Assembly (NCBI GenBank): GCA_018056375.1 | Contig: JAGPFQ010000001.1 | Coordinates: 522,231 to 586,230, forward strand | Origin: Candidatus Dojkabacteria bacterium | GTDB lineage: Bacteria > Patescibacteriota > Dojkabacteria > SC72 | Reading direction: 5' to 3' | Length of the DNA stretch: 64,000 bases | Shown: positions 1-64,000 of the stretch, piece by piece | Layout: each line of letters opens with the position of its first letter | How positions within the stretch are numbered: the first letter of the stretch is position 1 | Position numbers and translations under genes: made by a program | Notes under the pieces: generated by a model | Database searches by the model: none | What the model saw: the letters and a program-made list of their open reading frames with translations, nothing else | What the model was told of the DNA's origin: nothing

Positions 1-129
1 TTGTCATTTTCCATATTTAGAGAATATCACTAATTTCTTACAGAACGATTACAATGCGAAACAATATTTCATATTTGAGAAACAACCCTCTATTCCAACA
101 ATTTATATATGTAATTAAAATCTATATAT

Positions 130-651
130 ATGAAAAATAAACACATTGGAGAAAATATTAGAATGTATAGGGTGAGAAAAGACCTTACCCAAAGAGAGTT
201 AGGTGATAAGATTGGCAAAACTTGGGAAATGATTTCTAGATATGAGACTGGTAAGAGTTCACCTATGAATCAGCTTACAAAATTAGCAGATGTACTAGAT
301 ATTCATCCTACTGATTTGTTAAGAGATAATCAGCAAGAGGTTATATATAGTTCTAACAGAATACCTCTGTTTACATCAATCCCTGAAAATGGAGATTTTG
401 TTAAAGGAAAAACATATACATTCTATCCTGCTCCTGATTGGGTAAAGGATATTGATATGGATGTGTTTGCAGTTGATATGAGTATTGTAGATGGAAGTAA
501 TGGATGTATATTTGTTTCTACTAAAGCTGATATAAAGAGTGGTGATAAAGTCTTAACATATACTGATGGGAATTTAGAGATAGTTGTACATAGAGGTAAT
601 TCAATTGGTCTTGTAGGAAAAGTGTTAGCTCAAGAGGTTAGGTTTGTTTGA
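130..651 (+). CDS. XRE-family HTH transcriptional regulator with C-terminal S24 (LexA/CI-like) peptidase-like domain
   Basis: N-terminal helix-turn-helix signature (LTQRELGDKIGKTWEMISRYETGKSSP). C-terminal beta-rich domain (VDMSIVDGSNG...GDKV...GKVLA) resembles the S24 Ser/Lys self-cleavage domain. Confidence 0.5.
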   Translation: MKNKHIGENIRMYRVRKDLTQRELGDKIGKTWEMISRYETGKSSPMNQLTKLADVLDIHPTDLLRDNQQEVIYSSNRIPLFTSIPENGDFVKGKTYTFYPAPDWVKDIDMDVFAVDMSIVDGSNGCIFVSTKADIKSGDKVLTYTDGNLEIVVHRGNSIGLVGKVLAQEVRFV

Positions 652-654
652 TTA

Positions 655-694
655 GGGTAAGACTAAAGATAGTCTCACCCCAATCTTTTTATTT
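655..694 (+). terminator. Rho-independent terminator after the XRE/S24 gene
   Basis: GGGTAAGACT/AGTCTCACCC stem with one mismatch and loop AAAGAT, followed by CAATCTTTTTATTT. Confidence 0.4.
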
Positions 695-698
695 CACC

Positions 699-2327
699 TT
701 ACATCATTCCTGGGATAGCTCCAGCATTCATATCTTCTGCATGATTATGACCTTTCTCTTCAGGGATGTCTGCTACTACTGCTTCTGTAGTTATTAACAT
801 TGAAGCAACAGATACTGCATTTGTTAGAACAAGTCTTGTAACTTTAACTGGGTCGATGATACCTTCTTTAATCATATCTACAAATTCACCTGTCTTTGCA
901 TTATATCCTGTACTACCTTCACATTTAGAAGCTATTACAGCCCCATCCTCACCAGCATTTTCAACTATTTGCTTAAGAGGTTCACTGAGAACAGATCTAA
1001 GTATCTCTACTCCTAACTGCTCCTCTGCATCTTCCAATTTAACTTTATCCAAAACCTTCTTAGCATTATGAAGAGCCAAACCACCACCAGCTACTACACC
1101 CTCTTCTATTGCAGCTCTAGTTGCATTAAGAGCATCCTCTATTCTCATCTTCTTTTCCTTAGCTTCTACTTCAGATGCTGCACCTACTTTGATAACTGCA
1201 ACACCACCTGCAAGTTTTGCTAATCTCTCTTGTAACTTTTCTTTATCATATTCAGATGTAGTATTCTCAATCTGAGCTTTTATCTCTTTAATTCTATCCT
1301 CTAAATTCTTTTTCTCACCCTTACCTTCTACTATGATTGTTTTCTCCTTAGTAACAATGACTTTCTTAGCAGAACCTAAATCTATTAAATCAACAGACTC
1401 TAGTGTCTTACCTAATTCCTCAGATACAAAATCTGCTCCTGTTAGTACTGCTAAGTCCTTCAACATCTCTTTCTTCCTGTCTCCAAAACCAGGTGCTTTT
1501 ACTGCAACAACATCTAATGTTCCTCTTAACTTGTTAACTACCAATGTTGCTAATGCCTGATTTTCAATCTCTTCTGCAATGATTACAAGGGGTCTATCTG
1601 CAGCACCTAACACCTTTTCTGCAATAGCTTGAATATCCTGTAAGTTAGATAGTTTTTTGTCTGTAATGAAGATATAAGGATTATCCATAACAGCTTCTAG
1701 TGTTTCTGCATTGTTTACAAAGTAAGGACTAACATATCCATTATCAAACTCCATACCTTCAGTATATTCAACTTCATCTTTAAAACCTTTAGCTTCTTCT
1801 ACTGTGATAACTCCATCTTTTCCTACCTTCTCAAACACCCCTGCTATCATCTCACCTAAAACAGAATCATTATTGGTAGATATTGTTGCAACTTGTGCAA
1901 TCTCTTCTTTACTTGAAATCTTTTTAGCCTTCTTTGATAGTTCTTCTAGTACAACATCTGTTGCTTTATCTAATCCCCTCTTAAGAGAAATAGGGTTTGC
2001 TCCAGCAGTAACATTTTTAAAACCAACACCTGCTATTGCCTGTGCTAATACTGTTACTGTTGTTGTACCATCTCCAGCTAAGTCATTCACTCTACTGGAT
2101 GCTTCTTTAATCATCTCAACACCAACATTCTTGAAAGGATCTTTTTCCTCTATCTCTTTTGCTACTGTAACACCATCTTTTGTAACAACTTGAGAACCAA
2201 ATGATTTTGCTATTGCAATATTTCTCCCTTTAGGACCAAGAGTTACTTTAACTGCATCTGAAATAGTGTCAACACCTTCCTTTAAAGCTCTTCTAGCTTG
2301 TTCGTTATATATTATTGATTTTGCCAT
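699..2327 (-). CDS. groL: Chaperonin GroEL (60 kDa)
   Basis: Full-length GroEL: [40 protein letters not shown]..., apical and equatorial motifs, C-terminal GGM-type tail (AIPGMM). Confidence 0.97.
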
Positions 2328-2361
2328 ATTATGAAATATAATAATTTAGATTCTAAAATAA

Positions 2362-2661
2362 CTATTTAATAGTTGCTAAAATATCACCTGCATCTAAGAG
2401 AAGATACTTCTCTCCGTCTATTTCCAACTTGTCTGGTGAATATTTTTTAAAGTATACTCTGTCTCCAACTTTTACATCGAATGTTACTTCTTTACCATCA
2501 ACTTTTCCTTCCCCCAACTTAACAATTACTCCTGTTTCTGGGGTCTGGTCATCTGCTGATGAAGGAGGTAAAAGTAAACCACCTTTTGTTGTTTCCTCAA
2601 ATGCATCTGGAGAAACTAATACTCTATGACCTAATGGTCTGATTTTGACATCTTTTGCCAT
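2362..2661 (-). CDS. groS: Co-chaperonin GroES (10 kDa)
   Basis: MAKDVKIRPLGHRVLVSP...GGLLLP mobile-loop motif. Lies immediately upstream of groEL in the same orientation. The ORF track begins two codons earlier (MYMAK). Confidence 0.93.
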   Translation of the reverse strand: MAKDVKIRPLGHRVLVSPDAFEETTKGGLLLPPSSADDQTPETGVIVKLGEGKVDGKEVTFDVKVGDRVYFKKYSPDKLEIDGEKYLLLDAGDILATIK

Positions 2662-2667
2662 ATACAT

Positions 2668-2694
2668 TTAGCAGATAAATTTAACGATTGCTAA
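2668..2694 (-). promoter_or_regulatory. CIRCE-like inverted repeat (candidate HrcA operator) upstream of groES
   Basis: On the minus strand reads TTAGCAATC-N9-ATCTGCTAA. The 9-N9-9 architecture and conserved TTAGCA/TGCTAA arms match the CIRCE consensus TTAGCACTC-N9-GAGTGCTAA. A near-identical element lies upstream of dnaJ. Confidence 0.5.
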
Positions 2695-2744
2695 CGATTG
2701 TAACACAAAGATGTAGAAATATACAAGTACAGAGAAACTATGTA

Positions 2745-4169
2745 CTAGTGGGTATCTTTGTCATCATCAGATTCGTTTTGAGCATGCACTTTCTTTTTTC
2801 CAAAGAAATCAATTGCTACCCTTAACTCTTCTTTCTCTTTTGCATACTCTTCAAGAGGAATTTTCTTCTCCCACGCTTCATATGCTTGTAATACGGCTGT
2901 TGCTCCTGATTTCGTACCCATTGGATGAGAATGCACTCCTCCACCCATTGTTGTAATGAAGTCTCGAGTTCCAATTATGTCTAAAAATTCACCGATTAGA
3001 GTGGGATTAAGACCTCCTGAGATTATTGGACAAGTCTTTTTGGTAATTCTCCACAAACCAAGATCCTCATAGTCTTCTCCTTTTTCTTCCATCTCTATTG
3101 CTTTTACTAAATCAACATCCTTTTCTGGAATCTCTGCCCATACTTGGTTAAAGAAATCTCCTTTAGAGAAAAGTCTTAAAGCATGATTTGCAGCCATAAC
3201 ATCTTCCTTAGGTGAACCTGCCATTTTACCTACTGCAGCCGTACCCGTATGGATACCAGAAGCACCAGCTAATCTAGCAAACTTAGTAAGCACGGGAACT
3301 GTAAAGCCAAAAGGAGTTTCTTCTCTAGTAAAAGCCCCATGACCTGCTCTATGGAAGTGTAAGAATACATCAGGATACCTTCTCCTAATTGTTTGTACAG
3401 CCATCCACCCTGCAGTTATACCATCGATTAGGAAAGCATAACTTCCTGGTTTCATTGTCGACCTTATAAGTTCAGCCCTCTCTATCATAGTATCATAGTC
3501 GGCAGCAGAAATATTAAAAGAGTGAACTTTTGTCTTACCTGTTTCCTTTTCAACTCTATCCATAGCATATCTAACATCTCTAACCATAAAATCAAATGGT
3601 GCGAAGTCCTGATCTGCTTGAGGTTCATCATTTTTTACAAAATCACCACCTCCACTCCAGAAATCATAACAAAGCTCTGCATATTCTGATGATGTTAGAC
3701 CTATCTTTGGTTTTATAATAGTTCCTAATACTGGCCTATTATCAATATTAAGATATTCTTTCATCTCTTTGATTGTATAGCTTGGTCCTTCATAGTGAAC
3801 TAACATTTGTGGTGGGAAATACACATCTAGAAGCTTACACTCTTCTAAAGATGACATACCAAAGACATTGCCAGCTAGAAAAGTAATTATATTTTGTACA
3901 TTTCCACCCCTATCAAAAATTCTCCAAGGGTAAGCTATCCAAACAAGATTTCTTGTCTCATCTATTCTGTAAATCCTAGCATTCATACTTTCAGAATATG
4001 AGGTAGCTGCTTTAATTTTGACATTTGAACCGGTTGAAGATTCTGCAGCGACTTCTGTTGCAACATCATCTAAAGGAATACCATTTTTCCCTTTAATTCT
4101 ATATACAGCTAAAAGAAATTGACCATTAAAAACTTCTTGGTCACCTAATTTAAGATACTGAAGTTGCAT
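2745..4169 (-). CDS. rbcL: Ribulose-1,5-bisphosphate carboxylase large subunit, form II/III (archaeal-type)
   Basis: GTIIKPKIGL (K175/K177), GGGDFVKNDE (carbamylated K201, D203, E204), LHFHRAGHGAFTR (H294/R295), GIHTGTAAVGKMAG (H327/K334), GGGVHSHP (loop 6 / phosphate-binding region) and LAGNVFG (N123). All catalytic residues are present, so it is not a RuBisCO-like protein. Confidence 0.9.
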   Translation of the reverse strand: MQLQYLKLGDQEVFNGQFLLAVYRIKGKNGIPLDDVATEVAAESSTGSNVKIKAATSYSESMNARIYRIDETRNLVWIAYPWRIFDRGGNVQNIITFLAGNVFGMSSLEECKLLDVYFPPQMLVHYEGPSYTIKEMKEYLNIDNRPVLGTIIKPKIGLTSSEYAELCYDFWSGGGDFVKNDEPQADQDFAPFDFMVRDVRYAMDRVEKETGKTKVHSFNISAADYDTMIERAELIRSTMKPGSYAFLIDGITAGWMAVQTIRRRYPDVFLHFHRAGHGAFTREETPFGFTVPVLTKFARLAGASGIHTGTAAVGKMAGSPKEDVMAANHALRLFSKGDFFNQVWAEIPEKDVDLVKAIEMEEKGEDYEDLGLWRITKKTCPIISGGLNPTLIGEFLDIIGTRDFITTMGGGVHSHPMGTKSGATAVLQAYEAWEKKIPLEEYAKEKEELRVAIDFFGKKKVHAQNESDDDKDTH

Positions 4170-4236
4170 AATCGGGCAGATTAAAATTTATCTACTTAAA
4201 GAATACTCTATTTTTTGGAAAAACAAAAGTTTAGAA

Positions 4237-5793
4237 TTAGACTTTTTTATAACAGAAGATGCTATCACCTTCTATTGCATCGACATCTTCAAATAGTTGG
4301 ATTCCACATTCAAAACCATTTTTTACTTCATTAACCTGATCTTTATTGATCCTTAAGCTCTTAATTTTGCTCTCTCCTACTATTTCATCATCTCTAACAA
4401 TATATACCTTACAATCTCTCTTCATCATCCCCTTTTCTACTTTACTACCTAATACCTTACTACCATCAGACAAAGTAAATATGATTTTCACCTTAGCACT
4501 ACCTATCTCTTCCTCAGTTTCTTCTGGGAGAGAGAGAACTGCTAGAGCTTCTTCAATCTCTTCAAAAATTCTATAGATGACATCATATGTTTTAACTAAA
4601 ACTTTTTTCTTTTTAGCATAATCTGCAACACCAGGTTCTACCTGTACTTCAAAACCAAGAACTATCGCTTTAGATAGTTCAGCGAATTCAACATCTCTAA
4701 GAGTAATATTACCTACACCAGAATCAACGATGTCTACAGAATAGTCATCTTCTACAATTTTACTTAGTGTATTTTTAATAGCTTCTAAAGAACCCTCAGA
4801 GGAACTTTTCACTATAACTTTTAGTTTCTCTCCTTCTTCCTCTACATCAGAACCAAAGAAAAAGTCCTCTATATTCATCTCTGCATCCTCTGTAATTTCG
4901 ACTTCTTCCTCTTTTATCTTAATTACTGATTCTAAGAGTTTAAGATTATTAGAAGAAAGAATATATCCAGTTGTGCCTAGTTCCAACAACTTTGAGAGAC
5001 CAATCACTTTACCACCACAACCACATTCTACAATACAAAGTTTTTGGTCTTCTTCTGTTATTAATCCTTTAATCTTCTCTATGTAAAGTTTGTCATCGAC
5101 TTTGTATCCAAACCAATTCCCTTCGCAAATATTACCCTGCACTAAAACAATTGAGGAAACATTACCTTTGAATTCATCCTTTACTGACTCCAAAACGAAA
5201 GCTTTTCCTAAAACTCCTTTAGGTAGTTTAATATCTTCCCTTAAACCTTCAACTTCAGCAACAAGGAGTATCAGGTCTAAGAGTTCTAATATTCCCTTCC
5301 CTGTTCTTGCTGAAACTTCGATAACAGGTATATTACCTCCAAAACCCTCTAACTGTAGACCTGCATTGGTAACCTCTCGCTTAACCTTTTCTAAGTCTAT
5401 ATCAGGTAAATCAACTTTATTAATCACAACTATTGGTTTTGCTGTAGATTCTTTAATTATATCTATCGATTCTTTAGTTTGTGGTTGAACTCCATCATTT
5501 GCAGCAACTACTAAGAGAACTATGTCCGCAATACTCCCACCTCTTGTTCTCATTAAGTCAAAAGCTTCATGACCAGGAGTATCTACAAATGTAATTTCTT
5601 GTTCTGTTTTAGGAATATTTACAGTAAAAACTGAAACTTTCTGTGTTATGCCTCCAGCTTCAGAGCTTTGAACATCTGCCTCTCTTATTTTATCAAGAAT
5701 AGATGTCTTTCCATGATCAACATGGCCAAGAATTGTAACAATTGGTGTCCTTGTTTTTTTCTTTGGTTGTATTTTTTTATCACTTCTTGCCAT
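4237..5793 (-). CDS. infB: Translation initiation factor IF-2 (short form, G domain to C2 domain)
   Basis: G-domain motifs GHVDHGKTS, DTPGH and NKVD. Downstream of nusA in the canonical nusA-infB arrangement. Confidence 0.93.
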   Translation of the reverse strand: MARSDKKIQPKKKTRTPIVTILGHVDHGKTSILDKIREADVQSSEAGGITQKVSVFTVNIPKTEQEITFVDTPGHEAFDLMRTRGGSIADIVLLVVAANDGVQPQTKESIDIIKESTAKPIVVINKVDLPDIDLEKVKREVTNAGLQLEGFGGNIPVIEVSARTGKGILELLDLILLVAEVEGLREDIKLPKGVLGKAFVLESVKDEFKGNVSSIVLVQGNICEGNWFGYKVDDKLYIEKIKGLITEEDQKLCIVECGCGGKVIGLSKLLELGTTGYILSSNNLKLLESVIKIKEEEVEITEDAEMNIEDFFFGSDVEEEGEKLKVIVKSSSEGSLEAIKNTLSKIVEDDYSVDIVDSGVGNITLRDVEFAELSKAIVLGFEVQVEPGVADYAKKKKVLVKTYDVIYRIFEEIEEALAVLSLPEETEEEIGSAKVKIIFTLSDGSKVLGSKVEKGMMKRDCKVYIVRDDEIVGESKIKSLRINKDQVNEVKNGFECGIQLFEDVDAIEGDSIFCYKKV

Positions 5794-5814
5794 GTTGTAT
5801 TTAAAAGTATTAAA

Positions 5815-7020
5815 TTACTCTTCCTTTGCTTTTTCATCAGTACTCTTTTCTACTGTTTCGTCTGTAATTTCTTCTTTGTTCTCTGCTCCAACCTCACCTT
5901 TTACTTCTTCTTTTTCTTCAATCTCTTCAGTTATTTCAACATCTTCCTTTTTATCCTCTTTTTGCTCTTCTTCTAAAGCTTCTGGATCTGCTGGTACAAT
6001 ATCTATCTTAACTCCAGTAAGTTTCCATGCCAATCTGACATTCTGACCCTCTCGACCAATAGCTAGTGAAAGTTGATCATTAGGTACTGTAACAACTGCT
6101 GTATCTCCATCGATCTTCACATCATCTATCTTTGCAGGACTTAAAGAATTCTCTACAAATTTTTCTAAATCCTCATTCCACTCTATAATATCAATCTTCT
6201 CTTCACCAAGTTCATTCATTACATTTGCAATTCTAACTCCCCTCTGTCCTACACATGAGCCAATTGGATCTATACCTTCTTGATTTGAGCTAACAGCAAC
6301 TTTACTCCTAGAGCCAGCCTCTCTTGCAATAGCTTTTACTTCTATCACACCGCTCTCTATCTCTGGAACCTCAAGTTTAAAAAGTCCTACCAAAAAATTA
6401 GAATCTGATCTTGAAACAACCATTTGAGAATCTACAATATCCTTAAGTAAAACCTTATATCTTTCACCTAATCTATAGAACTCATTAGATATCTGCTCTT
6501 CCTGAGGCATGTATGCAGTTGCTTTTCCAATCTCAAACACAACCTGACCTTTCTGCATCCTTTGCATTAGTGCTGTAAAGATTTCTCCAACTTTATCACT
6601 GTATTCACTGATAACTGCTTCTTTCTCAGATTCTCTTATCTTCTGTAAGATTACTTGTTTTGCTGTTTGAGCTGCAATTCTACCAAAATCTTCAGCAGGC
6701 ATTTCTATCTGTACTGAATCACCTACCTCAATATTGGGAGAGATTAATTCTGCCTCAGATATTGAGATCTCCCTCTCTTTGTTTTTAACCTTCTTAACAA
6801 CTTCTTTAGTAGCTATTAATTTAAACTCACCACTCTCTCTACTAAGCTCAACAGACCAATTAGCAAGTTCTTCTTCCTCTGGCATATTTAAACCATATTT
6901 CTCTTTTTTGTATGCAACCAAGATAGCTTCTTCAAGAGCAATAAAAATCTCTTCTTTATCTATTCCTCTTTCAGCAGCAATCTGATTAATTGCTGTAATG
7001 AATTCTGATGTCATTGACAT
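5815..7020 (-). CDS. nusA: Transcription termination/antitermination factor NusA
   Basis: N-terminal domain, S1 domain and two KH domains (GSCVGQRGVRIANV; LSLAIGREGQNVRLA), plus an acidic C-terminal tail. Confidence 0.93.
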   Translation of the reverse strand: MSMTSEFITAINQIAAERGIDKEEIFIALEEAILVAYKKEKYGLNMPEEEELANWSVELSRESGEFKLIATKEVVKKVKNKEREISISEAELISPNIEVGDSVQIEMPAEDFGRIAAQTAKQVILQKIRESEKEAVISEYSDKVGEIFTALMQRMQKGQVVFEIGKATAYMPQEEQISNEFYRLGERYKVLLKDIVDSQMVVSRSDSNFLVGLFKLEVPEIESGVIEVKAIAREAGSRSKVAVSSNQEGIDPIGSCVGQRGVRIANVMNELGEEKIDIIEWNEDLEKFVENSLSPAKIDDVKIDGDTAVVTVPNDQLSLAIGREGQNVRLAWKLTGVKIDIVPADPEALEEEQKEDKKEDVEITEEIEEKEEVKGEVGAENKEEITDETVEKSTDEKAKEE

Positions 7021-7063
7021 AAATTTATTTTATTAAAATTTATTTCTTCAAAATCAACATATT

Positions 7064-7092
7064 GAAAAAAAGGTGAGTTTTATCCTCACCCT
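7064..7092 (-). terminator. Rho-independent terminator downstream of dnaJ
   Basis: Minus-strand hairpin GGTGAG(GATAAAA)CTCACC followed by TTTTTTT. Confidence 0.5.
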
Positions 7093-7172
7093 TTCCTTCG
7101 TATTACTTTCCGCTACCAGTATATCACAATCAAACAAGTAGGTCAAAATTTTTATTTATCAATACATGACAT

Positions 7173-8270
7173 CTAGTTAATCCCTGATAGCTCCTCCCAA
7201 AGTTTCTTCTCTTCCCTACTTAATCTCGTTGGGATATCAATGTTTACCCTTACATAATGGTCTCCTCTTGAATCCTGAGAACCTAGAATATATGCACCTT
7301 TCCCTTTTATCTTAAATATCGTTGATGACTGTGTACCTTTAGGAATTTTAAGTTTAACATCTTCAAATATAGTTGAAACTGATATAACTCCACCTAGAAC
7401 TGCAGTATATACAGGTATGCTAGTTTCAGAATAGATGTCATTTCCTCTCCTTTCAAATTCGATAGAAGTCTCAACTTCTATCTCAATATATAAATCACCA
7501 GTACTTCCTCCATTTCTTCCAGTATTTCCACCACCTCTAAATCTTAAAACCATACCATCATATGCTCCCGCAGGTACTTTGATTTTCATCTCCTCTTGCT
7601 CTGTTTTAATTCCAGAACCTTTACATTCACTACATGGGTCTTCAACAACAGAACCTGTACCATGACATTTAGAACATGTACTCATTACTGCCATTTGACC
7701 AAGGAATGTGTTTCTTACCTGTTGTTCTTGACCACTACCATTACAAACAGGACATACTTTCTGCTTACCATCCTTACTTCCACTACCTTCACATTTTCCA
7801 CAAGCATGGTCTCTAGTAATCCTTACCTTAAAATCACCACCTTCCATTGCCTCAAGAAATTTCAATCTAATGCTATAACGAATATCTGAGCCTGTATTAC
7901 TAGCTGAAGTCCTGCCTCCTGTACCAAAATCAAATCCAAACCCACCTCCCATATTCCCACCAAAGATAGTACTGAAAATATCCCCCATATCAAAAGGAGT
8001 ACCTCCAAAATCTGTATACCCTCCACCAGAAGTTCCAGAACTAAATCCTGCTGTCCCTGCATGTCCATAGGTATCATAAGCACTCCTCTTGGAATCATCA
8101 GAAAGCACCTCGTATGCTTCCTGTACCTCCTTAAATTTTTCCTCAGCACCAGATTCTTTATTAGTATCAGGATGATACTTCTTCACCAATTTCCTGTATG
8201 CCTTTTTTATCTCAGAAGCAGATGCATCTTTACTCACTCCTAAGACTTCATAGTAATCTCTTTTTTCCAT
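7173..8270 (-). CDS. dnaJ: Chaperone DnaJ (Hsp40)
   Basis: J domain with HPD (YYEVLGV...KYHPDTN), a Gly-rich linker, and four CxxCxGxG zinc-finger repeats. Confidence 0.93.
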
Positions 8271-8282
8271 AGCTGAAATATT

Positions 8283-8309
8283 TTAGCAGATAATCAAATC
8301 AATTGCTAC
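8283..8309 (-). promoter_or_regulatory. CIRCE-like inverted repeat upstream of dnaJ
   Basis: Plus strand TTAGCAGAT-AATCAAATC-AATTGCTAC. Shares TTAGCAGATAA...ATTGCTA with the groES-upstream element (2668..2694). Sits 13-39 nt upstream of the dnaJ start. Confidence 0.5.
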
Positions 8310-8372
8310 TGCAAATTTCAATTTCTTCATCTAAAAGTTTCCCCATTAGTAAAAATCTGCTAATATGGATAT

Positions 8373-9167
8373 ATGGACAACAATGGATGGAATATTGACA
8401 CCGAAGATGTCAAAAAAGTCAAAAAAACAAGACTGATAGTATCTCTCATACTCTCTTTCTCTGGTTTAGCTGTAATTGCAAGTCAAGTCATCCCACTTCT
8501 AGGATCATATCTTGATGGTGTTGTAGCACAGAAAAGAGAAGAGATTAAGGCAGAACCTGTACCAGAAGCATACAAGAAATACATTGAAGATGAGTTTGCA
8601 TATTACGATCCAGGTAGAAGTTATTTTGCAAATCTTACAGAGCAATTGGGTGTTCTTGGAGCTGCTACTGTATACAATGCCAAAATGAACCAGCAAGTTC
8701 CTATCAAAATTGATGAGCAGTACAACAAAAACATGTATATTACAATAGATAGTATTGGTATTAGAAATATTAAAATATCACCAAATGTAGAGAGCTCAGA
8801 TGAGAATGTTTATAACAAATACCTTAAAGGTGGTGTAGCACATTTCAAAGGAACTCCTGTACCTGGGGATGGAGGTAATTCCTTTATTTATGGACATAGT
8901 GCAGTAGAAGCTTTCTTTAGGAGACATCAGGATTACCCAGAAACTATATTTTCCAGATTGGACGGAATAGATATAGGGCAAGAAGTTGTTATAAGGAAGG
9001 ATAATTCTGATCTTAGATATGTAGTAAGAAGTAAAAAGATAGTAGAACCCACAGATTTTTCGGTATTACAACCTTCTAGGAGTAAGGAGACTGTTACATT
9101 GATGACTTGTTGGCCTCTTGGTATTGGTACAAAAAGATTAATTGTGACTGCTGAAAGAAAGATTTAA
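8373..9167 (+). CDS. Sortase-family transpeptidase (membrane-anchored)
   Basis: N-terminal TM segment. Catalytic His in FIYGHSA, TLMTCWP (TLxTC active-site Cys) and a downstream conserved Arg (KRLIVTAER). Confidence 0.65.
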   Translation: MDNNGWNIDTEDVKKVKKTRLIVSLILSFSGLAVIASQVIPLLGSYLDGVVAQKREEIKAEPVPEAYKKYIEDEFAYYDPGRSYFANLTEQLGVLGAATVYNAKMNQQVPIKIDEQYNKNMYITIDSIGIRNIKISPNVESSDENVYNKYLKGGVAHFKGTPVPGDGGNSFIYGHSAVEAFFRRHQDYPETIFSRLDGIDIGQEVVIRKDNSDLRYVVRSKKIVEPTDFSVLQPSRSKETVTLMTCWPLGIGTKRLIVTAERKI

Positions 9168-9185
9168 GTTTACATTGGTAATGAA

Positions 9186-10577
9186 ATGAACTTTACTGAT
9201 ATGTTAAAAGATAAAAAGAAACTACCATTAATTATAGCTGGAGCAGTAGCTCTACTCCTTTTTATCATTTTAGTTATTTTACTTCTTGCAAAAAAACCAA
9301 AGGGTGGTGTTGAACAACCAGAACAATCCGGCACGGAGACAATTTCTCCTACCCAAACTGGGACATCAAACACTTTAACATATTGGGGATTATGGGAAAG
9401 TGCTGAAACAATGCAACCTATTATCGATGAGTTTGAAGAAGCTAATCCAGGAGTAAAAATCAACTATTCAAAGCAGAGTCTCTCCAACTATGAATCCAGA
9501 CTGTATACTAGATTACAACAGACTGTTTCTACTTCTGAACCTGCACCTGACATTTTCAAAATACATAACACATGGCTGTCTAAATATTACAAATACCTTG
9601 CTCCTTTACCATCCCATATTATGAGTAGGGAGGAATACACAGAAAAATTCTACCCTACTTCACTAGAAGACTTTACAGCAAAAGATGGAAATATATATGC
9701 AATCCCTCTAGGTATTGATGGTTTAATGGTTTTCTACAACAGGCAGATTCTTAAGCAAGCCAATGTTCAACAGCCACCAAGCGATTGGGATTCCTTTGTT
9801 CAGCTAGCTCATGACTTGACAATTAGAGATGAGAACAAGAGGATTATACAATCTGGATTAGCAATGGGTGTTTCTCGAAATGTTAAACACTCTTCTGAGA
9901 TTGTAGCTTTCTTACTTCTTTTAGAAGGAGCCGAACTGATGGATGAAACAAGAACTAGTGTTTCATTAAACAACTCAAAAGCTATCAATGCTTTTGAAAC
10001 ATATACCAGTTTTGCTAAAGGTCAAGATGGTACATGGGATACAAGCCTACCACAAGATTTGGAAATGTTCTTCCAGGGTAAACTGGCTATGATGATAGCT
10101 CCGAGTTGGAGAGTGTTTGATATTATAATTGCGGCACCAAACATTGAATTTGGCACAGCTCCTCTCCCACAACTGGAAGCAAACAAAGAAGAAGTCTATT
10201 ACGCAACATATTGGGGAGAAGCTGTCAGTAAGAATGCTAATAATATTGATTTAGCATGGAAATTCATTGACTTTATGACCCAGAAAGAACAACAGTTAAA
10301 GATGTTCTCTAATTCTGTAACCATAGGACAAAGAGCTTTTGGAGAGCCATATTCTATAGCTGAACTTGGTGAAGAAATGAAGGGGAAGGCATATATAGAC
10401 GCTATTGCTAAAATGGCACCATATATGAGGTCATGGCAATGGGGAGATGAAAACTTTGTAAGAGCTTCTATCGAAGATGCAATTTCAGATATAGCTGAAA
10501 GAAATAGAGATGTTAGTTCAACTCTTAAGACAACAGAGACCACTATAAATTCAAAGCTTGCAGAAACCAATAAATAA
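9186..10577 (+). CDS. Extracellular solute-binding protein (family 1, sugar-type ABC substrate-binding protein), orphan
   Basis: Signal-anchor N-terminus, LTYWGLWESAETMQPIIDEFEEANPGVKINY, and the overall family-1 SBP architecture. No adjacent permease or ATPase genes. Confidence 0.6.
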   Translation: MNFTDMLKDKKKLPLIIAGAVALLLFIILVILLLAKKPKGGVEQPEQSGTETISPTQTGTSNTLTYWGLWESAETMQPIIDEFEEANPGVKINYSKQSLSNYESRLYTRLQQTVSTSEPAPDIFKIHNTWLSKYYKYLAPLPSHIMSREEYTEKFYPTSLEDFTAKDGNIYAIPLGIDGLMVFYNRQILKQANVQQPPSDWDSFVQLAHDLTIRDENKRIIQSGLAMGVSRNVKHSSEIVAFLLLLEGAELMDETRTSVSLNNSKAINAFETYTSFAKGQDGTWDTSLPQDLEMFFQGKLAMMIAPSWRVFDIIIAAPNIEFGTAPLPQLEANKEEVYYATYWGEAVSKNANNIDLAWKFIDFMTQKEQQLKMFSNSVTIGQRAFGEPYSIAELGEEMKGKAYIDAIAKMAPYMRSWQWGDENFVRASIEDAISDIAERNRDVSSTLKTTETTINSKLAETNK

Positions 10578-10593
10578 ACAGTATTATAATCTA

Positions 10594-12999
10594 ATGCCTA
10601 ACAGAAAATATAAAACAAAAGAATCTAAAAAGAAGTCAGTGTTAATCACTACACTCTTCTTTTTACTCTCTCTACCCTTTGTTTTGTATGGTGTTGTACA
10701 GAAAACTCTAGACACTAGAAGTAAAGCATTTGAAGAGTTAGAACTTAGTTATGAAAACCCTTGTATAATTTCCCTACCTAATGTCAACCCATACACCTTA
10801 GAAATTGGAAAAAATGTAAGAGTCCAGGTGGATGCTAAGACAGAAGGAGATGGAATAACTGGATTAAAAATTACGGATTCAACAGGAAAAGAGATTTATT
10901 CCGAAACCTTTGAAGATACCTCCTCACAAATTGCAACATCTTTCGTGCTCACCCCAAACAAATCTGGTATCGTAGACCTTTTGGGTAATATTGAGACTGT
11001 TTCAAATACAGGTTTTGGATGTAAAATAAGCAGTCCTTACAATATTAGAGGTGTTAGAGCTATCCAGAATAACACAGCTCCAGAATTCACTTCTGAACCA
11101 TCAGCCTCTTCAAAACCTAGTCAAAACATTACCACAGGGACACAGTACTCATATACGTTGACAGCAAAAGATGTAGATGGAGACAGAATCAATTTCTTTT
11201 ACTCTTTCACTCCAAAAGCTACATGGTTAAAGGACATTGTTTTAGAAGATGGAGCAAATGGAAAGCTTAAGGTCACATTTAAGGGTACACCTGACAAACC
11301 TGCTAGCTATCTCGCAAATGTTGTCATTCATGATGGATACAGCAAACATGTAAAAAGCCAATCATGGGTTATAAGTGTAGGGCAATCAGAAAACGATACC
11401 CCTGTAGTTAAAATAACAAACCCACTGTCATCTTTAAGAATTGATTCTGGAGGTGAATTTAAAGCCTCGTGGAATGTTTCTGATTTAAATCACATACCAA
11501 CTTTTGACCTCTTTATGTCTAAAAATCCAACAGATGAAAGCACATGGATAAAAATGGGTAAAACCCTTCCATATAATACAAGTACTAGAAATATTGCAAC
11601 GAAAGGACTAGATGAAGGTTCATACAAGTTAATAGTAAGAGCAATAGATAATCAAAAACCTCCCAAGACAGGGATTGGAGTCTCCCCTGAAATAGTTATC
11701 TCAAAATCTTCTGGGACAACTCCTAAGGATTCAACAGATATTGTAGATGACTCTGTTATCCTTCAAGAACCACAAGTTACCAATATGTCCCCTTCTTCTA
11801 CAGATGAAATTACAAACAGAAGAGTCACTATAAAAGGAACAATTGTAGGTAGTGAGAAAGGAATAATAAAAGAAGAAAGTATTACTTTTAAGATAGACGA
11901 CAAAGATGTGACTGATAAAATGAAGATTAATAAGCTATCTAAAAAAGAATACACATTAATTTACCAACCGGATGAAGATTTAGAAGATGGTTTACATAGA
12001 GCAGAAATCGCATTTAAAGATTCTGCAGGAAAAGAAGTAAAAAAATCATGGGAATTTACAATTGGTTCCCATGTAGAAGAAGAAAACGACTCCTATATAA
12101 TCTTTGGAAAAGACATAAGTAAAAGAACACTATTAATTATAGGAATTGGGCTCTTCATTGTTATAATCGCAATTGCTGCACCAATATTAATATCTCTAAT
12201 CTGGGGAAAGGGTAGTAAGTTAGAGACACAATCAACCACATATTCTACTAGGAACATCCCTGAGAGAGATTATTTTGAAAAGGAGAAGTATGTTCCTCCA
12301 ACTGTTAATGAGGATATACATAAGAAAGTAAATTCTTTAAAGCAAAATGATACTGTTTTAGAAAAGAAAGAGAAATATACTGCACCTAGAGATATTGTTA
12401 TAGAAAAGAAAGAAGAAGAACTAGATGTTGATATAAAAGAATCTCCAACTGATATTAAATTAGAAGAACCTAACTCTACACCTATACTAGCTACAACATC
12501 AAAACTAACACAAGAGAAGGAAGAGAAAAAGAAAGAGTCTATATTTAAACCAAAGGTACATATTCAAAAACCAACTACTAAATTTGAAGATGAAACTCCA
12601 AAACCAACACCAGCAGTAACACCTCAAGTTGCTACTCCTATAGAAATAGAAAAGGAGGAGGAACCAGTATTTAAACCAACTGTACATATACAAAAGCCAA
12701 TTACTACTCAACCAGAAGAAACAACACAAGTTCCTACATCTACTTCCGCTCCTGTAACTACACCTACTCCTACACCAGTAAATGAGAAGGTAGAAGACAC
12801 ACCGGTATTCACACCAACAGCACATATACAAGAACCTACTACTAAATCTGAAGATGTATCCACAACTCCTACAAAAACAGAAGATATCCAAGAACCAGAA
12901 GCTCCTGACCCATCAATTTTCCAATCAATAGCAGCACAAATAGAAGAACAACAAAAACAAGAGGAAACAACACCTCCTACTCCCAATACTTCTGCATAA
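10594..12999 (+). CDS. Large single-pass surface protein with cadherin-like/putative Ig domain and a repetitive Pro/Thr-rich C-terminal region
   Basis: N-terminal signal, then TAKDVDGDRINFFYSF (Dystroglycan-type cadherin-like / putative Ig domain motif). Internal TM around residue 520-545, and a C-terminal low-complexity region with three (V/I)F(K/T)P(K/T)(V/A)HIQ(K/E)P repeats. Start taken at the internal Met (MPNRKYK); the ORF track starts at 10558. Confidence 0.5.
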   Translation: MPNRKYKTKESKKKSVLITTLFFLLSLPFVLYGVVQKTLDTRSKAFEELELSYENPCIISLPNVNPYTLEIGKNVRVQVDAKTEGDGITGLKITDSTGKEIYSETFEDTSSQIATSFVLTPNKSGIVDLLGNIETVSNTGFGCKISSPYNIRGVRAIQNNTAPEFTSEPSASSKPSQNITTGTQYSYTLTAKDVDGDRINFFYSFTPKATWLKDIVLEDGANGKLKVTFKGTPDKPASYLANVVIHDGYSKHVKSQSWVISVGQSENDTPVVKITNPLSSLRIDSGGEFKASWNVSDLNHIPTFDLFMSKNPTDESTWIKMGKTLPYNTSTRNIATKGLDEGSYKLIVRAIDNQKPPKTGIGVSPEIVISKSSGTTPKDSTDIVDDSVILQEPQVTNMSPSSTDEITNRRVTIKGTIVGSEKGIIKEESITFKIDDKDVTDKMKINKLSKKEYTLIYQPDEDLEDGLHRAEIAFKDSAGKEVKKSWEFTIGSHVEEENDSYIIFGKDISKRTLLIIGIGLFIVIIAIAAPILISLIWGKGSKLETQSTTYSTRNIPERDYFEKEKYVPPTVNEDIHKKVNSLKQNDTVLEKKEKYTAPRDIVIEKKEEELDVDIKESPTDIKLEEPNSTPILATTSKLTQEKEEKKKESIFKPKVHIQKPTTKFEDETPKPTPAVTPQVATPIEIEKEEEPVFKPTVHIQKPITTQPEETTQVPTSTSAPVTTPTPTPVNEKVEDTPVFTPTAHIQEPTTKSEDVSTTPTKTEDIQEPEAPDPSIFQSIAAQIEEQQKQEETTPPTPNTSA
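12541..12860 (+). repeat. Three imperfect tandem repeats, period about 126-139 bp, inside the surface-protein gene
   Basis: ATATTTAAACCAAAGGTACATATTCAAAAACCAACTACT / GTATTTAAACCAACTGTACATATACAAAAGCCAATTACTACT / GTATTCACACCAACAGCACATATACAAGAACCTACTACT. Confidence 0.6.
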
Positions 13000-13016
13000 T
13001 TGATATAATTCTTACC

Positions 13017-14804
13017 ATGATAGAGTTTTCATACAAAAAAACATATCAAAAGTACTTGGAATTCTTCAAAGAGAAAGAACACTCTATAATCCCAAGCGCA
13101 CCTTTAGTACCTGAGAATGACCCTTCAGTACTCTTTGTTAATGCAGGAATGTTCCCATTGATACCTTTCTTACAGGGTGAGGAACACCCCCAAGGGGATA
13201 AACTAGCCAATATCCAAAGATGTATAAGGACAGGAGATATTGAAGAGATTGGGAATGAATACCACTGTACAGCTTTTATAATGCTTGGAAACTGGTCATT
13301 GAATTCCTACTTCAAAAAAGAAGCTATCAACTATACAGTAGAATTCTTTGTCGAAAGACTTGGTTTAGATATAAACAACATATATGCATCAGTATTTGAA
13401 GGAGATGAAGATGCTCCACAAGATACAGTATCAATAGAAGTATGGAAAGAGATTTTCTCAAAATACAATATAGATGCAAAAGTTGGGAAAGATGAGAGAA
13501 TACAACCATTTGGGAAAAAGGAAAATTGGTGGGGGTTAGAATCAGGAGGACCTTGCGGGCCAGATTCTGAAATCTTTTACGATACAGGAAAAGAGAAATG
13601 TTCTGAGAAATGTAACATATCATGTAATTGTGGGAAATATGTGGAAATAGGAAACAATGTCTTCATGGAGTATCTTAAAGAAGGAGATAATATACAACCA
13701 CTAGGTAGACACAATGTAGATTTTGGTGGTGGATTAGAAAGATTAGCTGCCCTACTACAGAATGTTGATAGCGTATATGAAATTGATATTTACAAACCGA
13801 TATTAAGCAAAGTACAAGCATTAAGAAAACAAGAAAATCTAAAATCAGAAAGAATAATTGTTGATCACATAAAAGCTGCAACATGGATCATTATGGATGG
13901 TGTATTACCAGGAAGAAGCCAACAAGGATATATATTAAGAAGACTAATTAGAAGAGCTGTTAGACATGCAAGAAAACTTGAGATTGAACAAGAATTTACA
14001 AGAGAAGTTGCTGATATCTGTATAACACAGTTTAGGGATATTTGGGATAAATTAGAAGAAAAAAGAGAATACATACTTAACACCATCGAAGAGGAGGAAA
14101 GAAAGTTTAATAGAACATTAGAACAAGGTTTAAGAGAATTGGAGAAAAGAATAAACAAGAAAGAAAAGATAAATGGAAGAGATGCCTTCATACTCTACGA
14201 AACATATGGACTACCACTTGAAGTTACAGAAGAAATATTAGAAGAGAAAGGAGTTAAATTAGAAGAGAGAGATCTTTTCTTCCAAGCAGAAACAGAACAC
14301 CAAGAAAAATCTAGGACTGCAGCCAAAGGAATGTTTAAGGGAGGATTAACAGACACATCTGAAATGTCTACAAAATATCACACAGCAAGCCATCTACTCC
14401 TTGCAGCTCTAAGAAAAGTTCTAGGAGAACATGTGTATCAAAAAGGTAGCAATATTACTCCAGAGAGATTAAGATTTGACTTCCCAAATGAAACAAAACT
14501 TACTCCAGAACAAGTTAAAGAGGTCGAAGACCTTGTAAACGAACAGATAGAGAAGAAATTAGATGTTACTTTTGAAGAAGTAGATAAAGATGAAGCTCTT
14601 AAATTAGTACCTTTTGCAGCTTTTACTGAGAAATACGGAGACAAGGTAAAACTTTACTATATTGGACCAAAAGAAAACCCTTTCTCTATTGAAATATGTA
14701 ACGGACCACATGTTGAAAATATAGGTGATTTAGGGAAATTTAAAATCTCTAAACAAGAGAATGTAGGAGCAGGAGTTAAAAGAATTAAAGCAATACTTGA
14801 GTAA
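13017..14804 (+). CDS. alaS: Alanine--tRNA ligase, compact form (catalytic + tRNA-recognition + editing domains, no C-Ala domain)
   Basis: DPSVLFVNAGM class II motif. Editing-domain motifs HTASHLL and GSNITPERLRFDF. Only 595 aa versus about 870 aa for canonical AlaRS. Confidence 0.88.
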   Translation: MIEFSYKKTYQKYLEFFKEKEHSIIPSAPLVPENDPSVLFVNAGMFPLIPFLQGEEHPQGDKLANIQRCIRTGDIEEIGNEYHCTAFIMLGNWSLNSYFKKEAINYTVEFFVERLGLDINNIYASVFEGDEDAPQDTVSIEVWKEIFSKYNIDAKVGKDERIQPFGKKENWWGLESGGPCGPDSEIFYDTGKEKCSEKCNISCNCGKYVEIGNNVFMEYLKEGDNIQPLGRHNVDFGGGLERLAALLQNVDSVYEIDIYKPILSKVQALRKQENLKSERIIVDHIKAATWIIMDGVLPGRSQQGYILRRLIRRAVRHARKLEIEQEFTREVADICITQFRDIWDKLEEKREYILNTIEEEERKFNRTLEQGLRELEKRINKKEKINGRDAFILYETYGLPLEVTEEILEEKGVKLEERDLFFQAETEHQEKSRTAAKGMFKGGLTDTSEMSTKYHTASHLLLAALRKVLGEHVYQKGSNITPERLRFDFPNETKLTPEQVKEVEDLVNEQIEKKLDVTFEEVDKDEALKLVPFAAFTEKYGDKVKLYYIGPKENPFSIEICNGPHVENIGDLGKFKISKQENVGAGVKRIKAILE

Positions 14805-15264
14805 GAATTTTATGGAAGTAAAACACCCTATTCTAGCAATAGATTACGGAGAGAAACACTTTGGATTAGCAGTATCAGACCATAAAGGGCTAATTGCACA
14901 ACCCCTTGATACAATTTCTATAACAAAAAACAGAGATATTAATAAAATAATCGAAGAAATATTAGAAATAGCAGAAGAACATGAAGTAAAAACATTGTTA
15001 ATAGGTATGCCACAAGCATTTACAGAGAAACATAATAAAACAACAGAAAAAATAAACAAGTTTATAAATAAAATAAAGGATGTTACAACAAGACCTATCA
15101 TTACATATGATGAAAGCTTCTCTACAACTCTTGCTCAAAGTATGCTAACATCTTCGGGACAAAGTATCCGGAAAAGTAGAAAGAAAATAGACAGTATCTC
15201 TGCCACTGTTTTTCTACAAGAATATTTAAACTCATTAAGACAACCACATGAGAGAAAGCAATAG
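14797..15264 (+). CDS. ruvX: Putative pre-16S rRNA nuclease / Holliday junction resolvase-like YqgF (RuvX)
   Basis: ILAIDYGEKHFGLAVSD RNase H-like fold motif. Conserved alaS-yqgF-mltG synteny. Confidence 0.85.
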   Translation: MSKNFMEVKHPILAIDYGEKHFGLAVSDHKGLIAQPLDTISITKNRDINKIIEEILEIAEEHEVKTLLIGMPQAFTEKHNKTTEKINKFINKIKDVTTRPIITYDESFSTTLAQSMLTSSGQSIRKSRKKIDSISATVFLQEYLNSLRQPHERKQ

Positions 15265-16270
15265 AACCTCTCCAACAAAAATGTTCCTAGCATTCTTTAT
15301 AATATTTCTTGTTTTAGTAGGAATTTTCCTTCTAGACTATAAGAATTCATTAGAAAAACCTGCTAGTGATAATCCAGAGAAAGTAACTTTTCAGATTAAA
15401 TCTGGAGAAAGTGTAAATTTAATATTAGATAACTTAGTTGAAAAGAATCTTATACAAAAAAGATTGCTTCCATATACCAAAGTTTATCTAAAACTAAACA
15501 AACTTGAAGGAACACTTCAAGCTGGCACCTACTCTATCCCAAGAAACTTGAGTATCAAGGAACTAATCACTACACTTCAAAATGCTAAAGAACAGGATAT
15601 TTGGGTAACAATTCCAGAAGGATTAAGAAAAGATGAAATAGCTGAGATAATTGCAAATGAGTTGAAGAAATCAGAGAGTGCAAGTTTTTCTGTTGAGAGT
15701 TTTCTCGCAATGTCAACAGATACTACTTTCATAGAGACCTTAGAATTACCCTTTGAAGTTACTGACTTAGAAGGTTTTCTCTATCCTGATAAATATGCTC
15801 TTGCTCCAAATAGTACAACAGAGAGTATTATAAAGCTACTTGTTAATACCTTCAAACAGAAAATTGATGCTAAATATGATGAATATACATATGAAGATAT
15901 CATAATGGCAAGCATTGTAGAGAGAGAAGGTAGAAATTCTGAAGACAGACCTATCATTGCAGGAATTCTACAGAAAAGAATAAAGGAAGGTTGGCTTCTA
16001 CAAGCAGATGCAACACTTCTCTATCCCATAAAAGATTGGAAACATACCATTACAGAACAAGATTTACAAGTAGATAATCCTTACAACTCTTACAAGAAAA
16101 TTGGCTTACCACCTACTCCTATTTCAAACCCTGGTCATCAAGCAATTGAGGCAACTTTAAACCCTAAAGAAACTCCGTATTATTTCTATATTCACGGCAA
16201 AGATGGTGTTGCCAGGTATGCAAAAACGTTAACAGAGCATCATAATAATATTAATACTTATCTGAAGTAA
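15248..16270 (+). CDS. mltG: Endolytic murein transglycosylase MltG (YceG-like)
   Basis: N-terminal TM and a YceG-family C-terminus (LQADATLLYP...YNSYKKIGLPPTPISNPG). Confidence 0.8.
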   Translation: MRESNRTSPTKMFLAFFIIFLVLVGIFLLDYKNSLEKPASDNPEKVTFQIKSGESVNLILDNLVEKNLIQKRLLPYTKVYLKLNKLEGTLQAGTYSIPRNLSIKELITTLQNAKEQDIWVTIPEGLRKDEIAEIIANELKKSESASFSVESFLAMSTDTTFIETLELPFEVTDLEGFLYPDKYALAPNSTTESIIKLLVNTFKQKIDAKYDEYTYEDIIMASIVEREGRNSEDRPIIAGILQKRIKEGWLLQADATLLYPIKDWKHTITEQDLQVDNPYNSYKKIGLPPTPISNPGHQAIEATLNPKETPYYFYIHGKDGVARYAKTLTEHHNNINTYLK

Positions 16271-16272
16271 AT

Positions 16273-17703
16273 ATGGTTCTAGATATAGATTTAAACAATG
16301 GAGATATAGAAACACCTCCTGTTGAAAATAGAAGAAAGGAGATTGTAGCAAATAAGCCTAAGAAAAAGAAAAAAGGTTTTCTTAGATTTTTCATCTTCTT
16401 TTTACTTTTTTTGTTTTTAGGAGGAATTGGCTTTGCTATTTGGAAAGGATATATCATTTCGGAAAAAGTTGGCTTCAAATTTAATGCTACATCGTTAATC
16501 TCTAACAAAAAACCTGAGTTAGAAAAAGATTCCAAAGGAAAATACACAAGTGTACTCTTAGTTGGAGTTGATAGTAGGAAAGGAGATGATATCTCTAATA
16601 CTGATACTATTATGGTAGCTTCCTATAACTACGAAACGAATAATATACAACTCATATCTATTCCAAGAGACTTCCACGTAGAAGTTGATAAACAAGCAAG
16701 ACTTTTTCAAAGAATCAACTCTGTATATGCACGGGAGGAGAGAAAACAGAAAAATGGAGGAGGTTTTGAAGGGTTAAAGAGAAGTATAACAGAAGTTACA
16801 GGATTAGAGATACAATATCATGCCCTTGTTGATTTTAAAGCATTTGAAGAAATTATTGACTCTCTTGGTGGTGTAAATGTCAATGTAGAGAATAGCTTCA
16901 CTGATTACAGGTATCCAAGTGGTGTGAAGTATAAAACAGTAAGTTTCCAAGCCGGACCTCAAGTAATGGATGGAAAAACAGCCTTAGAATACGCAAGATC
17001 TAGACACTCCATGCAAAACAATGAAGGAAGTGACTATGCTAGAGCTAGAAGACAACAAAAGGTCATTATAGCTATACAAAATAAAATATCTCAAAGCGAT
17101 GCACTTAATGACCCTAAAATATTGATAGATATGCTCTCTTCTATTGTTAACAATATTAAAATATCAGAATTTACAGTAACAGACGTACAAGCAGGATTAG
17201 ACTTGCTAAAAAAGTTTAATGAGGAGAATGGAAAGTCATACTCCTTTGTATTAGACCCACTAGCAGGAGGTGGACAACTGGTAGAAAAAGTCTTTGTACC
17301 ATCAGGAGCCTTTGCGATTGGTCCCAAAGAAGGCTTAGGGAAATATGACAAAATACATGAATATATACAACTAGCTATGAAGAAACCTTATCTTTACTCA
17401 AATAATCCAAGGGTCTTTGTTTACGATATTGGAATTGGTTATAAAGAAACCACAGAAAAAGTTAAGGAGATAAAGCAACACTATCCATATATAAATATCA
17501 TACAATCGAGATCCATACTAAAAGATCAAGAAGGTAATTATGTTTACTCTGATAATGACAAGTACAAGGAAAGTATTAACGATTTTGCTCAATATCTTAA
17601 AACAGAAAACAAAGAGAAACCTGACTTTGTTAAAAGTAACCTGAATCCTGATGCAATAATAATTCTTCTTGGCAAAGAGATAGAAAAGACAGAAGAAAAT
17701 TAA
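16273..17703 (+). CDS. LytR-CpsA-Psr (LCP) family cell-envelope transferase
   Basis: TM anchor followed by LCP motifs: TSVLLVGVDSR...DTIMVASY...ISIPRDFHVEV...YHALVDFKAFEEIIDSLGGV. Confidence 0.8.
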   Translation: MVLDIDLNNGDIETPPVENRRKEIVANKPKKKKKGFLRFFIFFLLFLFLGGIGFAIWKGYIISEKVGFKFNATSLISNKKPELEKDSKGKYTSVLLVGVDSRKGDDISNTDTIMVASYNYETNNIQLISIPRDFHVEVDKQARLFQRINSVYAREERKQKNGGGFEGLKRSITEVTGLEIQYHALVDFKAFEEIIDSLGGVNVNVENSFTDYRYPSGVKYKTVSFQAGPQVMDGKTALEYARSRHSMQNNEGSDYARARRQQKVIIAIQNKISQSDALNDPKILIDMLSSIVNNIKISEFTVTDVQAGLDLLKKFNEENGKSYSFVLDPLAGGGQLVEKVFVPSGAFAIGPKEGLGKYDKIHEYIQLAMKKPYLYSNNPRVFVYDIGIGYKETTEKVKEIKQHYPYINIIQSRSILKDQEGNYVYSDNDKYKESINDFAQYLKTENKEKPDFVKSNLNPDAIIILLGKEIEKTEEN

Positions 17704-17723
17704 ATAAGTCTTAAGGTAAGAGA

Positions 17724-18659
17724 ATGAGATATAAACTCTATCATGGTAACTCTGCATATCTTTCTCTTGAATTAGTAAATCGAAAGATAGAAGAGAACAA
17801 GGATGATACAACAGAAGTTGTTGTAATTGATGCAGAGAACACTTCAGCCCAAGTATTAATAGATACACTCGCATCCCCTACTCTTTTTACATCTAACAGA
17901 ATACTACTTCTCAAAAGAACATACAAAAACAAAGAGAAAGAAAAGCTACTTGAGGAGATTTTCCTACTACTTGAGACAAGCACTTCACCTGACACAGTAG
18001 TCTTCTGGGAAGATCAAAAAATCAAAGCAAATACTAAGTATTACAAGTTCTTTAATAAAGAAAAGAGGGTTGTTGAAAGTAAAGAACTAAATAAGAGAAC
18101 TTTCCTAACATGGATGCAAGAAGAATTAAAAAAAGATGGTATCACCATCGAGAAAGATGCCGTAAGAGCTTTAGCCGAAAGAACAAATTATGACCCTGAG
18201 AGATGTAGTAATGAAATTGAAAAAATGAAATTAATAATCGAAGACAATATTATCACCAGACAAGATGTTCTCTCTCTAGTATCAAATACTTTGGAAAGTG
18301 ATATCTGGAATCTAATAGATGCAATAAACACAGGAGACACAAAATACAGTGTAGAAATCTTAGAAAGGCTAATTTCCCAATCCGTAGATGCAAACTATAT
18401 CATCTCTATGATAACCCGTAATGTGCGCCTAATCACCTTAACTAAATATCTCCTAGAAGAAAGAGAAGAAACAGGAAGTGTTGCAAAAACTTTAAAGGTA
18501 CCTCCTTTCACTGTACCATCGCTAATAAATTCTTCAAAAAAATACTCTAAAAAGAAACTTAAGACCTTATACACTAAACTATCTAACTTAGATTTCCAAA
18601 CAAAAAAAGGACAAATTGACCCTAATTTGGGATTAACCCTACTATCCTCAATACTCTAG
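17724..18659 (+). CDS. holA: DNA polymerase III delta subunit (HolA)-like
   Basis: Size and alpha-helical AAA+-like clamp-loader architecture. Sequence recognition is weak. Confidence 0.4.
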   Translation: MRYKLYHGNSAYLSLELVNRKIEENKDDTTEVVVIDAENTSAQVLIDTLASPTLFTSNRILLLKRTYKNKEKEKLLEEIFLLLETSTSPDTVVFWEDQKIKANTKYYKFFNKEKRVVESKELNKRTFLTWMQEELKKDGITIEKDAVRALAERTNYDPERCSNEIEKMKLIIEDNIITRQDVLSLVSNTLESDIWNLIDAINTGDTKYSVEILERLISQSVDANYIISMITRNVRLITLTKYLLEEREETGSVAKTLKVPPFTVPSLINSSKKYSKKKLKTLYTKLSNLDFQTKKGQIDPNLGLTLLSSIL

Positions 18660-18746
18660 TACCATATAAAAGATTGACACCTAAGTGTTCTTAACATAAA
18701 CTCTATTAAGCCAAGAACCATAAATTTTACTTAAGACTGATAACTA

Positions 18747-20537
18747 GTGGGAGAGGTAAAAAGAGTTACAACAACAAAGAAATCTAACAAGCTAATCAGA
18801 ACACTTTTAATTGTTGTTGGAATTTTAGGACTAATATTAATATTAGTCGCCATCTATTTCTATGCAATAAAACCAACACAAGAGGAAAAGACTGAAGCTA
18901 AAAGAGAATGTGCTTGTTACTACATAGACCCTACAGTTGTACCTGAATGTGGTGACCCAAGAAAAGGGTTTATGTTTAAGACAAGTACTGTTTCTGGTAC
19001 ACAGTCCTGTGCAAGTGCTTGTCCTATAAGTAACTTACCAATAACAGAACTCAAAAGTACAACAAAACAGGAAGACTATCTCAATTGTGCTATTCAAACC
19101 CTACAAGATACCAGATGTGCAGAAATGATTGTTACAGATGAGACTGGTAAGATAATTACAGGTAATATTGATGCTACCGATCAAGTTAAAGTAATTGCAA
19201 AATTTGACAAAGCATATAAAAATACAACATTCCTACTTAATAATGCATCTGTTGAGCCAGACACAGTATCAGAAGATGGCACCACCATAGAAAAAACTTT
19301 TTCTGATTTTACAACTCCCGCACTTGATATAGTAGCAACAGCAGAAGATGAAACAGGAGAAAAGATTAACTCTATCCTTTGTAAAAGGTTACTCACAGTA
19401 AAACAAAGTGGCTCTACTGCAGTTACAAGTCTTCTAATAGAAAAACGGGTGGAAGATGATGAAACTACGAAAATATCTAAGGCTTCCATTAGAATAGCTA
19501 ATATTGTAGACAGTGAGGATATCAATATACTTTTCTCATTTGGAGGTGACACTTTCTCCAACTTATCAATGACTAAGGGTTTTGTTGTAGACAAAGAAAA
19601 AGGTAACATATCAATACTTGAACAAGAACTTTACAATAACGAAAACTTTGTTGAAGATTTAAGTTTCTCTCAGTTTAATGAATACTTTGGAGACTTAAAA
19701 GTTACTGCTGAAGTGTTAGAAGGAGATAATCCTCTAGGTAAAGCATCTACCAATGTAACATTTACCAAGAAAGAGATAGAAATACCAGAAGAACAACCTT
19801 CAGGGCAAGAACCAGAACCTCAACTACAAGAAGACGAGGAAGAAGAGTCTAATTTTGCAATAACAATTTCTAATGAAGCCGAGTGTATTGATAGAGTAGA
19901 ACCAAACAACAGTGTCCTATTTACAATAACCATAAAAAATAATGCAACTACTTCACAAAAGATACTTTCTGTTAAAAATAAGTTACCTTTAGGTTTTGCT
20001 TATCTAAATGGTTCTTCAAAAATCAATGAGGTTGAAATAATTGATACCGACTATATGCAAATTAATCAAATCGGAGACACAGAGGTATTATCATGGCAAA
20101 TAGAAGAAGGATGGGATATCAAATCAACAGAACAAATAGTAATAGTCTTTAAAGCTATAGCTGGAGAGAATGCACTGACAGGTGAAAATACAAATGAAGT
20201 AGTAATAGAACCAGAACAAGTTCCTGTATCTCCAGACACATTAAGAGCCTCTTCTACTATAAATGTAGTACAATCCTGTGTACCCACTGAAGAAGGTGGG
20301 GCTCCAGCAACACCTGAGACAGGTATCTTTGACAATATAATCGTTCAAGTTACTTTAGGTGTACTTATCGTATTCTTCGGTTGGTACATTTACACAAAAC
20401 CATTTGGACAGGTTATCATAAAAAAGTTGGTAGATTCAGAAGCTTACAAAGGTGCGGAAATGGGTATATGGAGAATCTTCAAACCAAGAAAGTATTTCGA
20501 AGAAATAATTGTCAAGAAAAGCAATAAAAAGAAGTAA
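18747..20537 (+). CDS. Surface protein with Cys-rich N-terminal region, DUF11 (conserved repeat) domain and a C-terminal xPETG + hydrophobic + basic tail (candidate sortase substrate)
   Basis: N-terminal signal anchor. DUF11-like segment (CIDRVEPNNSVLFTITIKNNATTSQKILSVKNKLPLGFAYLNGSS). C-terminus ...GGAPATPETG-IFDNIIVQVTLGVLIVFFGWYIY-TKP...KKSNKKK. Confidence 0.5.
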   Translation: MGEVKRVTTTKKSNKLIRTLLIVVGILGLILILVAIYFYAIKPTQEEKTEAKRECACYYIDPTVVPECGDPRKGFMFKTSTVSGTQSCASACPISNLPITELKSTTKQEDYLNCAIQTLQDTRCAEMIVTDETGKIITGNIDATDQVKVIAKFDKAYKNTTFLLNNASVEPDTVSEDGTTIEKTFSDFTTPALDIVATAEDETGEKINSILCKRLLTVKQSGSTAVTSLLIEKRVEDDETTKISKASIRIANIVDSEDINILFSFGGDTFSNLSMTKGFVVDKEKGNISILEQELYNNENFVEDLSFSQFNEYFGDLKVTAEVLEGDNPLGKASTNVTFTKKEIEIPEEQPSGQEPEPQLQEDEEEESNFAITISNEAECIDRVEPNNSVLFTITIKNNATTSQKILSVKNKLPLGFAYLNGSSKINEVEIIDTDYMQINQIGDTEVLSWQIEEGWDIKSTEQIVIVFKAIAGENALTGENTNEVVIEPEQVPVSPDTLRASSTINVVQSCVPTEEGGAPATPETGIFDNIIVQVTLGVLIVFFGWYIYTKPFGQVIIKKLVDSEAYKGAEMGIWRIFKPRKYFEEIIVKKSNKKK

Positions 20538-20538
20538 A

Positions 20539-20955
20539 CTAAAGATCTTCCAAAAGAAATTCTAATGGAGAGCCATCTCTAGCATAACCTTTGTTATCAG
20601 AATTGATTATAAAAAAGTATCTCTCCTTAGCCAAAAGCTTTTCTAATAAAACCTCATGTTCAGTTGACTTTGCAACATTCTCTATATTCAACCCTATTCT
20701 ATTCAAATCTTCTCTATCTAAACCATATTGAACAAACCCTGAACACTTTTCCTTTGTCATCCATTTTATCCTAACAGAAAAATTATCATCTCCTTTTTCA
20801 AGAAGTAAATTATATGGAGTACAACCTTCCTGTTTTGTAAAAAGAGAATCATAACTCTTGACATTACTCTTAAAAAATAAAAAAGTAGAGATAGCTACAA
20901 TAACTAGAGCAATACCTACAAACAGACTAAAAATTTTAATCTTCATCTTTATCAA
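20539..20955 (-). CDS. Hypothetical membrane-anchored protein
   Basis: ORF with an N-terminal TM helix. No recognisable domain. Confidence 0.3.
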   Translation of the reverse strand: MIKMKIKIFSLFVGIALVIVAISTFLFFKSNVKSYDSLFTKQEGCTPYNLLLEKGDDNFSVRIKWMTKEKCSGFVQYGLDREDLNRIGLNIENVAKSTEHEVLLEKLLAKERYFFIINSDNKGYARDGSPLEFLLEDL

Positions 20956-21373
20956 CTATCAAAATATAATTATCCTGGCTAGAAGAATTATACCCATCAG
21001 AAACTCTTAATACAAAATTCACAGTCTCCCCTACAGCATCAACTGGAATATACCCCCTAACAACATTATCTAACCCTAAAGTAAGCCATTCTGGAGCGGA
21101 AACAAGCTCAAGTGTAAGATATTCAATATCAGTATCATTATCCATAACTTTAGGAAAATATTCATACAGTTCACCTACAGTGGCAAACATAGGAGGTACA
21201 GATATAATCTTAGGAATAGCTGTTACTTCAACAACCTCTTCCACAACATCCTCCTTTACTCCCAATATCTCCTCTGAATCCCTGTCAAGATACAGATAAA
21301 CAGTTGAAAACCCTAAAAGAAAAACTATAAAAAGAACGCTTATTAGAATCTTCATTTTCCTACTTTCTTCCAT
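20936..21373 (-). CDS. Hypothetical secreted protein with a putative Ig-like fold
   Basis: Signal anchor. LTLELVSAPEWLTLG...VNFVLRVSDG resembles putative Ig / cadherin-like domain repeats. Confidence 0.3.
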   Translation of the reverse strand: MEESRKMKILISVLFIVFLLGFSTVYLYLDRDSEEILGVKEDVVEEVVEVTAIPKIISVPPMFATVGELYEYFPKVMDNDTDIEYLTLELVSAPEWLTLGLDNVVRGYIPVDAVGETVNFVLRVSDGYNSSSQDNYILIVDKDED

Positions 21374-21461
21374 AGTAAAAGGATAACATAAAAACCAATG
21401 TTTACAAATACTACAAGAATGTATATAATACCTTGATTAATAAATAATATTTACAAACAAA

Positions 21462-21758
21462 ATGCCAAATTTAAAAGCTTCTAAAAAAGATTTAAGAGCA
21501 ACTCGAAGAAGAACAGAGATTAATGATAGACTTCGAAACAGAATTAAGAAGGCGACAAAAAAGCAAAACACCTTAGTTCAAGAAGGAAGTCTAGAAGAAG
21601 GAAAAAAGAACATAAAGCATGTCTACAAAGTTCTTGACAAAGCAGCTAAGAAGAATGTTATTAAAAAAGGTAAGGCTGATAGGGTTAAATCCAGACTTAC
21701 AAAAAATTTAAACAAACTTGCCCAAGTTGATGTCAAAACTGCTAAGAAGAATTCTTAA
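21462..21758 (+). CDS. rpsT: 30S ribosomal protein S20
   Basis: MPNLKASKKDLRATRRRTEINDRLRNRIKKATKK, typical S20 basic helical N-terminus. Confidence 0.85.
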   Translation: MPNLKASKKDLRATRRRTEINDRLRNRIKKATKKQNTLVQEGSLEEGKKNIKHVYKVLDKAAKKNVIKKGKADRVKSRLTKNLNKLAQVDVKTAKKNS

Positions 21759-21786
21759 AATCTCTGTAACTCCTGCTATATTAATG

Positions 21787-22278
21787 ATAGCTGGGAAATT
21801 ACTCGGAATAATAATTGCTAACGTGGTTTATCACCTCGATTTTTTCATAGACAATCAGATTAGAGGTATATTCTCTATCCAACTCTACTACACCAATCCT
21901 TCAACAACACTCTTAGTAAACTCATACTCAAATCTTTTTATGGTGATATGCCTTGCAGTACCAACACTGTATTTCATCATTAAAACATCTGTCTATCAAT
22001 CTAGTTTACAAAATCCAAAAACTATTGTTAAGATTACCAATTTTAATATTCTTAAATGGATTACAAAAGACGATACATCATTTCTCAAGATATTCATTTG
22101 GGGTTCATTCCTAGTCGTTGCATGCTTGATTGTAGTTGCACAAACAATACAAGGTATGACATACCAATGGATTGGTATTCTAGCTGGAGTACTAGCTGTC
22201 TTCTCTATCTGGGGAACCATAAAGACATACGAGACAGAAATTGATAAAATATACCCAAGAGAGGATAAACTTTACTAA
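21787..22278 (+). CDS. Hypothetical polytopic membrane protein
   Basis: Several hydrophobic helices. Start moved to the internal Met to avoid overlap with rpsT (the ORF track starts at 21718). Confidence 0.3.
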   Translation: MAGKLLGIIIANVVYHLDFFIDNQIRGIFSIQLYYTNPSTTLLVNSYSNLFMVICLAVPTLYFIIKTSVYQSSLQNPKTIVKITNFNILKWITKDDTSFLKIFIWGSFLVVACLIVVAQTIQGMTYQWIGILAGVLAVFSIWGTIKTYETEIDKIYPREDKLY

Positions 22279-22284
22279 CCATAT

Positions 22285-22836
22285 ATGAAAAAGAAGAAAA
22301 ATCTACTACCACAACTTTTAGAACCATTAGCTATTGTAGTTCTCTTAGGTCTCTTCATTATCCCTACCCTCACAGTCATAAACCTCTCCCCTATCACACA
22401 AGATAATAAACAGATAGATGTCCTAGGTGTTACAAGTGATGACACTGGTTTAGTGGTTAACATAGTGGGAGGAATACACAATATCTTTAAAAATGAAGTT
22501 TTAGAGCAAAAACCTTTTGGAGAGTACCAATATACTAGTACTATTTCCAAAAGAAAGGGAAAAGAAGTTTATTCTAAACCTATCTTAGAAATAAAAAACG
22601 AAACCAGTGTAGAAAGGAGTGTTCTTCTCTATGGATATATTAATAATAGTAGAAATACACATCTTGCTATAAACGTTGGGAAAGATAAGTATGTTTTAAA
22701 TGATAGTAATAATCAAGCATATACAAGAGAGATTAGTATTAAACCAGGAGAAAGAAAGGTCCTCTATCTAGAAACAAAGAATGAGGAAAAAGTGTTTTTT
22801 GATCAAGAGTTTGTTTTAGACATCTCAGTGAAGTAA
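22285..22836 (+). CDS. Hypothetical secreted/membrane-anchored protein
   Basis: N-terminal TM or signal. No recognisable domain. Confidence 0.3.
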   Translation: MKKKKNLLPQLLEPLAIVVLLGLFIIPTLTVINLSPITQDNKQIDVLGVTSDDTGLVVNIVGGIHNIFKNEVLEQKPFGEYQYTSTISKRKGKEVYSKPILEIKNETSVERSVLLYGYINNSRNTHLAINVGKDKYVLNDSNNQAYTREISIKPGERKVLYLETKNEEKVFFDQEFVLDISVK

Positions 22837-22848
22837 CTTCACTAAACT

Positions 22849-23730
22849 ATGACAGAAGCGACTAGAACTGAAAACAAAAATCTTTGGCATTCACAAAACT
22901 TCCTATATGATTCCCTATTCATAGAATCTCTAGTAGCTATGACAAGCATTGACAAGAATGATACGATAGTAGAGATTGGTTCTGGAAAAGGAATTATTAC
23001 ACAAGAACTAGCTAAACAAGCACACAAAGTTATAGCAATAGAATTAGATTCTTCACTTGCTGAAGAATTAAGAAAAAAGTTCATAGAATCTAAAAATACT
23101 GAGATAATTGAAACCGATTTTTTGAAATGGCCTAATCCTAAATTCAAATACAAAGTCTTCTCCAATATACCATTTGAATACACAAGTCGAATAATGGATA
23201 AATTACTTCTATCTCCTAATTCTCCAGAAGATACATATCTAATAATGCAAGATTTAGCAGCAAAAAGATATATAGGTTATCCACTTGGAAAGAATTCACA
23301 AATATCTTTACTTCTACAACCATTTTATGAGATGAGTATTCTTACCAATATTGACAGAAAACAATATAAGCCTGTCCCAAATGTAGATACTGTTCTAGCC
23401 CAATTCCATAAAAGAGAACAACCACTTGTAGATAAAAAACTAGAACAAGATTATAGAGATTTTGTAATATATGGGTATAATCAATGGAAACCAACAATAT
23501 TACAAGCATATGATAAGGTTCTTTCATATAAACAACAGACTATTCTAGAAAAGAATTTACATATTAAAAATAAAAAACCTTCTGAATTAAATATTAATGA
23601 GTGGATTTCTTTGTTTAAAACATATATGCGATATGTCTCTGATGAGAAAAAGAATTTGGTAAGAGGAAGTGAGAGATGTTTACGAAGTAAACAGAAGAAT
23701 ATAGAGAAAAGATATAAAACAAGAAGATAA
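22849..23730 (+). CDS. Erm-family rRNA adenine N6-methyltransferase-like protein (KsgA/Erm superfamily)
   Basis: HSQNFL (Erm SQNF vs KsgA GQNF), EIGSGKGIIT (SAM-binding), AIELD, YKVFSNIPFEYTS (NIPY-type catalytic motif), plus a roughly 50-aa basic C-terminal extension. Confidence 0.7.
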   Translation: MTEATRTENKNLWHSQNFLYDSLFIESLVAMTSIDKNDTIVEIGSGKGIITQELAKQAHKVIAIELDSSLAEELRKKFIESKNTEIIETDFLKWPNPKFKYKVFSNIPFEYTSRIMDKLLLSPNSPEDTYLIMQDLAAKRYIGYPLGKNSQISLLLQPFYEMSILTNIDRKQYKPVPNVDTVLAQFHKREQPLVDKKLEQDYRDFVIYGYNQWKPTILQAYDKVLSYKQQTILEKNLHIKNKKPSELNINEWISLFKTYMRYVSDEKKNLVRGSERCLRSKQKNIEKRYKTRR

Positions 23731-23779
23731 AAACATAAAGCCCTACAAAAAAACCTTTTCTTTAGATATAATCCATTGT

Positions 23780-25606
23780 ATGTCTAATTCAAAACCATTA
23801 GAACAAATTAGAAATTTTTCCATCATTGCTCATATAGATCATGGGAAATCTACTTTGGCAGATAGAATGTTGGAGGCAACACAGAATAGTAGTATCGCTA
23901 GAAAGAAGAGTAACAGAGTTTTGGATAAGCTAGATCTAGAACAAGAGAAGGGAATTACAATCAAGCTACAAGCATGCAAAATGACATGGAAAAATTATGA
24001 ATTGAATCTCATAGACACACCAGGACATGTAGATTTCTCTTACGAAGTTTCTAGATCCCTAGCTGCTTGTGAGTCTGCCCTACTCCTAGTAGATGCTAGT
24101 CAAGGAATACAAGCACAAACAATATCAAATACTAGAAAGGCTTTAGATTTAGGACTTACTTTAATTCCAGTATTAAACAAAATTGATCTACCAAATGTAA
24201 ATATTGAAGAAAGAGAAAAAGAAATAGAAGCATTGTTAGGTTTTAAGAAAGAAGAGATTGTTAAAGTATCTGGAAAGACGGGACAGGGTGTAGAAGAGTT
24301 GTTAGATAGAATAATTGAGAAGTCCCCTGCTCCAACAGGTGATGTTAATGCACCACTCAAAGCATTGGTTTTTGACTCCTTTTATGATGAACATAGAGGT
24401 GTTGTAATTGCAGTTAGAATATTTGATGGCTCATACAAATATGAACCAGGTAAAGCAAAGACTTTACACATGATTCAGAGAAAACAGTCATTCAAACCAA
24501 CAGAGATTGGTATATTCAATCCAGACTTAGAGGAGATTGATAAATTAGAGGCAGGAGAAGTTGGATATATTGCAACAGGAATGAAAGACATTAGTTTCTT
24601 CACAGTTGGAGATACTATCTCAGACAGAGAAGATACTACTCCACTCTCAGGATATCAGATACCTAAACCAAATATGTTTGCTACATTCTTCCCTACAGAC
24701 ACCGAGGATTACGAAGATTTAAAGACTGCATTGATTAAACTTTCACTAAATGATGCCTCTTTAGTATTTACAGATCAAAGATCCAATTTACTTGGTTCTG
24801 GATTTAGATGTGGTTTCTTAGGATTACTACATATGGAAATTATCCAAGAGAGATTAGAGAGAGAGTATGATATTGATTTGATTGTTACTGCTCCTACTGT
24901 TGAGTACCAAGTTACAAAAACAGATGGTGAGGAATTAGTCATACAGGCACCTCATGAACTACCAGATCCTGTCAATATTAAAGAGATTAGGGAACCTTGG
25001 GTTAGAGCTGAAATTATGACACCAGAGAAATATTTAGGAGATTTAATGAGTTTATGCCAATTCAAAAGAGGACAGTATGTCAATACAAAATACCTACACT
25101 CAAGTAGCAATGATATTCAACTTAAAGACCAATATATTGTTTTAGAGTATGATATGCCTCTTGTTTCTCTCATTTCTAATTTCTTTGATCAGATGAAGAA
25201 TATTTCTAGTGGATATGCTTCTATGGAATATGAATTTATTGATTATTTCCCTGCTGATATTGTAAAGGTCTCTATATTAGTAAACCACGAGGAGGTTTCT
25301 GTATTAGATTTTCTTGAAGTTAGAGAAAATGCTAGAGCAAAGTCTGTCAAACTCTTAGAAGTTATGAAAACCGTTATACCTAGACAACAGTTTGCCATTC
25401 CTCTTCAAGCTGCTATTGGTTCAACCATTATCGCAAGAGAAGATGTAAAAGCTTTTAGAAAAGATGTTACTGCTAAGTTGTATGGTGGTGACTATTCTAG
25501 AAAAAAGAAATTATTAGAAAAGCAAAAGAAAGGAAAGAAAAGATTGAAACAGATTGGACAGGTACATATTCCACAGGATGCATTCTTAGCTATACTGAAA
25601 ACGTAG
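23780..25606 (+). CDS. lepA: Elongation factor 4 (LepA)
   Basis: IRNFSIIAHIDHGKSTLADR, DTPGHVDF, NKIDLP, and the LepA-specific C-terminal domain. Confidence 0.95.
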   Translation: MSNSKPLEQIRNFSIIAHIDHGKSTLADRMLEATQNSSIARKKSNRVLDKLDLEQEKGITIKLQACKMTWKNYELNLIDTPGHVDFSYEVSRSLAACESALLLVDASQGIQAQTISNTRKALDLGLTLIPVLNKIDLPNVNIEEREKEIEALLGFKKEEIVKVSGKTGQGVEELLDRIIEKSPAPTGDVNAPLKALVFDSFYDEHRGVVIAVRIFDGSYKYEPGKAKTLHMIQRKQSFKPTEIGIFNPDLEEIDKLEAGEVGYIATGMKDISFFTVGDTISDREDTTPLSGYQIPKPNMFATFFPTDTEDYEDLKTALIKLSLNDASLVFTDQRSNLLGSGFRCGFLGLLHMEIIQERLEREYDIDLIVTAPTVEYQVTKTDGEELVIQAPHELPDPVNIKEIREPWVRAEIMTPEKYLGDLMSLCQFKRGQYVNTKYLHSSSNDIQLKDQYIVLEYDMPLVSLISNFFDQMKNISSGYASMEYEFIDYFPADIVKVSILVNHEEVSVLDFLEVRENARAKSVKLLEVMKTVIPRQQFAIPLQAAIGSTIIAREDVKAFRKDVTAKLYGGDYSRKKKLLEKQKKGKKRLKQIGQVHIPQDAFLAILKT

Positions 25607-25655
25607 TGTTCTGTTTTTTAGATAAATATCCACTATTCATATATAATTAAGACCT

Positions 25656-26714
25656 ATGGTCTCTAAAATAAAGCTAACCAACTTTAGAAAATTCAAAAAC
25701 TTAGAATTAGATATTGATAAAGATATAGTAGTATTACATGGTGATAATGCTGTTGGTAAAAGTACAATACTAGAAGCAATATCCTTAATTACAAATGGAA
25801 AATCTCCCTGGGCTAGCACAGATGAATATATCTCTACCAATCAAGAAGAAGAAACATCATTCTGTAGAATTGAAATTACAACAAAAGAAGATGGTGAAGA
25901 AAAGACATATTCATATTACAAAACAAATTCAAGAAGAATATTGAAAATCAATGACACAAACACACCGATAAAGAAGTTTTTTGAAGAGACAGCATCTACA
26001 ATATTTAATCCAGAGAAAATTGAAATACTAATGATATCACCAAGTAAAAGGAGAGAGTTTTTAGATGAAATAATATCTACCTTAGATTATGAATATGTAG
26101 AAATACTCAAACAATTTAGAAAAGTTCTTAAACAAAGAAACGCATACCTTAAAAAGTTATCTAAACAGTTCTATGACAAAGGTATTATCGCTAGAAATGA
26201 CCCTCAACTTAATTTCTGGACAAATGAGTTTCTAAAGTCTGCTAAGAAGATACAAGAGATGAGAGAGAGATTATCAAAGAGAATGAAGACTAAGGAATTA
26301 AAGATTGAATACATTAAATCAAATGGTGATATTGCTCTAGAAGATGCTTTAGAGAATTCAAAGAAAAGAGATATTGCTACTGGATATACTAATATTGGAC
26401 CACACAGAGATGATTGGGAGTTAATTAATAAATTTAGTATTAAAAAATATGGATCTAGGGGTGAAAAAAGACTGTCTATCGGTAAATTAATATTTGAGGT
26501 GCAGAAGATTATGAAGAAAGAACTTGGCTATTACCCTATTCTTCTTCTTGATGATATTGCTTCTGAGTTAGATAAAAAGAATACAGCAGAGATATTTAAA
26601 CCTGAGATATTAAATAAACAACAGACATTTATTACAATTATTGATTACAAGAACCTTCCTAAAGATGTAATACAAAATGCACAGTTAATTAATTTGAATG
26701 ATTTTCAACTTTAA
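25656..26714 (+). CDS. recF: DNA replication and repair protein RecF
   Basis: IKLTNFRKFKNLELDIDKDIVVLHGDNAVGKSTILEAISL (Walker A), signature/Walker B LLLDDIASELD. Confidence 0.75.
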   Translation: MVSKIKLTNFRKFKNLELDIDKDIVVLHGDNAVGKSTILEAISLITNGKSPWASTDEYISTNQEEETSFCRIEITTKEDGEEKTYSYYKTNSRRILKINDTNTPIKKFFEETASTIFNPEKIEILMISPSKRREFLDEIISTLDYEYVEILKQFRKVLKQRNAYLKKLSKQFYDKGIIARNDPQLNFWTNEFLKSAKKIQEMRERLSKRMKTKELKIEYIKSNGDIALEDALENSKKRDIATGYTNIGPHRDDWELINKFSIKKYGSRGEKRLSIGKLIFEVQKIMKKELGYYPILLLDDIASELDKKNTAEIFKPEILNKQQTFITIIDYKNLPKDVIQNAQLINLNDFQL

Positions 26715-27784
26715 ATTTCATCAATCATTGATTTAAGATCCGAGGAGGAGATTGGCTGTCTTGCCAATTTTTCCTGTTTTGCTATATTGGAAGCTTCTGC
26801 AAATTCCTTTAGTAATCCCTTAAGATTCACACCATGTATTTTGTCATTAAGTCCATCCTTCATAAACATGGCCCAGTAGAAGTTTGTATCCTTTTCTGAT
26901 GAGATAACATTACCCTCTCGATCCGTAATTTGACCCTCATTTGTGAATCCTCTATCAGGGAAAAGTTCTACATTGCTAAATTTGGTTTGAAATCCATCCA
27001 AGTTTTTAGAGTTTTCCCCCTTGGATATAATATGTCTATATATGGTCTCATAATCTTCTTCTGGTCTCCCTTCAAAAACCCCTCCTATAACTGAATAAAT
27101 CATACCCCTCTTTGTCAGCATTATGAAAGAATTGTTATATAAAATGGCTTCACTTAAATTTTTAGGGGAAGAAAACTCCTCACTGATACCAACACTACTA
27201 GTTAATTCTTTCTTTTTCGATGCAAATACGCCTCTTTCAAAAATCAGAGCTTCTTCACCATCAGAGAACTTCATTTGTCTAAATGCTCCTTCAAATTTCG
27301 GTTCATTTTTAAGAATTTCAATTATCTCTAAATTTCTTTTTTCACTTTCATTTGTTACATATTCTCTTTCTGTTGGGGTACTTTCTTGTTGTTTACGTAA
27401 ATCTTCATACATTTGTCTCATACCTTCACTCACATAAGCTCCATCCTCCCTAAAGAAACTATATGGTTTGCCTATGTCCCGATAATCTACATTACCGCCT
27501 AAAGGTACACTTGTCGATTTACCTCCTTCATACGGTAAGATTTTAATTTCTGATTTAGTTCCTGCTCTTGGTAACGGTACAAAACCTCCATTTTCTTGAT
27601 TTACTTCCGCTGGTACAAAAGTACCATCAACCATCGTTCCAAATTGCATGTCATTTAGTGTGAATCTCTTATCTTCTCCACCCTCTTGAGTGAGTGGTTG
27701 TGATGTAGTATGACCCTCCCCTTCTTGACCTACAGGAGTAAAATCACTTTTATCTTCTGTTGTTGATAGTTCTGGGCTATCCAT
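26711..27784 (-). CDS. Hypothetical protein (acidic N-terminus, no recognisable domain)
   Basis: Long ORF with good coding character. No motif recognised. Confidence 0.3.
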   Translation of the reverse strand: MDSPELSTTEDKSDFTPVGQEGEGHTTSQPLTQEGGEDKRFTLNDMQFGTMVDGTFVPAEVNQENGGFVPLPRAGTKSEIKILPYEGGKSTSVPLGGNVDYRDIGKPYSFFREDGAYVSEGMRQMYEDLRKQQESTPTEREYVTNESEKRNLEIIEILKNEPKFEGAFRQMKFSDGEEALIFERGVFASKKKELTSSVGISEEFSSPKNLSEAILYNNSFIMLTKRGMIYSVIGGVFEGRPEEDYETIYRHIISKGENSKNLDGFQTKFSNVELFPDRGFTNEGQITDREGNVISSEKDTNFYWAMFMKDGLNDKIHGVNLKGLLKEFAEASNIAKQEKLARQPISSSDLKSMIDEI

Positions 27785-28022
27785 ATAATTAATAATACAT
27801 ACTACTCAAGTAGAGTTCAACTATTTAATCATAAAATGTTTTTTCTTTATTCACATTCCCAATTCTTATCACCACCTAGATTCCATCAAATACTCTGACA
27901 GCTGAAGTCCCTTACTAGCTTTATACTGTCTATAAAGGTCTTAGCAGTCCATATTCTCCTACTATATTCTAACCAAAAAAGAAAGAAATATGTATATACA
28001 TAACTAAAGACAACAAAATTTC

Positions 28023-28787
28023 TCAAAGGTTTTTAGTGCACGGAAATTCCTTGTTATAAACCTCTAACTTCTTCTCTCTAAACCTCTTTGGGAAAAACTC
28101 AATCCTACCTTTTTTTGAATTTTCCTGAATCCTTTGTAAATCAGGTCTGTGTTTTGCTAACTTCATATATATCAACTGAAGACAATAAAAAAGTTTGTTC
28201 AATATTTGCATGAGGATGTTTCCCTCTTTTTGGGGTTTAATTTTTGTAATCATAATATCCTTTTTGACTTTATATTCTGTGTCTAACCATTTGTTTTGAG
28301 AATATATGTAATTAATGTACTTCTCGTTATATATAGGAATTAAATACATTAATTCATTAAAATTGAACATGTCAGCATCAAATGTAAGACCCCTCTCTTC
28401 TGCTATTAGATTTAGACATAACTTGTCCTTAACATCTTTCTCACCCTTAATCCTTATCTTTCTATGAAAAATATTCTTTATCTTCACCAACGCTCTATAT
28501 AGCCACATTGTTCCATTCCTTGTTACAACAAAAACATCAATATCATCATCATCCTTGGCAAAACCACTTCCAACCGATCCAGATACACCTATGAATTTAA
28601 CAAAATTACCTACCAACAAAAAAGAGACATTCTTCTTAGCAACTTTTATTTTCTCCTCAGCATGGATCGTCTGCTTACTTTTAGATGCGCCTTTGTATAC
28701 TTTCCCCCATATTCTCATACATTCTCCTTTGGTGATATCCTTATTAAACAGAGAACGAAATTGTAGTAGCTTAGTGAACTTATCCAT
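28023..28787 (-). CDS. Pol-beta-superfamily nucleotidyltransferase, KNTase/ANT(4')-like architecture
   Basis: GVSGSVGSGFAKDDDDIDVFVV (the GS...DxD nucleotidyltransferase motif), followed by a helical C-terminal domain with LIPIYNEKYINYIY. Its 254 aa match the roughly 253 aa of kanamycin nucleotidyltransferase. Confidence 0.5.
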   Translation of the reverse strand: MDKFTKLLQFRSLFNKDITKGECMRIWGKVYKGASKSKQTIHAEEKIKVAKKNVSFLLVGNFVKFIGVSGSVGSGFAKDDDDIDVFVVTRNGTMWLYRALVKIKNIFHRKIRIKGEKDVKDKLCLNLIAEERGLTFDADMFNFNELMYLIPIYNEKYINYIYSQNKWLDTEYKVKKDIMITKIKPQKEGNILMQILNKLFYCLQLIYMKLAKHRPDLQRIQENSKKGRIEFFPKRFREKKLEVYNKEFPCTKNL

Positions 28788-28808
28788 CCTACAAATTATA
28801 TCTTATCT

Positions 28809-28981
28809 AAGGTTACCTTATCAATTTCCACCCATACAGTGATGACTATACCTCTTTTTGCTAAAACATTTAATCTACTAGAGGTCTTAACATCTATTTT
28901 AATGTACTTATAGTACATTAACTAATTTTGATAAAAGATATATAGTCCATAACTAGTAAAGAGAAATTGATAAGGTAACCT
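28809..28981. repeat. Nested inverted-repeat element: 19-bp terminal inverted repeats flanking about 135 bp that contain a central 23-nt perfect palindrome
   Basis: AGGTTACCTTATCAATTTC (28809..28827) is the exact reverse complement of GAAATTGATAAGGTAACCT (28963..28981). The central palindrome TTAATGTACT-TAT-AGTACATTAA lies at 28899..28921. Confidence 0.55.
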
Positions 28982-29063
28982 CTCTTCTTCTTTCTACTAC
29001 CCAACCCAACACTAATAATTTCTTTCATATTCTGGTAATATGTAGGTATAATAGAAACTGCCA

Positions 29064-29894
29064 ATGAAACAACATGCAATACCTCAAAATGTATTAGATG
29101 TAGAGTTTAAACTATTTACTAAGTTTACTCTTAAGGAATTTGCTTATTTAGCAATAGGTGTAGGTATTGGTGGTTTATTCCTCTATCTAACCGTAAGTAA
29201 AAAGATTCCTGCTATAATAGGTATCCCTATCTTTGTAGTATTCTCTGGTGCAGGTGTTTTCTTAGCTCTTGTCCCTATCAATGATCAACCTGCAGACAAA
29301 TTTATACAAAACTATATAACAGCAATCACAAATCCAACACAAAGAGTATGGAAAAGCAAAAACCAAGGAGACAAAGCACAAAAACCTGGAGTTAAACCCT
29401 CAAAAGATGGTACACTTGTCTCCAAAGATGTAAAGGAAAGACCCAAGATTATTGGTTCCTCTATAAGTAAGAGTAAGATTGTAGAAGAGACTTCAGAAAA
29501 TGTTAAAGCCATAGACAGACAAATAGAAGAAGCAGAAAAAGCTACTATTATAAGACAGGTTGATGCAAATAAAATATTAATTAACTCTGAAAACATATCT
29601 AACTATCAATTTAATATCAAAGGGTTTGAAAACATTCCTGGAAATATTAACCTATGGCTATCTACAAAAGATTACCAACCCATACCAAATGTTGTAGCAC
29701 AACTCAAAGATAGCAGTGGTAATTTACTCTATGCAAATAAAACAGGATCTAATGGATATTTCCTAACTAATAAGAGATGGAATCCTGATAAATATGTTGT
29801 AGAATTTGAATCTGGGGAATATAAATTTCCAAAGGTGGAAATTATTCTTACTGGAAGAGAAAGTAATTTACCTATTAAAATATCTGCTCTGTAA
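29064..29894 (+). CDS. PrgI/VirB3-like small membrane protein of Gram-positive-type type IV secretion systems
   Basis: Two closely spaced TM helices near the N-terminus (FAYLAIGVGIGGLFLYL...IIGIPIFVVFSGAGVFLALV). Immediately upstream of a VirB4 ATPase. The family assignment comes from architecture and context, so it is tentative. Confidence 0.45.
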   Translation: MKQHAIPQNVLDVEFKLFTKFTLKEFAYLAIGVGIGGLFLYLTVSKKIPAIIGIPIFVVFSGAGVFLALVPINDQPADKFIQNYITAITNPTQRVWKSKNQGDKAQKPGVKPSKDGTLVSKDVKERPKIIGSSISKSKIVEETSENVKAIDRQIEEAEKATIIRQVDANKILINSENISNYQFNIKGFENIPGNINLWLSTKDYQPIPNVVAQLKDSSGNLLYANKTGSNGYFLTNKRWNPDKYVVEFESGEYKFPKVEIILTGRESNLPIKISAL

Positions 29895-29896
29895 TT

Positions 29897-30541
29897 ATGG
29901 ATAAAAGAAAAGCAAAGGCTAGAGCCACAGCAACAGCATCAACTCAAGACCATCTTGCAGTACGTGATATTAGAGATGATTTGATTATTAATAAGAATGG
30001 AAGTGTATCCATGGTTATTCAAACATCTGCTATCAACTTCGATCTTTTGGCAGAATATGAGCAAGATAATAAAATATTAGCATTTGGTGGTTTACTAAAC
30101 TCTCTTAACTTCCGTGTTCAAATAATGATTAGGACAAAAAGAATTGATATTAGTAACTATATTACATACTTGAGATCACAAAGAGACAAAAGTATGAGTG
30201 AAGGACTACAAAAGCAGTTAGATATATATACCCACTTTATAGAAAACTTAATTGTCGAGAATGATGTCTTAGATAAAACATTCTTTATAATAGTACCATA
30301 TCATACAGGAGCAGTTTTACCAGAAGTTTCTCTATTTAAAGGTAAGAAAAGTAATACAGAGGAAGAGGCTATCGCCAACCAAAAGATAGAACAATTACTT
30401 GAAAAAGCTAAGATATTCTTAAACCCAAAGAGAGATCACATACTTAAACAGTTAAGTAGGATGGGACTATCTGGTCACCAATTAACAACAAAAGAATTAA
30501 TTTCAGAACTATACACAATGTATAATCCTGAAGAGGAGTAG
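29897..30541 (+). CDS. Hypothetical protein, T4SS-module associated
   Basis: Translationally coupled between the PrgI-like and VirB4 genes. No TM segment and no recognisable motif. Confidence 0.3.
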   Translation: MDKRKAKARATATASTQDHLAVRDIRDDLIINKNGSVSMVIQTSAINFDLLAEYEQDNKILAFGGLLNSLNFRVQIMIRTKRIDISNYITYLRSQRDKSMSEGLQKQLDIYTHFIENLIVENDVLDKTFFIIVPYHTGAVLPEVSLFKGKKSNTEEEAIANQKIEQLLEKAKIFLNPKRDHILKQLSRMGLSGHQLTTKELISELYTMYNPEEE

Positions 30542-30549
30542 TAAAGAAA

Positions 30550-32970
30550 ATGGAAAATAACAAAACAATTACAAGTAAAACAAGTAATATGCTCTCTGAT
30601 AGGCAGAAGAGCCTGCAAACCTCTGGAGAGAAATATGCTCAATTCCAGGAGCAGATTAAAGTAGACCCTAGTGCAGTTGAAGATACTAGAAGACATCCTA
30701 CAGAAGAATTTGTAGACCCTAATAAGCAAGATGGAAAAAAGAAAAGTCCTGTTTTGAGATTTTTGGATAAGATTGCAGAGAAAGTAAACCAAGGAGAGAA
30801 AGAGACAAATCCAAGTGAAGATATTATATTACAAGAAGAAACTGAAGAATACATTTCTCCCCTTGGTACAAAGACCGATTTGTCTATTCAGGATCTTGTT
30901 GCACCAATAGATATGGAGATTGATTTCAATCATCTTCAAATGGGCGATTATTATTTTAGAACCTTTTTTATCAGTGGATACCCTAGATTTGTAGGACCTA
31001 ACTGGCTCTCCCCTATTATTAACTTTGAACACTCTTTAAGAATAAGTACTTTCTACTATCCTGTTGAATCAAAAGTTATTCTTGAAAAATTAAAAAAGAA
31101 AATAGGAGAGATGGAAGCCACTCTCTATTCTCAAATGGAAGATAGAAAAGTTATAGATCCTTCATTAAAAGTGGCACTCTCTGATGCACAAATGTTACAA
31201 GATTCAATAGCCGAAGGAACAGAGAAGTTCTTCCATTTCTCTATGTATGTAACTATATATGCCAAAGATGAAGATACATTAGAGAAAATCTCACGAAATG
31301 TAGTTTCCACTCTAGCAGCCATGAATGTAACAGCAAAGCCAGCTACACTACAACAAGAACAAGGTTTTATTGGCACTCAGCCACTAGGTATAGACAACCT
31401 ATATATTACAAGAAATATGGACACAACATCTCTTGCAACAACTTTTCCTTTTGTCACTTCGGAGTTGACTATGGATCATGGCATTATGTATGGATTAAAT
31501 GTACACAACAAAAGCTTGGTTGTATTTGACAGATTTGAGTTAGAAAATGCAAATACTGTAGTATTTGCAAAGTCAGGAGCTGGTAAGAGCTATTTTGTAA
31601 AACTCGAGGCAGTTAGAAGTTTAATGTTAGGCACCGAGATTATTATAATTGACCCAGAGAGGGAATATGAAAACTTAGCTCATGCAGTCGATGGAGCATA
31701 TATCTCTTTCTCTCAAGATAAAGGGCATAAAATGAATCCTTTTGAGCTGTCTGGAATCTCTGAAGAGGGAGATGATGAACTAAGAATGAAATTACTTTCC
31801 TTACATGGCTTCTTTAAAGTCCTCTTCGAAGGAATAACAAATATAGAAGATGCTATTTTAGACAGAGCTCTTCAATTAACATACAGAGAGAAGGGAATAA
31901 CTTTTGATCCTAATACACAATCAAACACCCCTCCACTACTTGAAGACTTATACAAAGTTCTTAAAGGTATGGCAGAAACAGAAGCACATGGCCTTGCAAG
32001 AAGATTAGAAAAATATCTAATTGGAAGTGGTGCAGGTGTTTTCAATGAAGCAAGCAACTTCGAGATAGATAATCCTTTTACAGTCTTTAGTGTAAGAGAC
32101 TTACAAGAAGAACTAAAACCTCTAGCTATGTACCTAATGTTAGACTTCATATGGACCAGAATTAGAAAGGATCAGAAAAGAAGATTATTAATAGTTGATG
32201 AAGCTTGGTATATGATGCAATCAGAAGATTCCGCTAAATTTATGTACTCTATAGCTAAACGAGCAAGAAAATATTACTTAGGACTCACTACAATCACACA
32301 AGACGTTGCAGACTTCTTAAATAATGAGATGGGCAGAGCTATCATCTCAAACTCATCTATTCAAATGTTGATGAAACAGAGTCCCTCCGCCGTAGATTTA
32401 CTACAAAGAGTCTTCAATCTTTCTGACGGAGAAAAAGGTTACCTGCTAAGTTGTGACAAAGGACAGGGTCTTTTCTTTGCCGGATCTAATCATGTAGGTA
32501 TCCAAGTTATTTCCAGTGTAGCAGAACATGAATTGATTACTTCAGACCCTAGAGATTTAGAAAAACTAAAAGCTAGGGAGGGACAAGAAGATACAAGGAC
32601 AATAGAGGAGCTAGCACAGATATATGATGCTCCTACAACACAACAACCTACAAGAGACTCCAAACCTGGGAGAGAAGATGAACTGATTAGTGAGGCAGTA
32701 GAAAGAAGAGAAAGACAAAAGGGTATGTTAGAAAAAGAGAGAGAAGCATACCAGCAGGAATTAGAAAGAAAACTACAAGAACAAGAAAAGATAATGAATC
32801 CAGAAAAATTTGCAAAACAAAAAACATTTTTAGACGAATTAAATGAAAATACTTTAACGGGACAAGTAGTTAACCAAAGGAAAGAAACTTTAAAAGGAAG
32901 ACGTCACCTGACACCACAAGGAATGGTTCAAAGTTACCCAAATGAAGAGGAGGATAATGAAAATGTTTAG
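30550..32970 (+). CDS. Type IV secretion system ATPase VirB4/TraC/PrgJ-like
   Basis: Walker A VVFAKSGAGKSYF, Walker B RLLIVDEAWYMM, a VirB4-type N-terminal domain (YYFRTFFISGYPRFVGPNWLSPII), about 800 aa. Confidence 0.85.
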   Translation: MENNKTITSKTSNMLSDRQKSLQTSGEKYAQFQEQIKVDPSAVEDTRRHPTEEFVDPNKQDGKKKSPVLRFLDKIAEKVNQGEKETNPSEDIILQEETEEYISPLGTKTDLSIQDLVAPIDMEIDFNHLQMGDYYFRTFFISGYPRFVGPNWLSPIINFEHSLRISTFYYPVESKVILEKLKKKIGEMEATLYSQMEDRKVIDPSLKVALSDAQMLQDSIAEGTEKFFHFSMYVTIYAKDEDTLEKISRNVVSTLAAMNVTAKPATLQQEQGFIGTQPLGIDNLYITRNMDTTSLATTFPFVTSELTMDHGIMYGLNVHNKSLVVFDRFELENANTVVFAKSGAGKSYFVKLEAVRSLMLGTEIIIIDPEREYENLAHAVDGAYISFSQDKGHKMNPFELSGISEEGDDELRMKLLSLHGFFKVLFEGITNIEDAILDRALQLTYREKGITFDPNTQSNTPPLLEDLYKVLKGMAETEAHGLARRLEKYLIGSGAGVFNEASNFEIDNPFTVFSVRDLQEELKPLAMYLMLDFIWTRIRKDQKRRLLIVDEAWYMMQSEDSAKFMYSIAKRARKYYLGLTTITQDVADFLNNEMGRAIISNSSIQMLMKQSPSAVDLLQRVFNLSDGEKGYLLSCDKGQGLFFAGSNHVGIQVISSVAEHELITSDPRDLEKLKAREGQEDTRTIEELAQIYDAPTTQQPTRDSKPGREDELISEAVERRERQKGMLEKEREAYQQELERKLQEQEKIMNPEKFAKQKTFLDELNENTLTGQVVNQRKETLKGRRHLTPQGMVQSYPNEEEDNENV

Positions 32971-33211
32971 CTTTTTTAAGAAGAAAGATGACACAAACAC
33001 ACAACCTTTAGATGAAGATATCTATCTTGTGACACAGGCAGTGGATACAGATTCTTTAGCAGTAGAACAAAAACAAGATGATTTAGCAAAACTAACCAAA
33101 GCAGAGAGTAAGAAAGAGTATAAATCGAATATTGCTAAATCAATTGCAAATCCTGCCATAGCCAGAGCAGCAACAGCATTACAAATGAAAAACCCTTTCA
33201 AAGGAAATTAG
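32942..33211 (+). CDS. Small hypothetical protein
   Basis: ORF overlapping the VirB4 stop. Weak call. Confidence 0.2.
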   Translation: MKRRIMKMFSFFKKKDDTNTQPLDEDIYLVTQAVDTDSLAVEQKQDDLAKLTKAESKKEYKSNIAKSIANPAIARAATALQMKNPFKGN

Positions 33212-34389
33212 CTTAGTGGTCCTTGGTCTACATTAAGGAATTCTCCCAAATTATCTTTATTAATAACTATTGGAAGTGAATGACCATCTACAATCTTTCT
33301 TGCTGCACTCCTAATCATTGTTCCTATATTTCTCTCTAATTGCCTTATACCAGCATCAAAACCAACTGGTCGAATAACCGAAAGCCAAATATCATCACTA
33401 ATCTGAATATGCTCAGATGAAAGATTTAATTCTTTAAGAACATTTGGAAGAATATATTTCTTTGCTATTACCTCTTTCTCTTCATCTGAATAGCTTGTAA
33501 ACCTAATTATCTCTACTCTATCTAATAAAGCTGCAGATAGTCCTCCTAGATTATTTGCGGTACAAATAAACATTACTCTGGAGAGGTCTACTGGGTAATC
33601 TATGTAATGGTCAACAAATGTATTATTCTGTTCTGGGTCTAATATCTCTAGTAATGTAGCCATAACATCACTTAACAAACCGGCATTACCACTAGCCTTT
33701 TCGATCTCGTCTAGTAGTATGACAGGATTCATAGTTCCACATCTAACTAATGCTTTAATTATCTGTCCTGGCTCCCCGTCTATAGAATATCTAGGCGTCC
33801 CTCTTAAAGTTCTAACATCTCCAATTGCACCTAGTGATATCCTTACAAACTTTCTATTCATAGATTTTGCAATTGATTTCGCTATTGAAGTCTTACCCAC
33901 ACCTTGTAGACCTACAAACATAAAAACAGGAGAATGTACTTCAAAATCTTCATATTGTTCAACAGGTCTTGATTCTCTAGCTTGCGAATCCATAGGTATT
34001 TGGGTTGGGACATTTGCTACATTTGTTACATTTCCAGCTTTTAACTGCATGGAAGCTAGATAGTCTAAAATCAGATTCTTAACAGAGTCCATACCGTGAT
34101 GAGTACTATCCATTATCTCTTTAGCTTGTGCTATATCTAAACAATCTTGAGATACATTACCCCACGGTATCCTTACTATCCAATCTATATATTTACTTAC
34201 ATTCTCAAACTCATTACTATACCCACCCATTCTAACCATTCTTTTTAACCTTTGGATAGAGAGCATAGCTTCTTCTTTGAGCTCTGTTGGTGTAGATGAG
34301 GAATTTAATTTATTCTCTAATTGAGTTATTTCAGCTAAACTTTCATCAAGCACACTTGTTGTTGTAGGTAGGGCAGTATTGTTATCCAT
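33208..34389 (-). CDS. Lon-like AAA+ ATPase lacking both the LAN N-domain and the C-terminal protease domain
   Basis: YIDWIVRIPWGNVSQ, Walker A GLQGVGKTSIAKSIA, RKFVRISLGAIGDVRTLRGTPRYSIDGEPGQII, Walker B ILLDEIEKAS, LLEILDPEQNNTFVDHY sensor/arginine-finger region, DRVEIIRFTSYSDEEK. The ORF stops exactly where the Lon protease domain would begin. Confidence 0.8.
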   Translation of the reverse strand: MDNNTALPTTTSVLDESLAEITQLENKLNSSSTPTELKEEAMLSIQRLKRMVRMGGYSNEFENVSKYIDWIVRIPWGNVSQDCLDIAQAKEIMDSTHHGMDSVKNLILDYLASMQLKAGNVTNVANVPTQIPMDSQARESRPVEQYEDFEVHSPVFMFVGLQGVGKTSIAKSIAKSMNRKFVRISLGAIGDVRTLRGTPRYSIDGEPGQIIKALVRCGTMNPVILLDEIEKASGNAGLLSDVMATLLEILDPEQNNTFVDHYIDYPVDLSRVMFICTANNLGGLSAALLDRVEIIRFTSYSDEEKEVIAKKYILPNVLKELNLSSEHIQISDDIWLSVIRPVGFDAGIRQLERNIGTMIRSAARKIVDGHSLPIVINKDNLGEFLNVDQGPLS

Positions 34390-34446
34390 ATTATAAATAA
34401 GTGTATATTTAACAATCTATTAAGTCAAATCTGTCCGTTGTTGATT

Positions 34447-34725
34447 CTATTGGTAGTCAAGATTTCCTCCATGAACATCAATTGCATCCTGAACTATGTC
34501 ATCAACCTTTGTACGAAACTCCTTTGTTTCCACCAAAGCTCCTGCAATCATATCCAAAGCTTCTGGGGTACTTGCGATTATTTCAGCTAGAAGAGTAACA
34601 AAGTGTGGATCTGTAGCTAATTTGTTTTTAAATCCAAGTGTCAAATCATTCTCCTCTTGTCCCCTTCCTCGAGATGGGTTTTCATTTCCTCCATTGGGAT
34701 ACCCCACATTTTCACTCCCTATCAT
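34447..34725 (-). CDS. Small hypothetical protein
   Basis: ORF only. Confidence 0.2.
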   Translation of the reverse strand: MIGSENVGYPNGGNENPSRGRGQEENDLTLGFKNKLATDPHFVTLLAEIIASTPEALDMIAGALVETKEFRTKVDDIVQDAIDVHGGNLDYQ

Positions 34726-34743
34726 AATTTTAATATTAAAAAT

Positions 34744-36558
34744 TTAATTTCTATTTACATTATACATCTTCTCTAACTCATTAACCCTAGTAGCATCATT
34801 AGCACTCTTATCCCTATCCCACTCCACTAATCTAGGGAATCTAAGTGAAAGACCACCACCAATATTCTCATCACCTAATCTTCTTGTAATCTCATCTGCC
34901 TCAACAGTAAAAACAACCTCTGGATATATCCATACATCAGGCTTCAAATTCTCTGGACAGAGTACACTCTTTGGTTGCTCCTCTTCTATCTTAGACTCCA
35001 ACTGCTCATAAATACTCTTCAATTGTTCATCAGTAAAACCTGTCCCTACCTTACAGATAGCTTCATAACCATCAGTTTCCTCATTATACAAAGCACCCAA
35101 TATTGCACCTACACCTAAATCTGATCTTCTTCCAGAACCATGATAGTAACCAACACATACTAGATCTACAGTGTCAACTAAAGAACTCAGCATGCTCTTC
35201 TTCAGCTTGATCCAATCATAGTTTCTAACACCTGGTAAATATCCACCTGTTTGCATCTTGGCGATTACTCCTTCATATCCCTTTTCTACATTTTCATTGA
35301 AGACATTCATTAAACTATCTAAATCTTCAACCCTTTTAGTCTTACATATTTCTAAACTACCATCCATCTTAATCTTCTCAAGAATCTCAATCCTCTTCTG
35401 TGTATCTGTATCTATTAGATCTTTCCCATTTAGATACAAAACATCAAAAACCATTGCCTTAATAGGGATATCCTTAGATGTATCCTCTACCCCATACTTT
35501 CTCCTTCTCTGCATAGTTTCCTGAAAAGGTAAGAACTTGCCATCTTTAAATCCTAAAGCTTCGGAATCTAGAATAAAAGAGGGTTCTTTAACTTGTTTTG
35601 CTGACTCAACAATCTCTGGAAACATCTTTGTAACATCCTCTAAATTTCTTGTAAAAAGCTTTACCTGTACACCATCAGATTCCATATCAAACAGACCAGC
35701 AGATTCTTTTTGAATATATTTCTTCCAAATATATTCCCTCTTCTCAAAATCTTCCTCCCTGTATTTATGAATCTGACATCTTAAACCATCAAACTTAGGC
35801 TGAATCAATGCAGGAACTCCTGTCCTACCAAATGTCTCTTCAAAGCTTCCTACTCTTTCTACTAATCTAGGAAGTACTGGAATACCAGGTTGTAGTTTTA
35901 CATCTTTCAAACTTTCAATGGCTTTCTCTTCACTCTTTCTTGCAATTACAGAGTATATATATCCAATATCAGCACTAACACCATATGCTCGATCTAATTC
36001 TTCTCTCACACTCTTGCTTCCAGATATTACAAAAGAGAAGACATCTAGCAATGTTTTATAGTTGATACCAAACCTTAATTGACCACATATGATTCTTACA
36101 AAATATTTAGCTTCTAGAGGTGAAAGCTTCTGTATTGTTTCTAAAACAACACTATTCTTTCTCTCAACAGAGCCTGTACCTTGTATATTTACAATACCCC
36201 AAAGGGTATCGTATACCTCTTTTATACTTAGTTTCTTTGATGTAAAACTTGCTTTTCCAGAAAACTCTTTTACTGTATCTCCAATATCCCCTAATTCAAC
36301 TCTCTTCTCATTGATATTAAAATTAGGGAGATGTAGCTTGCTGTAGTTTTCCAGCAATGTAAGGAGACTTTTTTCAGAATAGTTGAATTCGCTATCAAGA
36401 AAGAACGGTGCTACTCCACCTAATACCATGTAAGAGACTATCTGTCCTTCTTCTTTGGTTAACTCTTTGTAGAAATCTGCGAGAATACTTGTGATCTCAT
36501 TCCTAGAGTTTGTTTTCTCTATCTGTTCGAATATATTTGCAACCTCATTGAAATCCAT
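34744..36558 (-). CDS. ATP-dependent DNA ligase
   Basis: Adenylation motif I KFDGLRCQIH (KxDG), nucleotidyltransferase and OB-fold domains, about 600 aa. Confidence 0.9.
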   Translation of the reverse strand: MDFNEVANIFEQIEKTNSRNEITSILADFYKELTKEEGQIVSYMVLGGVAPFFLDSEFNYSEKSLLTLLENYSKLHLPNFNINEKRVELGDIGDTVKEFSGKASFTSKKLSIKEVYDTLWGIVNIQGTGSVERKNSVVLETIQKLSPLEAKYFVRIICGQLRFGINYKTLLDVFSFVISGSKSVREELDRAYGVSADIGYIYSVIARKSEEKAIESLKDVKLQPGIPVLPRLVERVGSFEETFGRTGVPALIQPKFDGLRCQIHKYREEDFEKREYIWKKYIQKESAGLFDMESDGVQVKLFTRNLEDVTKMFPEIVESAKQVKEPSFILDSEALGFKDGKFLPFQETMQRRRKYGVEDTSKDIPIKAMVFDVLYLNGKDLIDTDTQKRIEILEKIKMDGSLEICKTKRVEDLDSLMNVFNENVEKGYEGVIAKMQTGGYLPGVRNYDWIKLKKSMLSSLVDTVDLVCVGYYHGSGRRSDLGVGAILGALYNEETDGYEAICKVGTGFTDEQLKSIYEQLESKIEEEQPKSVLCPENLKPDVWIYPEVVFTVEADEITRRLGDENIGGGLSLRFPRLVEWDRDKSANDATRVNELEKMYNVNRN

Positions 36559-36559
36559 A

Positions 36560-36958
36560 TTATCCTATGTATGTGTATTTAGTTGATTTGGTACTACCTT
36601 CTTGTTTGACTACACCTTGTGTCACTAACACATCCATATCTCTTCGTAATGTTCTTGTGGATACATTTGGTTCAAGTGCATATATTTCTGAAGGTATCAT
36701 CTCCCCTTTCTCTTTTATCATTGCCAATATCTTGTACTGCCTTTCATTGATTGGATATATTTTCTTCTTTATCTTTTCAACCTTCTTTACTTCATCTTTA
36801 GCTGCTTTAGGGGTAATCTCTCCTTTTTCTTCTTTCTTTTCTTTTTTTTGTGCTTTTTTCTTACTGACAGCTTTATATACGAGAAAAGCTCCAAAAAGAA
36901 AACCTAATATACTAAAAAGAACAGACCATATGGATGTGTTTTTTTCATTTTCTTCCAT
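36560..36958 (-). CDS. Membrane-anchored winged-helix (DeoR/MarR-like) DNA-binding protein
   Basis: N-terminal TM helix, a Lys-rich linker, and a C-terminal winged-HTH-like segment (QYKILAMIKEKGEMIPSEIYA...VSTRTLRRDMDVLVTQGVV). Confidence 0.35.
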   Translation of the reverse strand: MEENEKNTSIWSVLFSILGFLFGAFLVYKAVSKKKAQKKEKKEEKGEITPKAAKDEVKKVEKIKKKIYPINERQYKILAMIKEKGEMIPSEIYALEPNVSTRTLRRDMDVLVTQGVVKQEGSTKSTKYTYIG

Positions 36959-36994
36959 ATTTCATTATATCTTTTGGATTGATATTTGTGAAAT

Positions 36995-37888
36995 TTAACC
37001 CCACAATTGTTTAGGGTACTCTCCTCTTGGTATCATCTTTTCTATAGCTTTTACTACCTTCGCTTTATCTTCTCTATAAGTGATACCGTACCATTTAGCA
37101 GTTGTGGGTAATACTTTTACATTCCACTCCTTTTCAACAATACCTTTGTATATCGATTGAGGTATTAAATACTCACATACTTCAAGATTCCCTTTATTTT
37201 CTTTAAGAAACTTAGAAAAGTTTTCTTCCAAATATGTGAAAAGTTTTGTAGTAAAACCAAACATATTCATAGATACGAATTGATTATGAGCCACTTCAAA
37301 AGGGGTTGATCCATCTAGAGGTGTTGCAACTATTTTACCTTCTATATTCTCACAACTACTCTCCGTTATTTTCTCTAAAAAACCATCCTTCACATCACAT
37401 ACACCTCTTTTAACAGTTCCACTATCTGGGAGAGTATTTGCACATTTATAACCAACAATACAAAATTCTCCTTCTTTAGCTAGTTTAAGGTGATTCGCAA
37501 GAACAAGAAAAGAATCTTTTCCATAGAAGTCATCTGAGTTGATAACACCAAAATTGCTATTAACATTGTTTCTTGCACTAAGGATAGCATGTGATGTTCC
37601 CCACGGTCTTGTTCTCTCTGGTGGACAAGAGAAACCTTCTGGTAAATCATCTAGTTCTTGGAATGCATATTCTACCTGTATATGTGGTTCTACTCTCTTA
37701 CCTACTGTTTCTTTGAAAATATCATAATTCTCCCTTTTAATTACAAAAACAACCTTCTTAAAACCTGCTTGTATTGCATCATATATTGAATAGTCTATGA
37801 TAAATTCACCACTTGGACCAACAGGTTCTATCTGTTTTAATCCACCGAACCTACTACCCATACCAGCTGCCATTATTACTAGTGTCAT
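36995..37888 (-). CDS. Sugar-phosphate nucleotidyltransferase (NTP_transferase family)
   Basis: LVIMAAGMGSRFGGLKQ matches the G-x-G-T/S-R motif of sugar-1-phosphate nucleotidyltransferases. Confidence 0.55.
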   Translation of the reverse strand: MTLVIMAAGMGSRFGGLKQIEPVGPSGEFIIDYSIYDAIQAGFKKVVFVIKRENYDIFKETVGKRVEPHIQVEYAFQELDDLPEGFSCPPERTRPWGTSHAILSARNNVNSNFGVINSDDFYGKDSFLVLANHLKLAKEGEFCIVGYKCANTLPDSGTVKRGVCDVKDGFLEKITESSCENIEGKIVATPLDGSTPFEVAHNQFVSMNMFGFTTKLFTYLEENFSKFLKENKGNLEVCEYLIPQSIYKGIVEKEWNVKVLPTTAKWYGITYREDKAKVVKAIEKMIPRGEYPKQLWG

Positions 37889-37915
37889 ACTATTAGTATA
37901 TCATATGGTATACTA

Positions 37916-39475
37916 TTGACAAATAACATGCTCAGGATAAAGGGATTAACTATAGATACAGAGGCAGGAAAGAAGATTGTTGAAAACCTCAACCTTCATT
38001 TAAATAAGGATGACAAACTAGCAGTTATAGGGGAAGAAGGAAATGGTAAAAGTACCCTCTTAAAGACAATATACAACAAAAAAGATGTAGAGGAATATTG
38101 TAAAATTTACGGAGAAATACAGAAAAAAGGTTTAACAATTGGTTACTTAGAACAATCTTTAGACAGTAATTGGGATAATCAAAAAGTAGGTGCATATTTT
38201 CTAAAGGAGAAAGCAGATGGAGATATTGAGTATACAAAATTTGAAGATATCAACAGAATACTAAAGAAGCTTTCCAAGATAGGAATAGACCCCTCTATCC
38301 TAGATAGTGAACAACTAATTAAAGATCTAAGCGGTGGCGAGAAAGTAAAGATTCAAATTGCTAAAATACTCACCAAAGACCCAGAAATCCTTCTACTTGA
38401 TGAACCAACAAACGATTTAGATATCCCTACTCTAGAATGGCTTGAAGATTTCATACTAACTCAAAAGACCCCCATTATCTTTGTATCACACGATGAGACT
38501 CTCCTTGAAAAGACAGCAAACAGAATTCTACATTTAGAACACCTTAAAGGTTCTAATACTTCAAGACACACAATTGCAAATGTTGGGTATGAGGAATATG
38601 TGACTAACAGAGAGAAAGCTTTAGAGAAACAAGAACAGATGTACAATATGGAAAAACGAGAACATCTAAAGGATAAGCAGATTTTAAGTCGTCAAAAAAG
38701 CATAATAAGGACAAAACAGATAACAATAGATGATTCCTCAACAAGAAGAATTTTAAATAAACAGATGAGAAATATTTTGGTTCGAGAGAGAAAAACTGAA
38801 GAGAAGAGAAAGACAGAGAGGGTTCAGGTAGAAGATCCAATATATATGGAGTTTGATAAAAGAGCTGTTATACCGAAAGGTAGAGTTGTTTTGAATCTAG
38901 ATATAAAAGAATTGAAAATAGGAAAGAAGATTTTAGCAAAAGATATTAAGCTTTTTGTAAAAGGTCCTGAGAAGATTGCCATTATAGGTCAAAATGGTAC
39001 TGGTAAAACAACTCTTCTTAAGGAAATTCTACATGCATTAGATAAGAAAGAAGGGTTAAAAGTTGGATATATGCCACAAAACTATAACGAGATACTAGGT
39101 GATGATATGAAGGTTTTTGATTACATAACAGAAGGATTGGAAGATTTAGATGAAGATTTAATAAGAGCATATATCGGTAGTATTAAGTTAACATGGGAAG
39201 AGATGAGTGGATTTGTTAAAGATTTAAGTCTAGGACAGAAAGCTAAGGTGATACTTCTTAAGATGATGTTGGAAGGAAATAATGTTTTGGTATTGGATGA
39301 ACCAACTAGGAATATGAGCTCCCTATCAAATCCTGTTATCAGAAAGATGCTTAGAGATTTTAAGGGCTCCATAATATCAGTTTCTCATGATAGAAAGTTC
39401 CTGAAAGAGGTTTGTGATAAGGTATATAGATTGAGTAGTACTGGGCTAAAAGAAGTTAGAGAGTCTTTGTCTTAA
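37916..39475 (+). CDS. ABC-F family ATPase (tandem ABC domains, no TM domain; translation-associated)
   Basis: Two nucleotide-binding domains: GEEGNGKST and GQNGTGKTT (Walker A), LSGGEKVKIQIA and LSLGQKAKVILL (signature), LLLDEPTN and LVLDEPT (Walker B), plus an inter-domain linker. Confidence 0.85.
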   Translation: MTNNMLRIKGLTIDTEAGKKIVENLNLHLNKDDKLAVIGEEGNGKSTLLKTIYNKKDVEEYCKIYGEIQKKGLTIGYLEQSLDSNWDNQKVGAYFLKEKADGDIEYTKFEDINRILKKLSKIGIDPSILDSEQLIKDLSGGEKVKIQIAKILTKDPEILLLDEPTNDLDIPTLEWLEDFILTQKTPIIFVSHDETLLEKTANRILHLEHLKGSNTSRHTIANVGYEEYVTNREKALEKQEQMYNMEKREHLKDKQILSRQKSIIRTKQITIDDSSTRRILNKQMRNILVRERKTEEKRKTERVQVEDPIYMEFDKRAVIPKGRVVLNLDIKELKIGKKILAKDIKLFVKGPEKIAIIGQNGTGKTTLLKEILHALDKKEGLKVGYMPQNYNEILGDDMKVFDYITEGLEDLDEDLIRAYIGSIKLTWEEMSGFVKDLSLGQKAKVILLKMMLEGNNVLVLDEPTRNMSSLSNPVIRKMLRDFKGSIISVSHDRKFLKEVCDKVYRLSSTGLKEVRESLS

Positions 39476-39502
39476 TTCTCCTGCAAGAACATATGATAAA
39501 AT

Positions 39503-40522
39503 ATGTGCATTATGAAAAACTTTAGTAAAACAGCAAAAGAGATTCAGGACTTTATTAAAAACTCTAAAAACATTCTCTTACACTGTCATCCCTCCCCCGA
39601 CCCAGATAGTATAGGTTCTGTTTTAGCTATGAAGAAATATCTCGTTTCAATAGGTAAGAATGTTACAGCAATCATAGGTGATTATGATTATCCTACTAAT
39701 ATGATTGATAGCTTTCCAATTGAGAAAGAGATTGAGAAGAAAAGTTTCTTTGATATTAACTTAGAAGATTTCGACCTATTTATAATACTAGATAGTTCCT
39801 CAACAACCCAGATATCAAGACAAGGAGAAGTTATTTTCCCAGAACATCTTAAAACAATAGTTATTGATCATCATAAAACAAATATTAGATTTGGAGATAT
39901 TAATCTGGTTGATAAAGATGCTGCATCAACAACACAAGTTCTCTATAAACTATTCAAAGAATGGAATGTTGAAATAGATAAGGATTTAGCTCTCTACCTA
40001 TTTATCGGTATCTACGGTGATACAGGAGGTTTTCAATACACTTTAACTTCTCCAGAAACATTTAGAATAGCTACAGAGTTAGTATCGGTATGTCCCAATT
40101 ATCATAGAGCCGTGTTTAATTTAGAGAATAACAAGAGAGAAATAGAGATTGAGATGATGGGATTAGCACTTTCTCATATTAAGAAACACTTTAATGGTAA
40201 GGTTGTATTAACAGTTATTCCATATGAAGTAATAAAAGAAAGAAATATTTCAAAAGAGGATGCTACTGAAGGATTAGTACCTGAGATTTTAAGGTCTGTG
40301 AAAGGATGGGATATTGTAGGTAGTCTTGTTGAAGTAGAGGATGGTGTAACTAGGATAGCTTTAAGAACAAGAGATGAGAAAAAGTATGATGTTAGTATAA
40401 TTGCAAAGAATATTGGTACAGGAGGTGGTGGACATCCAGGTGCAGCAGGTACTACTGTTATGAAGAATGTTTATGATGCAGAAAAGGAATTGGTTGAGTG
40501 TATAGATGGGATATTTTTATAA
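39503..40522 (+). CDS. nrnA: DHH/DHHA1 phosphoesterase, NrnA-like (nanoRNase / pAp phosphatase)
   Basis: LLHCHPSPDPDSIGS (DHH motif I), VIDHHKTN (DHH), and GGGHPGAAG (the DHHA1 GGGH motif). Confidence 0.8.
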   Translation: MCIMKNFSKTAKEIQDFIKNSKNILLHCHPSPDPDSIGSVLAMKKYLVSIGKNVTAIIGDYDYPTNMIDSFPIEKEIEKKSFFDINLEDFDLFIILDSSSTTQISRQGEVIFPEHLKTIVIDHHKTNIRFGDINLVDKDAASTTQVLYKLFKEWNVEIDKDLALYLFIGIYGDTGGFQYTLTSPETFRIATELVSVCPNYHRAVFNLENNKREIEIEMMGLALSHIKKHFNGKVVLTVIPYEVIKERNISKEDATEGLVPEILRSVKGWDIVGSLVEVEDGVTRIALRTRDEKKYDVSIIAKNIGTGGGGHPGAAGTTVMKNVYDAEKELVECIDGIFL

Positions 40523-40531
40523 TCTATTTTT

Positions 40532-40795
40532 CTATCCTTTTATTCTTCTCAGTAACTCAAAAGATTCTTTGTCCTCCTCATCAAAAAACTCTATTTGCAT
40601 TTGTGTGTAATTTTTCAAGTAATCAGCCCTAGGATGTAACATTCCACGAGAAGCCGTCCCTCTCTTATACTTCTTCTTATCATCATCTGGAGTTGGTGAG
40701 TCAAATTGTGAATAATCACCTCCTAAATTAGAAATGTTATCTCCGGAAGCTGCACCCGAATCCAAGCTCTCATCAAAAAAACCTTCCGCCTCCAT
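40532..40795 (-). CDS. Small acidic hypothetical protein
   Basis: ORF only. Confidence 0.2.
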   Translation of the reverse strand: MEAEGFFDESLDSGAASGDNISNLGGDYSQFDSPTPDDDKKKYKRGTASRGMLHPRADYLKNYTQMQIEFFDEEDKESFELLRRIKG

Positions 40796-40858
40796 AAAAC
40801 AACAAAGACTTAAATTAAGTACTTGTATCCTTATTATACCAAACTATAGGTTAGTCGT

Positions 40859-43549
40859 CTATCCAATCAACTCCGCCATATCCTTACCACTACTACTAGA
40901 AACATCTAAATGTACCTCCATTGATACAACATTTTTCATAATCTCTTTTGCTTTCTTCTCAAACTCCTCTACTCTCTCCTCTTTGACCTCAAATATTAAT
41001 TCATCATGAATCTGTAGAAGGATAAAAGCATCATCCTTAAAGTTCTTCTCAATCTCCTCATCTAATTTAATCATGGCCAGCTTCATAACATCAGCTTCAC
41101 CTCCCTGTATCGGCATATTAATAGCCTCTCTCTGTGCTGCTCTAACCATCCTCATATTCTTAGACCTAATACCTCTAATCCACCTCGTAGTACCAAACAT
41201 AGTTTGAACATATCCCCTCTTATATGCCTCCTTCTCTAGAGACCTCATATACTCCTCTACCCCAACATAATGCTGAAAGTAATCTGTAATATACTTCTGT
41301 GCCGTATCAACAGGAATACCAAGCATACTAGCAAGACCAAAAGCAGTTTGACCAAACAAAATACCGAAGTTAATAGTCTTCCCAAGACTCCTCTCCTCTT
41401 TAGTAACATCCTCTACTTCTTTACTTAAAATTCTACTAGCTGTGGCTCTGTGAATATCTATACCATTTTGAAAGTCCTCTACCAAAAGATTATCTTTAGA
41501 CATATCTGCAAGAATCCTTAACTCTATCTGTGAATAGTCCATGGATACAAACCTAAACCCATCTCTAGCAACAAAAGCTTTTCTAATCTTCTCAGCCCAC
41601 TCACCCTGTATTGGAATATTCTGCATATTAGGATTAGATGAAGAGAACCTTCCTGAGGATGTACCTGTCTGTTTGTAATTAGTATGAATGGTACTCTCTG
41701 GATCTTCTCTTCCCATCTCCAACAAAGGAATTACATATGTAGTATGTATCTTACTCAACTCTCTATATTCCAATATCTTCTCAATTACTGGATGAGTACC
41801 TTTTAATTCAATTAAAACAGATTCTCTAGTAGAACCTTTCTTCTTGTCAGGTAAATCTAATTCTTTAAACAAAACATCAGACAACTGCTTAGGAGAGTTA
41901 ATATTAAACTCATGACCAATACAATCATATATACCCTTGGTTACCTTTGATATCTCTTCAGAAAGCTCTCCATCCAACTTCTCTAGCCAACCAGTATCCA
42001 CCATTATCCCCTTACTCTCCATCTTAGAAAGAATCTTACAAATTGGTACCTCTATCATCTCCAAACTATTCTCAAAGAATCTCTCTCCCACACCTAAGTA
42101 CTCTCTCATACTGTTTTTAGTATACTCATACAACTCAATACTATTCGCCTTCTTTATCTCTCTCTCCTTAATCTCCCCAAGTGCATCTAAAACCTTTTTC
42201 ATCTCAGAAGGATGAATCTTCTCATCAAAGATGCTTCCAGAGAAATCAAAAGCTAAATCCTTAAATTGATAACTTCTCTTCTCAGAGTTAATTAAATGAG
42301 CAAAAAGAGAAACATCAAAAAGCTTACCATTAGGAACACCTATCTGTTCTGTAATTTGTTCTAAACCATATATTAGTTTCTCACAATCAGTATTAATAAT
42401 TTGGTGAATATCCTTGAAAAGATAATCCTCAGATTTACCTGTAGAAGCGACCTTCCTTACAAAACTAAAACTCTCTCCGGTAGCAGACTCTGACGCATCA
42501 AAATATGCAATTAGGAGTTTCTCTGTATCCTTACAAATATCTTCTACATCCTCCTCTTTCACCCATTTAACCTCCTCTATTGTTCCTGTTGAGAAGATAT
42601 CTAACTGTGTACTTACATTACTCTTTTCATCTTCCTTTAAACTATCAATCTTCTTAATCAATGACTTAAATGCATATTTATGGAATACCTCTAACACCTC
42701 TTTTTTATCAAAATCTCTCATCAAACAATCTTCTAGATGTATATTTAGATCAACATTCTGTTCAATTGTAGCTAACTTTCTACTCATCTCTGCCTGCTCT
42801 ACACCTTCCATGAGAAGATTAGCATATCTAGGTTTTACCTCTGCTAAGTTTTCATATATTTTGTTTAAACTCCCATACCTATCCAACAACTCTATTGCTG
42901 TCTTAACCCCCACTCCCTTTACTCCAGGTATGTTATCCGATGCATCACCTGCCATAGCTTTGTAGTCAACTATCTGTTCTGGATATAGTCCAAACTTCTT
43001 TTTTGTTCCAATTCTGTCGTATGCAACAAGGTCACTAAAACTTTTTTGTGGCAGTGCTATCTTCACATTCTCAGTTATTAACTGCAACAAATCCCTATCC
43101 CCACTTAATATATACAACTCAATATTTTCATTACTCCACTTCCCTTCTCTTACATATTTGGATATTGTTCCTAATATGTCATCTGCTTCAAATCCTTCTT
43201 TTTTTAGAATGGGAATATTAAATGCTTGGAGTATTTCTTCTACCAAAGGAAATTGATCTATGAGAGACTGGTCTGTGGGTTTTCTAGTAGCTTTGTAGTC
43301 TGGGAACTCTACATGTCTAAATGTTGGTTTAGCTGTATCAAATGAACAGAGTACATATTTAGGTTCAAACATTTTTAAAGCTTCTAAGAGCATTACTGTA
43401 AAACCATATGCTGCATTTACCTGTATACCATCTTCTGTTTGAAGTGTAGGAGGATATGCATGGAATGCTCTATGTACTATTGCATTGGCATCTATGGCTA
43501 AGAATCTATCCTTACCATTTTTTATCAAATTCATACTGTATTTTATCAC
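40859..43549 (-). CDS. polA: DNA polymerase I
   Basis: N-terminal 5'-3' exonuclease (LAIDANAIVHRAFHAY) and family A polymerase motifs (RRLAKTINFGILFGQTAFGLA, QIHDELIFE). Confidence 0.93.
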   Translation of the reverse strand: MIKYSMNLIKNGKDRFLAIDANAIVHRAFHAYPPTLQTEDGIQVNAAYGFTVMLLEALKMFEPKYVLCSFDTAKPTFRHVEFPDYKATRKPTDQSLIDQFPLVEEILQAFNIPILKKEGFEADDILGTISKYVREGKWSNENIELYILSGDRDLLQLITENVKIALPQKSFSDLVAYDRIGTKKKFGLYPEQIVDYKAMAGDASDNIPGVKGVGVKTAIELLDRYGSLNKIYENLAEVKPRYANLLMEGVEQAEMSRKLATIEQNVDLNIHLEDCLMRDFDKKEVLEVFHKYAFKSLIKKIDSLKEDEKSNVSTQLDIFSTGTIEEVKWVKEEDVEDICKDTEKLLIAYFDASESATGESFSFVRKVASTGKSEDYLFKDIHQIINTDCEKLIYGLEQITEQIGVPNGKLFDVSLFAHLINSEKRSYQFKDLAFDFSGSIFDEKIHPSEMKKVLDALGEIKEREIKKANSIELYEYTKNSMREYLGVGERFFENSLEMIEVPICKILSKMESKGIMVDTGWLEKLDGELSEEISKVTKGIYDCIGHEFNINSPKQLSDVLFKELDLPDKKKGSTRESVLIELKGTHPVIEKILEYRELSKIHTTYVIPLLEMGREDPESTIHTNYKQTGTSSGRFSSSNPNMQNIPIQGEWAEKIRKAFVARDGFRFVSMDYSQIELRILADMSKDNLLVEDFQNGIDIHRATASRILSKEVEDVTKEERSLGKTINFGILFGQTAFGLASMLGIPVDTAQKYITDYFQHYVGVEEYMRSLEKEAYKRGYVQTMFGTTRWIRGIRSKNMRMVRAAQREAINMPIQGGEADVMKLAMIKLDEEIEKNFKDDAFILLQIHDELIFEVKEERVEEFEKKAKEIMKNVVSMEVHLDVSSSSGKDMAELIG

Positions 43550-43832
43550 AAAAGGTCTTGCCTAGGTCTGCCCCTCGTTCACAACTTGTTCATAACTCTG
43601 AACTTTGTTCATCTACCAACCTTTTTTGCCTCCCTCTCTCTATGTTTGTACTCCAAATCCATAGGCTTACAAAAGCCGAGGTCTAGGAAGCTGTTTGGTA
43701 GGTGCACAACCATATGATTAAAATTTTCTTACCAAGGGGTAGGCCTAGGTCAGGCCTGTTGTGCTCACCTTTTAGAATTGATATATTTAAACAACAAACA
43801 GGGTGTTTATATAATTTCTTAAACATATTTAT

Positions 43833-44570
43833 ATGGAAAAAGAAAAGAAACCCCAAGAAGAAGAGCAAACTTCCCCACCAAAGCAAACAGGAAAAACCTG
43901 TCCACTCATCCAAAAACCAAAACTTCTGATTGGAATCATTGTTCTGCTGCTCATCATTATCTTACTTCTGTTATTCCTGATATTCAGAGATAAACAGACT
44001 ACAAATGATAGTAAGATAGAAGACAAAGAAGTATCCGAAGAGGAGAAAGAGGTTAAACCAACAGTACATTGTCCAGAAGGATATGAGATTGAAGGAGATG
44101 TATGTGAAAGAAAAGCCTCTAAACCTGCATCAAGTAAATTAGTATGTCCAGAAGGAATGATAGAGGTTGGTCCTGATGGTCCATGTGGTCTGTACAAACA
44201 GAAAGCAGAACCAACTCAAAGATGCCCAATGGGAACTATCTATCAGGTTGAGATAAAGACTCTCTACTATTGCTACACACAATCAAGACCACCAGAGAGT
44301 TGTGGAGAGGATCCTGAAAGCTCGTATCTCGCCGATGGTAAATGTTACTATGCAAGAATTGATTCTGAAACAACATATACTTGTCCTAGTAATATGGTTT
44401 CCTACAAAGGAGATTGTTATGCCAAAGCAGATAAAATTAAAAAATACTCATGTGATAGTGGGTATACACTTGAAGGAACTAATTGTGTAAAGGTAGAAAG
44501 AACGGAACAGATGAAAGATTGTCCTACTGGATATGAGTTGGAGATAGATAGGTGTGTAGTAGAAAAATAG
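43833..44570 (+). CDS. Membrane-anchored cysteine-rich repeat protein
   Basis: N-terminal TM helix (LLIGIIVLLLIIILLLLFLIF), then six CPxGYxxEGxxC-type repeats (CPEGYEIEGDVC, CPEGMIEVGPDGPC, CPMGTIYQ, CPSNMVSYKGDCY, CDSGYTLEGTNCV, CPTGYELEIDRCV). Confidence 0.5.
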   Translation: MEKEKKPQEEEQTSPPKQTGKTCPLIQKPKLLIGIIVLLLIIILLLLFLIFRDKQTTNDSKIEDKEVSEEEKEVKPTVHCPEGYEIEGDVCERKASKPASSKLVCPEGMIEVGPDGPCGLYKQKAEPTQRCPMGTIYQVEIKTLYYCYTQSRPPESCGEDPESSYLADGKCYYARIDSETTYTCPSNMVSYKGDCYAKADKIKKYSCDSGYTLEGTNCVKVERTEQMKDCPTGYELEIDRCVVEK

Positions 44571-44603
44571 TTATTTAATTTAATTTTAATTAATAAACAA
44601 TAT

Positions 44604-45218
44604 ATGGACGAACAAAACAGCACTGGAAAACCCTCAGTTGTTCTAAAAACTGTAATTGCCATCTTGGCAATAGGAGCTTGTGTTCTCGGGTTCTTTGTAT
44701 ATCAAGAGTTAAAGACAGAGAATAAATCCTTCAAAGATATGATTCTTGATATAACAAAAGGTGGAAAGAAAGAAGAGGTTATAGAAGAAGATGAGGTGGT
44801 GGAGATTGTAACTGATGATACAGAGGAGGAAGAAACCAAAGCACCTACTATTTCATTTACTAAAGATGAAATTGAGAACATTAAAGCAATATTAGACACA
44901 TTAAATACACAACCACTTCTTGGATATATGGATGGAGATGTGATGATGTATTATGATTCTGCAGTATTAAGCGAGACTCTTAATTCTACAAAAGCAACCC
45001 TGAAACTTGGTGACTACTTTGCTAAAGCAAAGACACCATGGACTTTTCCCTTAACAGAAGAACAGAAAGCCGAGTATGCTTCAAAGAGTGAGTTTAAGAA
45101 ATTCTTTGGTGGAGACTGTTTAACAGGAATATCTAATAATTATTTAGTATCTCTCTGTTTTAATGAAGGTAAGAAGATAACAAAGATGTTGTTTTCTAAT
45201 GATATGAGTATATACTAG
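44604..45218 (+). CDS. Hypothetical membrane-anchored protein
   Basis: N-terminal TM helix and an acidic linker. No recognisable domain. Confidence 0.3.
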   Translation: MDEQNSTGKPSVVLKTVIAILAIGACVLGFFVYQELKTENKSFKDMILDITKGGKKEEVIEEDEVVEIVTDDTEEEETKAPTISFTKDEIENIKAILDTLNTQPLLGYMDGDVMMYYDSAVLSETLNSTKATLKLGDYFAKAKTPWTFPLTEEQKAEYASKSEFKKFFGGDCLTGISNNYLVSLCFNEGKKITKMLFSNDMSIY

Positions 45219-45248
45219 GTTGAGCTAGTGAGGTCAAGATAGCAGAAA

Positions 45249-45280
45249 AGAGGGGGTGTACACCCCCTCTTTTCTTTTCC
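45249..45280. terminator. Bidirectional rho-independent terminator between convergent genes
   Basis: Perfect palindrome GAGGGGGTGT/ACACCCCCTC flanked by GAAAA upstream and TTTTCTTTTCC downstream. Confidence 0.6.
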
Positions 45281-45294
45281 TACCTCCAGAACCC

Positions 45295-46659
45295 TTAGTT
45301 TATAAAGATACTAAGAGAATTATGCTGACCACCAGGAGTTTTAACCTGTAAAGAAAGTGGAGAGCCTGGTCCTGTTGTCAAATTCTTACTTGTGATTTTG
45401 ACATAAGACCCCGAGCTTGGTGTGAATGTAAAGAACTCAGGGACATAATAAGATGAAGCAGAGAAATTAGCTATAACACCACCAAAAGATACACTCTTTG
45501 TCTCATTTTTATTCATATGAAGTTGCCAATTAGAATGAGACAGCTTCATCTCTCCTGTAACTTCAACCTCGTTACTCTTTACACCCCCAACTTCAACCCA
45601 GAATTTTCCAACACAATCAGGACGGAATGTTGCTCCACCACCAATAGTACCAGTAGTTTGATTCAAACTCATACAACCATTCTGTCCGTAATGATATGTT
45701 CCATAGAACTTTTTATTTTCCTGCCCCTCCGCATCTGGGGGATTAACTACTACGGACTTCACTGGAACAGTATTTCCTTCTCCAAGATAAGCAATATTTC
45801 TGGTATATGTTAATGTTACTGAAACCACTGGATTAGTAACTGAAACATTAGCAATCGCTGTTTTCCCATTAGCTGTTTTAACGGTAATTACAGCACTACC
45901 TGTCTTAACAGCAGTAACAACACCCTTACTATTTACAGTTGCTACTGAAGTATCACTAGAAGACCAAGTAACAGCCTTATTAGAAGCATTTGCAGGCAAA
46001 ACAGTTGCAACTAAAGTACCTGTATTACCCTTTCTTAAAGCTAAACTTGTTTTATCTAGTGTTACACCCGTAACTTCTACATTTGCGGGTGTTTCTGTTT
46101 TCTTCTCCTCTTTCTTTTCCTCCTTCTTTACCTCTTCCCACTGAGCAACTAAGATAAGATCTTTTGTAACTGGTTGTGTAAAATCATATTCCTCACCATC
46201 TAAGAACCACCCTTTAAATGTTGCATTAGCTTTAGTAGGTCTTAACGGTATAGTAACAAAATCATTTTCTTCCACCTCTATCTCCATTGATGACTTCCCA
46301 TTATCTGGCATAAATGTCACCTTAAAGGTAACTGCATCCTCTGGTATCCAGCTAGCTACTAATTTAATATCATTAGTAATCTCAACTGAAGGTGCAAATG
46401 GTTGTCCATCTAATAACCAACCATTAAACTTAAACCCTTCTTTGGTTGGATCTTCTGGGAAATCTACTGTCTCTCCATCCCTAACAACAATCTGTTCAAT
46501 AACAGTACCACCATCAGTATCAAAAGTTATAGTATATGTTTTTTCCTTCTTTAGGAAAAAGAAAAAGAATGCTGCTATAGCTGCAAGCAATAACAAAGCA
46601 CCTCCTACAATGTAGAGAAGCTTTTTGTTTTTAAGAACTTCTTTTGGTTTGTTCTCCAT
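45295..46659 (-). CDS. Surface protein with Listeria-Bacteroides (Flg_new) repeats and a Big_2 domain
   Basis: Signal anchor. Two YTITFDTDGG...F.GW-type repeats. Big_2 motif VEVTGVTLDKTSLALRKGNTGTLVATVLPANASNKAVTWSSSDTSVATV. Confidence 0.65.
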   Translation of the reverse strand: MENKPKEVLKNKKLLYIVGGALLLLAAIAAFFFFFLKKEKTYTITFDTDGGTVIEQIVVRDGETVDFPEDPTKEGFKFNGWLLDGQPFAPSVEITNDIKLVASWIPEDAVTFKVTFMPDNGKSSMEIEVEENDFVTIPLRPTKANATFKGWFLDGEEYDFTQPVTKDLILVAQWEEVKKEEKKEEKKTETPANVEVTGVTLDKTSLALRKGNTGTLVATVLPANASNKAVTWSSSDTSVATVNSKGVVTAVKTGSAVITVKTANGKTAIANVSVTNPVVSVTLTYTRNIAYLGEGNTVPVKSVVVNPPDAEGQENKKFYGTYHYGQNGCMSLNQTTGTIGGGATFRPDCVGKFWVEVGGVKSNEVEVTGEMKLSHSNWQLHMNKNETKSVSFGGVIANFSASSYYVPEFFTFTPSSGSYVKITSKNLTTGPGSPLSLQVKTPGGQHNSLSIFIN

Positions 46660-46737
46660 AGTTGAAATGTAAAATTTAAATGATATCTAAATAATAGCAT
46701 AAATAAGGGGGATTTCAAAAGTTCCCTTGAGCTTAGT

Positions 46738-47073
46738 ATGATATATTATAGTAAAGAGATGAAAGAGTTTATAACCAAAAACATAGAGAAAGTAGCTCAA
46801 GGATTAAGTTTTGAGGATTGTGCTAATGATATCCCAGACTATACCTTTACTAAGGAAGAGGTTTCTACTATCTCATATATCCAAAAAATGCTTCCTCTAG
46901 CATGTTCTAGATATCTCAAGGATGAAATTTTACTCGAGGATTTAGTTAGTAAAGCTAACTATATTATGTTTGATAGATATGACCCTAGTATGTTAGATAG
47001 ATTACTAAAGAAAAATCTTTTTGATTTTATAATGCTACTTGGAGAAGCTGATTCCTATCTAGATACCCATTAA
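46738..47073 (+). CDS. Hypothetical protein
   Basis: ORF only. Confidence 0.25.
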   Translation: MIYYSKEMKEFITKNIEKVAQGLSFEDCANDIPDYTFTKEEVSTISYIQKMLPLACSRYLKDEILLEDLVSKANYIMFDRYDPSMLDRLLKKNLFDFIMLLGEADSYLDTH

Positions 47074-47136
47074 AAACTGATTGTAATGATTATATAAGTG
47101 TGCTAATTTATTAATATAATTTTACTAAATAACCTT

Positions 47137-47934
47137 ATGAAAACAGAAGAAATATCCGTAGAGGAAGTCACAAAGACAGAGGAAAAGAGTGTTGTAAAAT
47201 CAAAATCACCTGTCATTATCTTAACTATAGCCCTTGCATTCATATCTTTACTAGCTTTAGGTATGTTACTCTATCGTTTTAACAATCAAAGCCAAAAATC
47301 TACGATGGAAAAAGATTGTATATGTAAAAAATGCGAAGAGAAGAATGACTGTGATTGTTCATTAAAGGGGACAGAGTTAACAAATTCAGGTTGGGCTTTG
47401 TATTCCCTACCCGACATTAAGTTTAGTGTAGAAATTCCTTCAGATTTTATTAAATTTAACCTTGATAATAGTGATCATGATTTAAAGTCAAGATGGACAA
47501 TAACTCAATATATTGATCCCGAAAATAAATCTAAAGATTTTGGAGAATATATTAAAACTATAAATATGGAATTCTCACCTTTTTACATCAAAGTTCCTTC
47601 TTTAGACATTCCAACACATGGTGAAAGCTTCATATATGTTACTGTGTTAAAAAATACCAAAGAAAAAACACTCGAAGAACTTTGGACTCTTGAAAAAGCC
47701 CCTTATGAAGACCCTGCAGATGAATATAAAGTAGAAGGCAAATTAATAGAGAAGTGGGGAGTACCTGCATATGAGTTTAAGATAAGTGGTGCTCCATACG
47801 GACCATACACAGGATATTTAGTTGTAAGTAATGGGTTCGTATATAGAATCTCTTACAATTTCTCTACACTTAAAGAAGTTGCTGAAGCCACTAGTTCAGG
47901 TATAAAAATAATAGATTCTATACAGTTTAACTAA
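47137..47934 (+). CDS. Hypothetical membrane-anchored secreted protein
   Basis: N-terminal TM helix. No recognisable domain. Confidence 0.3.
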   Translation: MKTEEISVEEVTKTEEKSVVKSKSPVIILTIALAFISLLALGMLLYRFNNQSQKSTMEKDCICKKCEEKNDCDCSLKGTELTNSGWALYSLPDIKFSVEIPSDFIKFNLDNSDHDLKSRWTITQYIDPENKSKDFGEYIKTINMEFSPFYIKVPSLDIPTHGESFIYVTVLKNTKEKTLEELWTLEKAPYEDPADEYKVEGKLIEKWGVPAYEFKISGAPYGPYTGYLVVSNGFVYRISYNFSTLKEVAEATSSGIKIIDSIQFN

Positions 47935-49826
47935 ACAAAGAGTTCCTCAAATTCTTCTCTTGTAACAACTTCTTTCTCTAGTAGCAAGTCAACCAATTTA
48001 TCAACATACTCTTTCTGTTCTGTTAGAACTTTCTTAGCATCCACATATGCCTCATCAATCAACCTCTTCACTTCAGCATCTATTGTCTTTGCTGTTTCCT
48101 CACTAAAGTCTCTGCCACCACCATATTTATATCCTAGATGAGAAGTCTCATCCATATCACCATATTTAACCATACCTAACTTTTCACTCATACCGTATTT
48201 CATAACCATCTCTTTAGCTAATTCTGTTGCCTGCTCAATATCTGCAGAAGCACCTGAAGAAATATCATCCAAGAATATCTCCTCAGCAGCTCTACCACCA
48301 ACACCACTCCTCAACCAAGCCAACATCTGGTTCTTGTAAAGAGTTCTCCTCTCTTTTTCTGGTATGTAAACTGTTACTCCTCCTGTCATACCTCTTGGAA
48401 TAATGGAAACCTGCTCTACTGGGTCAGAACCTGGTGTAAATTTAGCAACAATCGCATGTCCTGCTTCATGATATGCTGTCTTCCTCAAATCCTCTTCCTC
48501 TGTCTCCCTGTTTTTCTTTCTACCAAGTTTAACCTTTAAAAATGCTTCATCAATATCATCCTGCCCTATCTCCTTATCACCTTCCTGTGCTGCCATAATA
48601 GCTGCCTCATTAAGAATATTTTCTAAATCTGCACCAGAATACCCTATTGTCTTCTTAGCAAGATCCTTTAGATTAACACCATCCGCAAACTTCTTGTTCT
48701 TAGCATGTACTTCTAAAATTTCTTCTCTGCCCTTAGCATCTGGCATATGAACCACAACCATCCTATCAAACCTACCAGGTCTTAAAATCGCTGGATCAAG
48801 AACATCTGGCCTGTTTGTAGCTGCAAGTACAATTACATTCTCTCTATCTTCTAAACCATCCATCTCAACAAGAATCTGATTAAGAGTCTGTTCACCTGCA
48901 CCAGAATGAAGTACCGTACCTCTCTTCTTAGCAACAGCATCAATCTCATCGATAAAGATAATACATGGTGTAGTATTCCTTGCCTTCTTGAAAAGGTCTC
49001 TCACTCTAGATGCTCCAGCACCTACCAACATCTCCTCAAATTCAGAACCAGATGTATGGAAAAATGGAACACCAGCTTCACCAGCGATAGCTTTTGCTAA
49101 GAGTGTCTTACCTGTACCAGGAGCACCTGCTAGAAGAACACCTCTTGGGATTCGTGCTCCCAAATCTCTATATTTCTTAGGGTTTTTAAGAAAATCTACT
49201 ATCTCTGTCAATTCCTCTTTAACATCATCAATACCTGCAACATCATCAAAAGATGTCCCTGTCTTCTTACCAAACAACATCCTAGCTTTACTCTCACCAA
49301 AATCCATAATCTTACCACCAGAAGCCTGCATATTTTTAATCATGAAAAACCCAAGTGTTACTGCTGCTGTTAAAAAGAGTAAAGTCAACACATCACCAAA
49401 AGATATTCCAACTTTTGGTTCATAGAAATCATCTCCTAATTCCTTAATATTTATCTCTGCATCAGAGAGGACTTGATAGAAATCCATTCCTTGAGGTAAT
49501 CTTGCATACTCTTTTCTAACAACATCCCTACCAGCAATCTTTTCTTCCTTTTCTAACACAACCATATCATCTTTCAGAACAATCTTGTCATAGTCTTTCT
49601 CTGAAATACTTGTAATCACATTACTAACAGAAACTTCCTCTCCTTTATAGGAAAGAAGACCATAAAGATACATACCTAGAGACACTAAAACTACTATACT
49701 TATAATAGCAGGAACACTAGGAAGCTTAACTCTTCTCCCTGTAGGCATCTTTCTCAAATCCACAACATATACATTCTTCTTATCTTCTGTCTTTTTATTC
49801 TTCTTTTTATCTTTCTGTTCGCTCAT
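47931..49826 (-). CDS. ftsH: ATP-dependent zinc metalloprotease FtsH
   Basis: Two N-terminal TM helices, AAA+ Walker [29 protein letters not shown], the second region of homology (SRH), and zinc-binding HEAGHAIV. Confidence 0.95.
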
Positions 49827-49876
49827 AGACCTAAAGTTTCAATTTTAAATAAGATAGGAATATTATCTTTAAAGTA

Positions 49877-49950
49877 TGGTGGGAAGTGGAATCGAACCAC
49901 CGACCTTGGGTTTATGAATCCCATGCTCTAACCAACTGAGCTATCCCACC
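49877..49950 (-). tRNA. tRNA-Met (anticodon CAU), elongator-type; tRNA-Ile2 (lysidine CAU) not excluded
   Basis: Minus strand folds as GGUGGGA/UCCCACC acceptor (G1-C72), D arm GCUC/GAGC, anticodon loop UUCAUAA, T arm GGUGG-UUCGAUU-CCACU. CCA is not encoded. Confidence 0.85.
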
Positions 49951-50062
49951 AAGTACTAGCAATTATATCAAAGAACTCCAGATAAGGTAACCGCAGGTGT
50001 TTGTATATACAGAGAGCGGACTATTAGTGATTTTGAAGAGATATTTAACATACTATAAGGTG

Positions 50063-50623
50063 CTAAGATGCTTTTCCTGTATACTGTCCTGTTTCTGTAT
50101 TAATTTTAACAATATCTCCCTGTTTAATGAAAAGAGGAACATGAACCTTGTAACCTGTCTCTAGAGTTACTTCTTTTGTAGCTGAGCTAGAAGTATTCCC
50201 CCTCACTGCATCAACCGCCTTTGTAACTTCAAGTTCAACCGATGGATTCTCTTTCAAAGTTAGTATTTTCCCTTCATAGACCATTACTAAAACAGTTTCT
50301 CCCTCTTTAAGAAATTGAACGTAGTCACCAACAACATCCTTTGGAATCATAACGGTTTCGTATGTTTCTGAATCCATGAAATATGAACCTGCATCATCAG
50401 AATACAAGAATTGGAAAGCTTTTGTCTCCGGTTCTATATATTCTACCTTAGCACCAGCCTTAATAGTCTTGTTTACAATTTGCCCATTATCTAAAGCTTT
50501 CATCCTAAGTATTATCAATCCCCCTTGTCTTCCTTGTGTTTTTAATTGTCTCTCCTGTACAAGAAAAACTCTACCTTCTTCTAAAAGATACATTCCTTTT
50601 ACTGGTTGTGTTGTTATTGGCAT
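50063..50623 (-). CDS. efp: Elongation factor P
   Basis: KOW-like N-domain and OB domains; GDIVKINTETGQYTGKAS C-terminus. The loop residue at the usual K34 position is Arg (KTQGRQGG). Confidence 0.88.
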   Translation of the reverse strand: MPITTQPVKGMYLLEEGRVFLVQERQLKTQGRQGGLIILRMKALDNGQIVNKTIKAGAKVEYIEPETKAFQFLYSDDAGSYFMDSETYETVMIPKDVVGDYVQFLKEGETVLVMVYEGKILTLKENPSVELEVTKAVDAVRGNTSSSATKEVTLETGYKVHVPLFIKQGDIVKINTETGQYTGKAS

Positions 50624-50689
50624 ATTAACATCTACTTAATTAAACAGTGGGATTGTATCAATAGAAACACCAAATTACAATATTTTAAA

Positions 50690-51979
50690 CTATCCCACAC
50701 CAAATACTTTGAGAGCTATACGTATTTGGTTTATATCTTTCTCTTGCTCTTCCTTTGATAGCTCTACAAAATTTTTACCTAATTCTGTATCTGCTGCCCA
50801 TCGATTCCTTTTCAGCCATTCTTGATGAATCTTCTCACCTATCTCGTTGTATGTTTCCCTATTAGAGAGATCTATTTCAGTCCCCATACTATTTATAATG
50901 CCTACAACTACCTTTGCAGCTGCACGATTTTCAACCTGCCAACCCTCCAACAAATTTTCAAAAGCAGTATCAGTAACATGAGTAGCAGACTCCTCATCTT
51001 CTTCCTCTTTCGTCTTACGCCAATCTTCATGTAAAGCATCGGCAACTTTATCAATAAAGTCAAAAAACTCTACAACCTTAGGAAAAATCTCCTTCCTCAT
51101 TAAAATACCATCATACTTAACCCCTTTATCCATATTAGAAAGATTAAAGACATTTGAAAACAACTCTGTAGAAGCAGAATCTATTGTTAAAAAGTAATTA
51201 AAACCATCAATAATATCAACAACAGAAAGAAGAAGATAATCTAAACTGTTCTCCCCTTTTATCTCACTCAAAACTCTTCTAATATCACCTTCTAATTCTC
51301 TTACTTTTCTTACAGCATCTGACAACTCAAGTTGAACAACCCCTACTCTCTCTCCCTGAATTTCATAAAACTTAAACTCCTCCCTCATTATCTCGTCTAA
51401 ATTCCCTTTATTAATATTTGATTTATACTCAAACATACTTGCTACATAGCTACTCTCAACCATACTAATCTCCTTCAACCATTCCCCCATATCCCTATCT
51501 CTCTGTGTTGTTACATTGTTTCTAAAGTTGACAGTATTAGAAACAACCGCAGAGTAAAGAAGGACTGCAGTGTGTCTAGAAGGAAGAACATTTGCTTCCT
51601 GAAACCTCTCAGCTATCAATGTAGCACAGGACCCTACTAAATCTATATGCAGTTCAGCATTAGGAAAACCTTGTATATATGCTAACTTTCTATGATCTAT
51701 AACCTCTACAACATTGTTAATATCTATCAACTCATCAATACCATCAGGGTCAGAAACATCAACCAGAATAATATCTCCATCACCATACCCATTCTGTACC
51801 AATTCAATATTCAAACCACCCAAATATTTCTTAACAAACTCTGTTTCCTCACCAATATCTCCTGCATATACCGCTCTTGCTTGCTTACCTTGCATATTCA
51901 GTAGTTCAGCATAACCAATAGCACATGCAACACAATCAATATCTGGATTTACATACCCCGTTATTGTTACCATAGTCAT
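50690..51979 (-). CDS. DHH/DHHA2 phosphoesterase, family II inorganic pyrophosphatase (PpaC)-like with about 130-aa C-terminal extension
   Basis: ITGYVNPDIDCVACAIGYAELL (DHH motif I), ILVDVSDP, EVIDHRK (DHH-like), a DHHA2-like central segment, and an extra acidic/helical C-terminal region. Start chosen at MTMVTITGY; the ORF track starts at 52012. Confidence 0.5.
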   Translation of the reverse strand: MTMVTITGYVNPDIDCVACAIGYAELLNMQGKQARAVYAGDIGEETEFVKKYLGGLNIELVQNGYGDGDIILVDVSDPDGIDELIDINNVVEVIDHRKLAYIQGFPNAELHIDLVGSCATLIAERFQEANVLPSRHTAVLLYSAVVSNTVNFRNNVTTQRDRDMGEWLKEISMVESSYVASMFEYKSNINKGNLDEIMREEFKFYEIQGERVGVVQLELSDAVRKVRELEGDIRRVLSEIKGENSLDYLLLSVVDIIDGFNYFLTIDSASTELFSNVFNLSNMDKGVKYDGILMRKEIFPKVVEFFDFIDKVADALHEDWRKTKEEEDEESATHVTDTAFENLLEGWQVENRAAAKVVVGIINSMGTEIDLSNRETYNEIGEKIHQEWLKRNRWAADTELGKNFVELSKEEQEKDINQIRIALKVFGVG

Positions 51980-52051
51980 ATTGATATTACCACACATTGA
52001 GTTCCTTGACATATTTAAGTATTTCGGTGATAAATAGGTAGAATAATTTAA

Positions 52052-53293
52052 TTGAATAAATATATGGAAAACAAACCAATTAAATATTGTCTCTTAGTAC
52101 TTGGTTCATTACTCCTTCTAGTCATTGGAGCAATTTTTGGAGCCAAATATATGTACGATAGAAATGAAGAAACAGTAAAAAATGTAAAACCAAAAGGAAT
52201 GATGTTGTTAATTGAATTTAACAATACCGATGGACTAGCAAATATGGTAAATGATATGAGAGAGAGAAATATTAAAGGATTGTTAATGGTAAATGCTGAT
52301 TTCATAAAGAAAAACGCTGAAGAGTTGAAAGAAATTCTTAAAACAGGAGTAGTAGAACTCTGCCCTTCATATGATCCAGAGCCTTTTTGGGGAATGCCGT
52401 ATGAAAAACAACATACAATTATTAAGGAAATGTTAGAAAACTCCAAAGAATATCTAGGTGTTACTCCAAGAGCTATTAGTTCAAGATATATGGCATCTGA
52501 TGAGACAACACTAAAGGTAGCTGATGAATTAGGGATTGAATATATCACAGCGAGGGGTACAACAGAGTTAGCAACAACTATCTACAAACCAGAAGAATAT
52601 GATGTAAAGATTATCTCTGTCTCAAATATTGATGTCCCAGAATTCAAATATGGTAGTTTCTGTGATTACAGTTTCTATGAAAGAGCTGGAGAACCAGAGG
52701 ATATGGAAGAGCAATTTAAGAGAGCTATCCAGAACAAGAAGATAATGGCAACATCACATACATATATCGGTGGATACAAAGAGAGATGGAATGAGATGTG
52801 GCATAGATTGTGGGATAACTATGGTGTTGAATGGGTAGATTTAGATACTTTAGGAACTGTAGACAAGACTATGCCTACATGGCAGATTCCTGTAAACAGA
52901 AATGCACCATATACTCCAGAGAAAATTAGACCTAAACTTGAATTCCAAGATGAAGCTAATGTAATGAATCCATGTAAGGTAGAAGACCTTAATGAAGATA
53001 GTACATATGTACCAAAAGAGAAAAGCAACAGAGTTGTAGTATTCCACAATGGAAGTGGAAACATGTGCTTAGATTTATTAGCTTTCTTTAAGGAACACAA
53101 CATTGAATATGAAGAGCATTTAACAACAGATACTGACTTTATCTCACAACTTAATTCTTACAAAAAAGGAAAAAGTGAGGGTGTATCTGACTCATATGGA
53201 TACTACCCTATTATCTTTATCAACGACAGAGCCTTCTCCGGATTTAACAAAGATATAGAGGGAGAAATCAAGAAGATATTGGAGATTAAGTAG
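52052..53293 (+). CDS. Membrane-anchored hypothetical protein with a C-terminal thioredoxin/glutaredoxin-like segment
   Basis: N-terminal TM helix. C-terminal VVVFHNGSGNMCLDLLAFFKEHNIEYEEH...YPIIFINDRAFSGF resembles a Grx-like fold. Weak call. Confidence 0.3.
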   Translation: MNKYMENKPIKYCLLVLGSLLLLVIGAIFGAKYMYDRNEETVKNVKPKGMMLLIEFNNTDGLANMVNDMRERNIKGLLMVNADFIKKNAEELKEILKTGVVELCPSYDPEPFWGMPYEKQHTIIKEMLENSKEYLGVTPRAISSRYMASDETTLKVADELGIEYITARGTTELATTIYKPEEYDVKIISVSNIDVPEFKYGSFCDYSFYERAGEPEDMEEQFKRAIQNKKIMATSHTYIGGYKERWNEMWHRLWDNYGVEWVDLDTLGTVDKTMPTWQIPVNRNAPYTPEKIRPKLEFQDEANVMNPCKVEDLNEDSTYVPKEKSNRVVVFHNGSGNMCLDLLAFFKEHNIEYEEHLTTDTDFISQLNSYKKGKSEGVSDSYGYYPIIFINDRAFSGFNKDIEGEIKKILEIK

Positions 53294-53298
53294 AAAAA

Positions 53299-53373
53299 TG
53301 GTTGCGGGGGCTGGATTCGAACCAGCGACCTTTAGGTTATGAGCCTAACGAGCTTCCACTGCTCTACCCCGCG
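53299..53373 (-). tRNA. Initiator tRNA-fMet (anticodon CAU)
   Basis: CGCGGGG...CCCCGCAACCA with the C1:A72 mismatch, A11:U24, anticodon loop CUCAUAA, G30-C40/G31-C39 in the anticodon stem, T loop UUCGAAU, encoded CCA. Very close to the E. coli tRNA-fMet body. Confidence 0.9.
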
Positions 53374-53409
53374 GTAACTACCTATTTATACCACTTTTTA
53401 AGCTTTTGT

Positions 53410-53865
53410 TCAAATACCGTATTTAAGAAATTCGTACCAAACAATATATGTTGGATCTTGAACCTTCTCCTGATTACCATAAAGGTATGTATTAACACCC
53501 TCTTTTGCATGTTCTAATAAAGATTCAGGTATGACAAAAATATATTCATTCTCCCCACTAAAATTCAACCTATCTCTCGCCTGTACTTCCAAATATTCAG
53601 GTGTTTGCATAGATTCTAATGCTAGTTCTAACTCTAAATTCTTCAGTCTCAATTCATCTACCTCCTGTTTTGCTCTTTTTGATATCTCGAGCTTCTCGCT
53701 TGTTATTTTAATCGAGTTATATACACTGTAAAAAAGAAAAATTGCTATACCCACAAGTGCAATCTGCACTAATTTACTGCTGAGAAACACGTTGGCAGGT
53801 TTTTTAACCCCTCTCGATTCTTCAGTTACTAACTCTTTTACATCTCTGTATATTACTTTCCCCAT
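53410..53865 (-). CDS. FtsB/DivIC-like septum formation initiator (TM + coiled coil)
   Basis: Single TM helix (IALVGIAIFLFYSVY) followed by a heptad coiled coil (EVDELRLKNLELELALESM). Confidence 0.45.
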   Translation of the reverse strand: MGKVIYRDVKELVTEESRGVKKPANVFLSSKLVQIALVGIAIFLFYSVYNSIKITSEKLEISKRAKQEVDELRLKNLELELALESMQTPEYLEVQARDRLNFSGENEYIFVIPESLLEHAKEGVNTYLYGNQEKVQDPTYIVWYEFLKYGI

Positions 53866-53940
53866 ATCTTATATTAACAGTTTAAGGAAGTATGCTCAAC
53901 TACAACATTTCGAATACATAAAGTCATAAAAAAGAGTCTC

Positions 53941-53967
53941 TTTAGCTTTTTCTTACAAAAAGCTAAA
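53941..53967. promoter_or_regulatory. 27-nt perfect palindrome in the divergent promoter region between the FtsB-like and recombinase genes
   Basis: TTTAGCTTTTT-CTTAC-AAAAAGCTAAA (11-bp arms). Confidence 0.3.
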
Positions 53968-54074
53968 GTAAACCCATATACTTTTACTATTGCTCTCAAC
54001 CCTTAAGGGTGATATAATTAGTCTATAGCTGTAGAATGCAGTTGCATGCCCCTTAATTTAAGGTTTTTGCAGAT

Positions 54075-54962
54075 GTGGCAGATATAAACAACGTTAACTT
54101 CAAAGAAAAAGCAGAACTTTTTGCCAAGGATCTAACTTCCAAAGGAAGATCTGAGTCCACTGTTATCGCTTATGCAAAAGACATTGAGCAATTATTAAAC
54201 TATCTGTCGAAAAGAGGAATTCTTTCTTTAGATAAAGTAACTATCGAAGATTTAGAGGGATATAAACAAAACCTACAGGATAATAACTACACTCCAAAAA
54301 GTGTCTCTAGAAAAATAAATAGTACTAGAACTTTCTTCAGATTTCTTTTGGAAAACAACTTTGTAAGCGATAATGTTTCCGAGAAATTAGCACATCCTAG
54401 ATTTGAAATTAAGCCACCCAGAGTACTAACAGAGATGGAGTACAGAGCATTAAGGGATGTTAGTAGAGTTGATATTAGACTCTACTCTATTGTAGAGATT
54501 CTTCTTCAAACAGGAATTAGAATTGGAGAATTAGCAGGACTTTCCCTTGATGATATTAGAAAGTCAAAGGATGGAAAGATTGATTTTCTTTACATTAAAG
54601 CTGCTGGTAGCCATCCAGCTAGAAAAGTTCCCCTAAACAAGTCTGCAAAGAAAGCATTAGATGATTATATTGCAGTTAGACCAGAGACAGAAGAAGATAC
54701 TATTTTCATCACAAAGAATGGTAGACCTTTACTGGTAAGAAATATTAGAACTGCAATAGATAAATCTTTTGAGAGAGCTGGTATTAAGAATGCAAAGGTT
54801 AATGATCTTAGAAACACTTTTATTGCACATCATTTGGCCAATGGTGTTGGACTACCAACTGTATCAAAGCTTGTTGGACATAAGAGACTTTCTACTACAG
54901 AGAAATATCTGAATATTATTCCAGCTGTTGGTAAGGAAGAAAAGAACCTTAAGGAACTCTAA
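54075..54962 (+). CDS. Tyrosine site-specific recombinase, XerC/XerD family (GTG start)
   Basis: N-terminal SAM-like core-binding domain. Catalytic-domain residues: R in ...GIRIGELAGL..., H-x-x-R in FIAHHLANGVGL / LVGHKRLSTTEKY, with the terminal Tyr in EKYLNI. Confidence 0.8.
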   Translation: MADINNVNFKEKAELFAKDLTSKGRSESTVIAYAKDIEQLLNYLSKRGILSLDKVTIEDLEGYKQNLQDNNYTPKSVSRKINSTRTFFRFLLENNFVSDNVSEKLAHPRFEIKPPRVLTEMEYRALRDVSRVDIRLYSIVEILLQTGIRIGELAGLSLDDIRKSKDGKIDFLYIKAAGSHPARKVPLNKSAKKALDDYIAVRPETEEDTIFITKNGRPLLVRNIRTAIDKSFERAGIKNAKVNDLRNTFIAHHLANGVGLPTVSKLVGHKRLSTTEKYLNIIPAVGKEEKNLKEL

Positions 54963-55138
54963 ATAATTAACTCTTAATACAGGTTCAGGTTACCACACTT
55001 ACTTTCCCTTTCCCCATATGGACTATTACCGTTTTATTATGATTAGTTAACAAATTACAGGGTACTGTTTCCCTGTCACTATCTAACACCGAATCACAGT
55101 TTTGACTGAGGATTCTTCTCTTATATCAATGAAAAGTA

Positions 55139-55212
55139 TGGGAATAGGTGGACTCGAACCACCGACTTCGGCTTTATAAGAACCGTGCTCTGACCTCCTG
55201 AGCTATATTCCC
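55139..55212 (-). tRNA. tRNA-Ile (anticodon UAU)
   Basis: Minus strand GGGAAUA/UAUUCCC acceptor, discriminator A73, D arm GCUC-AGGAGGUCA-GAGC, anticodon stem CGGUU/AGCCG with loop CUUAUAA (U34 A35 U36), T arm GGUGG-UUCGAGU-CCACC. CCA is not encoded. Confidence 0.8.
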
Positions 55213-55261
55213 ATATACAATGGGTATTTTACCAAAACTCTGATGATTTTAGAAGCCTCTA

Positions 55262-57766
55262 CTAAAACATTGGTGGAAAACCTGCAGAAGGTTGAGGTTG
55301 AGCTACAGGCTCCTCCTGTTCAAGTTGAGACCTAATACGAATATCTTCTGCAACAACATTTACATCCCTTCCATACTTCATCCTAGACATCTCTTTAATC
55401 ACTTTTACAACACTCTCATCTATAGGTAAATCAAACCCTGACTCTGGAAAAGCTTTACCATAACTGGTATCAAGAGAAAAAGGTGCGGGATATGAACCAT
55501 CAACAAGAAGTTTTGTATAGTAATGAGCCATACCCTGATTTACAATATCTCCAGCTGTAACATAACCTTCAAATGGAGTTTCTAAAAATTGTGCATCTTC
55601 AGGACTGCATCTGGCAATATACAGAGAACCTACATTTCCAAAAACAGCATCTTTAATATCCTCTGGTAATTGTCCAATATATTGATGTGCTAAAGTAAGA
55701 TTTAGTCTGTATTTCCTTGCTTCTGAAAGAATAGAGGTGAACTCCTCAGTAGCAAAGTTTTGAAACTCATCAGCATAGAAGAAGAAGTCCCTTCTCTCTT
55801 TTTCAGGGATATTCTCTCTACTCAATGCTGCAGCAAGAAGTTTTTGTACAATCAAAAGACCAAGAAAGGACATATTCTCATCTCCTATCAAACCTTTAGA
55901 AAGATTTACAACCAAAATCTTACCCTCATCCATAACCTGTCTAAAATCAAAAGAAGATTTAGATTGACCAATTATATTTCTAATAGCTAAGTTCGTAGTA
56001 AACTTATCAAACTTCGAGATAAAATATGTCAAAGACTCTGCCTTTGTCTTTTTATCTGTCTTTGCAACCTGATCAGTCCAATATCTAACAACCAATTCAT
56101 CTTTAACCAATGGTAACCAATGACTCATAACCCATTCTTCATCTTGAAGAATTCTCACCACTTCTATCAATGTAGAATCTGGTTTAGCCATAGCTGTTAA
56201 CATAGAGTTTCTTACAGCTTGCTGGAATGCTGGACCTGTGTAACCTTGATTATGTGGGTCAAAGAGCCTTATGAGTAAAGCAAGGAAACTATTTACAATC
56301 TGGTGCTTATGCTGCTCATTATAATATTCCATAATATTAAAACCAAAAGGTCTCTCAAAATCACCAGCATTAAAATAGATAACATCCTCTGCTCTCTCTG
56401 CTGGAATCCTTTCCAATATCATATCTGCAGCAGAACCGTGAGGGTCTATAAAGCAGACACCATCACCGTTATATATATCTTGCATAATCATCCTTACCAT
56501 CAACCAAGATTTACCAGTACCTGTTTGACCTAGTATATATGCATGTCTTCTCCTGTCATCCCTTTTCGAACATATCATCTTCTTTTTCCCTCTAAAGTAG
56601 TTATTTCCAACCCAAACAGTGTCTGGAGAGTTAATATCCGAACTTATTTCATTATCAGCAGGTAGTTCTTTTGATAACAACCATTTAATATTAGGAGTAG
56701 TTATTTCTTTATTTGGGAAATGATACAATGCTGCAAGTTCTTCAATGTTTAATATACTCTTCTCATTCTCAGGTGTCCTTCTGTAGATTACATCGTAGAG
56801 GAAAGCCTCCTGCTCTCTTTTCTTTACTTCTTTTTTCTCTAACCTATTAATTCCCGGATTATTATACTGATCAAAAGCTGCAACAATATTATCCAAATGC
56901 ATTTTGGCAATTGCTTTGTCTGGAGCACTAGTAACAATTCTAATCTCTGCCATCAACCCTGGTTTGGACACCTTCTTGTTAACAGCTTCTAATTTCTCCT
57001 GAGGCACATCTATTTTCTTTTTTTCTGGATCTGAGTTATTCTTCTCTATACTTTGAACAAACCCTCTACCTTTTTTCTGCCATTTAGAATCAGTAGGAGC
57101 AACTGCTAATTGGACTAATGCTCCCTCATTCTCGGCCATTTTACTAAGAGTACTAAGAACATTAGCTATTGGATCGCCAGTAAAGCCTTCAGCCACTCTA
57201 ATTGGATAGTATGACTCCTCTTCTAAAACAAGTCTTGCACATTCTATCTCTGTGTTAGGAGCAAAGATGTTGTATTCATCTACGACAGCTACATCAGCAT
57301 CTTGATACGAACCAAGTATTTGCTTTTCTACTAAATCAGCATACTTCCTTGGGCAGTGAACAAAGAACCTTATCTCTCCAGGAAGACCTACCATTTCAAA
57401 ACTTACACTGTTGCTAACATCAAACAATCCTAACAAGCCTTTGCTCTTCCCTCCTATGCCATGTATATTTGCAAACATCTGCTCTGCAGTACCTATTTCC
57501 ACCTCGTTATCCCGTATTACTCTAACTTCCAGAAGAACACCATCACTAGCTTTTTCATTTCTATCCTTCTTTTTTAACTTCTTTCTTACTAAAAAAAATG
57601 CTCCTACACATATGGCTATAAGTACAAAAATCAATGTTATCGTACCCCAAGGGATTTCAGTGTTTTCAATACTTTTAGCATTGTCAGGATACCGCATAGT
57701 ACTACCATCCTGTTTTGGTAAAGAAGGACCAATTAATTGTGTATAGAGAATGTCTTCAGGCAACAT
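55262..57766 (-). CDS. Type IV secretion coupling protein-like ATPase (VirD4/TraG/TraD family)
   Basis: N-terminal TM helix (ITLIFVLIAICVGAFFLV), Walker A YILGQTGTGKSWLM, Walker B FFFYADEFQNF, about 830 aa. Confidence 0.6.
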   Translation of the reverse strand: MLPEDILYTQLIGPSLPKQDGSTMRYPDNAKSIENTEIPWGTITLIFVLIAICVGAFFLVRKKLKKKDRNEKASDGVLLEVRVIRDNEVEIGTAEQMFANIHGIGGKSKGLLGLFDVSNSVSFEMVGLPGEIRFFVHCPRKYADLVEKQILGSYQDADVAVVDEYNIFAPNTEIECARLVLEEESYYPIRVAEGFTGDPIANVLSTLSKMAENEGALVQLAVAPTDSKWQKKGRGFVQSIEKNNSDPEKKKIDVPQEKLEAVNKKVSKPGLMAEIRIVTSAPDKAIAKMHLDNIVAAFDQYNNPGINRLEKKEVKKREQEAFLYDVIYRRTPENEKSILNIEELAALYHFPNKEITTPNIKWLLSKELPADNEISSDINSPDTVWVGNNYFRGKKKMICSKRDDRRRHAYILGQTGTGKSWLMVRMIMQDIYNGDGVCFIDPHGSAADMILERIPAERAEDVIYFNAGDFERPFGFNIMEYYNEQHKHQIVNSFLALLIRLFDPHNQGYTGPAFQQAVRNSMLTAMAKPDSTLIEVVRILQDEEWVMSHWLPLVKDELVVRYWTDQVAKTDKKTKAESLTYFISKFDKFTTNLAIRNIIGQSKSSFDFRQVMDEGKILVVNLSKGLIGDENMSFLGLLIVQKLLAAALSRENIPEKERRDFFFYADEFQNFATEEFTSILSEARKYRLNLTLAHQYIGQLPEDIKDAVFGNVGSLYIARCSPEDAQFLETPFEGYVTAGDIVNQGMAHYYTKLLVDGSYPAPFSLDTSYGKAFPESGFDLPIDESVVKVIKEMSRMKYGRDVNVVAEDIRIRSQLEQEEPVAQPQPSAGFPPMF

Positions 57767-57837
57767 AAAAGGACAGTATCATCTTATGCATACAGAATAA
57801 CACAGTGAAAAGTATATATCAAAGGGGAAACTAAACA

Positions 57838-58176
57838 TTACAGAGGAGGCTCTCCATCTCTCTTTCTAACAACAATTTCAGCTGCACCATCACCAGAAGT
57901 CTTATTACCATCTTCATCCCAAGTTGGAGGATATCCAGAGCCATTCCATTCGTCATTTTTTGGTTTCTTCTCATCTTCTCTTAAAATCCATGGAGTCCCT
58001 TCATTATCATTATCCCTAGAATTTCCTGTTTCTGCACTATGGATTTGAGTTGTTCCTGTTTCAACATTTCCAGCACTAGCAACAGGTTGAAGAGTTTCAA
58101 CACCAGGCGGAGTAGAAGATAAAGTTTCTAATGCCTCCTCTAAAGTTTTGACAGGTTGTTGTTCAATGCTATTCAT
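57838..58176 (-). CDS. Acidic hypothetical protein
   Basis: ORF only. Confidence 0.2.
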   Translation of the reverse strand: MNSIEQQPVKTLEEALETLSSTPPGVETLQPVASAGNVETGTTQIHSAETGNSRDNDNEGTPWILREDEKKPKNDEWNGSGYPPTWDEDGNKTSGDGAAEIVVRKRDGEPPL

Positions 58177-58182
58177 AGTATA

Positions 58183-58626
58183 TTATACCATGAATTTCCT
58201 GCTTTCGTAAAGCATTTCCCTGTCTAAATCTCTTTCTCTTTGCTTCGCTTTCTTCTCATATTGCTTTTTCCCTTTAGCAAATGCCACCTCTACTTTTATA
58301 AGCTTACCTTTTGTATATATAGAGAGAGGAATTAAGGTTAATTTTTTAGCTTGTATTTTACTCTGGACTTGTACTAATTCTTTCTTTTTTACCAACAGTT
58401 TTCTGCTTCTTCTACTATCATAGTGTTCATCAGAACTATATTTGTACTGAGGGATTTCCATATTAATAATGTAGAGGTCTCCATCTACTACTTTAACAAA
58501 AGAATCTGTAAGGTTTACTCTTCCATCTTTAATACTTTTAACTTCAGCTCCTGTTAAAACAATACCAGCCTCAAAGCTATCTACGATAGTGTAGTTGAAT
58601 GTAGCCTTTTTATTTGAAATTTTCAT
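58183..58626 (-). CDS. smpB: SsrA-binding protein SmpB
   Basis: KKATFNYTIVDSFEAGIVLTGAEVKSIKDGRVNLTDSFVKV...YESRKFMV, the canonical SmpB sequence. Confidence 0.9.
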   Translation of the reverse strand: MKISNKKATFNYTIVDSFEAGIVLTGAEVKSIKDGRVNLTDSFVKVVDGDLYIINMEIPQYKYSSDEHYDSRRSRKLLVKKKELVQVQSKIQAKKLTLIPLSIYTKGKLIKVEVAFAKGKKQYEKKAKQRERDLDREMLYESRKFMV

Positions 58627-58637
58627 GTCATATTATA

Positions 58638-61013
58638 CTACAATGCTATTCTCCAAACAGTTGTACCATCCAATACATACATATTTTCACCATTGTAGTC
58701 TACTACAAAGTCTTTTACATTGTTCAATACTGTATTATCATCACCTCGATATTCATACTGTTTTATCAAAAGTAGTTGATTAGGATGTCTTAAATCAGCA
58801 CCTCCTTCTTGTGGTTTTTGGAAGTGGAAAAACCTTTTACCTTCTGCATCAAACATGTAAAGACCACTATCCATACTATCTGCAAATGTGTATCCTTTAG
58901 TAATCTTACCTAACCCACCAGAGGGACCTGTAACACCTAATTCTGTCTGTATCTGCTTCTGCTCAAAGTAACTCCATGAGTATCTTACTATTCCTATTTC
59001 TTGTTCTACTGTTACATAGACACTAAAATCACCAAGAATATCTCTTGCATCTGCGAACAGTTCGTTTTCGATATATTTACTCAACATAGAGTATCTGTCA
59101 CCATATACTGCAGTTGACCTTAATATTGCTTTTTGATCTGCAGATAATAGGTATACATTATCATTCTCTGTAAGGATTATCATATCTTTAATGTCCGTGG
59201 CTTGAATATCTCTTCCTAAAAGACCTGGTAGTGATATTGCATTTTCTATTCCACCATCCTTGTTAAAAGGTATTTTGATAACACCAGCATCTTTATCATA
59301 TACAAAAGCCCCTCCAACACCAACAGAAACATTCATTGGACTCTTAAATAGTTTCTCCGTATCAGAAACTATCTGAATGGATGGTGTTTCTCCCAGTGGT
59401 GTAAAGAAGACAGCCTTTTTACCTTTGTCTGTAATAAAGATACCCTCTTTGCCATGGATGTCTCTGTATATCTCAATATCCGTTGGTTCACTACCCTCTC
59501 CTGAGCCATTTAAAACCATATCTAGATAACTGAAAATATTATTTTCCTCTTTTGAAACACCTACTTTCTTAAACAATCTATCCCCTATTTCCGATATCCT
59601 TACCTCTATTTTCTTCTTTGTTTCCTCGTCCTTTTCTCGAATACCTTCTGGAATCTCTTTAAATATCTGGGTGGCATCAAAATACGTTGTTTCTGCACTA
59701 GTTCTATCGGTTTCTAAATTACTTTCTGTTTTCTCTAAAAGATTCTCTATCTTTCTAAACTTCTCATTCGCATCCTTACCTAATTCGTTTAACTTCTTTG
59801 TTTTAATTGTAAAGTTAACTCCTAACACTATTAGTAATACCACAGCTAAGATGCCAAAGAGTTGTTTAAATCTCTTTCCTCTTAAATCTCTAACTTTGTA
59901 ATCATCTATTCTCATTACAGGGGTAGATACTCTCCTTACCGGTCTTCTACCTAAACTCATTTGTGAGTATCGTGCCATAATTCTTTTGAACCATTGTTTT
60001 TGTGCGAATTGTTTTGTAATCTTTTCCCAAAGTATAGAGAATATCTCCCTTATCTTTTGTCCTATTTTTGTAAGAACGGCTTTAATCTTCTCACATATTT
60101 CTTTTATCTTTTGTTTTATTTCTTCTGTTGGTTTTACTTTTGTATATGCATTGACAAAAAAGTTTTTTATTTTAGCTAGTATTAAAGATATTTTGTTTTT
60201 TTCTTCACTTCTTCTCTTAACCTCTTTTACATAGAGCTTTGGTCTCTTAGAGATATCTTCTTGTTGTTCTAATTCTAATCTAGCTTCCTCCTTTTCCTCT
60301 TCATCTTTTGGAATGAATGACTGTACTATCTTTGAATTTTCTTGTTTAGAATTGTCTATCTCTTCTTTTGGTTTGATTGGTTCATCTGTACCAAAAGCAA
60401 GAATAGCAGAAGAAAGTGGTAGGTTCACCCCTATTTTAGTAATCTCCCTGTATACCTTCTTCTCTTTTGTTGATGATACTATGTCTGGTATATGTGTAGA
60501 GAGTATTCCTTCTGTAGAGACAAGGAGGGCTTCATTTTCTTCAAGAACTATACCTGCAGTATTTGCATTTTTACTCTTCATAATTTCACTAATGTTAATT
60601 GCCTGACCTGCTTTGAGCACATAGATCTCACCATCCCCTATCGAACCTATGTAGAAACCTTCTTTCTTTTCTAATACCACAAGGATTGTTGTTTTAATTT
60701 CAACATCTTCAATATCCTTATCTGTTTGCATCAATGTTTTTAACTTATTAGTACCTTCTTCAAGAGCATTCTTCATTGCCTCATTTGTTGTTTTTGTATG
60801 AGCGTAGAGATATCCATCAGATATACTATCTATTACAAATTTAGAAAGCCGAACAAGTGGGGCTTTTTGTTCTGAAGATATTTTAAGAAGAATGTAAAGA
60901 TTACCATCTTTGGCTGATTTCTCCTCTCTGTTCTCAAAGAGATTTCTGTATATTGTCACATATGAGAGACCATTCTTCTCATTTGATATGTATTGTTGGG
61001 CAGGCGTTTTCAT
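58638..61013 (-). CDS. Large hypothetical single-pass membrane protein
   Basis: 791-aa ORF with a central TM helix (LFGILAVVLLIVLGV). No recognisable domain. Confidence 0.3.
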   Translation of the reverse strand: MKTPAQQYISNEKNGLSYVTIYRNLFENREEKSAKDGNLYILLKISSEQKAPLVRLSKFVIDSISDGYLYAHTKTTNEAMKNALEEGTNKLKTLMQTDKDIEDVEIKTTILVVLEKKEGFYIGSIGDGEIYVLKAGQAINISEIMKSKNANTAGIVLEENEALLVSTEGILSTHIPDIVSSTKEKKVYREITKIGVNLPLSSAILAFGTDEPIKPKEEIDNSKQENSKIVQSFIPKDEEEKEEARLELEQQEDISKRPKLYVKEVKRRSEEKNKISLILAKIKNFFVNAYTKVKPTEEIKQKIKEICEKIKAVLTKIGQKIREIFSILWEKITKQFAQKQWFKRIMARYSQMSLGRRPVRRVSTPVMRIDDYKVRDLRGKRFKQLFGILAVVLLIVLGVNFTIKTKKLNELGKDANEKFRKIENLLEKTESNLETDRTSAETTYFDATQIFKEIPEGIREKDEETKKKIEVRISEIGDRLFKKVGVSKEENNIFSYLDMVLNGSGEGSEPTDIEIYRDIHGKEGIFITDKGKKAVFFTPLGETPSIQIVSDTEKLFKSPMNVSVGVGGAFVYDKDAGVIKIPFNKDGGIENAISLPGLLGRDIQATDIKDMIILTENDNVYLLSADQKAILRSTAVYGDRYSMLSKYIENELFADARDILGDFSVYVTVEQEIGIVRYSWSYFEQKQIQTELGVTGPSGGLGKITKGYTFADSMDSGLYMFDAEGKRFFHFQKPQEGGADLRHPNQLLLIKQYEYRGDDNTVLNNVKDFVVDYNGENMYVLDGTTVWRIAL

Positions 61014-61014
61014 T

Positions 61015-61350
61015 TTATGCTAATACTAAAAACAGTAGGGCTAAAAGAGACCCTATTACTGTTGTTATTATATATATTACTGTTACACTTTTTACAATCT
61101 TGTTTTGAGAAGTGGAGAACGTATCTGAGAGTAATCTGGTTCTTAAGAAAAGAATTAAGGAAAACAAGACATTACCTAGGATAAATAGTACTAATGGTGC
61201 TTTAACTATCGATTGTATTTTTATCTTTGGTAATTCATTTGTGAGTTTAGGTGTTTCTACTGAATCCATAACCTCCCTAATTTCTCCTACCTTTGAGGTT
61301 TTTCCTAATATTTCTGGTTGTATTTCTTCTAAGATTTGATATGGATCCAT
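61015..61350 (-). CDS. Hypothetical membrane protein (YdbS-like partner?)
   Basis: Two TM helices. Start overlaps the stop of the upstream bPH gene by 1 nt. Confidence 0.25.
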   Translation of the reverse strand: MDPYQILEEIQPEILGKTSKVGEIREVMDSVETPKLTNELPKIKIQSIVKAPLVLFILGNVLFSLILFLRTRLLSDTFSTSQNKIVKSVTVIYIITTVIGSLLALLFLVLA

Positions 61351-61979
61351 TATATTTCACCTCCTTTTTTTAACTCTAAAAGATCTGAAAGTATATCTTG
61401 TACCTCTTTAGGGTTTGCTACTTCATCAAACTCTATTTCAGCTTTCGAACCAGCTGTTTGTATATATACTGTTCCTATGTTAAAGAAATTAGAGAGAAGA
61501 CCTACCTGTTTTGTTGTTATATCCTCTATTTTATCCAATCTTGCTTCTGTAGCTTGGTATGTAAAGAGTGCTTTAATATCTATATCTACAACTCTTTGAT
61601 CTGTAATTATATTCACATTGAAAAACCATTTTAGAAATGTGAACATTGCAATTGAGAGAGCAATTAGGAATATTATTAGGAAAAGAGCAAGACCTATGAG
61701 TAGACTTCCTAGGAATTTAGGTGCGAGGAGAAGACTTACAATAGCTAGTATCACTAGGAATATAACTAAGAGTATTTGTCTTAAAAATGCACCCCAATGT
61801 CGTCTAGTCACCAGTATTACTTGTTCGTCATTGTCTTTTCCTACAAATGTGGTATTTCTAGGGAAAGGCATGAATGTTTCAGAGGATTTTCCTTGGAGAT
61901 GAGCAATGAATGATTTATCCATTTTGCTATACTTTTCTGGAATATTTTCATTACTATTCTTCATAGTTGAGAATACCAT
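61350..61979 (-). CDS. Bacterial PH-domain (bPH_2, YdbT/YdbS-like) membrane protein
   Basis: Two TM helices followed by a PH-like beta segment (ITDQRVVDIDIKALFTYQATEARLDKIEDITT). Confidence 0.4.
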   Translation of the reverse strand: MVFSTMKNSNENIPEKYSKMDKSFIAHLQGKSSETFMPFPRNTTFVGKDNDEQVILVTRRHWGAFLRQILLVIFLVILAIVSLLLAPKFLGSLLIGLALFLIIFLIALSIAMFTFLKWFFNVNIITDQRVVDIDIKALFTYQATEARLDKIEDITTKQVGLLSNFFNIGTVYIQTAGSKAEIEFDEVANPKEVQDILSDLLELKKGGEI

Positions 61980-62045
61980 AGAATTGTATTGAAAACAAGG
62001 GATTTAGAAGTGTTTTTGAAAAACAGAAAATTCAAAATTATCTGT

Positions 62046-63935
62046 TTAATTTTGAACTATATTTATATGAATAAATCCTGGACATCCTCCACACTTTTGT
62101 GGAATGGATAAATATCCAGGAGCACGCATATTAAAGACATCTCGAAACACTGCTGTTGCCCCAGATGCTGATGTACTTCCATTAATAGCATAGGTTGTTA
62201 TTGATCCATTTTTTAACTGAACAGTAAAATTGAGCCGAACTGTCCAACCATTAGCATTTATCGCTTCAGCTTTAAGGACTTTTGCGATAGGGTCTTTCAC
62301 AAGATTCGCAAGCTCAGCATGTGAATACGGTTGTTCATTCTTCCCGAAACATGTATTAATATCTATCGCTGTCAACCTAGGATCAAATGCTGGTGCTCCA
62401 GGAGATGTGAAATATTTATAAGCATTTAGTATATCTGCAAGTTCCTCACCTGTCATCCAAGGCTTAGGATGAGTAGAACACGCTGTACCATTTCTTTGAT
62501 ACCAAATCTTATGAAACCAAGCTACACCTGCAAGTCCTTCCCAAGCCCTTTCTGTCCAAGGACCCTGTAAAGTTGTATTAACATCGTAACCGACACCATT
62601 AATATATCCACCAGTTACACTTGAATATTGAGTCGAGAATATTTCTCCTGAAGAATTTGCAAGAGTCATACCTTTTGTCTCAGCAACAGCTTTAGCCCAA
62701 GCTCCTCCATAAGGATTAGATGGATTATACACCTGACATGCTTGTGTAGTACAAATACTTTTAGAACCATTCCGCGTGTAGTTAACAGCAAATGTTCGAG
62801 AAGCTATGGCCTGTGCTTTTAAATTGTTCATATCCTGCGGTGTGTCTTTATTAAAAATTGGGTCTATCTCTCTGATACCCAAAAGATATTTCTCTAAATC
62901 TACCTTTCCATAGCCATCAACAGATATTTTTTCAGTTATAGAAGTTTCCACTTTATTGGGGAGCTTAACTGTACCTGTTTTGATTCTTTTTGTTTTGTAG
63001 TAGAAGCCTAGAATATCTAAATATGACTGACCATTAAGAGCCCTTTCCCAAGCACCCCACTGACTCATTCCATTTCTGTGAGTACTAGCTCCAAAACTAA
63101 ATATCCCAAATGTTCCACGAGGTGCATTTGCTTTGAAATATGCTAATTGTGTTGTTGGCTCTGCATTACTGGAAGGAACATTCGTACCAGATAAATCACC
63201 TCCACCCTTTAAATACAACAACATCTGCTGACTAGCAGATATCTCTTTTGCAAGCCCCCCTATTTGTGCTTTGATTGCACTTTTCTTTGCATTTTCTCTA
63301 TTCAACTCCGCCTGTAACTTAGCCCTCTCTTTATCTAACAATGCATATGATTTATCCAACTCATCCTTCTGTTTATCTAAAACCTCTTTCTCTTTATCCA
63401 AACCCTCCTTTGCTTCAACTAAATTACTAAATTCACCACTAATCTCCTCAACCCTATCCTTTAATATATTAAGAGCTCCTTTTCTAACATAAAAGCTTTG
63501 TACTAAATCCTTCCAATCAGAGAAAACAAAATTAGCAAACCTATTCCTACTCTCTACATACAACAAACCAGATATGGAATCCATACTCCCTCTAACCTCT
63601 TCTAATTCCTTCTGTTTCTGTTCTAATTCTAACAACTTCTTTTCAATCTCCTTAGCTTTACTATCAGAATTCGCTTTAGCTTTGTTAAGCTCCTCAGTCA
63701 TCAATCTAATCTTCTCCTGTAAAGATGCATTACTATCCTTAATTCCCTTAATCCTACTCTCTACTGTTTCTAATATTGATTTTTTACTAGAAAGCTCCTT
63801 CTGTTTTTGCTCTATTTGTTGTTCTAAATCAGCAATACCTTGTGCATTAACCACTCCTATGTAAGGAGTACAGAGAGAGAAAATGAATATTATTAAAAGA
63901 AAAATTGTTTTGTAATTTCCGGACAGTTTCTTCAT
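62046..63935 (-). CDS. SpoIID/LytB-domain cell-wall protein with N-terminal coiled coil
   Basis: Signal peptide, about 230-aa coiled coil, then SpoIID/LytB motifs (GTFGIFSFGASTHRNGMSQWGAWERALNGQSYLDILGFYY). Confidence 0.7.
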   Translation of the reverse strand: MKKLSGNYKTIFLLIIFIFSLCTPYIGVVNAQGIADLEQQIEQKQKELSSKKSILETVESRIKGIKDSNASLQEKIRLMTEELNKAKANSDSKAKEIEKKLLELEQKQKELEEVRGSMDSISGLLYVESRNRFANFVFSDWKDLVQSFYVRKGALNILKDRVEEISGEFSNLVEAKEGLDKEKEVLDKQKDELDKSYALLDKERAKLQAELNRENAKKSAIKAQIGGLAKEISASQQMLLYLKGGGDLSGTNVPSSNAEPTTQLAYFKANAPRGTFGIFSFGASTHRNGMSQWGAWERALNGQSYLDILGFYYKTKRIKTGTVKLPNKVETSITEKISVDGYGKVDLEKYLLGIREIDPIFNKDTPQDMNNLKAQAIASRTFAVNYTRNGSKSICTTQACQVYNPSNPYGGAWAKAVAETKGMTLANSSGEIFSTQYSSVTGGYINGVGYDVNTTLQGPWTERAWEGLAGVAWFHKIWYQRNGTACSTHPKPWMTGEELADILNAYKYFTSPGAPAFDPRLTAIDINTCFGKNEQPYSHAELANLVKDPIAKVLKAEAINANGWTVRLNFTVQLKNGSITTYAINGSTSASGATAVFRDVFNMRAPGYLSIPQKCGGCPGFIHINIVQN

Positions 63936-64000
63936 TACATGGATTATACCATTTAGAAGAAAATGTTTTTTACAAAATCTATAATATAAGGTAGAAAGAT

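Follow-up and report, generated by a model that had tools for sequence, protein, structure and literature searches.

Three closely packed genes on the chromosome of a Candidatus Dojkabacteria bacterium, a member of the CPR/Patescibacteria, raise the question of what kind of type IV secretion system (T4SS) so small a set can represent, and what it would be used for. The analysis covered a 64-kb stretch of this chromosome (64,000 nucleotides), which is called here the window. The first-pass annotation had placed three co-oriented genes at 29064-32970 and described them as a minimal T4SS module made of a PrgI/VirB3-like protein, a hypothetical protein and VirB4. The three ORFs were found at exactly these positions, all on the plus strand (Table 1). 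The gaps between ORF1 and ORF2 (2 nt) and between ORF2 and ORF3 (8 nt) are tight enough for translational coupling. A promoter and terminator scan gave no signal above the shuffled expectation, and the base composition was uniform over the window.

Table 1. Positions of the module genes, their domains and motifs, and other ORFs of interest in the 64-kb window
Feature	Position	Strand	Length	Basis
ORF1: PrgI/VirB3-family membrane protein	29064..29894	+	276 aa	
ORF2: TrsD-like protein, the separately encoded VirB4 N-terminal segment	29897..30541	+	214 aa	
ORF3: VirB4 ATPase body	30550..32970	+	806 aa	
ORF1 C-terminal CnaB/transthyretin-like β-sandwich, residues ~170-276	29571..29891	+		AF2, Foldseek
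ORF3 Walker A, AKSGAGKS, residues 340-347	31567..31590	+		read from sequence
ORF3 Walker B, LLIVDE, residues 546-551	32185..32202	+		read from sequence
Small hydrophilic ORF overlapping the virB4 3′ end	32942..33211	+	89 aa	tblastn
VirD4/TraD-like P-loop ATPase	55262..57766	-	834 aa	Pfam, NCBIfam, PHROGs

The annotation of ORF3 as a VirB4/TraC ATPase with Walker A and Walker B motifs was confirmed. The protein matched the NCBIfam family NF045971 (VirB4-like, CD1110 family) with 393 bits at a cutoff of 325, and lower scores were obtained with the Mbov_0397 VirB4 (278 bits), TraC (185 bits) and VirB4_CagE (124 bits) profiles. In Pfam, it was recognised by P-loop_TraG PF19044 (96.4 bits, threshold 25.8), PF12846 (42.8 bits, threshold 27.5) and AAA_10. 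Among solved structures, a VirB4 C-terminal domain was the sole sequence match at E ≤ 0.001 (4ag5, 1.2e-47, residues 331-664). Both Walker motifs lie in this RecA-like C-terminal domain, which is homologous to the solved VirB4 structures. The polypeptide begins with an extension that is poorly conserved (residues 1-~115); the core (~117-680) is conserved, and the C-terminal tail (~681-806) is variable and charged. A VirB4-specific N-terminal domain was found as well, and it extends beyond ORF3, as described below.

The 214-aa product of ORF2 had been regarded as a hypothetical protein with no recognisable domain, a view which had to be revised. Its own Pfam scan gave no match even at E ≤ 10, and the search of PDB sequences with ORF2 alone gave zero matches. 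It was recognised by the NCBIfam TrsD/TraD family NF041427 (31.6 bits, E 1.4e-7, over residues 13-96 only) and by the N-terminal part of an NCBIfam VirB4 model (5.8e-8), and among the matches listed most ORF2 homologues carry a precomputed assignment to PF26593 (TraC-like). Since the TrsD score is far under the cutoff of 200 bits, we call ORF2 TrsD-like, that is, a remote homologue and not a member of the curated family. The protein is soluble, with no transmembrane (TM) helix in the TM scan. Its AF2 model is of moderate confidence (pLDDT 65), and the best Foldseek superposition was with the N-terminal region of TrwK, with weak E-values (0.018 at best). ORF2 fits a soluble VirB4-N-terminus homologue of about 200 aa encoded between a VirB3-like gene and virB4.

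The relation of ORF2 to ORF3 was revealed by a full-length VirB4 model and by a natural fusion. The two proteins matched one model, NF045975, in a colinear manner (ORF2 at positions 92-233, ORF3 at 275-889). The fusion protein P0362 (787 aa), from another CPR lineage, matches ORF2 with its residues 7-199 (40% identity, 5e-47) and residues 117-691 of ORF3 with its residues 213-786 (57% identity); it was found on independent contigs, every time with a PrgI gene directly before it. Its locus differs from the Dojkabacteria one in that it encodes a single polypeptide with a junction of ~13 residues, is followed by the gene of an 890-aa M23 peptidase, and adjoins dnaN-dnaA. ORF2 and ORF3 together are one VirB4, split within the linker that joins the proximal N-terminal segment to the remainder of the protein, and ORF3 comprises the distal N-domain and the RecA-like ATPase. 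The VirB4 N-domain, which had been assigned to ORF3 as a whole, is present there in its distal part, while the proximal part is encoded by ORF2.

The first gene had been proposed to encode a PrgI/VirB3 protein with two TM helices, and this was borne out. ORF1 matched Pfam PrgI PF12666 at residues 6-95 with 31.8 bits, above the gathering score of 27, and the TM scan located two adjacent hydrophobic helices (residues 26-44 and 51-69) in its small N-terminal domain. After the PrgI domain (residues 1-97) come a basic motif that is conserved (107-131), a variable linker of acidic character and, at the C-terminus, a β-sandwich. Only ORF2 separates the gene from virB4 downstream of it, an order found in 71/80 of the related loci described below. 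The β-sandwich was modelled by AF2 with a pLDDT of 80-90, and its Foldseek matches in the PDB were CnaB2 (8bdw_A, 1.9e-4) as well as 2x5p, SdrD B and transthyretin-like domains. It is kept in all 37 of the 37 aligned homologues. In the one PrgI protein examined from outside the lineage, encoded beside the fused VirB4 (L081:5183-6004), it is absent and a low-complexity tail stands in its place. The β-sandwich thus appears to be specific to Dojkabacteria. Neither a first ORF dissimilar to PrgI/VirB3 nor an ATPase grouping with FtsK/HerA was found, because ORF1 is above the PrgI threshold and ORF3 scores highest with VirB4 families.

Other T4SS parts were searched for with Pfam on every ORF of ≥100 aa in the window, and with NCBIfam, PHROGs and the TM scan on selected ORFs; small intergenic ORFs were also scanned for two-helix pilin-like proteins. 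In agreement with the first-pass annotation, the scans of the 64-kb window revealed no relaxase, VirB6, VirB8, VirB1-type hydrolase or VirB2-like pilin. The relaxase expected of a conjugative T4SS was absent from all ORFs of ≥100 aa in the 64 kb, as was, near virB4, the combination of VirB6-like protein, VirB8-like protein and hydrolase that makes a complete monoderm T4SS channel. Within ±10 kb of the 80 related loci, no conserved ORF with ≥5 TM helices and no M23 homologue was detected, and no channel component (VirB6), VirB8-like protein, cell-wall hydrolase or pilin is conserved there. A conserved bitopic 183-aa protein (22285-22836) was considered as a VirB8-like candidate, but a profile search of PDB sequences gave no VirB8-like relative. 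Apparent in-frame stops in homologues of a 4-TM protein at 21718 proved to be an artefact, since the ORF was listed from a TTG and the true start is the ATG at its residue 5. A P-loop ATPase with one N-terminal TM helix is encoded 22 kb from virB4. It matched Pfam T4SS-DNA_transf (32.8 bits, GA 20.1), phrog_5156 (2.6e-78) and NCBIfam VirD4-like CD1115 (1.5e-12, only 47 bits at a cutoff of 250), and is a candidate coupling-protein homologue on the basis of these profiles. The description of the module as minimal is accordingly valid only for the locus and the 64-kb window, and has to be qualified by this distant VirD4-like gene. Because no VirB6, VirB8-like protein, hydrolase or pilin was found in the window or within ±10 kb in the relatives, what is known here is the core genes alone and not a complete secretion apparatus.

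The conservation of the module was determined in the best 80 of 160 relatives found in a contig search; many of the 80 are labelled Dojkabacteria/WS6, and about half carry other labels. The virB4 gene was present in 80/80 loci with 62-90% identity and the PrgI gene in 71/80 with 34-89%, and TrsD showed 48-94%. For comparison, the syntenic housekeeping proteins LepA and RecF showed 66-98% and 41-95%, respectively. Intergenic gaps in the module were mostly -1 to +2 nt in all loci, median lengths were 276/214/804 aa with reading frames intact, and the VirB4 core was 75-95% conserved per block. The flanking genes encode housekeeping proteins (RecF, LepA, KsgA and a Lon-like AAA protein), and the synteny was the same in those of the 80 relatives with enough flanking sequence. 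Neither in the module nor next to it was an integrase or relaxase gene detected. The same gene order and context are kept class-wide, with conservation comparable to that of the housekeeping neighbours, a pattern which points to vertical inheritance and strong constraint. The 89-aa ORF at the end of virB4 gave tblastn matches in 44/80 loci (36-84% identity), always directly after virB4. It has no TM helix and no family match, and its membership in the module is uncertain.

These data bear on the possibility that an integrated conjugative element (ICE) or plasmid acquired from a Gram-positive host is in decay and that the module is what is left of it, stripped of relaxase, channel and hydrolase genes and no longer functional. 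Such an origin would agree with the best curated family of ORF3 being that of a conjugative element (CD1110 of Clostridioides) and with the lack of adjoining T4SS genes. A remnant would, however, be patchy, pseudogenised and flanked by an integrase or repeats, none of which was seen, and the composition of the window is uniform. In about 70-80 of the 80 species-level genomes, the three genes occur intact and with the same housekeeping neighbours. Class-wide synteny and conservation contradict this explanation, and we consider it highly improbable. It is even harder to accept that ORF3 is a HerA/FtsK-type DNA translocase or a terminase-like packaging ATPase of phage origin with an unrelated membrane partner. 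It did match Pfam DUF87, the HerA central domain (32.5 bits), and phrog_2666, annotated as 'terminase large subunit' (2.8e-26), but the VirB4-specific models cited above were far ahead and FtsK gave no match. Moreover, its N-terminal piece resembles a VirB4 N-domain that HerA and FtsK do not have, the upstream partner is of the PrgI/VirB3 family, and no phage genes lie nearby. Profile scores and structure contradict this identity.

A different question is whether the module powers the import of DNA or other nucleic acids, like the Helicobacter ComB T4SS or archaeal Ced, and supplies nucleotides to a cell unable to make them. Both of these systems are driven by VirB4-family ATPases. CPR bacteria lack nucleotide synthesis, import is a candidate role raised in reviews (PMC11665869), and a preprint from 2026 connects VirB4 with the transfer of macromolecules in a CPR parasite that feeds on RNA. 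The neighbourhood also contains genes of DNA metabolism (recF, an ATP-dependent DNA ligase and polA), but all of them are housekeeping genes of an ordinary kind, and in other Dojkabacteria the ligase gene does not share the synteny. The weak match of ORF3 to CedB (NF041017) reached 61.8 bits at a cutoff of 700, which places it outside the Ced family, and neither CedA-like nor ComB-specific partners turned up. The direction of transport is not readable from sequence. We regard nucleic-acid import as a possible but rather unlikely role.

The closest known counterpart is the Patescibacteria-clade T4SS of Quiñonero-Coronel et al. 2025 (PMC12102498), a chromosomal, relaxase-less PrgI/VirB3-TrsD-VirB4 set which was found in 2,407 Patescibacteria assemblies and forms a monophyletic clade nested within MPF-FATA. 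The dataset of that study includes Dojkabacteria genomes with VirB4 scored as present. Our locus shares with that system the side-by-side PrgI/VirB3, TrsD and VirB4 genes on the chromosome, the lack of a relaxase, a T4CP homologue far from virB4, and ksgA in the vicinity. There are differences: virB4 of the Saccharimonadia locus is adjoined by genes for VirB6, peptidoglycan hydrolases and an array of VirB2-like pilins, whereas none of them was found within the 64 kb here. TrsD lacks the low-complexity tail, VirB4 carries a variable extension of ~110 aa instead, and the text of that publication makes no mention of a CnaB/transthyretin-like β-sandwich such as that on the Dojkabacteria PrgI. From the best-scoring profiles and the published tree with Dojkabacteria, we infer that ORF3 falls inside the Patescibacteria clade. 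The trsC-trsD-trsE genes of the staphylococcal plasmids pGO1/pSK41 likewise encode a VirB3-like small membrane protein, TrsD and a VirB4 ATPase, and pGO1 TrsD is a remote homologue of the VirB4 N-terminus with a gene of its own (PMC12102498). However, pGO1 is conjugative and encodes a relaxase, a coupling protein, the hydrolase TrsG and other Trs proteins, whereas the module here is chromosomal and isolated, and the best curated family of ORF3 is CD1110 (CTn2-type) and not TrsE. The R388 TrwM(VirB3)-TrwK(VirB4) complex (PDB 7o41, 7o43, 8rtb) offers a structural parallel, as the ORF2 model superposes best on the TrwK N-terminal region, the C-terminal domain of ORF3 is a VirB4 ATPase, and a VirB3-family partner gene lies upstream. 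In contrast, R388 encodes a diderm system of the MPF-T type, which has VirB4 as a single chain and includes VirB6/8/10, a pilus and an outer-membrane core, and the sequence identity amounts to only ~10-14%.

Taken together, the locus is very probably the energising core, at the cytoplasmic membrane, of the Patescibacteria-clade T4SS, related to monoderm MPF-FATA conjugation machinery. The original call is correct and its arrangement is already in the literature; it is not a new kind of system, because the same machine has been described across CPR/Patescibacteria. Judging from the R388 VirB3-VirB4 structure and the cited papers, PrgI would anchor a hexameric TrsD-VirB4 ATPase at the inner membrane face. 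The hydrolysis of ATP would then power either the assembly of an apparatus that spans the envelope or transport through it, in the epibiotic lifestyle; this apparatus may serve host-bacterium contact or the exchange of macromolecules with the host. The other channel and pilus subunits may be encoded elsewhere in the genome or be too divergent for recognition. Since no relaxase or origin-of-transfer machinery accompanies the module, it would not drive plasmid conjugation; a non-conjugative role for relaxase-less sets, suggested in the first-pass annotation, is also the published view (PMC12102498, PMC10633639, PMC12857230). Functional data for this clade come from Southlakia epibionticum (Wang et al. 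2023, PMC10633639), whose epibiotic growth requires T4SS genes, those of the PrgI and TrsD homologues among them, but not comEC (PMC10633639, PMC12857230). The function proposed for the Dojkabacteria module is carried over from this Saccharibacterium by analogy.

It is also conceivable, and in our opinion quite doubtful, that the Dojkabacteria T4SS has been reduced to a PrgI-TrsD-VirB4 membrane ATPase that stands by itself, with the β-sandwich of PrgI as an adaptor. PrgI would then have gained a class-specific β-sandwich on a long flexible tether, on the cytoplasmic side if the N-in/C-in topology of VirB3 holds. There it could dock substrates or partners, standing in for a coupling protein or VirB8, or it could couple the motor to another envelope machine, e.g. 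type IV pili.

The T4SS is nearly universal in CPR/Patescibacteria and essential in the one species tested. The Dojkabacteria locus offers a clean case of a conserved core, a VirB3-like anchor and a VirB4 in two pieces, that stands by itself among the same housekeeping neighbours throughout a whole class. The fused homologue supports the reading of TrsD as a detachable N-terminal segment of VirB4, and the lineage-specific β-sandwich on PrgI may serve as a probe of what the motor docks to.

The three co-oriented genes reported in the first-pass annotation were recovered with exactly matching coordinates. They are separated by spacers of 2 nt (ORF1/ORF2) and 8 nt (ORF2/ORF3), and across the related loci the spacing is almost always between -1 and +2 nt, an operon-like tight packing. 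The product of ORF3 passed the curated threshold of the NCBIfam CD1110-type VirB4-like conjugal transfer ATPase (393 bits, threshold 325) and also scored 278 bits with VirB4_plasma, 185 with TraC and 124 with VirB4_CagE. It matched the Pfam families P-loop_TraG and AAA_10 and the solved VirB4 C-terminal domain 4ag5 (1.2e-47). Both Walker motifs are present, A as AKSGAGKS (residues 340-347) and B as LLIVDE (residues 546-551). Conservation in 20-residue blocks is 75-95% over the core of the protein (residues ~120-680), whereas the stretches outside it, ~110 residues at the N-terminus and ~125 at the C-terminus, are variable and charged. In the case of ORF1, the Pfam PrgI family (PF12666) was matched over residues 6-95 with 31.8 bits (gathering score 27), and two hydrophobic helices were found (residues 26-44 and 51-69), in agreement with the two-TM PrgI/VirB3-like product suggested earlier. 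Similarity of ORF3 to HerA-type ATPases was marginal (DUF87, 32 bits), and the profile searches gave no match to FtsK. These results indicate that the first gene does resemble PrgI/VirB3 and that the ATPase belongs with VirB4 rather than with FtsK/HerA.

Features of the three-gene module and of other loci in the window
Feature	Position	Strand	Size or extent	Basis
ORF1, PrgI-like	29064-29894	+	276 aa	
CnaB/transthyretin-like β-sandwich	29571-29891		ORF1 residues ~170-276	predicted structure and Foldseek
ORF2, TrsD-like	29897-30541	+	214 aa	
ORF3, VirB4	30550-32970	+	806 aa	
N-extension of VirB4	30550-30880		ORF3 residues 1-~110	
RuBisCO large-subunit homologue	2745-4169	-		Pfam RuBisCO_large, 4.3e-87
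Surface/membrane protein block	18747-22836			
ORF with listed TTG start	21718-22278	+		
ORF between recF and nucleotidyltransferase-like gene	26711-27784	-	357 aa	
Lon-like AAA+ ATPase	33208-34389	-	393 aa	
DNA ligase, HTH protein, nucleotidyltransferase	34744-37888	-	ligase 604 aa	
Xer-like tyrosine recombinase	54075-54962	+		
tRNA-Ile(TAT)	55138-55213	-		
VirD4/TraD-like ATPase	55262-57766	-		

The middle protein had been described as lacking a recognisable domain. This holds for Pfam, where ORF2 gave no match, but not for NCBIfam, where weak but specific matches were obtained to the TrsD/TraD conjugative transfer protein (1.4e-7) and to positions 92-233 of the 894-position Mbov_0397 VirB4 model (5.8e-8). 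ORF3 aligns with positions 275-889 of the same model, so the two proteins cover successive, non-overlapping parts of a single full-length VirB4. A profile search with an alignment of ORF2 homologues (A1) returned 2,042 relatives among 1.84 billion representative proteins. One of them, P0362 from another CPR lineage, is a natural fusion of 787 aa: its first part (residues 7-199) shares 40% identity with ORF2, its second (residues 213-786) shares 57% identity with residues 117-691 of ORF3, and only ~13 residues join the two. Independent contigs of different samples carry it, always with a PrgI gene upstream. Moreover, most of the listed ORF2 homologues carry Pfam PF26593 ("TraC-like") in precomputed protein-database annotation. 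The colinear match, the fusion and the annotation of the homologues lead us to conclude that ORF2 is, judging from its sequence, a separately encoded, TrsD-like N-terminal segment of VirB4. We use the term TrsD-like because its score of 31.6 bits is well under the curated NCBIfam TrsD cutoff of 200 bits, and by that criterion it is not filed as a family member.

The place of the split differs between lineages. In many other CPR lineages (proteins P0242-P0390), the TrsD-like protein ends in a P/Q/T/S-rich tail of 100-500 residues. The Dojkabacteria protein has no tail, and a poorly conserved N-extension of ~110 aa is found on VirB4 instead; the break between the genes seems to have the same disordered linker on its other side. 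The fused arrangement was seen in one lineage (loci L081/L082). The Pfam PrgI domain model (91 positions) has about a third of the length of the Dojkabacteria PrgI-like protein. Past this domain, a variable acidic linker leads from a conserved basic motif (residues 107-131) to a β-sandwich, which is predicted with pLDDT 80-90 and preceded by a tether of ~75 residues. In Foldseek comparisons the sandwich matched CnaB2 (8bdw, 1.9e-4), SdrD-B and transthyretin-like domains. It is kept in 37 of 37 aligned PrgI-like homologues, which are Dojkabacteria/WS6 wherever the annotation names an organism, and is missing from the one PrgI inspected beside a fused VirB4 in another CPR lineage (L081:5183-6004). 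Given a VirB3-like N-in/C-in topology, the β-sandwich would face the cytoplasm, an unusual location for such a fold. Both the β-sandwich and the tail-less TrsD with extended VirB4 are minor, lineage-level variations that do not figure in the text of the cited papers.

A database protein annotated in Candidatus Dojkabacteria has the identical ORF2 sequence. To place the module in its chromosomal setting, one genome per species was scanned for VirB4, and all window proteins were mapped onto the best 80 of the 160 relatives found. Many of these loci are labelled Dojkabacteria/WS6 and about half carry other names, mostly "uncultured Candidatus Saccharibacteria". The latter labels look generic, since those loci with enough flanking sequence have the same synteny. 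The class-wide order is holA, a block of small surface/membrane proteins, (ksgA), lepA, recF and a minus-strand nucleotidyltransferase-like gene, followed by the genes for PrgI-like (71/80 loci), TrsD-like (77/80), VirB4 (80/80) and an 89-aa ORF (44/80). A minus-strand Lon-like AAA+ gene comes next in 73 of the 80 loci. Identities were 62-90% for VirB4, 48-94% for TrsD-like and 34-89% for PrgI-like, compared with 66-98% for the syntenic LepA and 41-95% for RecF. The other window ORFs are of the housekeeping or surface kind (GroEL/ES, RuBisCO, IF-2, NusA, DnaJ, sortase, AlaRS, PolA, FtsH, EF-P, SmpB), and base composition is uniform along the window. The locus is vertically inherited, chromosomal and strongly constrained; a mobile element or its remnant is contradicted by the class-wide synteny, the conservation, the housekeeping neighbours and the uniform composition.

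Several observations were made around the module. The Lon-like gene, convergent with virB4 in the same 73 loci, covers only Lon-model positions 253-567, i.e., it lacks the protease domain. The ATP-dependent DNA ligase, small HTH protein and nucleotidyltransferase genes past it have no counterparts within the ±10-kb flanks of the 80 loci and so lie outside the conserved synteny. None of the 80 syntenic Dojkabacteria loci has a counterpart of the 357-aa ORF, and Pfam, NCBIfam and PHROG searches gave no match; it looks like a strain-specific insertion. The surface/membrane block is syntenic in ~34-51 of the 80 loci. It consists of a DUF11-like protein of 596 aa that has TM helices at both termini, with a PETG motif ahead of the last one; two TM proteins of ~140 aa that gave FN3/Ig-like matches; a ~182-aa 4-TM protein; and a 183-aa bitopic protein, for which a sequence profile gave no VirB8-like PDB relative. 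The listed TTG start at 21718 is probably wrong and the most likely start is 21730, because a stop codon lies 1-3 codons ahead of the conserved ATG (MSKL...) in eight homologous loci. The RuBisCO homologue adjoins groES/groEL, an arrangement reported in CPR bacteria that have form II/III-type RuBisCO.

The 64-kb window was examined for a relaxase, VirB6, VirB8, a VirB1-type hydrolase and a VirB2-like pilin, and none was detected, either in ORFs of 100 aa or more or in the small intergenic ORFs. Likewise, across the 80 loci the ±10-kb surroundings contain no conserved polytopic ORF (at least 5 TM) and no conserved homologue of M23 peptidases. The word "minimal" fits this locus and the 64-kb window (of a ~0.76-Mb genome), with the reservation that a VirD4/TraD-like ATPase is encoded elsewhere in the window. 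This protein has one N-terminal TM helix and scored 32.8 bits with Pfam T4SS-DNA_transf (threshold 20.1), only 47 bits with the NCBIfam VirD4-like CD1115 family (cutoff 250), and 2.6e-78 with phrog_5156, a phage family of unknown function. Its neighbours within 54075-57766 are the recombinase and tRNA genes.

The three-gene module is a published system, correctly recognised. In a survey of 3,035 Patescibacteria genomes (Quiñonero-Coronel et al. 2025, PMC12102498), VirB4 was found in 2,417, nearly all of them forming a single clade inside the monoderm MPF-FATA class, along with 1,649 PrgI/VirB3 homologues; T4CP homologues were mostly distant from virB4 and relaxases almost absent. Dojkabacteria genomes were included and scored VirB4-positive, and ksgA was frequent near virB4, as in the syntenic order described here. 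In a Tn-seq study (Wang et al. 2023, PMC10633639), Southlakia epibionticum required its T4SS cluster for epibiotic growth; according to PMC12102498 and the review PMC12857230, the essential genes include those for the PrgI, TrsD and VirB6 homologues and the pilin array, with comEC dispensable. The relaxase-less, non-conjugative reading is thus the published view of CPR T4SS. The earlier observation is confirmed and its interpretation supported, except that the middle gene is now assigned as a TrsD-like N-terminal piece of VirB4. Reviews regard the T4SS role as unknown and discuss effector delivery, pilus formation and uptake of host macromolecules (including PMC12857230); we regard import as a rather unlikely specific role of the proposed machine. 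The R388 VirB3-VirB4 inner-membrane complex (PDB 7o41/8rtb), together with the genetic work cited above, suggests that PrgI would insert in the membrane with both termini cytoplasmic, which is consistent with the positive-inside rule because residues 70-131 have a net charge of +6. It would bind the TrsD/VirB4 N-domain and so anchor a VirB4 hexamer under the membrane, where ATP hydrolysis may drive either the building of an envelope structure for host-cell interaction or transport through it.

Follow-up and report, generated by a model that had tools for sequence, protein, structure and literature searches.

The gene at positions 33208..34389 (minus strand) of the window, that is, of the whole 64 kb stretch of DNA that was analysed, raises the question of what a Lon-type ATPase may be for when neither the N-terminal LAN domain nor the S16 peptidase is present in its chain. 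Lon is usually cited as the classic example of an unfoldase that is joined to a peptidase within one polypeptide. In the available portion of the review literature on its subfamilies (A, B, C and BA), every Lon carries both the ATPase and the protease domain in a single chain (PMC9569914). The gene, referred to here as Lon-AAA, is complete in the ORF list (393 aa, ATG start, stop codon at 33208-33210), and the original prediction had offered three explanations for it: a stand-alone Lon-like unfoldase or chaperone, a recent truncation, or a component of an unrecognised system.

The whole protein consists of the three-helix bundle of LonA (NTD3H), an AAA+ domain and a lid. Pfam returned AAA (aa 157-298) and Lon_lid (aa 319-370; PF22667, E=4.9e-10) only, the classical AAA profile PF00004 being passed with E=3.2e-20 and 73.4 bits vs a gathering cut-off of 21.2; S16 (Lon_C) and LON_substr_bdg gave no Pfam match in the protein, and none of the T4SS ATPase families (VirB4, VirB11, VirD4) appeared among its Pfam or NCBIfam matches. 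The NCBIfam model TIGR00763 ('endopeptidase La') aligned only over positions 253-567 of 795 and its equivalog cut-off was missed (329.6 bits vs 608.05), and PRK10787 gave 253.6 bits vs a cut-off of 891. The AAA+ large subdomain (aa 153-298; 33496..33933, minus strand), the key columns of which are invariant in the alignments, is followed by the Lon-type lid or small AAA+ subdomain (aa 299-385; 33235..33495, minus strand), with the family signature RP[VL]GFDAG[IVL]R, and by the C-terminal tail NVDQGPLS (aa 386-393; 33211..33234, minus strand), which is the counterpart of the linker between lid and protease in Lon and with which the protein ends; the reading frame stops at this linker, as anticipated in the claim that the ORF terminates at the AAA+/protease boundary. 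Among the motifs originally quoted for the protein, RISLGGxxD..IRG and DRxEVIxxSGY turned out to be the canonical Lon consensus, the actual sequence being RISLGAIGDVRTLRG and DRVEIIRFTSY, respectively. The AF2 monomer model (pLDDT 78.7) superposes on LonA/LONP1, and the top structures retrieved with Foldseek are LONP1/LonA AAA+ modules (TMq ~0.75).

The missing domains are not found elsewhere in the surroundings of the gene either. When three S16 and two LAN domains were run with phmmer (--max) against every stop-to-stop segment in the six frames of the window, nothing better than E=0.48 was obtained, and no contiguous S16 frame downstream, which had been proposed as a refutation, exists in any of the six frames; together with the Pfam matches and the span of the TIGR00763 alignment, this bears out the description of a Lon AAA+ module that lacks both LAN and the protease domain. 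S16 or LAN was detected near Lon-AAA at 0/87 family loci, up to ~10 kb away, vs 78/79 (S16) and 79/79 (LAN) in the canonical Lon loci that served as positive control. These control loci (L008-L086) are canonical Lons of unrelated phyla drawn in by the pattern DPEQNNTF in a contig scan, which yielded one Dojkabacteria locus only (L007), was unusable for synteny and was hence reused for this purpose. The original remark that too little space remains for a protease domain before VirB4 is also correct: 237 bp separate the Lon-AAA stop from the convergent VirB4 stop (32970), and they are filled by a small ORF on the opposite strand (32942-33211).

Such a chain might be what is left of an ordinary lon gene after decay, or the product of misassembly or of a frameshift error in one, a view for which the short length speaks and nothing else. 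The exact 393-aa protein (MBP8979398.1) is found on 71 contigs, and its nearest 120 homologues, from Candidatus Dojkabacteria (65-99% identity), are all 352-425 aa long and devoid of S16 and LAN. When a 349-aa Microgenomates member was used as query, at least 7999 matches at E<=1e-30 were obtained; among the 120 matches listed, all are 347-351 aa, and the named ones belong to Microgenomates or Woesebacteria. The short forms constitute one clade apart from canonical LonA (bootstrap 96/100; NJ, 115 sequences, 336 columns), and among 1.84 billion representatives searched exhaustively with HMMER, no single-module full-length Lon was closer than ~46% identity. Lon-AAA is under strong purifying selection, with a dN/dS of 0.06 vs the 91%-identical orthologue (range 0.06-0.11). 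The recurrence of the short form in many independent assemblies, with an identical C-terminus, therefore excludes the assembly artefact that had been put forward as a possible refutation, and a recent truncation is refuted by the occurrence of the short form in each of the 120 nearest homologues as well as in thousands of proteins from Microgenomates, by the single clade and by the purifying selection. Since this form is conserved and under selection in two large groups of very small bacteria of the candidate phyla radiation (CPR), Lon-AAA is not a broken gene; the remnant or artefact reading, against which the invariance of the catalytic residues and the lack of a downstream S16 in every frame also speak, is refuted and retains practically no probability.

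The N-terminal part is more complex than the single coiled-coil helix initially claimed. The AF2 model has helices at aa 9-29, 35-54, 58-73, 86-96 and 101-117, which, together with the alignment to B. subtilis Lon and residue counts, identify aa 9-117 (34039..34365, minus strand) as a single helix (aa 9-29), the last stretch of the long helix of Lon, plus a complete NTD3H (aa 35-117). In Lon, this bundle caps the AAA+ ring. Y67 and W70 (Y294 and W297 of Y. pestis Lon) are invariant in it, and two further aromatics, Y57 and F61, are family-specific: positions -10 and -6 from Y67 are variable in canonical LonA, and in the short forms they are fixed as aromatics (Tyr in 118/118 Dojkabacteria, Phe in 108/108 Microgenomates). 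Y57 occupies the position of M284, a residue of Y. pestis Lon that touches the substrate (PMC7239648). Between the NTD3H and strand beta1 lies an insertion of variable length, here ~35 aa (aa 118-152; 33934..34038, minus strand), which had been overlooked and is predicted to be disordered from its low pLDDT (46-60). Proteins of the Dojkabacteria clade have 31-58 aa here, and the segment is lacking in canonical Lon and in most Microgenomates members; it contains the motif [ILV]P[ST]Q[IVFL] (NVPTQIP in Lon-AAA) in 113/118 proteins vs 6% of shuffled inserts. The C-terminal tail differs by clade as well (DQGPLS in Dojkabacteria vs FLPQ[WY]): DQGPLS is the C-terminus of 114/120 Dojkabacteria homologues and is present at 18/20 Dojkabacteria-clade loci, the other two having DQGTLS or the same tail on a cut ORF. 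Judged from the sequence, the insertion motif and DQGPLS, both within disordered segments of the Dojkabacteria proteins, look like docking sites for a partner.

The catalytic set is complete, with Walker A (G160-T167), Walker B (D227/E228), sensor-1 (N279), Arg finger (R291) and sensor-2 (R349); K166, T167, D227, E228, N279, R291 and R349 are invariant across all groups in the alignments, and Y262, which with D264 marks the PS1-beta-hairpin, is conserved in every group along with Y67 and W70, as in a Lon-type AAA+ module. Pore loop 1 (aa 196-208, RGTPRYSIDGEPG; 33766..33804, minus strand) is remodelled in comparison with the RGHRRTY[IV]GAMPG of canonical Lon. Position-by-position counts indicate that the Tyr of this loop, present in 63/64 canonical LonA, is replaced in Lon-AAA by Ser with a Tyr (Y201) one residue earlier, an arrangement shared by 118/120 Dojkabacteria, and that any pore-loop-1 aromatic is retained in 1/120 Microgenomates members, His or other residues being found at the Tyr position. 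The aromatic-hydrophobic pair of LonA is thus lacking, the pair which in Y. pestis Lon (Y398-I399) is involved in substrate grip and translocation (PMC7239648). The loop has gained a novel invariant Glu (E206), which together with D204 provides conserved acidic residues to the rewritten pore, and pore loop 2 is rewritten too, with the aromatic-RGDP motif of canonical Lon replaced.

These features bear on the possibility that Lon-AAA is the unfoldase half of a split Lon, feeding substrates into an S16 or other peptidase that has a gene of its own, as ClpX does for ClpP and HslU for HslV. The end of the protein exactly at the lid-protease linker, the intact ATPase machinery and the near-invariant DQGPLS, which could serve as a docking tail, would be in agreement with such a division of labour. 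However, gene fission products usually remain adjacent, so that the lack of S16 in the window and within ~10 kb at the 87 loci counts against it; 119/120 Microgenomates members no longer have the pore-loop-1 Tyr by which substrates are driven into the chamber of Lon, and the putative docking tail is not the same in the two clades. A split Lon is considered improbable.

Alternatively, the Lon AAA+ module may have been kept for RNA decay or DNA metabolism instead of proteostasis. The Lon AAA+ module binds DNA in E. coli Lon, and PDB 6n2i was deposited as 'DNA-binding ATP-dependent protease La'. The order rpsO-pnp-[Lon-AAA]-udg-rnj-ftsK was recovered at 19-28 of 65 distant loci with neighbours clustered, with pnp and udg-rnj-ftsK on the same strand as Lon-AAA in these Microgenomates-type loci, which would fit an RNA-related role, and in the window an ATP-dependent DNA ligase adjoins the gene, with polA nearby. 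Nevertheless, this neighbourhood support is purely positional, another subgroup (11/65 of the same loci) has Lon-AAA divergent from groES-groEL, and the acidic character of the family (mean pI 5.2-5.7, net charge -5 to -10), in combination with the pore Asp/Glu, is unfavourable for nucleic acid; a nucleic-acid-directed remodeller is regarded as decidedly unlikely.

The explanation that we favour, with moderate confidence, is a stand-alone, LonA-derived housekeeping ATPase whose action on proteins would be remodelling and not degradation; among the three explanations originally offered, the stand-alone unfoldase or chaperone is the best supported, by the short conserved clade and the absence of S16 nearby. 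LAN and S16 would have been lost in the ancestor of the Microgenomates/Dojkabacteria part of CPR, and the protein would have been kept since then in a housekeeping function. By analogy with Lon, it is expected to assemble as a hexameric ring, because a conserved Arg finger is only meaningful between subunits, and with an Arg finger and Walker B residues that never vary, it is predicted to hydrolyse ATP. Lon-AAA may then work on proteins at the expense of ATP, remodelling, holding or unfolding them with no degradation, an action comparable to the protease-independent 'chaperone' activity that has been reported for Lon and long debated. As the canonical pore-loop-1 Tyr-Ile/Val pincer is missing, the grip on clients would probably come from the ring of fixed NTD3H aromatics (Y57, F61), to which the shifted Y201 may add in Dojkabacteria; assuming the pore geometry of Lon, this grip would sit above a channel with the conserved acidic D204 and E206, and processive threading into a chamber would no longer be required. 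Against this view, the loss of the pore-loop aromatic could also signal the end of polypeptide handling altogether.

The emphasis of the original prediction on the adjacent T4SS module has to be considered in the light of gene order. A minimal chromosomal T4SS operon (29064..32970, plus strand), relevant here as context only, comprises a PrgI/VirB3-like gene (29064-29894; Pfam PrgI), a TraC-like gene (29897-30541; precomputed TraC-like annotation in relatives) and VirB4 (30550-32970; Pfam P-loop_TraG/AAA_10/CagE_TrbE_VirB), all on the plus strand, and a VirD4-like protein is encoded by a separate gene at 55262-57766. The small ORF downstream of VirB4 (32942..33211, plus strand, 89 aa) closes the operon and shares 4 bp at its 3' end with the 3' end of Lon-AAA; it was annotated in L001-L005, has a called length of 75-83 aa in relatives, lies between VirB4 and Lon-AAA at 18 loci (tblastn, 33-83% identity) and matched no Pfam or PADLOC family. 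It is a neighbour of Lon-AAA, and any functional link between the two is putative.

Gene positions and strands agree with the claimed convergence of Lon-AAA and the VirB4 operon, and the adjacency recurs at 19/20 Dojkabacteria loci (61-91% identity), where the other flank varies (ligase, rpsI, hypothetical), vs 0/67 of the searched family loci at 39-52% identity. A T4SS accessory ATPase, serving the PrgI-TraC-like-VirB4 machine in Dojkabacteria through, for example, substrate unfolding or chaperoning or apparatus assembly, would be consistent with this constancy, with 3' ends that overlap or nearly abut, and with the emergence of the insertion motif, DQGPLS and Tyr201 in the same lineage. On the other hand, the genes are not co-transcribed, since they are convergent; the conserved Dojkabacteria block also holds recF, lepA and ksgA; one locus (L006) keeps all the features of the clade with no VirB4 neighbour; and VirB4 is missing from the more distant loci. 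In CPR, T4SS loci are generally located amid housekeeping genes (10.1101/2025.01.22.634366), and the available portion of the main text of a survey of CPR virB4 neighbourhoods mentions no Lon or AAA protein. A T4SS function for Lon-AAA therefore seems unlikely; what stands of the original emphasis is the adjacency itself within Dojkabacteria, which is best read as a lineage-specific conserved gene order and not as evidence of a T4SS role.

More broadly, the window is core chromosome with housekeeping neighbours, and FtsH and GroEL/DnaJ are encoded within it. A known anti-phage defence ATPase was rejected on account of these neighbours and of a generic AAA similarity only, the best match in PADLOC-DB being DolB (48.6 bits, AAA core only), with no BrxL match. 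An upstream 92-aa ORF (34447-34725) was likewise rejected as part of a system, being conserved in L001-L003 only and absent from the 76%-identical L004. A sigma-70-like site, TTGACT-17-TACACT (34428-34400), lies just upstream of the Lon-AAA ATG, and a terminator-like hairpin is found ~290 nt downstream, within the virB4 3' end; these matches carry no weight because both counts in the region scanned (32800-34900) are at or below shuffle expectation. CIRCE heat-shock operators gave 0 matches in the 64 kb window with up to 3 mismatches allowed.

A bolder joint reading, advanced only tentatively and with considerable doubt, would see in Lon-AAA a new kind of AAA+ machine of Microgenomates and Dojkabacteria, in which the gripping aromatic has moved from the pore loop to the NTD3H ring and the channel has become acidic, and which would be the main cytosolic protein remodeller of minimal cells without any Lon protease; in Dojkabacteria, the clade-specific docking motifs [ILV]P[ST]Q[IVFL] and DQGPLS would in addition link it to a partner, which might be the T4SS next door.

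Leaving this aside, Lon-AAA is a natural Lon without peptidase and LAN, with intact ATPase residues and rewritten pore loops, that has been selected across much of CPR. It provides a natural experiment on the lone Lon motor, making the protease-independent activity of Lon directly testable, and it raises the question of cytosolic protein quality control in very small cells. Literature searches on Lon in Dojkabacteria, Patescibacteria or CPR, on protease-less Lon and on more general terms gave no paper on this family, within a coverage that is incomplete and in which absence is no proof, and the protease-less Lon ATPase of these two large CPR groups appears to be undescribed and unstudied to date. 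The annotation also needs correction: JGI and some UniProt/NCBI records read 'ATP-dependent Lon protease' or 'Lon protease', a label that is wrong for these proteins because they cannot be proteases. The results also caution against a functional reading of the VirB4 adjacency.

With regard to known systems, Lon-AAA is closest to LonA (E. coli, Y. pestis, B. subtilis and M. taiwanensis Lon, human LONP1; MEROPS S16, TIGR00763), with 40-46% identity. Common to both are the NTD3H, a large AAA+ subdomain that includes the PS1 beta-hairpin, the Lon-type lid, Walker A/B, sensor-1, Arg finger, sensor-2 and the equivalents of Y294, W297 and Y456, whereas Lon-AAA has neither LAN, a PUA-like N-terminal domain for substrate binding, nor the S16 Ser-Lys peptidase; in Lon-AAA, the pore-loop-1 Tyr-Ile/Val and the pore-loop-2 aromatic-RGDP are replaced, the loop Glu/Asp and the NTD3H aromatics are newly fixed, and the Dojkabacteria members add the disordered insertion of 31-58 aa. 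An engineered E. coli Lon AAA+ construct (6n2i) has near-identical boundaries (its chain corresponds to residues 151-388 of the query, TMt 0.86), and Lon-AAA is its natural counterpart, but 6n2i was made in the laboratory and retains the pore loops of canonical Lon, unlike the natural, selected protein with rewritten loops described here. In the LonC-type Lon-like protease, as characterised in the accessible part of its description (PMC3391209), one half of the machine is likewise functionless, although as a mirror image, the protease being kept and the ATPase module dead. ClpX, HslU and ClpB, stand-alone unfoldases of the HCLR clade, are single-chain AAA+ ring modules that work without a covalent peptidase, as is predicted for Lon-AAA, but they are not orthologous to it; Lon-AAA showed neither an IGF/LGF loop nor an I-domain of the HslU type, and no ClpP or HslV partner emerged from the sequences examined. 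Its sequence also bears a weak similarity to the D2 domains of ClpA and ClpB.

The minus-strand gene at 33208-34389 is a real ORF of 393 aa, whose product has two Pfam matches only, to AAA at aa 157-298 (73 bits) and to PF22667, the lid specific to Lon, at aa 319-370; against TIGR00763, the NCBIfam equivalog for endopeptidase La, model positions 253-567 of 795 alone align, and the score of 329.6 bits lies far under the cut-off of 608 bits. The closest solved structures are LonA/LONP1 chains of approximately 40% identity, which cover residues 19-116 (NTD3H, the three-helix bundle capping the AAA+ ring) and 150-388 (the AAA+ module). An AlphaFold2 model predicted from a 40-sequence alignment (mean pLDDT 78.7, pTM 0.73) has five helices at its N-terminus besides an alpha/beta domain and a lid made of helices, with low-confidence segments at aa 1-9, 141-150, 189-192 and 389-393. 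In Foldseek, it superposes on LONP1 and bacterial LonA AAA+ modules (TMq ~0.75) and on 6n2i (TMt 0.86), the engineered E. coli Lon AAA+ fragment of which this protein is a natural counterpart. The frame stops within the lid-protease linker, at the boundary originally predicted, and the 237 bp between this stop and that of the convergent VirB4 gene (32970) are occupied by a plus-strand 89-aa ORF, leaving no room for a protease. Neither the S16 peptidase nor the LAN substrate-binding domain was detected when three S16 and two LAN domains were compared by phmmer --max with all 478 six-frame segments of the window (best E=0.48), and a contiguous S16 frame downstream is absent from these segments. 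Pfam, TIGR00763, the structures and the six-frame search all bear out a Lon AAA+ module lacking both domains, although the motif-by-motif alignment in the original prediction holds only in part, since two of the quoted motifs are Lon consensus absent from the actual sequence, and the N-terminus, described as a coiled-coil helix alone, consists of this helix plus the entire NTD3H bundle.

The exact protein is deposited as MBP8979398.1 ('AAA family ATPase [Candidatus Dojkabacteria bacterium]') and occurs on 71 contigs, the longest of 645 kb. Its best 120 database relatives (65-99% identity, 352-425 aa, all of at least 386 aa except P0029, with 352 aa) belong to Dojkabacteria wherever a name is given, and none of them contains S16 or LAN. 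The stop position is always identical in 20 fetched loci of the Dojkabacteria clade, where the C-terminus reads DQGPLS in 19 and DQGTLS in one. The gene is under purifying selection, with a dN/dS (Nei-Gojobori) of 0.063 against L001, a 91%-identical orthologue, and of 0.06-0.11 against more distant orthologues, for which dS is near saturation. An assembly artefact or a pseudogene of lon can be dismissed almost completely in view of the 71 contigs, the short form shared by the best 120 relatives, the constant stop and the dN/dS against L001.

The matches of an exhaustive HMMER search over 1.84 billion cluster representatives fall into three kinds: further short proteins (42-62% identity), odd multi-module Lons, and ordinary LonA of ~800 aa with identities of at most ~46%. 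A metagenome scan seeded by family-specific motifs added 80 loci (L087-L166; 39-76% identity). In none of the 87 family loci (L001-L007 and L087-L166) did tblastn locate S16 or LAN up to 10 kb from the gene; the same queries, applied as a positive control to the 79 canonical Lon loci L008-L086, recovered S16 in 78 and LAN in all 79. No S16 peptidase lies in cis or nearby, either in the window or in these 87 loci, and a split Lon, in which the ATPase would work with a peptidase encoded elsewhere, is considered unlikely. Family ORFs measure 343-425 aa and end 0-12 residues from the equivalent of query residue 385-393, with an exceptional 41-residue tail in L140; L126 and L163, which carry an internal stop, and three ORFs cut by the contig end were left out of this range. 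One 349-aa member used as query matched at least 7999 proteins at E<=1e-30; the 120 matches listed all measure 347-351 aa, Microgenomates group bacterium and Candidatus Woesebacteria occur among their names, and their annotation is 'Lon protease', 'AAA family ATPase' or 'hypothetical protein'. In a neighbour-joining tree of 115 AAA+ modules (336 columns; 52 from the short family, 40 from canonical LonA and 23 from multi-module Lons), one branch separates all short forms (bootstrap 96/100) and the Dojkabacteria clade reaches 100/100, indicating that the losses of LAN and S16 are old and vertically inherited. A recent truncation, one of the explanations initially offered, is refuted by this single branch, as well as by the retention of the short form among the best 120 relatives and the dN/dS of 0.063.

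The top-scoring database matches also include proteins of 900-1700 aa, encoded outside the window, in which two to three Lon-type AAA+ modules stand in tandem ahead of one S16, LAN being absent (P0121, P0124-P0128, P0130, P0132-P0136 and others); in P0121, predicted membrane helices at the N-terminus come before the three modules and S16. By distance analysis, canonical LonA is nearer to these multi-module Lons than the short family is.

The protein is a Lon-type ATPase with all the catalytic residues: Walker A K166 and T167, Walker B D227 and E228, sensor-1 N279, the trans-acting inter-subunit Arg finger R291 and sensor-2 R349 are invariant, and alignments show the ATP binding and hydrolysis residues to be so in every subgroup. 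Y67, W70, Y262 and D264 are the counterparts of Y294, W297, Y456 and E458 of Yersinia pestis Lon, which dock NTD3H on the PS1 beta-hairpin (PMC7239648). The elements that grip the substrate, in contrast, have changed, and the pore loops have been rewritten. Pore loop 1 of canonical LonA reads H-R-R-T-Y-[IV]-G-A-[ML] (Tyr in 63/64); the Dojkabacteria clade has T-P-R-Y-S-[IPV]-D-[AG]-E, with Ser at the canonical Tyr position and an aromatic one residue before it in 118/120, and the Microgenomates clade has Q-S-R-M-H-P-E-A-E, with any loop aromatic in 1/120. A new conserved Glu (E206) takes the place of Met/Leu, Asp or Glu being common two residues earlier, and in pore loop 2 the aromatic followed by RGDP of canonical Lon is replaced by VTDxGRASIMGV or SSGNAGLLNDVMA. 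The protease-less family is acidic (mean pI 5.2-5.7). Within NTD3H, two positions have become fixed aromatics: -10 from Y67 is Tyr in all Dojkabacteria (118/118) and Phe in all Microgenomates proteins (108/108), where canonical LonA has A/M/G/S, and -6 is Phe in 118/118 and Phe/Tyr in 105/108, respectively. Counted directly from the YIDW motif, position -10 would correspond to M284 of Y. pestis Lon, whose side chains spiral round the substrate in the NTD3H pore of the substrate-bound enzyme (PMC7239648). The reading we favour, with some reservation, is that the protein forms a Lon-like ring that would hydrolyse ATP and remodel or hold protein clients without degrading them, client contact having presumably moved to the aromatic ring of NTD3H, to which the displaced Tyr201 may add in Dojkabacteria. 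Proteins of the latter clade also bear a low-confidence insertion of 31-58 aa before beta1 (here aa 118-152, window 33934-34038), which is variable except for [ILV]P[ST]Q[IVFL] in 113/118 proteins (vs 6% of shuffled inserts), and 114/120 carry the C-terminal DQGPLS (here within aa 386-393, window 33211-33234). Both elements are Dojkabacteria-specific, lie in predicted disordered segments and look like putative docking motifs for some partner.

The protein works like, and descends from, the ATPase module of LonA, but it falls outside the Lon protease family as defined, having neither S16 nor LAN, a score under the TIGR00763 cut-off and no pore-loop Tyr at the canonical position. LonC is its mirror image, the protease being kept and the ATPase inactive (PMC3391209). 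According to a recent description of the Lon subfamilies, ATPase and protease domains are both present in every Lon (PMC9569914), a pattern that the protease-less Lon breaks. No family-specific curated model exists in Pfam or NCBIfam and literature searches found no publication on a protease-less Lon family, the sequences having been public for years, often mislabelled 'Lon protease'; this apparently undescribed family of a major bacterial radiation departs clearly, and with good support, from the Lon paradigm, and we only infer its function.

The T4SS module of the window is a minimal chromosomal operon of PrgI/VirB3-like, TraC-like and VirB4 genes and the small plus-strand ORF (32942-33211, 89 aa), which is conserved in 18 loci (33-83% identity), has no Pfam or PADLOC match and overlaps the 3' end of the Lon-AAA gene by 4 bp, so that convergent transcripts would collide or overlap. 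The convergence with the VirB4 operon was correctly anticipated, the two directly abutting in 19 of the 20 loci with 61-91% identity (L006 being the sole exception); recurrence beside VirB4 holds for these Dojkabacteria loci but not for the 67 family loci at 39-52% identity, none of which has VirB4 near the gene. What flanks the gene upstream differs between loci: L001/L002 have a ligase, L004 has rpsI and L005 has a hypothetical gene. Directly upstream in the window, on the same strand, are a 92-aa ORF with no family match (34447-34725) and a three-domain ATP-dependent DNA ligase of 604 aa (34744-36558), an arrangement limited to the closest relatives L001-L003, more distant Dojkabacteria having rpsI or other genes. 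The conserved block is much larger than the T4SS operon and also takes in a nucleotidyltransferase-like gene, recF, lepA and ksgA. According to a survey of CPR virB4 neighbourhoods, these operons are generally surrounded by genes for replication and ribosome-related functions, ksgA being one example; neither Lon nor an AAA protein is mentioned in its main text (10.1101/2025.01.22.634366). A VirD4/TraG-like coupling-protein homologue (55262-57766, minus strand; T4SS-DNA_transf, DUF87) lies ~22 kb from the PrgI-TraC-like-VirB4 operon, and the T4SS genes are thus scattered over the chromosome. Given the wider conserved block, the 0/67 distant loci and the other contexts there, the VirB4 adjacency is read as conserved gene order in one lineage and as weak evidence for function, and an accessory T4SS role in Dojkabacteria is improbable.

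Pfam-verified neighbour clustering of 65 of the 67 distant loci revealed two contexts. In the first, the gene follows rpsO and pnp on the same strand and precedes a family-4-type UDG, RNase J and FtsK (neighbour clusters in 28, 23, 22, 19 and 13 of 65 loci); in the second, it is divergent from groES-groEL (11/65). In the Microgenomates-type metagenome loci (L100-L166), one gene order recurs on a single strand, infB ... DHH-like - rpsO - pnp - [gene] - udg - rnj - ftsK, and puts the family gene among RNA-decay and DNA-maintenance genes. The neighbourhoods are of housekeeping type, and a role directed at nucleic acids, to which pnp, rnj and ligase as neighbours point, is quite unlikely.

The window belongs to the core chromosome of a genome from Dojkabacteria (~34% GC) and encodes the chaperones GroEL (699-2327) and DnaJ, the protease FtsH (47931-49826), the translation and transcription genes IF-2, NusA, AlaRS, KsgA and LepA, and, for DNA metabolism, HolA, a RecF-like protein and the ligase; 40859-43549 is a putative PolA, named only from its analogy to the PolA genes of 891 aa that are called in L001/L002. 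GroEL adjoins a RuBisCO large-subunit homologue of 474 aa (2745-4169, minus strand), presumably form II/III, a type known from earlier reports on CPR bacteria. A minus-strand tRNA-Ile gene with anticodon UAU (tat; 55138-55213) accompanies two tRNA genes with anticodon CAT (49876-49951 and 53299-53373); UAU isoleucine tRNAs are uncommon in bacteria, where AUA is mostly read by a lysidine-modified CAU tRNA.

Follow-up and report, generated by a model that had tools for sequence, protein, structure and literature searches.

The DNA analysed here, a 64-kb stretch that we call the window, is cellular chromosome with 34% G+C, and its proteins, ten of which were matched exactly, are NCBI entries MBP8979369..MBP8979420 of Candidatus Dojkabacteria bacterium (Patescibacteria/CPR). 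Its genes encode, for example, GroEL, a form II/III-like RuBisCO, IF-2, NusA, DnaJ, a sortase, a short AlaRS, LepA and RecF, and also VirB4- and VirD4-like proteins, an ATP-dependent DNA ligase, PolA, FtsH, EF-P and SmpB. By ARAGORN, the window has three minus-strand tRNA genes: two with the anticodon cat, at 49876..49951 and 53299..53373, and a tRNA-Ile with the anticodon tat at 55138..55213. The features that matter for what follows are collected in Table 1. The positions that a sequence-only reading of this DNA had given for the UAU tRNA agree with both ARAGORN and Rfam, its strand (minus) having been left unsaid, and those given for the two CAU tRNAs hold as well, with 53299 as the end of the initiator gene if the encoded CCA is included.

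Table 1. Features at and around the tRNA-Ile(UAU) gene, in window coordinates
Feature	Position	Strand	Evidence and remarks
ftsH	47931..49826	-	NCBIfam TIGR01241, 698.9 bits
Elongator-type tRNA(CAU)	49877..49950	-	ARAGORN; Rfam 69.8 bits; 50 nt upstream of ftsH
Initiator tRNA-fMet(CAU)	53302..53373, CCA encoded to 53299	-	ARAGORN; Rfam 67.1 bits; C1:A72 mismatch
Xer-type tyrosine recombinase	54075..54962	+	XerC/XerD/XerA family matches; convergent with the UAU tRNA
Terminator-like hairpin (putative)	55057..55076	-	Consensus scan; weak T tract; 62 nt downstream of the tRNA 3' end
tRNA-Ile(UAU)	55139..55212	-	ARAGORN, Rfam, direct reading, E. coli match, covariation
VirD4-like coupling protein	55262..57766	-	PF02534 T4SS-DNA_transf; ends 49 nt upstream of the UAU tRNA

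The order UAU tRNA, xer, fMet tRNA, CAU tRNA, ftsH is conserved in the related loci L177, L086, L148, L113, L002, L202 and L204 (we number the loci compared with the letter L). The parts of this arrangement can also be followed singly: the fMet tRNA adjoins the UAU tRNA in L177, L086, L148, L113, L202 and L204; xer is present in L002, which is the nearest relative among species-representative genomes, and in L177, L202, L203 and L204; and orthologues of the CAU tRNA lie upstream of ftsH in L002 and L113, with the same tRNA order in L148. A TsaD gene adjoins xer in L002. A consensus scan found no sigma-70-like promoter in 54900..55500, and it is possible that the VirD4-like gene and the UAU tRNA are co-transcribed.

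The UAU gene is 74 nt long and does not encode CCA. Searched against 55212..55139, the Rfam tRNA model RF00005 scores 68.6 bits (gathering score 29, E = 7.7e-13), and the match spans the full model with no non-standard pair, which places the gene in the tRNA family. Its RNA reads GGGAAUA UA GCUC AGGAGGUCA GAGC A CGGUU CUUAUAA AGCCG AAGUC GGUGG UUCGAGU CCACC UAUUCCC A, with A73 as the discriminator. The canonical cloverleaf and the A73 of the sequence-only reading are thereby borne out, the one by the Rfam score with ARAGORN concurring and the other by direct reading; its 7/5/5/5 stem architecture has to be corrected to 7/4/5/5, as the D stem has four pairs (G10-C25, C11-G24, U12-A23 and C13-G22). 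The anticodon loop is C32-U33-U34-A35-U36-A37-A38 (CUUAUAA). ARAGORN and Rfam place the anticodon in the same register, with U34-A35-U36 at window bases 55176..55178, where the plus strand reads "ata", just as had been claimed. A37 and A38 are in place for t6A37.

Is this tRNA a conserved gene or a chance fold? A search of JGI metagenomes with a generic pattern for UAU tRNAs of the bacterial type returned at least 120 loci, whose median G+C is 38% when tRNAs with 90% or more identity to a viral-contig tRNA are left out; an earlier, over-specific tRNA pattern had found no match in the metagenomes. Among the matches listed, 106 distinct UAU tRNAs were aligned without gaps and scored against the cloverleaf. 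Standard pairs fill 99.2% of their stem cells, as against just 22-41% in controls with slid partners, and each of the 15 stem pairs not fixed by the search pattern shows double-sided changes, 612 in total; none of 500 shuffles reached so high a covariation score. The nearest tRNAs among the matches listed are 93% (L177), 91% (L086 and L094), 86% (L148) and 83% (L113 and L150) identical to the one in the window, and compensatory changes are seen in these relatives, e.g. GGGAAUA/UAUUCCC to GGGAGUA/UACUCCC. The UAU tRNA is thus far beyond chance expectation, and a genomically encoded UAU anticodon stands in an intact, conserved tRNA, as it does in Mycoplasma mobile.

The body of the tRNA appears to be of the Ile type, from which charging with isoleucine is predicted. 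The annotated E. coli gene that it matches best is tRNA-Ile, and the median number of matching places in a genome is three. The features that fit isoleucine are G3:C70, A73, A37, A38 and U12:A23; G3/C70 is an Ile indicator among ambiguous tRNAs (Silva 2006, PMC1635315), and it is present in 88/106 of the aligned UAU tRNAs, the window tRNA counted among the 88. Two E. coli elements, C4:G69 and C29:G41, are missing and are replaced by A4:U69 and G29:C41.

The codon that this tRNA would read is used heavily. In 49 ORFs with 19,372 codons, AUA accounts for 676 of 1600 Ile codons (42%; 34.9 per 1000 codons), next to 703 AUU and 221 AUC; a check on AUA usage had been proposed with the sequence-only reading. 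The meaning of the codon can be read from FtsH. When the window's FtsH is aligned with 102 homologues, the residues in the columns under its AUA codons are I in 38%, V in 19% and L in 17%, and M is outside the six commonest residues (at most 3%); these columns resemble those under AUU and are unlike those under AUG, where M reaches 32%. Because the AUA columns of FtsH hold I, V and L and not M, this comparison of sequences indicates that AUA is isoleucine in this genome, and its decoding is a heavy load.

We searched for tilS in several ways. The TilS families of NCBIfam have no match among window ORFs of at least 120 aa. An HMM built from 55 TilS proteins that are encoded beside ftsH in non-CPR genomes, applied at E <= 10, likewise found no ORF in the window, in L002 or L022, or in 769 kb around 120 other UAU tRNAs from the metagenome set of at least 120 loci. 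These tests are local, and only about one tilS hit would be expected by chance in 0.77 Mb. PF01171 was absent from the called genes of 20 kb of flanks (10 kb per side) read from closely related contigs. A TilS profile run against a collection of 5.8 billion proteins returned only Clostridia-like TilS among the best 120 of 8000 matches and is uninformative on Dojkabacteria. An FtsH search of genome contigs, from which the TilS and FtsH homologues were taken, gave 80 loci, mostly non-CPR and at best 59% identical, and TilS lies upstream of ftsH in 55/80 non-CPR loci and is absent there in the CPR loci L002 and L022. In most other bacteria tilS stands immediately before ftsH, or before hpt-ftsH. 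Upstream of ftsH in the window come the tRNA(CAU) and then efp, so that at this locus, to which the observation is confined, tilS does not stand beside ftsH. From all this we infer strongly, rather than demonstrate, that tilS is absent from this genome. A search for ileS found none in the window or in the loci compared, where the ORFs with KMSKS look ValRS- or LeuRS-like by their motifs.

Counts of tRNA genes in complete genomes bear on the question from another side. For 95 complete Patescibacteria genomes, Nakagawa et al. 2026 (PMC13011429, Table S2) give counts per amino acid, not anticodons; in the ARAGORN columns of that table all CAU tRNAs go under Met. From the tRNAscan-SE columns fMet and Ile2 are evidently missing, since these give Ile = 1 and Met = 1 for Saccharimonadia where ARAGORN gives Ile = 1 and Met = 3. 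All seven of seven complete Dojkabacteria have two Ile tRNAs and two CAU tRNAs by ARAGORN, and two Ile and one Met by tRNAscan-SE 2.0 (PMC13011429). The seven are GCA_016699595.1, GCA_025999155.1, GCA_025999215.1, GCA_030583685.1, GCA_030583785.1, GCA_030583825.1 and GCA_030583845.1. We take "Ile = 2" to mean one GAU and one UAU tRNA, without a tRNA-Ile2(CAU), because UAU genes are seen in the window and its relatives and there are two CAU tRNAs per genome; this is the simplest reading, inferred from counts that an intron-split tRNA-Ile2 would escape with both tools. With only two CAU tRNAs per complete Dojkabacteria genome, TilS would therefore be without a substrate. When each class is scored for this count pattern (ARAGORN Ile >= 2 and CAU <= 2), the result is as given in Table 2. 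Saccharimonadia behave otherwise, with at least three CAU tRNAs in 36/36 genomes and one Ile tRNA in 29/36, and three or more CAU tRNAs are also found in JAEDAM01 (7/7) and the Kazan genome (PMC13011429). Neither UAU nor tilS is mentioned in the text of that paper.

Table 2. Complete Patescibacteria genomes with at least two Ile tRNAs and at most two CAU tRNAs (ARAGORN counts)
Class	Genomes with the pattern
Dojkabacteria	7/7
Microgenomatia	12/12
Paceibacteria	13/20
ABY1	2/4
Gracilibacteria	2/5
Doudnabacteria	1/1
WWE3	1/1
UBA1384	1/1
Total	39/95; 39/59 outside Saccharimonadia

Taken together, we think it likely that a functional Ile(UAU) tRNA at 55139..55212 reads AUA in place of tRNA-Ile2(CAU) and TilS, and the lysidine-independent AUA decoding proposed in the sequence-only reading is supported. 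In the proposed mechanism, U34 of the UAU tRNA would form a Watson-Crick pair with the A of AUA, and the AUN box would be shared among an Ile(GAU) tRNA encoded elsewhere in the genome, the Ile(UAU) tRNA, and the elongator-type Met(CAU) and initiator fMet(CAU) tRNAs at 49877..49950 and 53302..53373. By analogy with known systems, IleRS may accept U34 because the residue that aligns with E. coli Trp905 is basic, or because the enzyme is of type 2, and misreading of AUG by a U34:G pair may be limited by competition from tRNA-Met, by discrimination on the ribosome and/or by modification of U34.

Other explanations have to be weighed against this one. Could the lysidine system be encoded after all, with its substrate in plain view? 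The elongator-type CAU tRNA might itself be tRNA-Ile2 and a substrate of TilS, with elongator tRNA-Met encoded elsewhere. It adjoins ftsH, the usual site of tilS; its variable loop and T arm (AGGUC GGUGG UUCGAUU CCAC) are like those of the UAU tRNA, to which it is 72% identical by a base-by-base count; and it does not carry the Met-typical C3:G70. Its pairs are U3:A70, G4:C69 and G5:C68, with U32 and an A31-A39 mismatch, whereas the Ile2 signature is G3/A3 with C70/T70, C4:G69 and C5:G68 (Silva 2006, PMC1635315), so every Ile2 indicator is missing too. A second CAU tRNA with Ile identity elements, which together with tilS would have told against the sequence-only reading, is therefore not what lies here. 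U3:A70 is neither the Met-typical pair nor a listed Ile indicator, and the Silva discriminators do not assign this tRNA; BLAST against annotated E. coli genomes gives tRNA-Phe as its best match and is of no help in separating Met from Ile2. What decides is the counts: of the two CAU tRNAs in any complete Dojkabacteria genome, tRNAscan-SE 2.0 scores one as Met and neither as a further Ile. Every genome requires an elongator tRNA-Met, and in another CPR-like lineage the matching CAU tRNA, with U32, a 31:39 mismatch and the same fMet/CAU/UAU cluster, does have C3:G70. Since the complete Dojkabacteria hold two CAU tRNAs, one of which is called Met, the gene at 49877..49950 is by elimination probably the elongator tRNA-Met, and an Ile2 identity for it is very unlikely. 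The other CAU tRNA is marked as the initiator by the mismatch in Table 1, and its anticodon stem holds two of the three canonical G:C pairs, with A29:U41. A redundant arrangement, with tilS and a tRNA-Ile2(CAU) elsewhere in the genome and the UAU tRNA as a second reader of AUA, as has been proposed for Lactobacillus casei and L. plantarum, is a somewhat stronger contender that we nevertheless regard as unlikely. Both systems do occur side by side in Lactobacillus casei, L. plantarum, Cyanothece and Ferrimonas (Taniguchi 2013, PMC3575796); the marine metagenome locus L099 has a UAU tRNA together with a CAU tRNA of the classical Ile2 type (G3:C70, C4:G69, C5:G68); two of four ABY1 and a few Saccharimonadia combine Ile = 2 with CAU = 3 (PMC13011429); and the portion of this genome covered is about 13%. 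The main points against it are that all seven complete Dojkabacteria have two CAU tRNAs only and that TilS was not found in any sequence examined, be it the window, the flanks or the UAU loci.

The flanking recombinase and VirD4-like genes suggest yet another origin, namely that the UAU tRNA is an accessory gene recently brought in by a phage or an integrative element. Phages do carry UAU tRNAs: a narrow UAU tRNA pattern had no match among viral contigs, and the broader pattern used for the metagenomes matches 98 IMG/VR contigs; one metagenome UAU group sits on a terminase-bearing contig; and the stretch from xer to the tRNA differs between strains. Against this, the closest viral-contig tRNA is just 80% identical to the window tRNA, and 44 of the 98 are of a different, T/CCGGACA acceptor type. 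The recombinase gene is chromosomal, conserved and of the Xer type, and it recurs in L002; the VirD4-like gene is part of a T4SS-like set whose position is unchanged in those related genomes and contigs that were compared. In the loci examined the tRNA 3' end has no att-like second copy, and synteny persists down to 83% tRNA identity. On this synteny we rejected recent acquisition, which we consider highly improbable. A last possibility concerns mechanism and is compatible with replacement of the lysidine system by the UAU tRNA: U34 may carry a modification (pseudouridine, an xm5U-type group or an undescribed one) that limits pairing with G. AUA makes up 3.5% of all codons, so misreading of AUG would be costly; eukaryotic tRNA-Ile(UAU) has a pseudouridine-A-pseudouridine anticodon, and modification was left open for M. 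suis (Taniguchi 2013, PMC3575796). In M. mobile, however, which is the sole bacterial case measured, U34 is unmodified, and no gene for a U34-modifying enzyme was seen in the window. We therefore treat modification as possible but doubtful.

Among systems already described, M. mobile is the closest parallel. There, IleRS has Arg865 where a Trp otherwise stacks on the wobble base, and ribosomal discrimination of AUG has been measured (Taniguchi 2013, PMC3575796). The likenesses are that a small, A+T-rich bacterial genome with heavy AUA use encodes a UAU anticodon for this codon, and that tRNA-Ile2(CAU), which M. mobile lacks, is probably missing here too, at the level of the class. The differences are that M. 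mobile is one species of Mollicutes, whereas the present case concerns a whole class of Patescibacteria and probably several classes, and that Arg865, the unmodified U34 and ribosomal discrimination were measured there, whereas the system described here is known from sequence alone. Bifidobacterium and Neorickettsia have a eukaryote-type IleRS with tRNA-Ile(UAU) and without tilS (PMC3575796); in them, too, tRNA-Ile(UAU) replaces tRNA-Ile2(CAU), but in those lineages the replacement is explained by the type-2 IleRS. L. casei/L. plantarum, Cyanothece PCC 7424 and Ferrimonas balearica have a UAU tRNA gene, as does the genome studied here, but they keep tilS and tRNA-Ile2(CAU), whereas complete Dojkabacteria have two CAU tRNAs only.

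The same solution has been reached independently outside the bacteria. The archaea Nanoarchaeum equitans and Korarchaeum cryptofilum have tRNA-Ile(UAU) and no Ile2, and eukaryotes have tRNA-Ile(UAU) as well, the difference being that their genes contain introns and their U34 is modified. A B. subtilis suppressor of a tilS deletion, in which tRNA-Ile1 carries G34U, shows that bacteria can make do with a UAU anticodon instead of lysidine (Fabret 2011; Kohrer 2014, PMC3919564). The suppressor is a laboratory mutant of the GAU tRNA, whereas the gene in the window has long existed separately, and its acceptor and anticodon stems are its own.

How widespread, then, is UAU decoding? It appears to be normal for the whole class Dojkabacteria and for many related ultra-small bacteria. 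Of ten metagenome proteins looked up by exact sequence, two returned an organism or product name, and the metagenome UAU group L109 is from Dojkabacteria. Often the UAU tRNA lies within a conserved rpsA-ftsH-tRNA-Ile(UAU)-tRNA-Val locus, and ftsH is directly upstream of tRNA-Ile(UAU) in 28/73 evaluable metagenome loci among the matches listed. In L102, for example, the FtsH encoded beside the UAU tRNA has 119 best database matches that share 85-94% identity with it, and those with names are mostly Candidatus Staskawiczbacteria, with single matches to Jorgensenbacteria, Gracilibacteria and "Patescibacteria group". The Staskawiczbacteria and Jorgensenbacteria belong to the Parcubacteria, and we assume that they fall within the GTDB class Paceibacteria. 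Whether UAU decoding with loss of tRNA-Ile2(CAU) and TilS is in fact standard in most Patescibacteria classes, i.e. in all complete Dojkabacteria and Microgenomatia, most Paceibacteria, ABY1, WWE3, UBA1384, Doudnabacteria and some Gracilibacteria, is a proposal to which we give an even chance.

The published record has treated such tRNAs as exceptional. Bacterial tRNA-Ile(UAU) was listed for nine species in Taniguchi 2013 (PMC3575796) and for 17 genomes with tRNAscan-SE 2.0 (PMC8450103), and a 2026 preprint speaks of "rare cases". The claim of the sequence-only reading that an encoded UAU anticodon occurs in only a minority of lineages thus stands for the bacteria described so far, and by the 39/95 count pattern it probably does not hold within Patescibacteria. 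Our literature search found no paper pairing lysidine with Patescibacteria or the candidate phyla radiation, and no discussion of that count pattern. The mechanism itself, lysidine-independent and of the M. mobile type, is already known; what appears to be new is its breadth, which seems to be class-wide and probably radiation-wide.

To our knowledge, lysidine synthesis by TilS is regarded as nearly universal and essential in bacteria. If UAU decoding is truly class-wide, TilS could not be used across the radiation as a marker or drug target common to all bacteria, and annotation pipelines should expect no Ile2 tRNA in such Patescibacteria. There would also be many independent natural tests of how the ribosome and IleRS cope with U34 wobble onto AUG. 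A large part of bacterial diversity would then live without lysidine, and it may hold undescribed adaptations of IleRS, of the ribosome or of U34 modification against the misreading of AUG.

The neighborhood of ftsH offers one point of contact between the two ways of reading AUA. Among the metagenome matches listed, ftsH lies directly upstream of the UAU tRNA, on the same strand, in 28 of the 73 loci that could be evaluated, with a gap of at most 170 nt in 20 of those 28, and rpsA-ftsH-tRNA-Ile(UAU)-tRNA-Val(GAC) is a frequent gene order at these UAU loci. Among non-CPR genomes, tilS is found just upstream of ftsH in 55 of 80; in the window, the gene 50 nt upstream of ftsH is tRNA-Met(CAU). 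We observe that in both systems, the one based on the UAU tRNA and the one based on tilS, a component of AUA decoding adjoins ftsH.

The CAU tRNAs have unusual features of their own. Three consecutive G:C pairs in the anticodon stem are the norm for initiator tRNAs; the initiator of the window has two of the three (A29:U41, G30:C40, G31:C39), as do those of the Dojkabacteria-type relatives L177, L086, L113, L148 and L002, the last being the nearest relative among the species-representative genomes. In the elongator CAU tRNA, the 31:39 pair is a non-Watson–Crick A-A, accompanied by U32; the corresponding residues are A-G with C32 in the L002 orthologue and A-C with U32 in a second CPR-like lineage (L096). 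In CPR tRNA-Met, mismatching at 31:39 may be a trait of the lineage.

The spacer that separates xer from the 3′ end of tRNA-Ile(UAU) differs among strains, being short in the window and occupied by open reading frames (ORFs) in two related loci, and a search of these xer/tRNA-Ile(UAU) loci for a tRNA-end repeat found none. Additionally, type IV secretion-like genes are dispersed around the tRNA region.

Locations of the features discussed
Feature	Source	Position (strand)	Detail
xer/tRNA-Ile(UAU) spacer	window	54963..55138	176 bp
xer/tRNA-Ile(UAU) spacer	L177	6089..7403	two ORFs, 182 and 179 aa
xer/tRNA-Ile(UAU) spacer	L203	16844..18736	three ORFs, 62, 178 and 299 aa
TrsD-like, VirB4-like, VirD4-like genes	window	29897..32970 and 55262..57766	
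T4SS pilin genes	just past window end; L202 (related contig)	7844..9589 (L202)	five, in tandem
ftsH-linked AUN-box tRNAs	window	47931..49950	
ftsH-linked AUN-box tRNAs	L102, L186, L163, L129, L153, L110 and others		
TCGGACA/CCGGACA-type UAU tRNAs	L085, L108, L115, L116, L127, L185, L190; 44 IMG/VR contigs (within L207-L304)		
Initiator tRNA	window	53302..53373 (-)	
Elongator CAU tRNA	window	49877..49950 (-)	
Elongator CAU tRNA	L002	4807..4880	
Elongator CAU tRNA	L096	996..1072	
CAU and UAU tRNAs	L099	3401..3478 and 4768..4841	
Methyltransferase	window	22849..23730 (+)	293 aa
RuBisCO large-subunit homologue	window	2745..4169 (-)	

Two further genes of the window deserve mention. The methyltransferase scores 235.7 bits against the NCBIfam model 'Erm23S_rRNA_broad' (curated cut-off 212) and 157 bits against KsgA/RsmA, under the cut-off of 171; the enzyme, encoded in a CPR genome, is an Erm-like 23S rRNA methyltransferase. 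The RuBisCO homologue, which is well conserved across Dojkabacteria, is form II-like (PRK13475, 535 bits), with the type III model also matched, and is of the type reported in CPR nucleotide-salvage pathways.

CpG depletion across the window (1..64000) is extreme for a bacterium, with an observed/expected ratio of 0.25 (GpC, 0.83), and it extends to codon choice: CGN arginine codons number 50 versus 688 for AGR, and NCG codons are rare too. This depletion might stem from CpG methylation with deamination, or from restriction avoidance.

UAU tRNAs have other carriers as well. For example, L099, a marine (TARA) contig, encodes a classical tRNA-Ile2-type CAU tRNA (G3:C70, C4:G69, C5:G68) and, ∼1.3 kb away, a UAU tRNA, and may be a case in which both AUA decoders are held together. 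A distinct UAU tRNA family, recognized by the acceptor stem TCGGACA or CCGGACA, is present on viral (IMG/VR) contigs; its metagenome members include one on a contig that also bears a terminase gene and another that was sampled from the human gut. Phages with UAU tRNAs of this type bring their own AUA reader.
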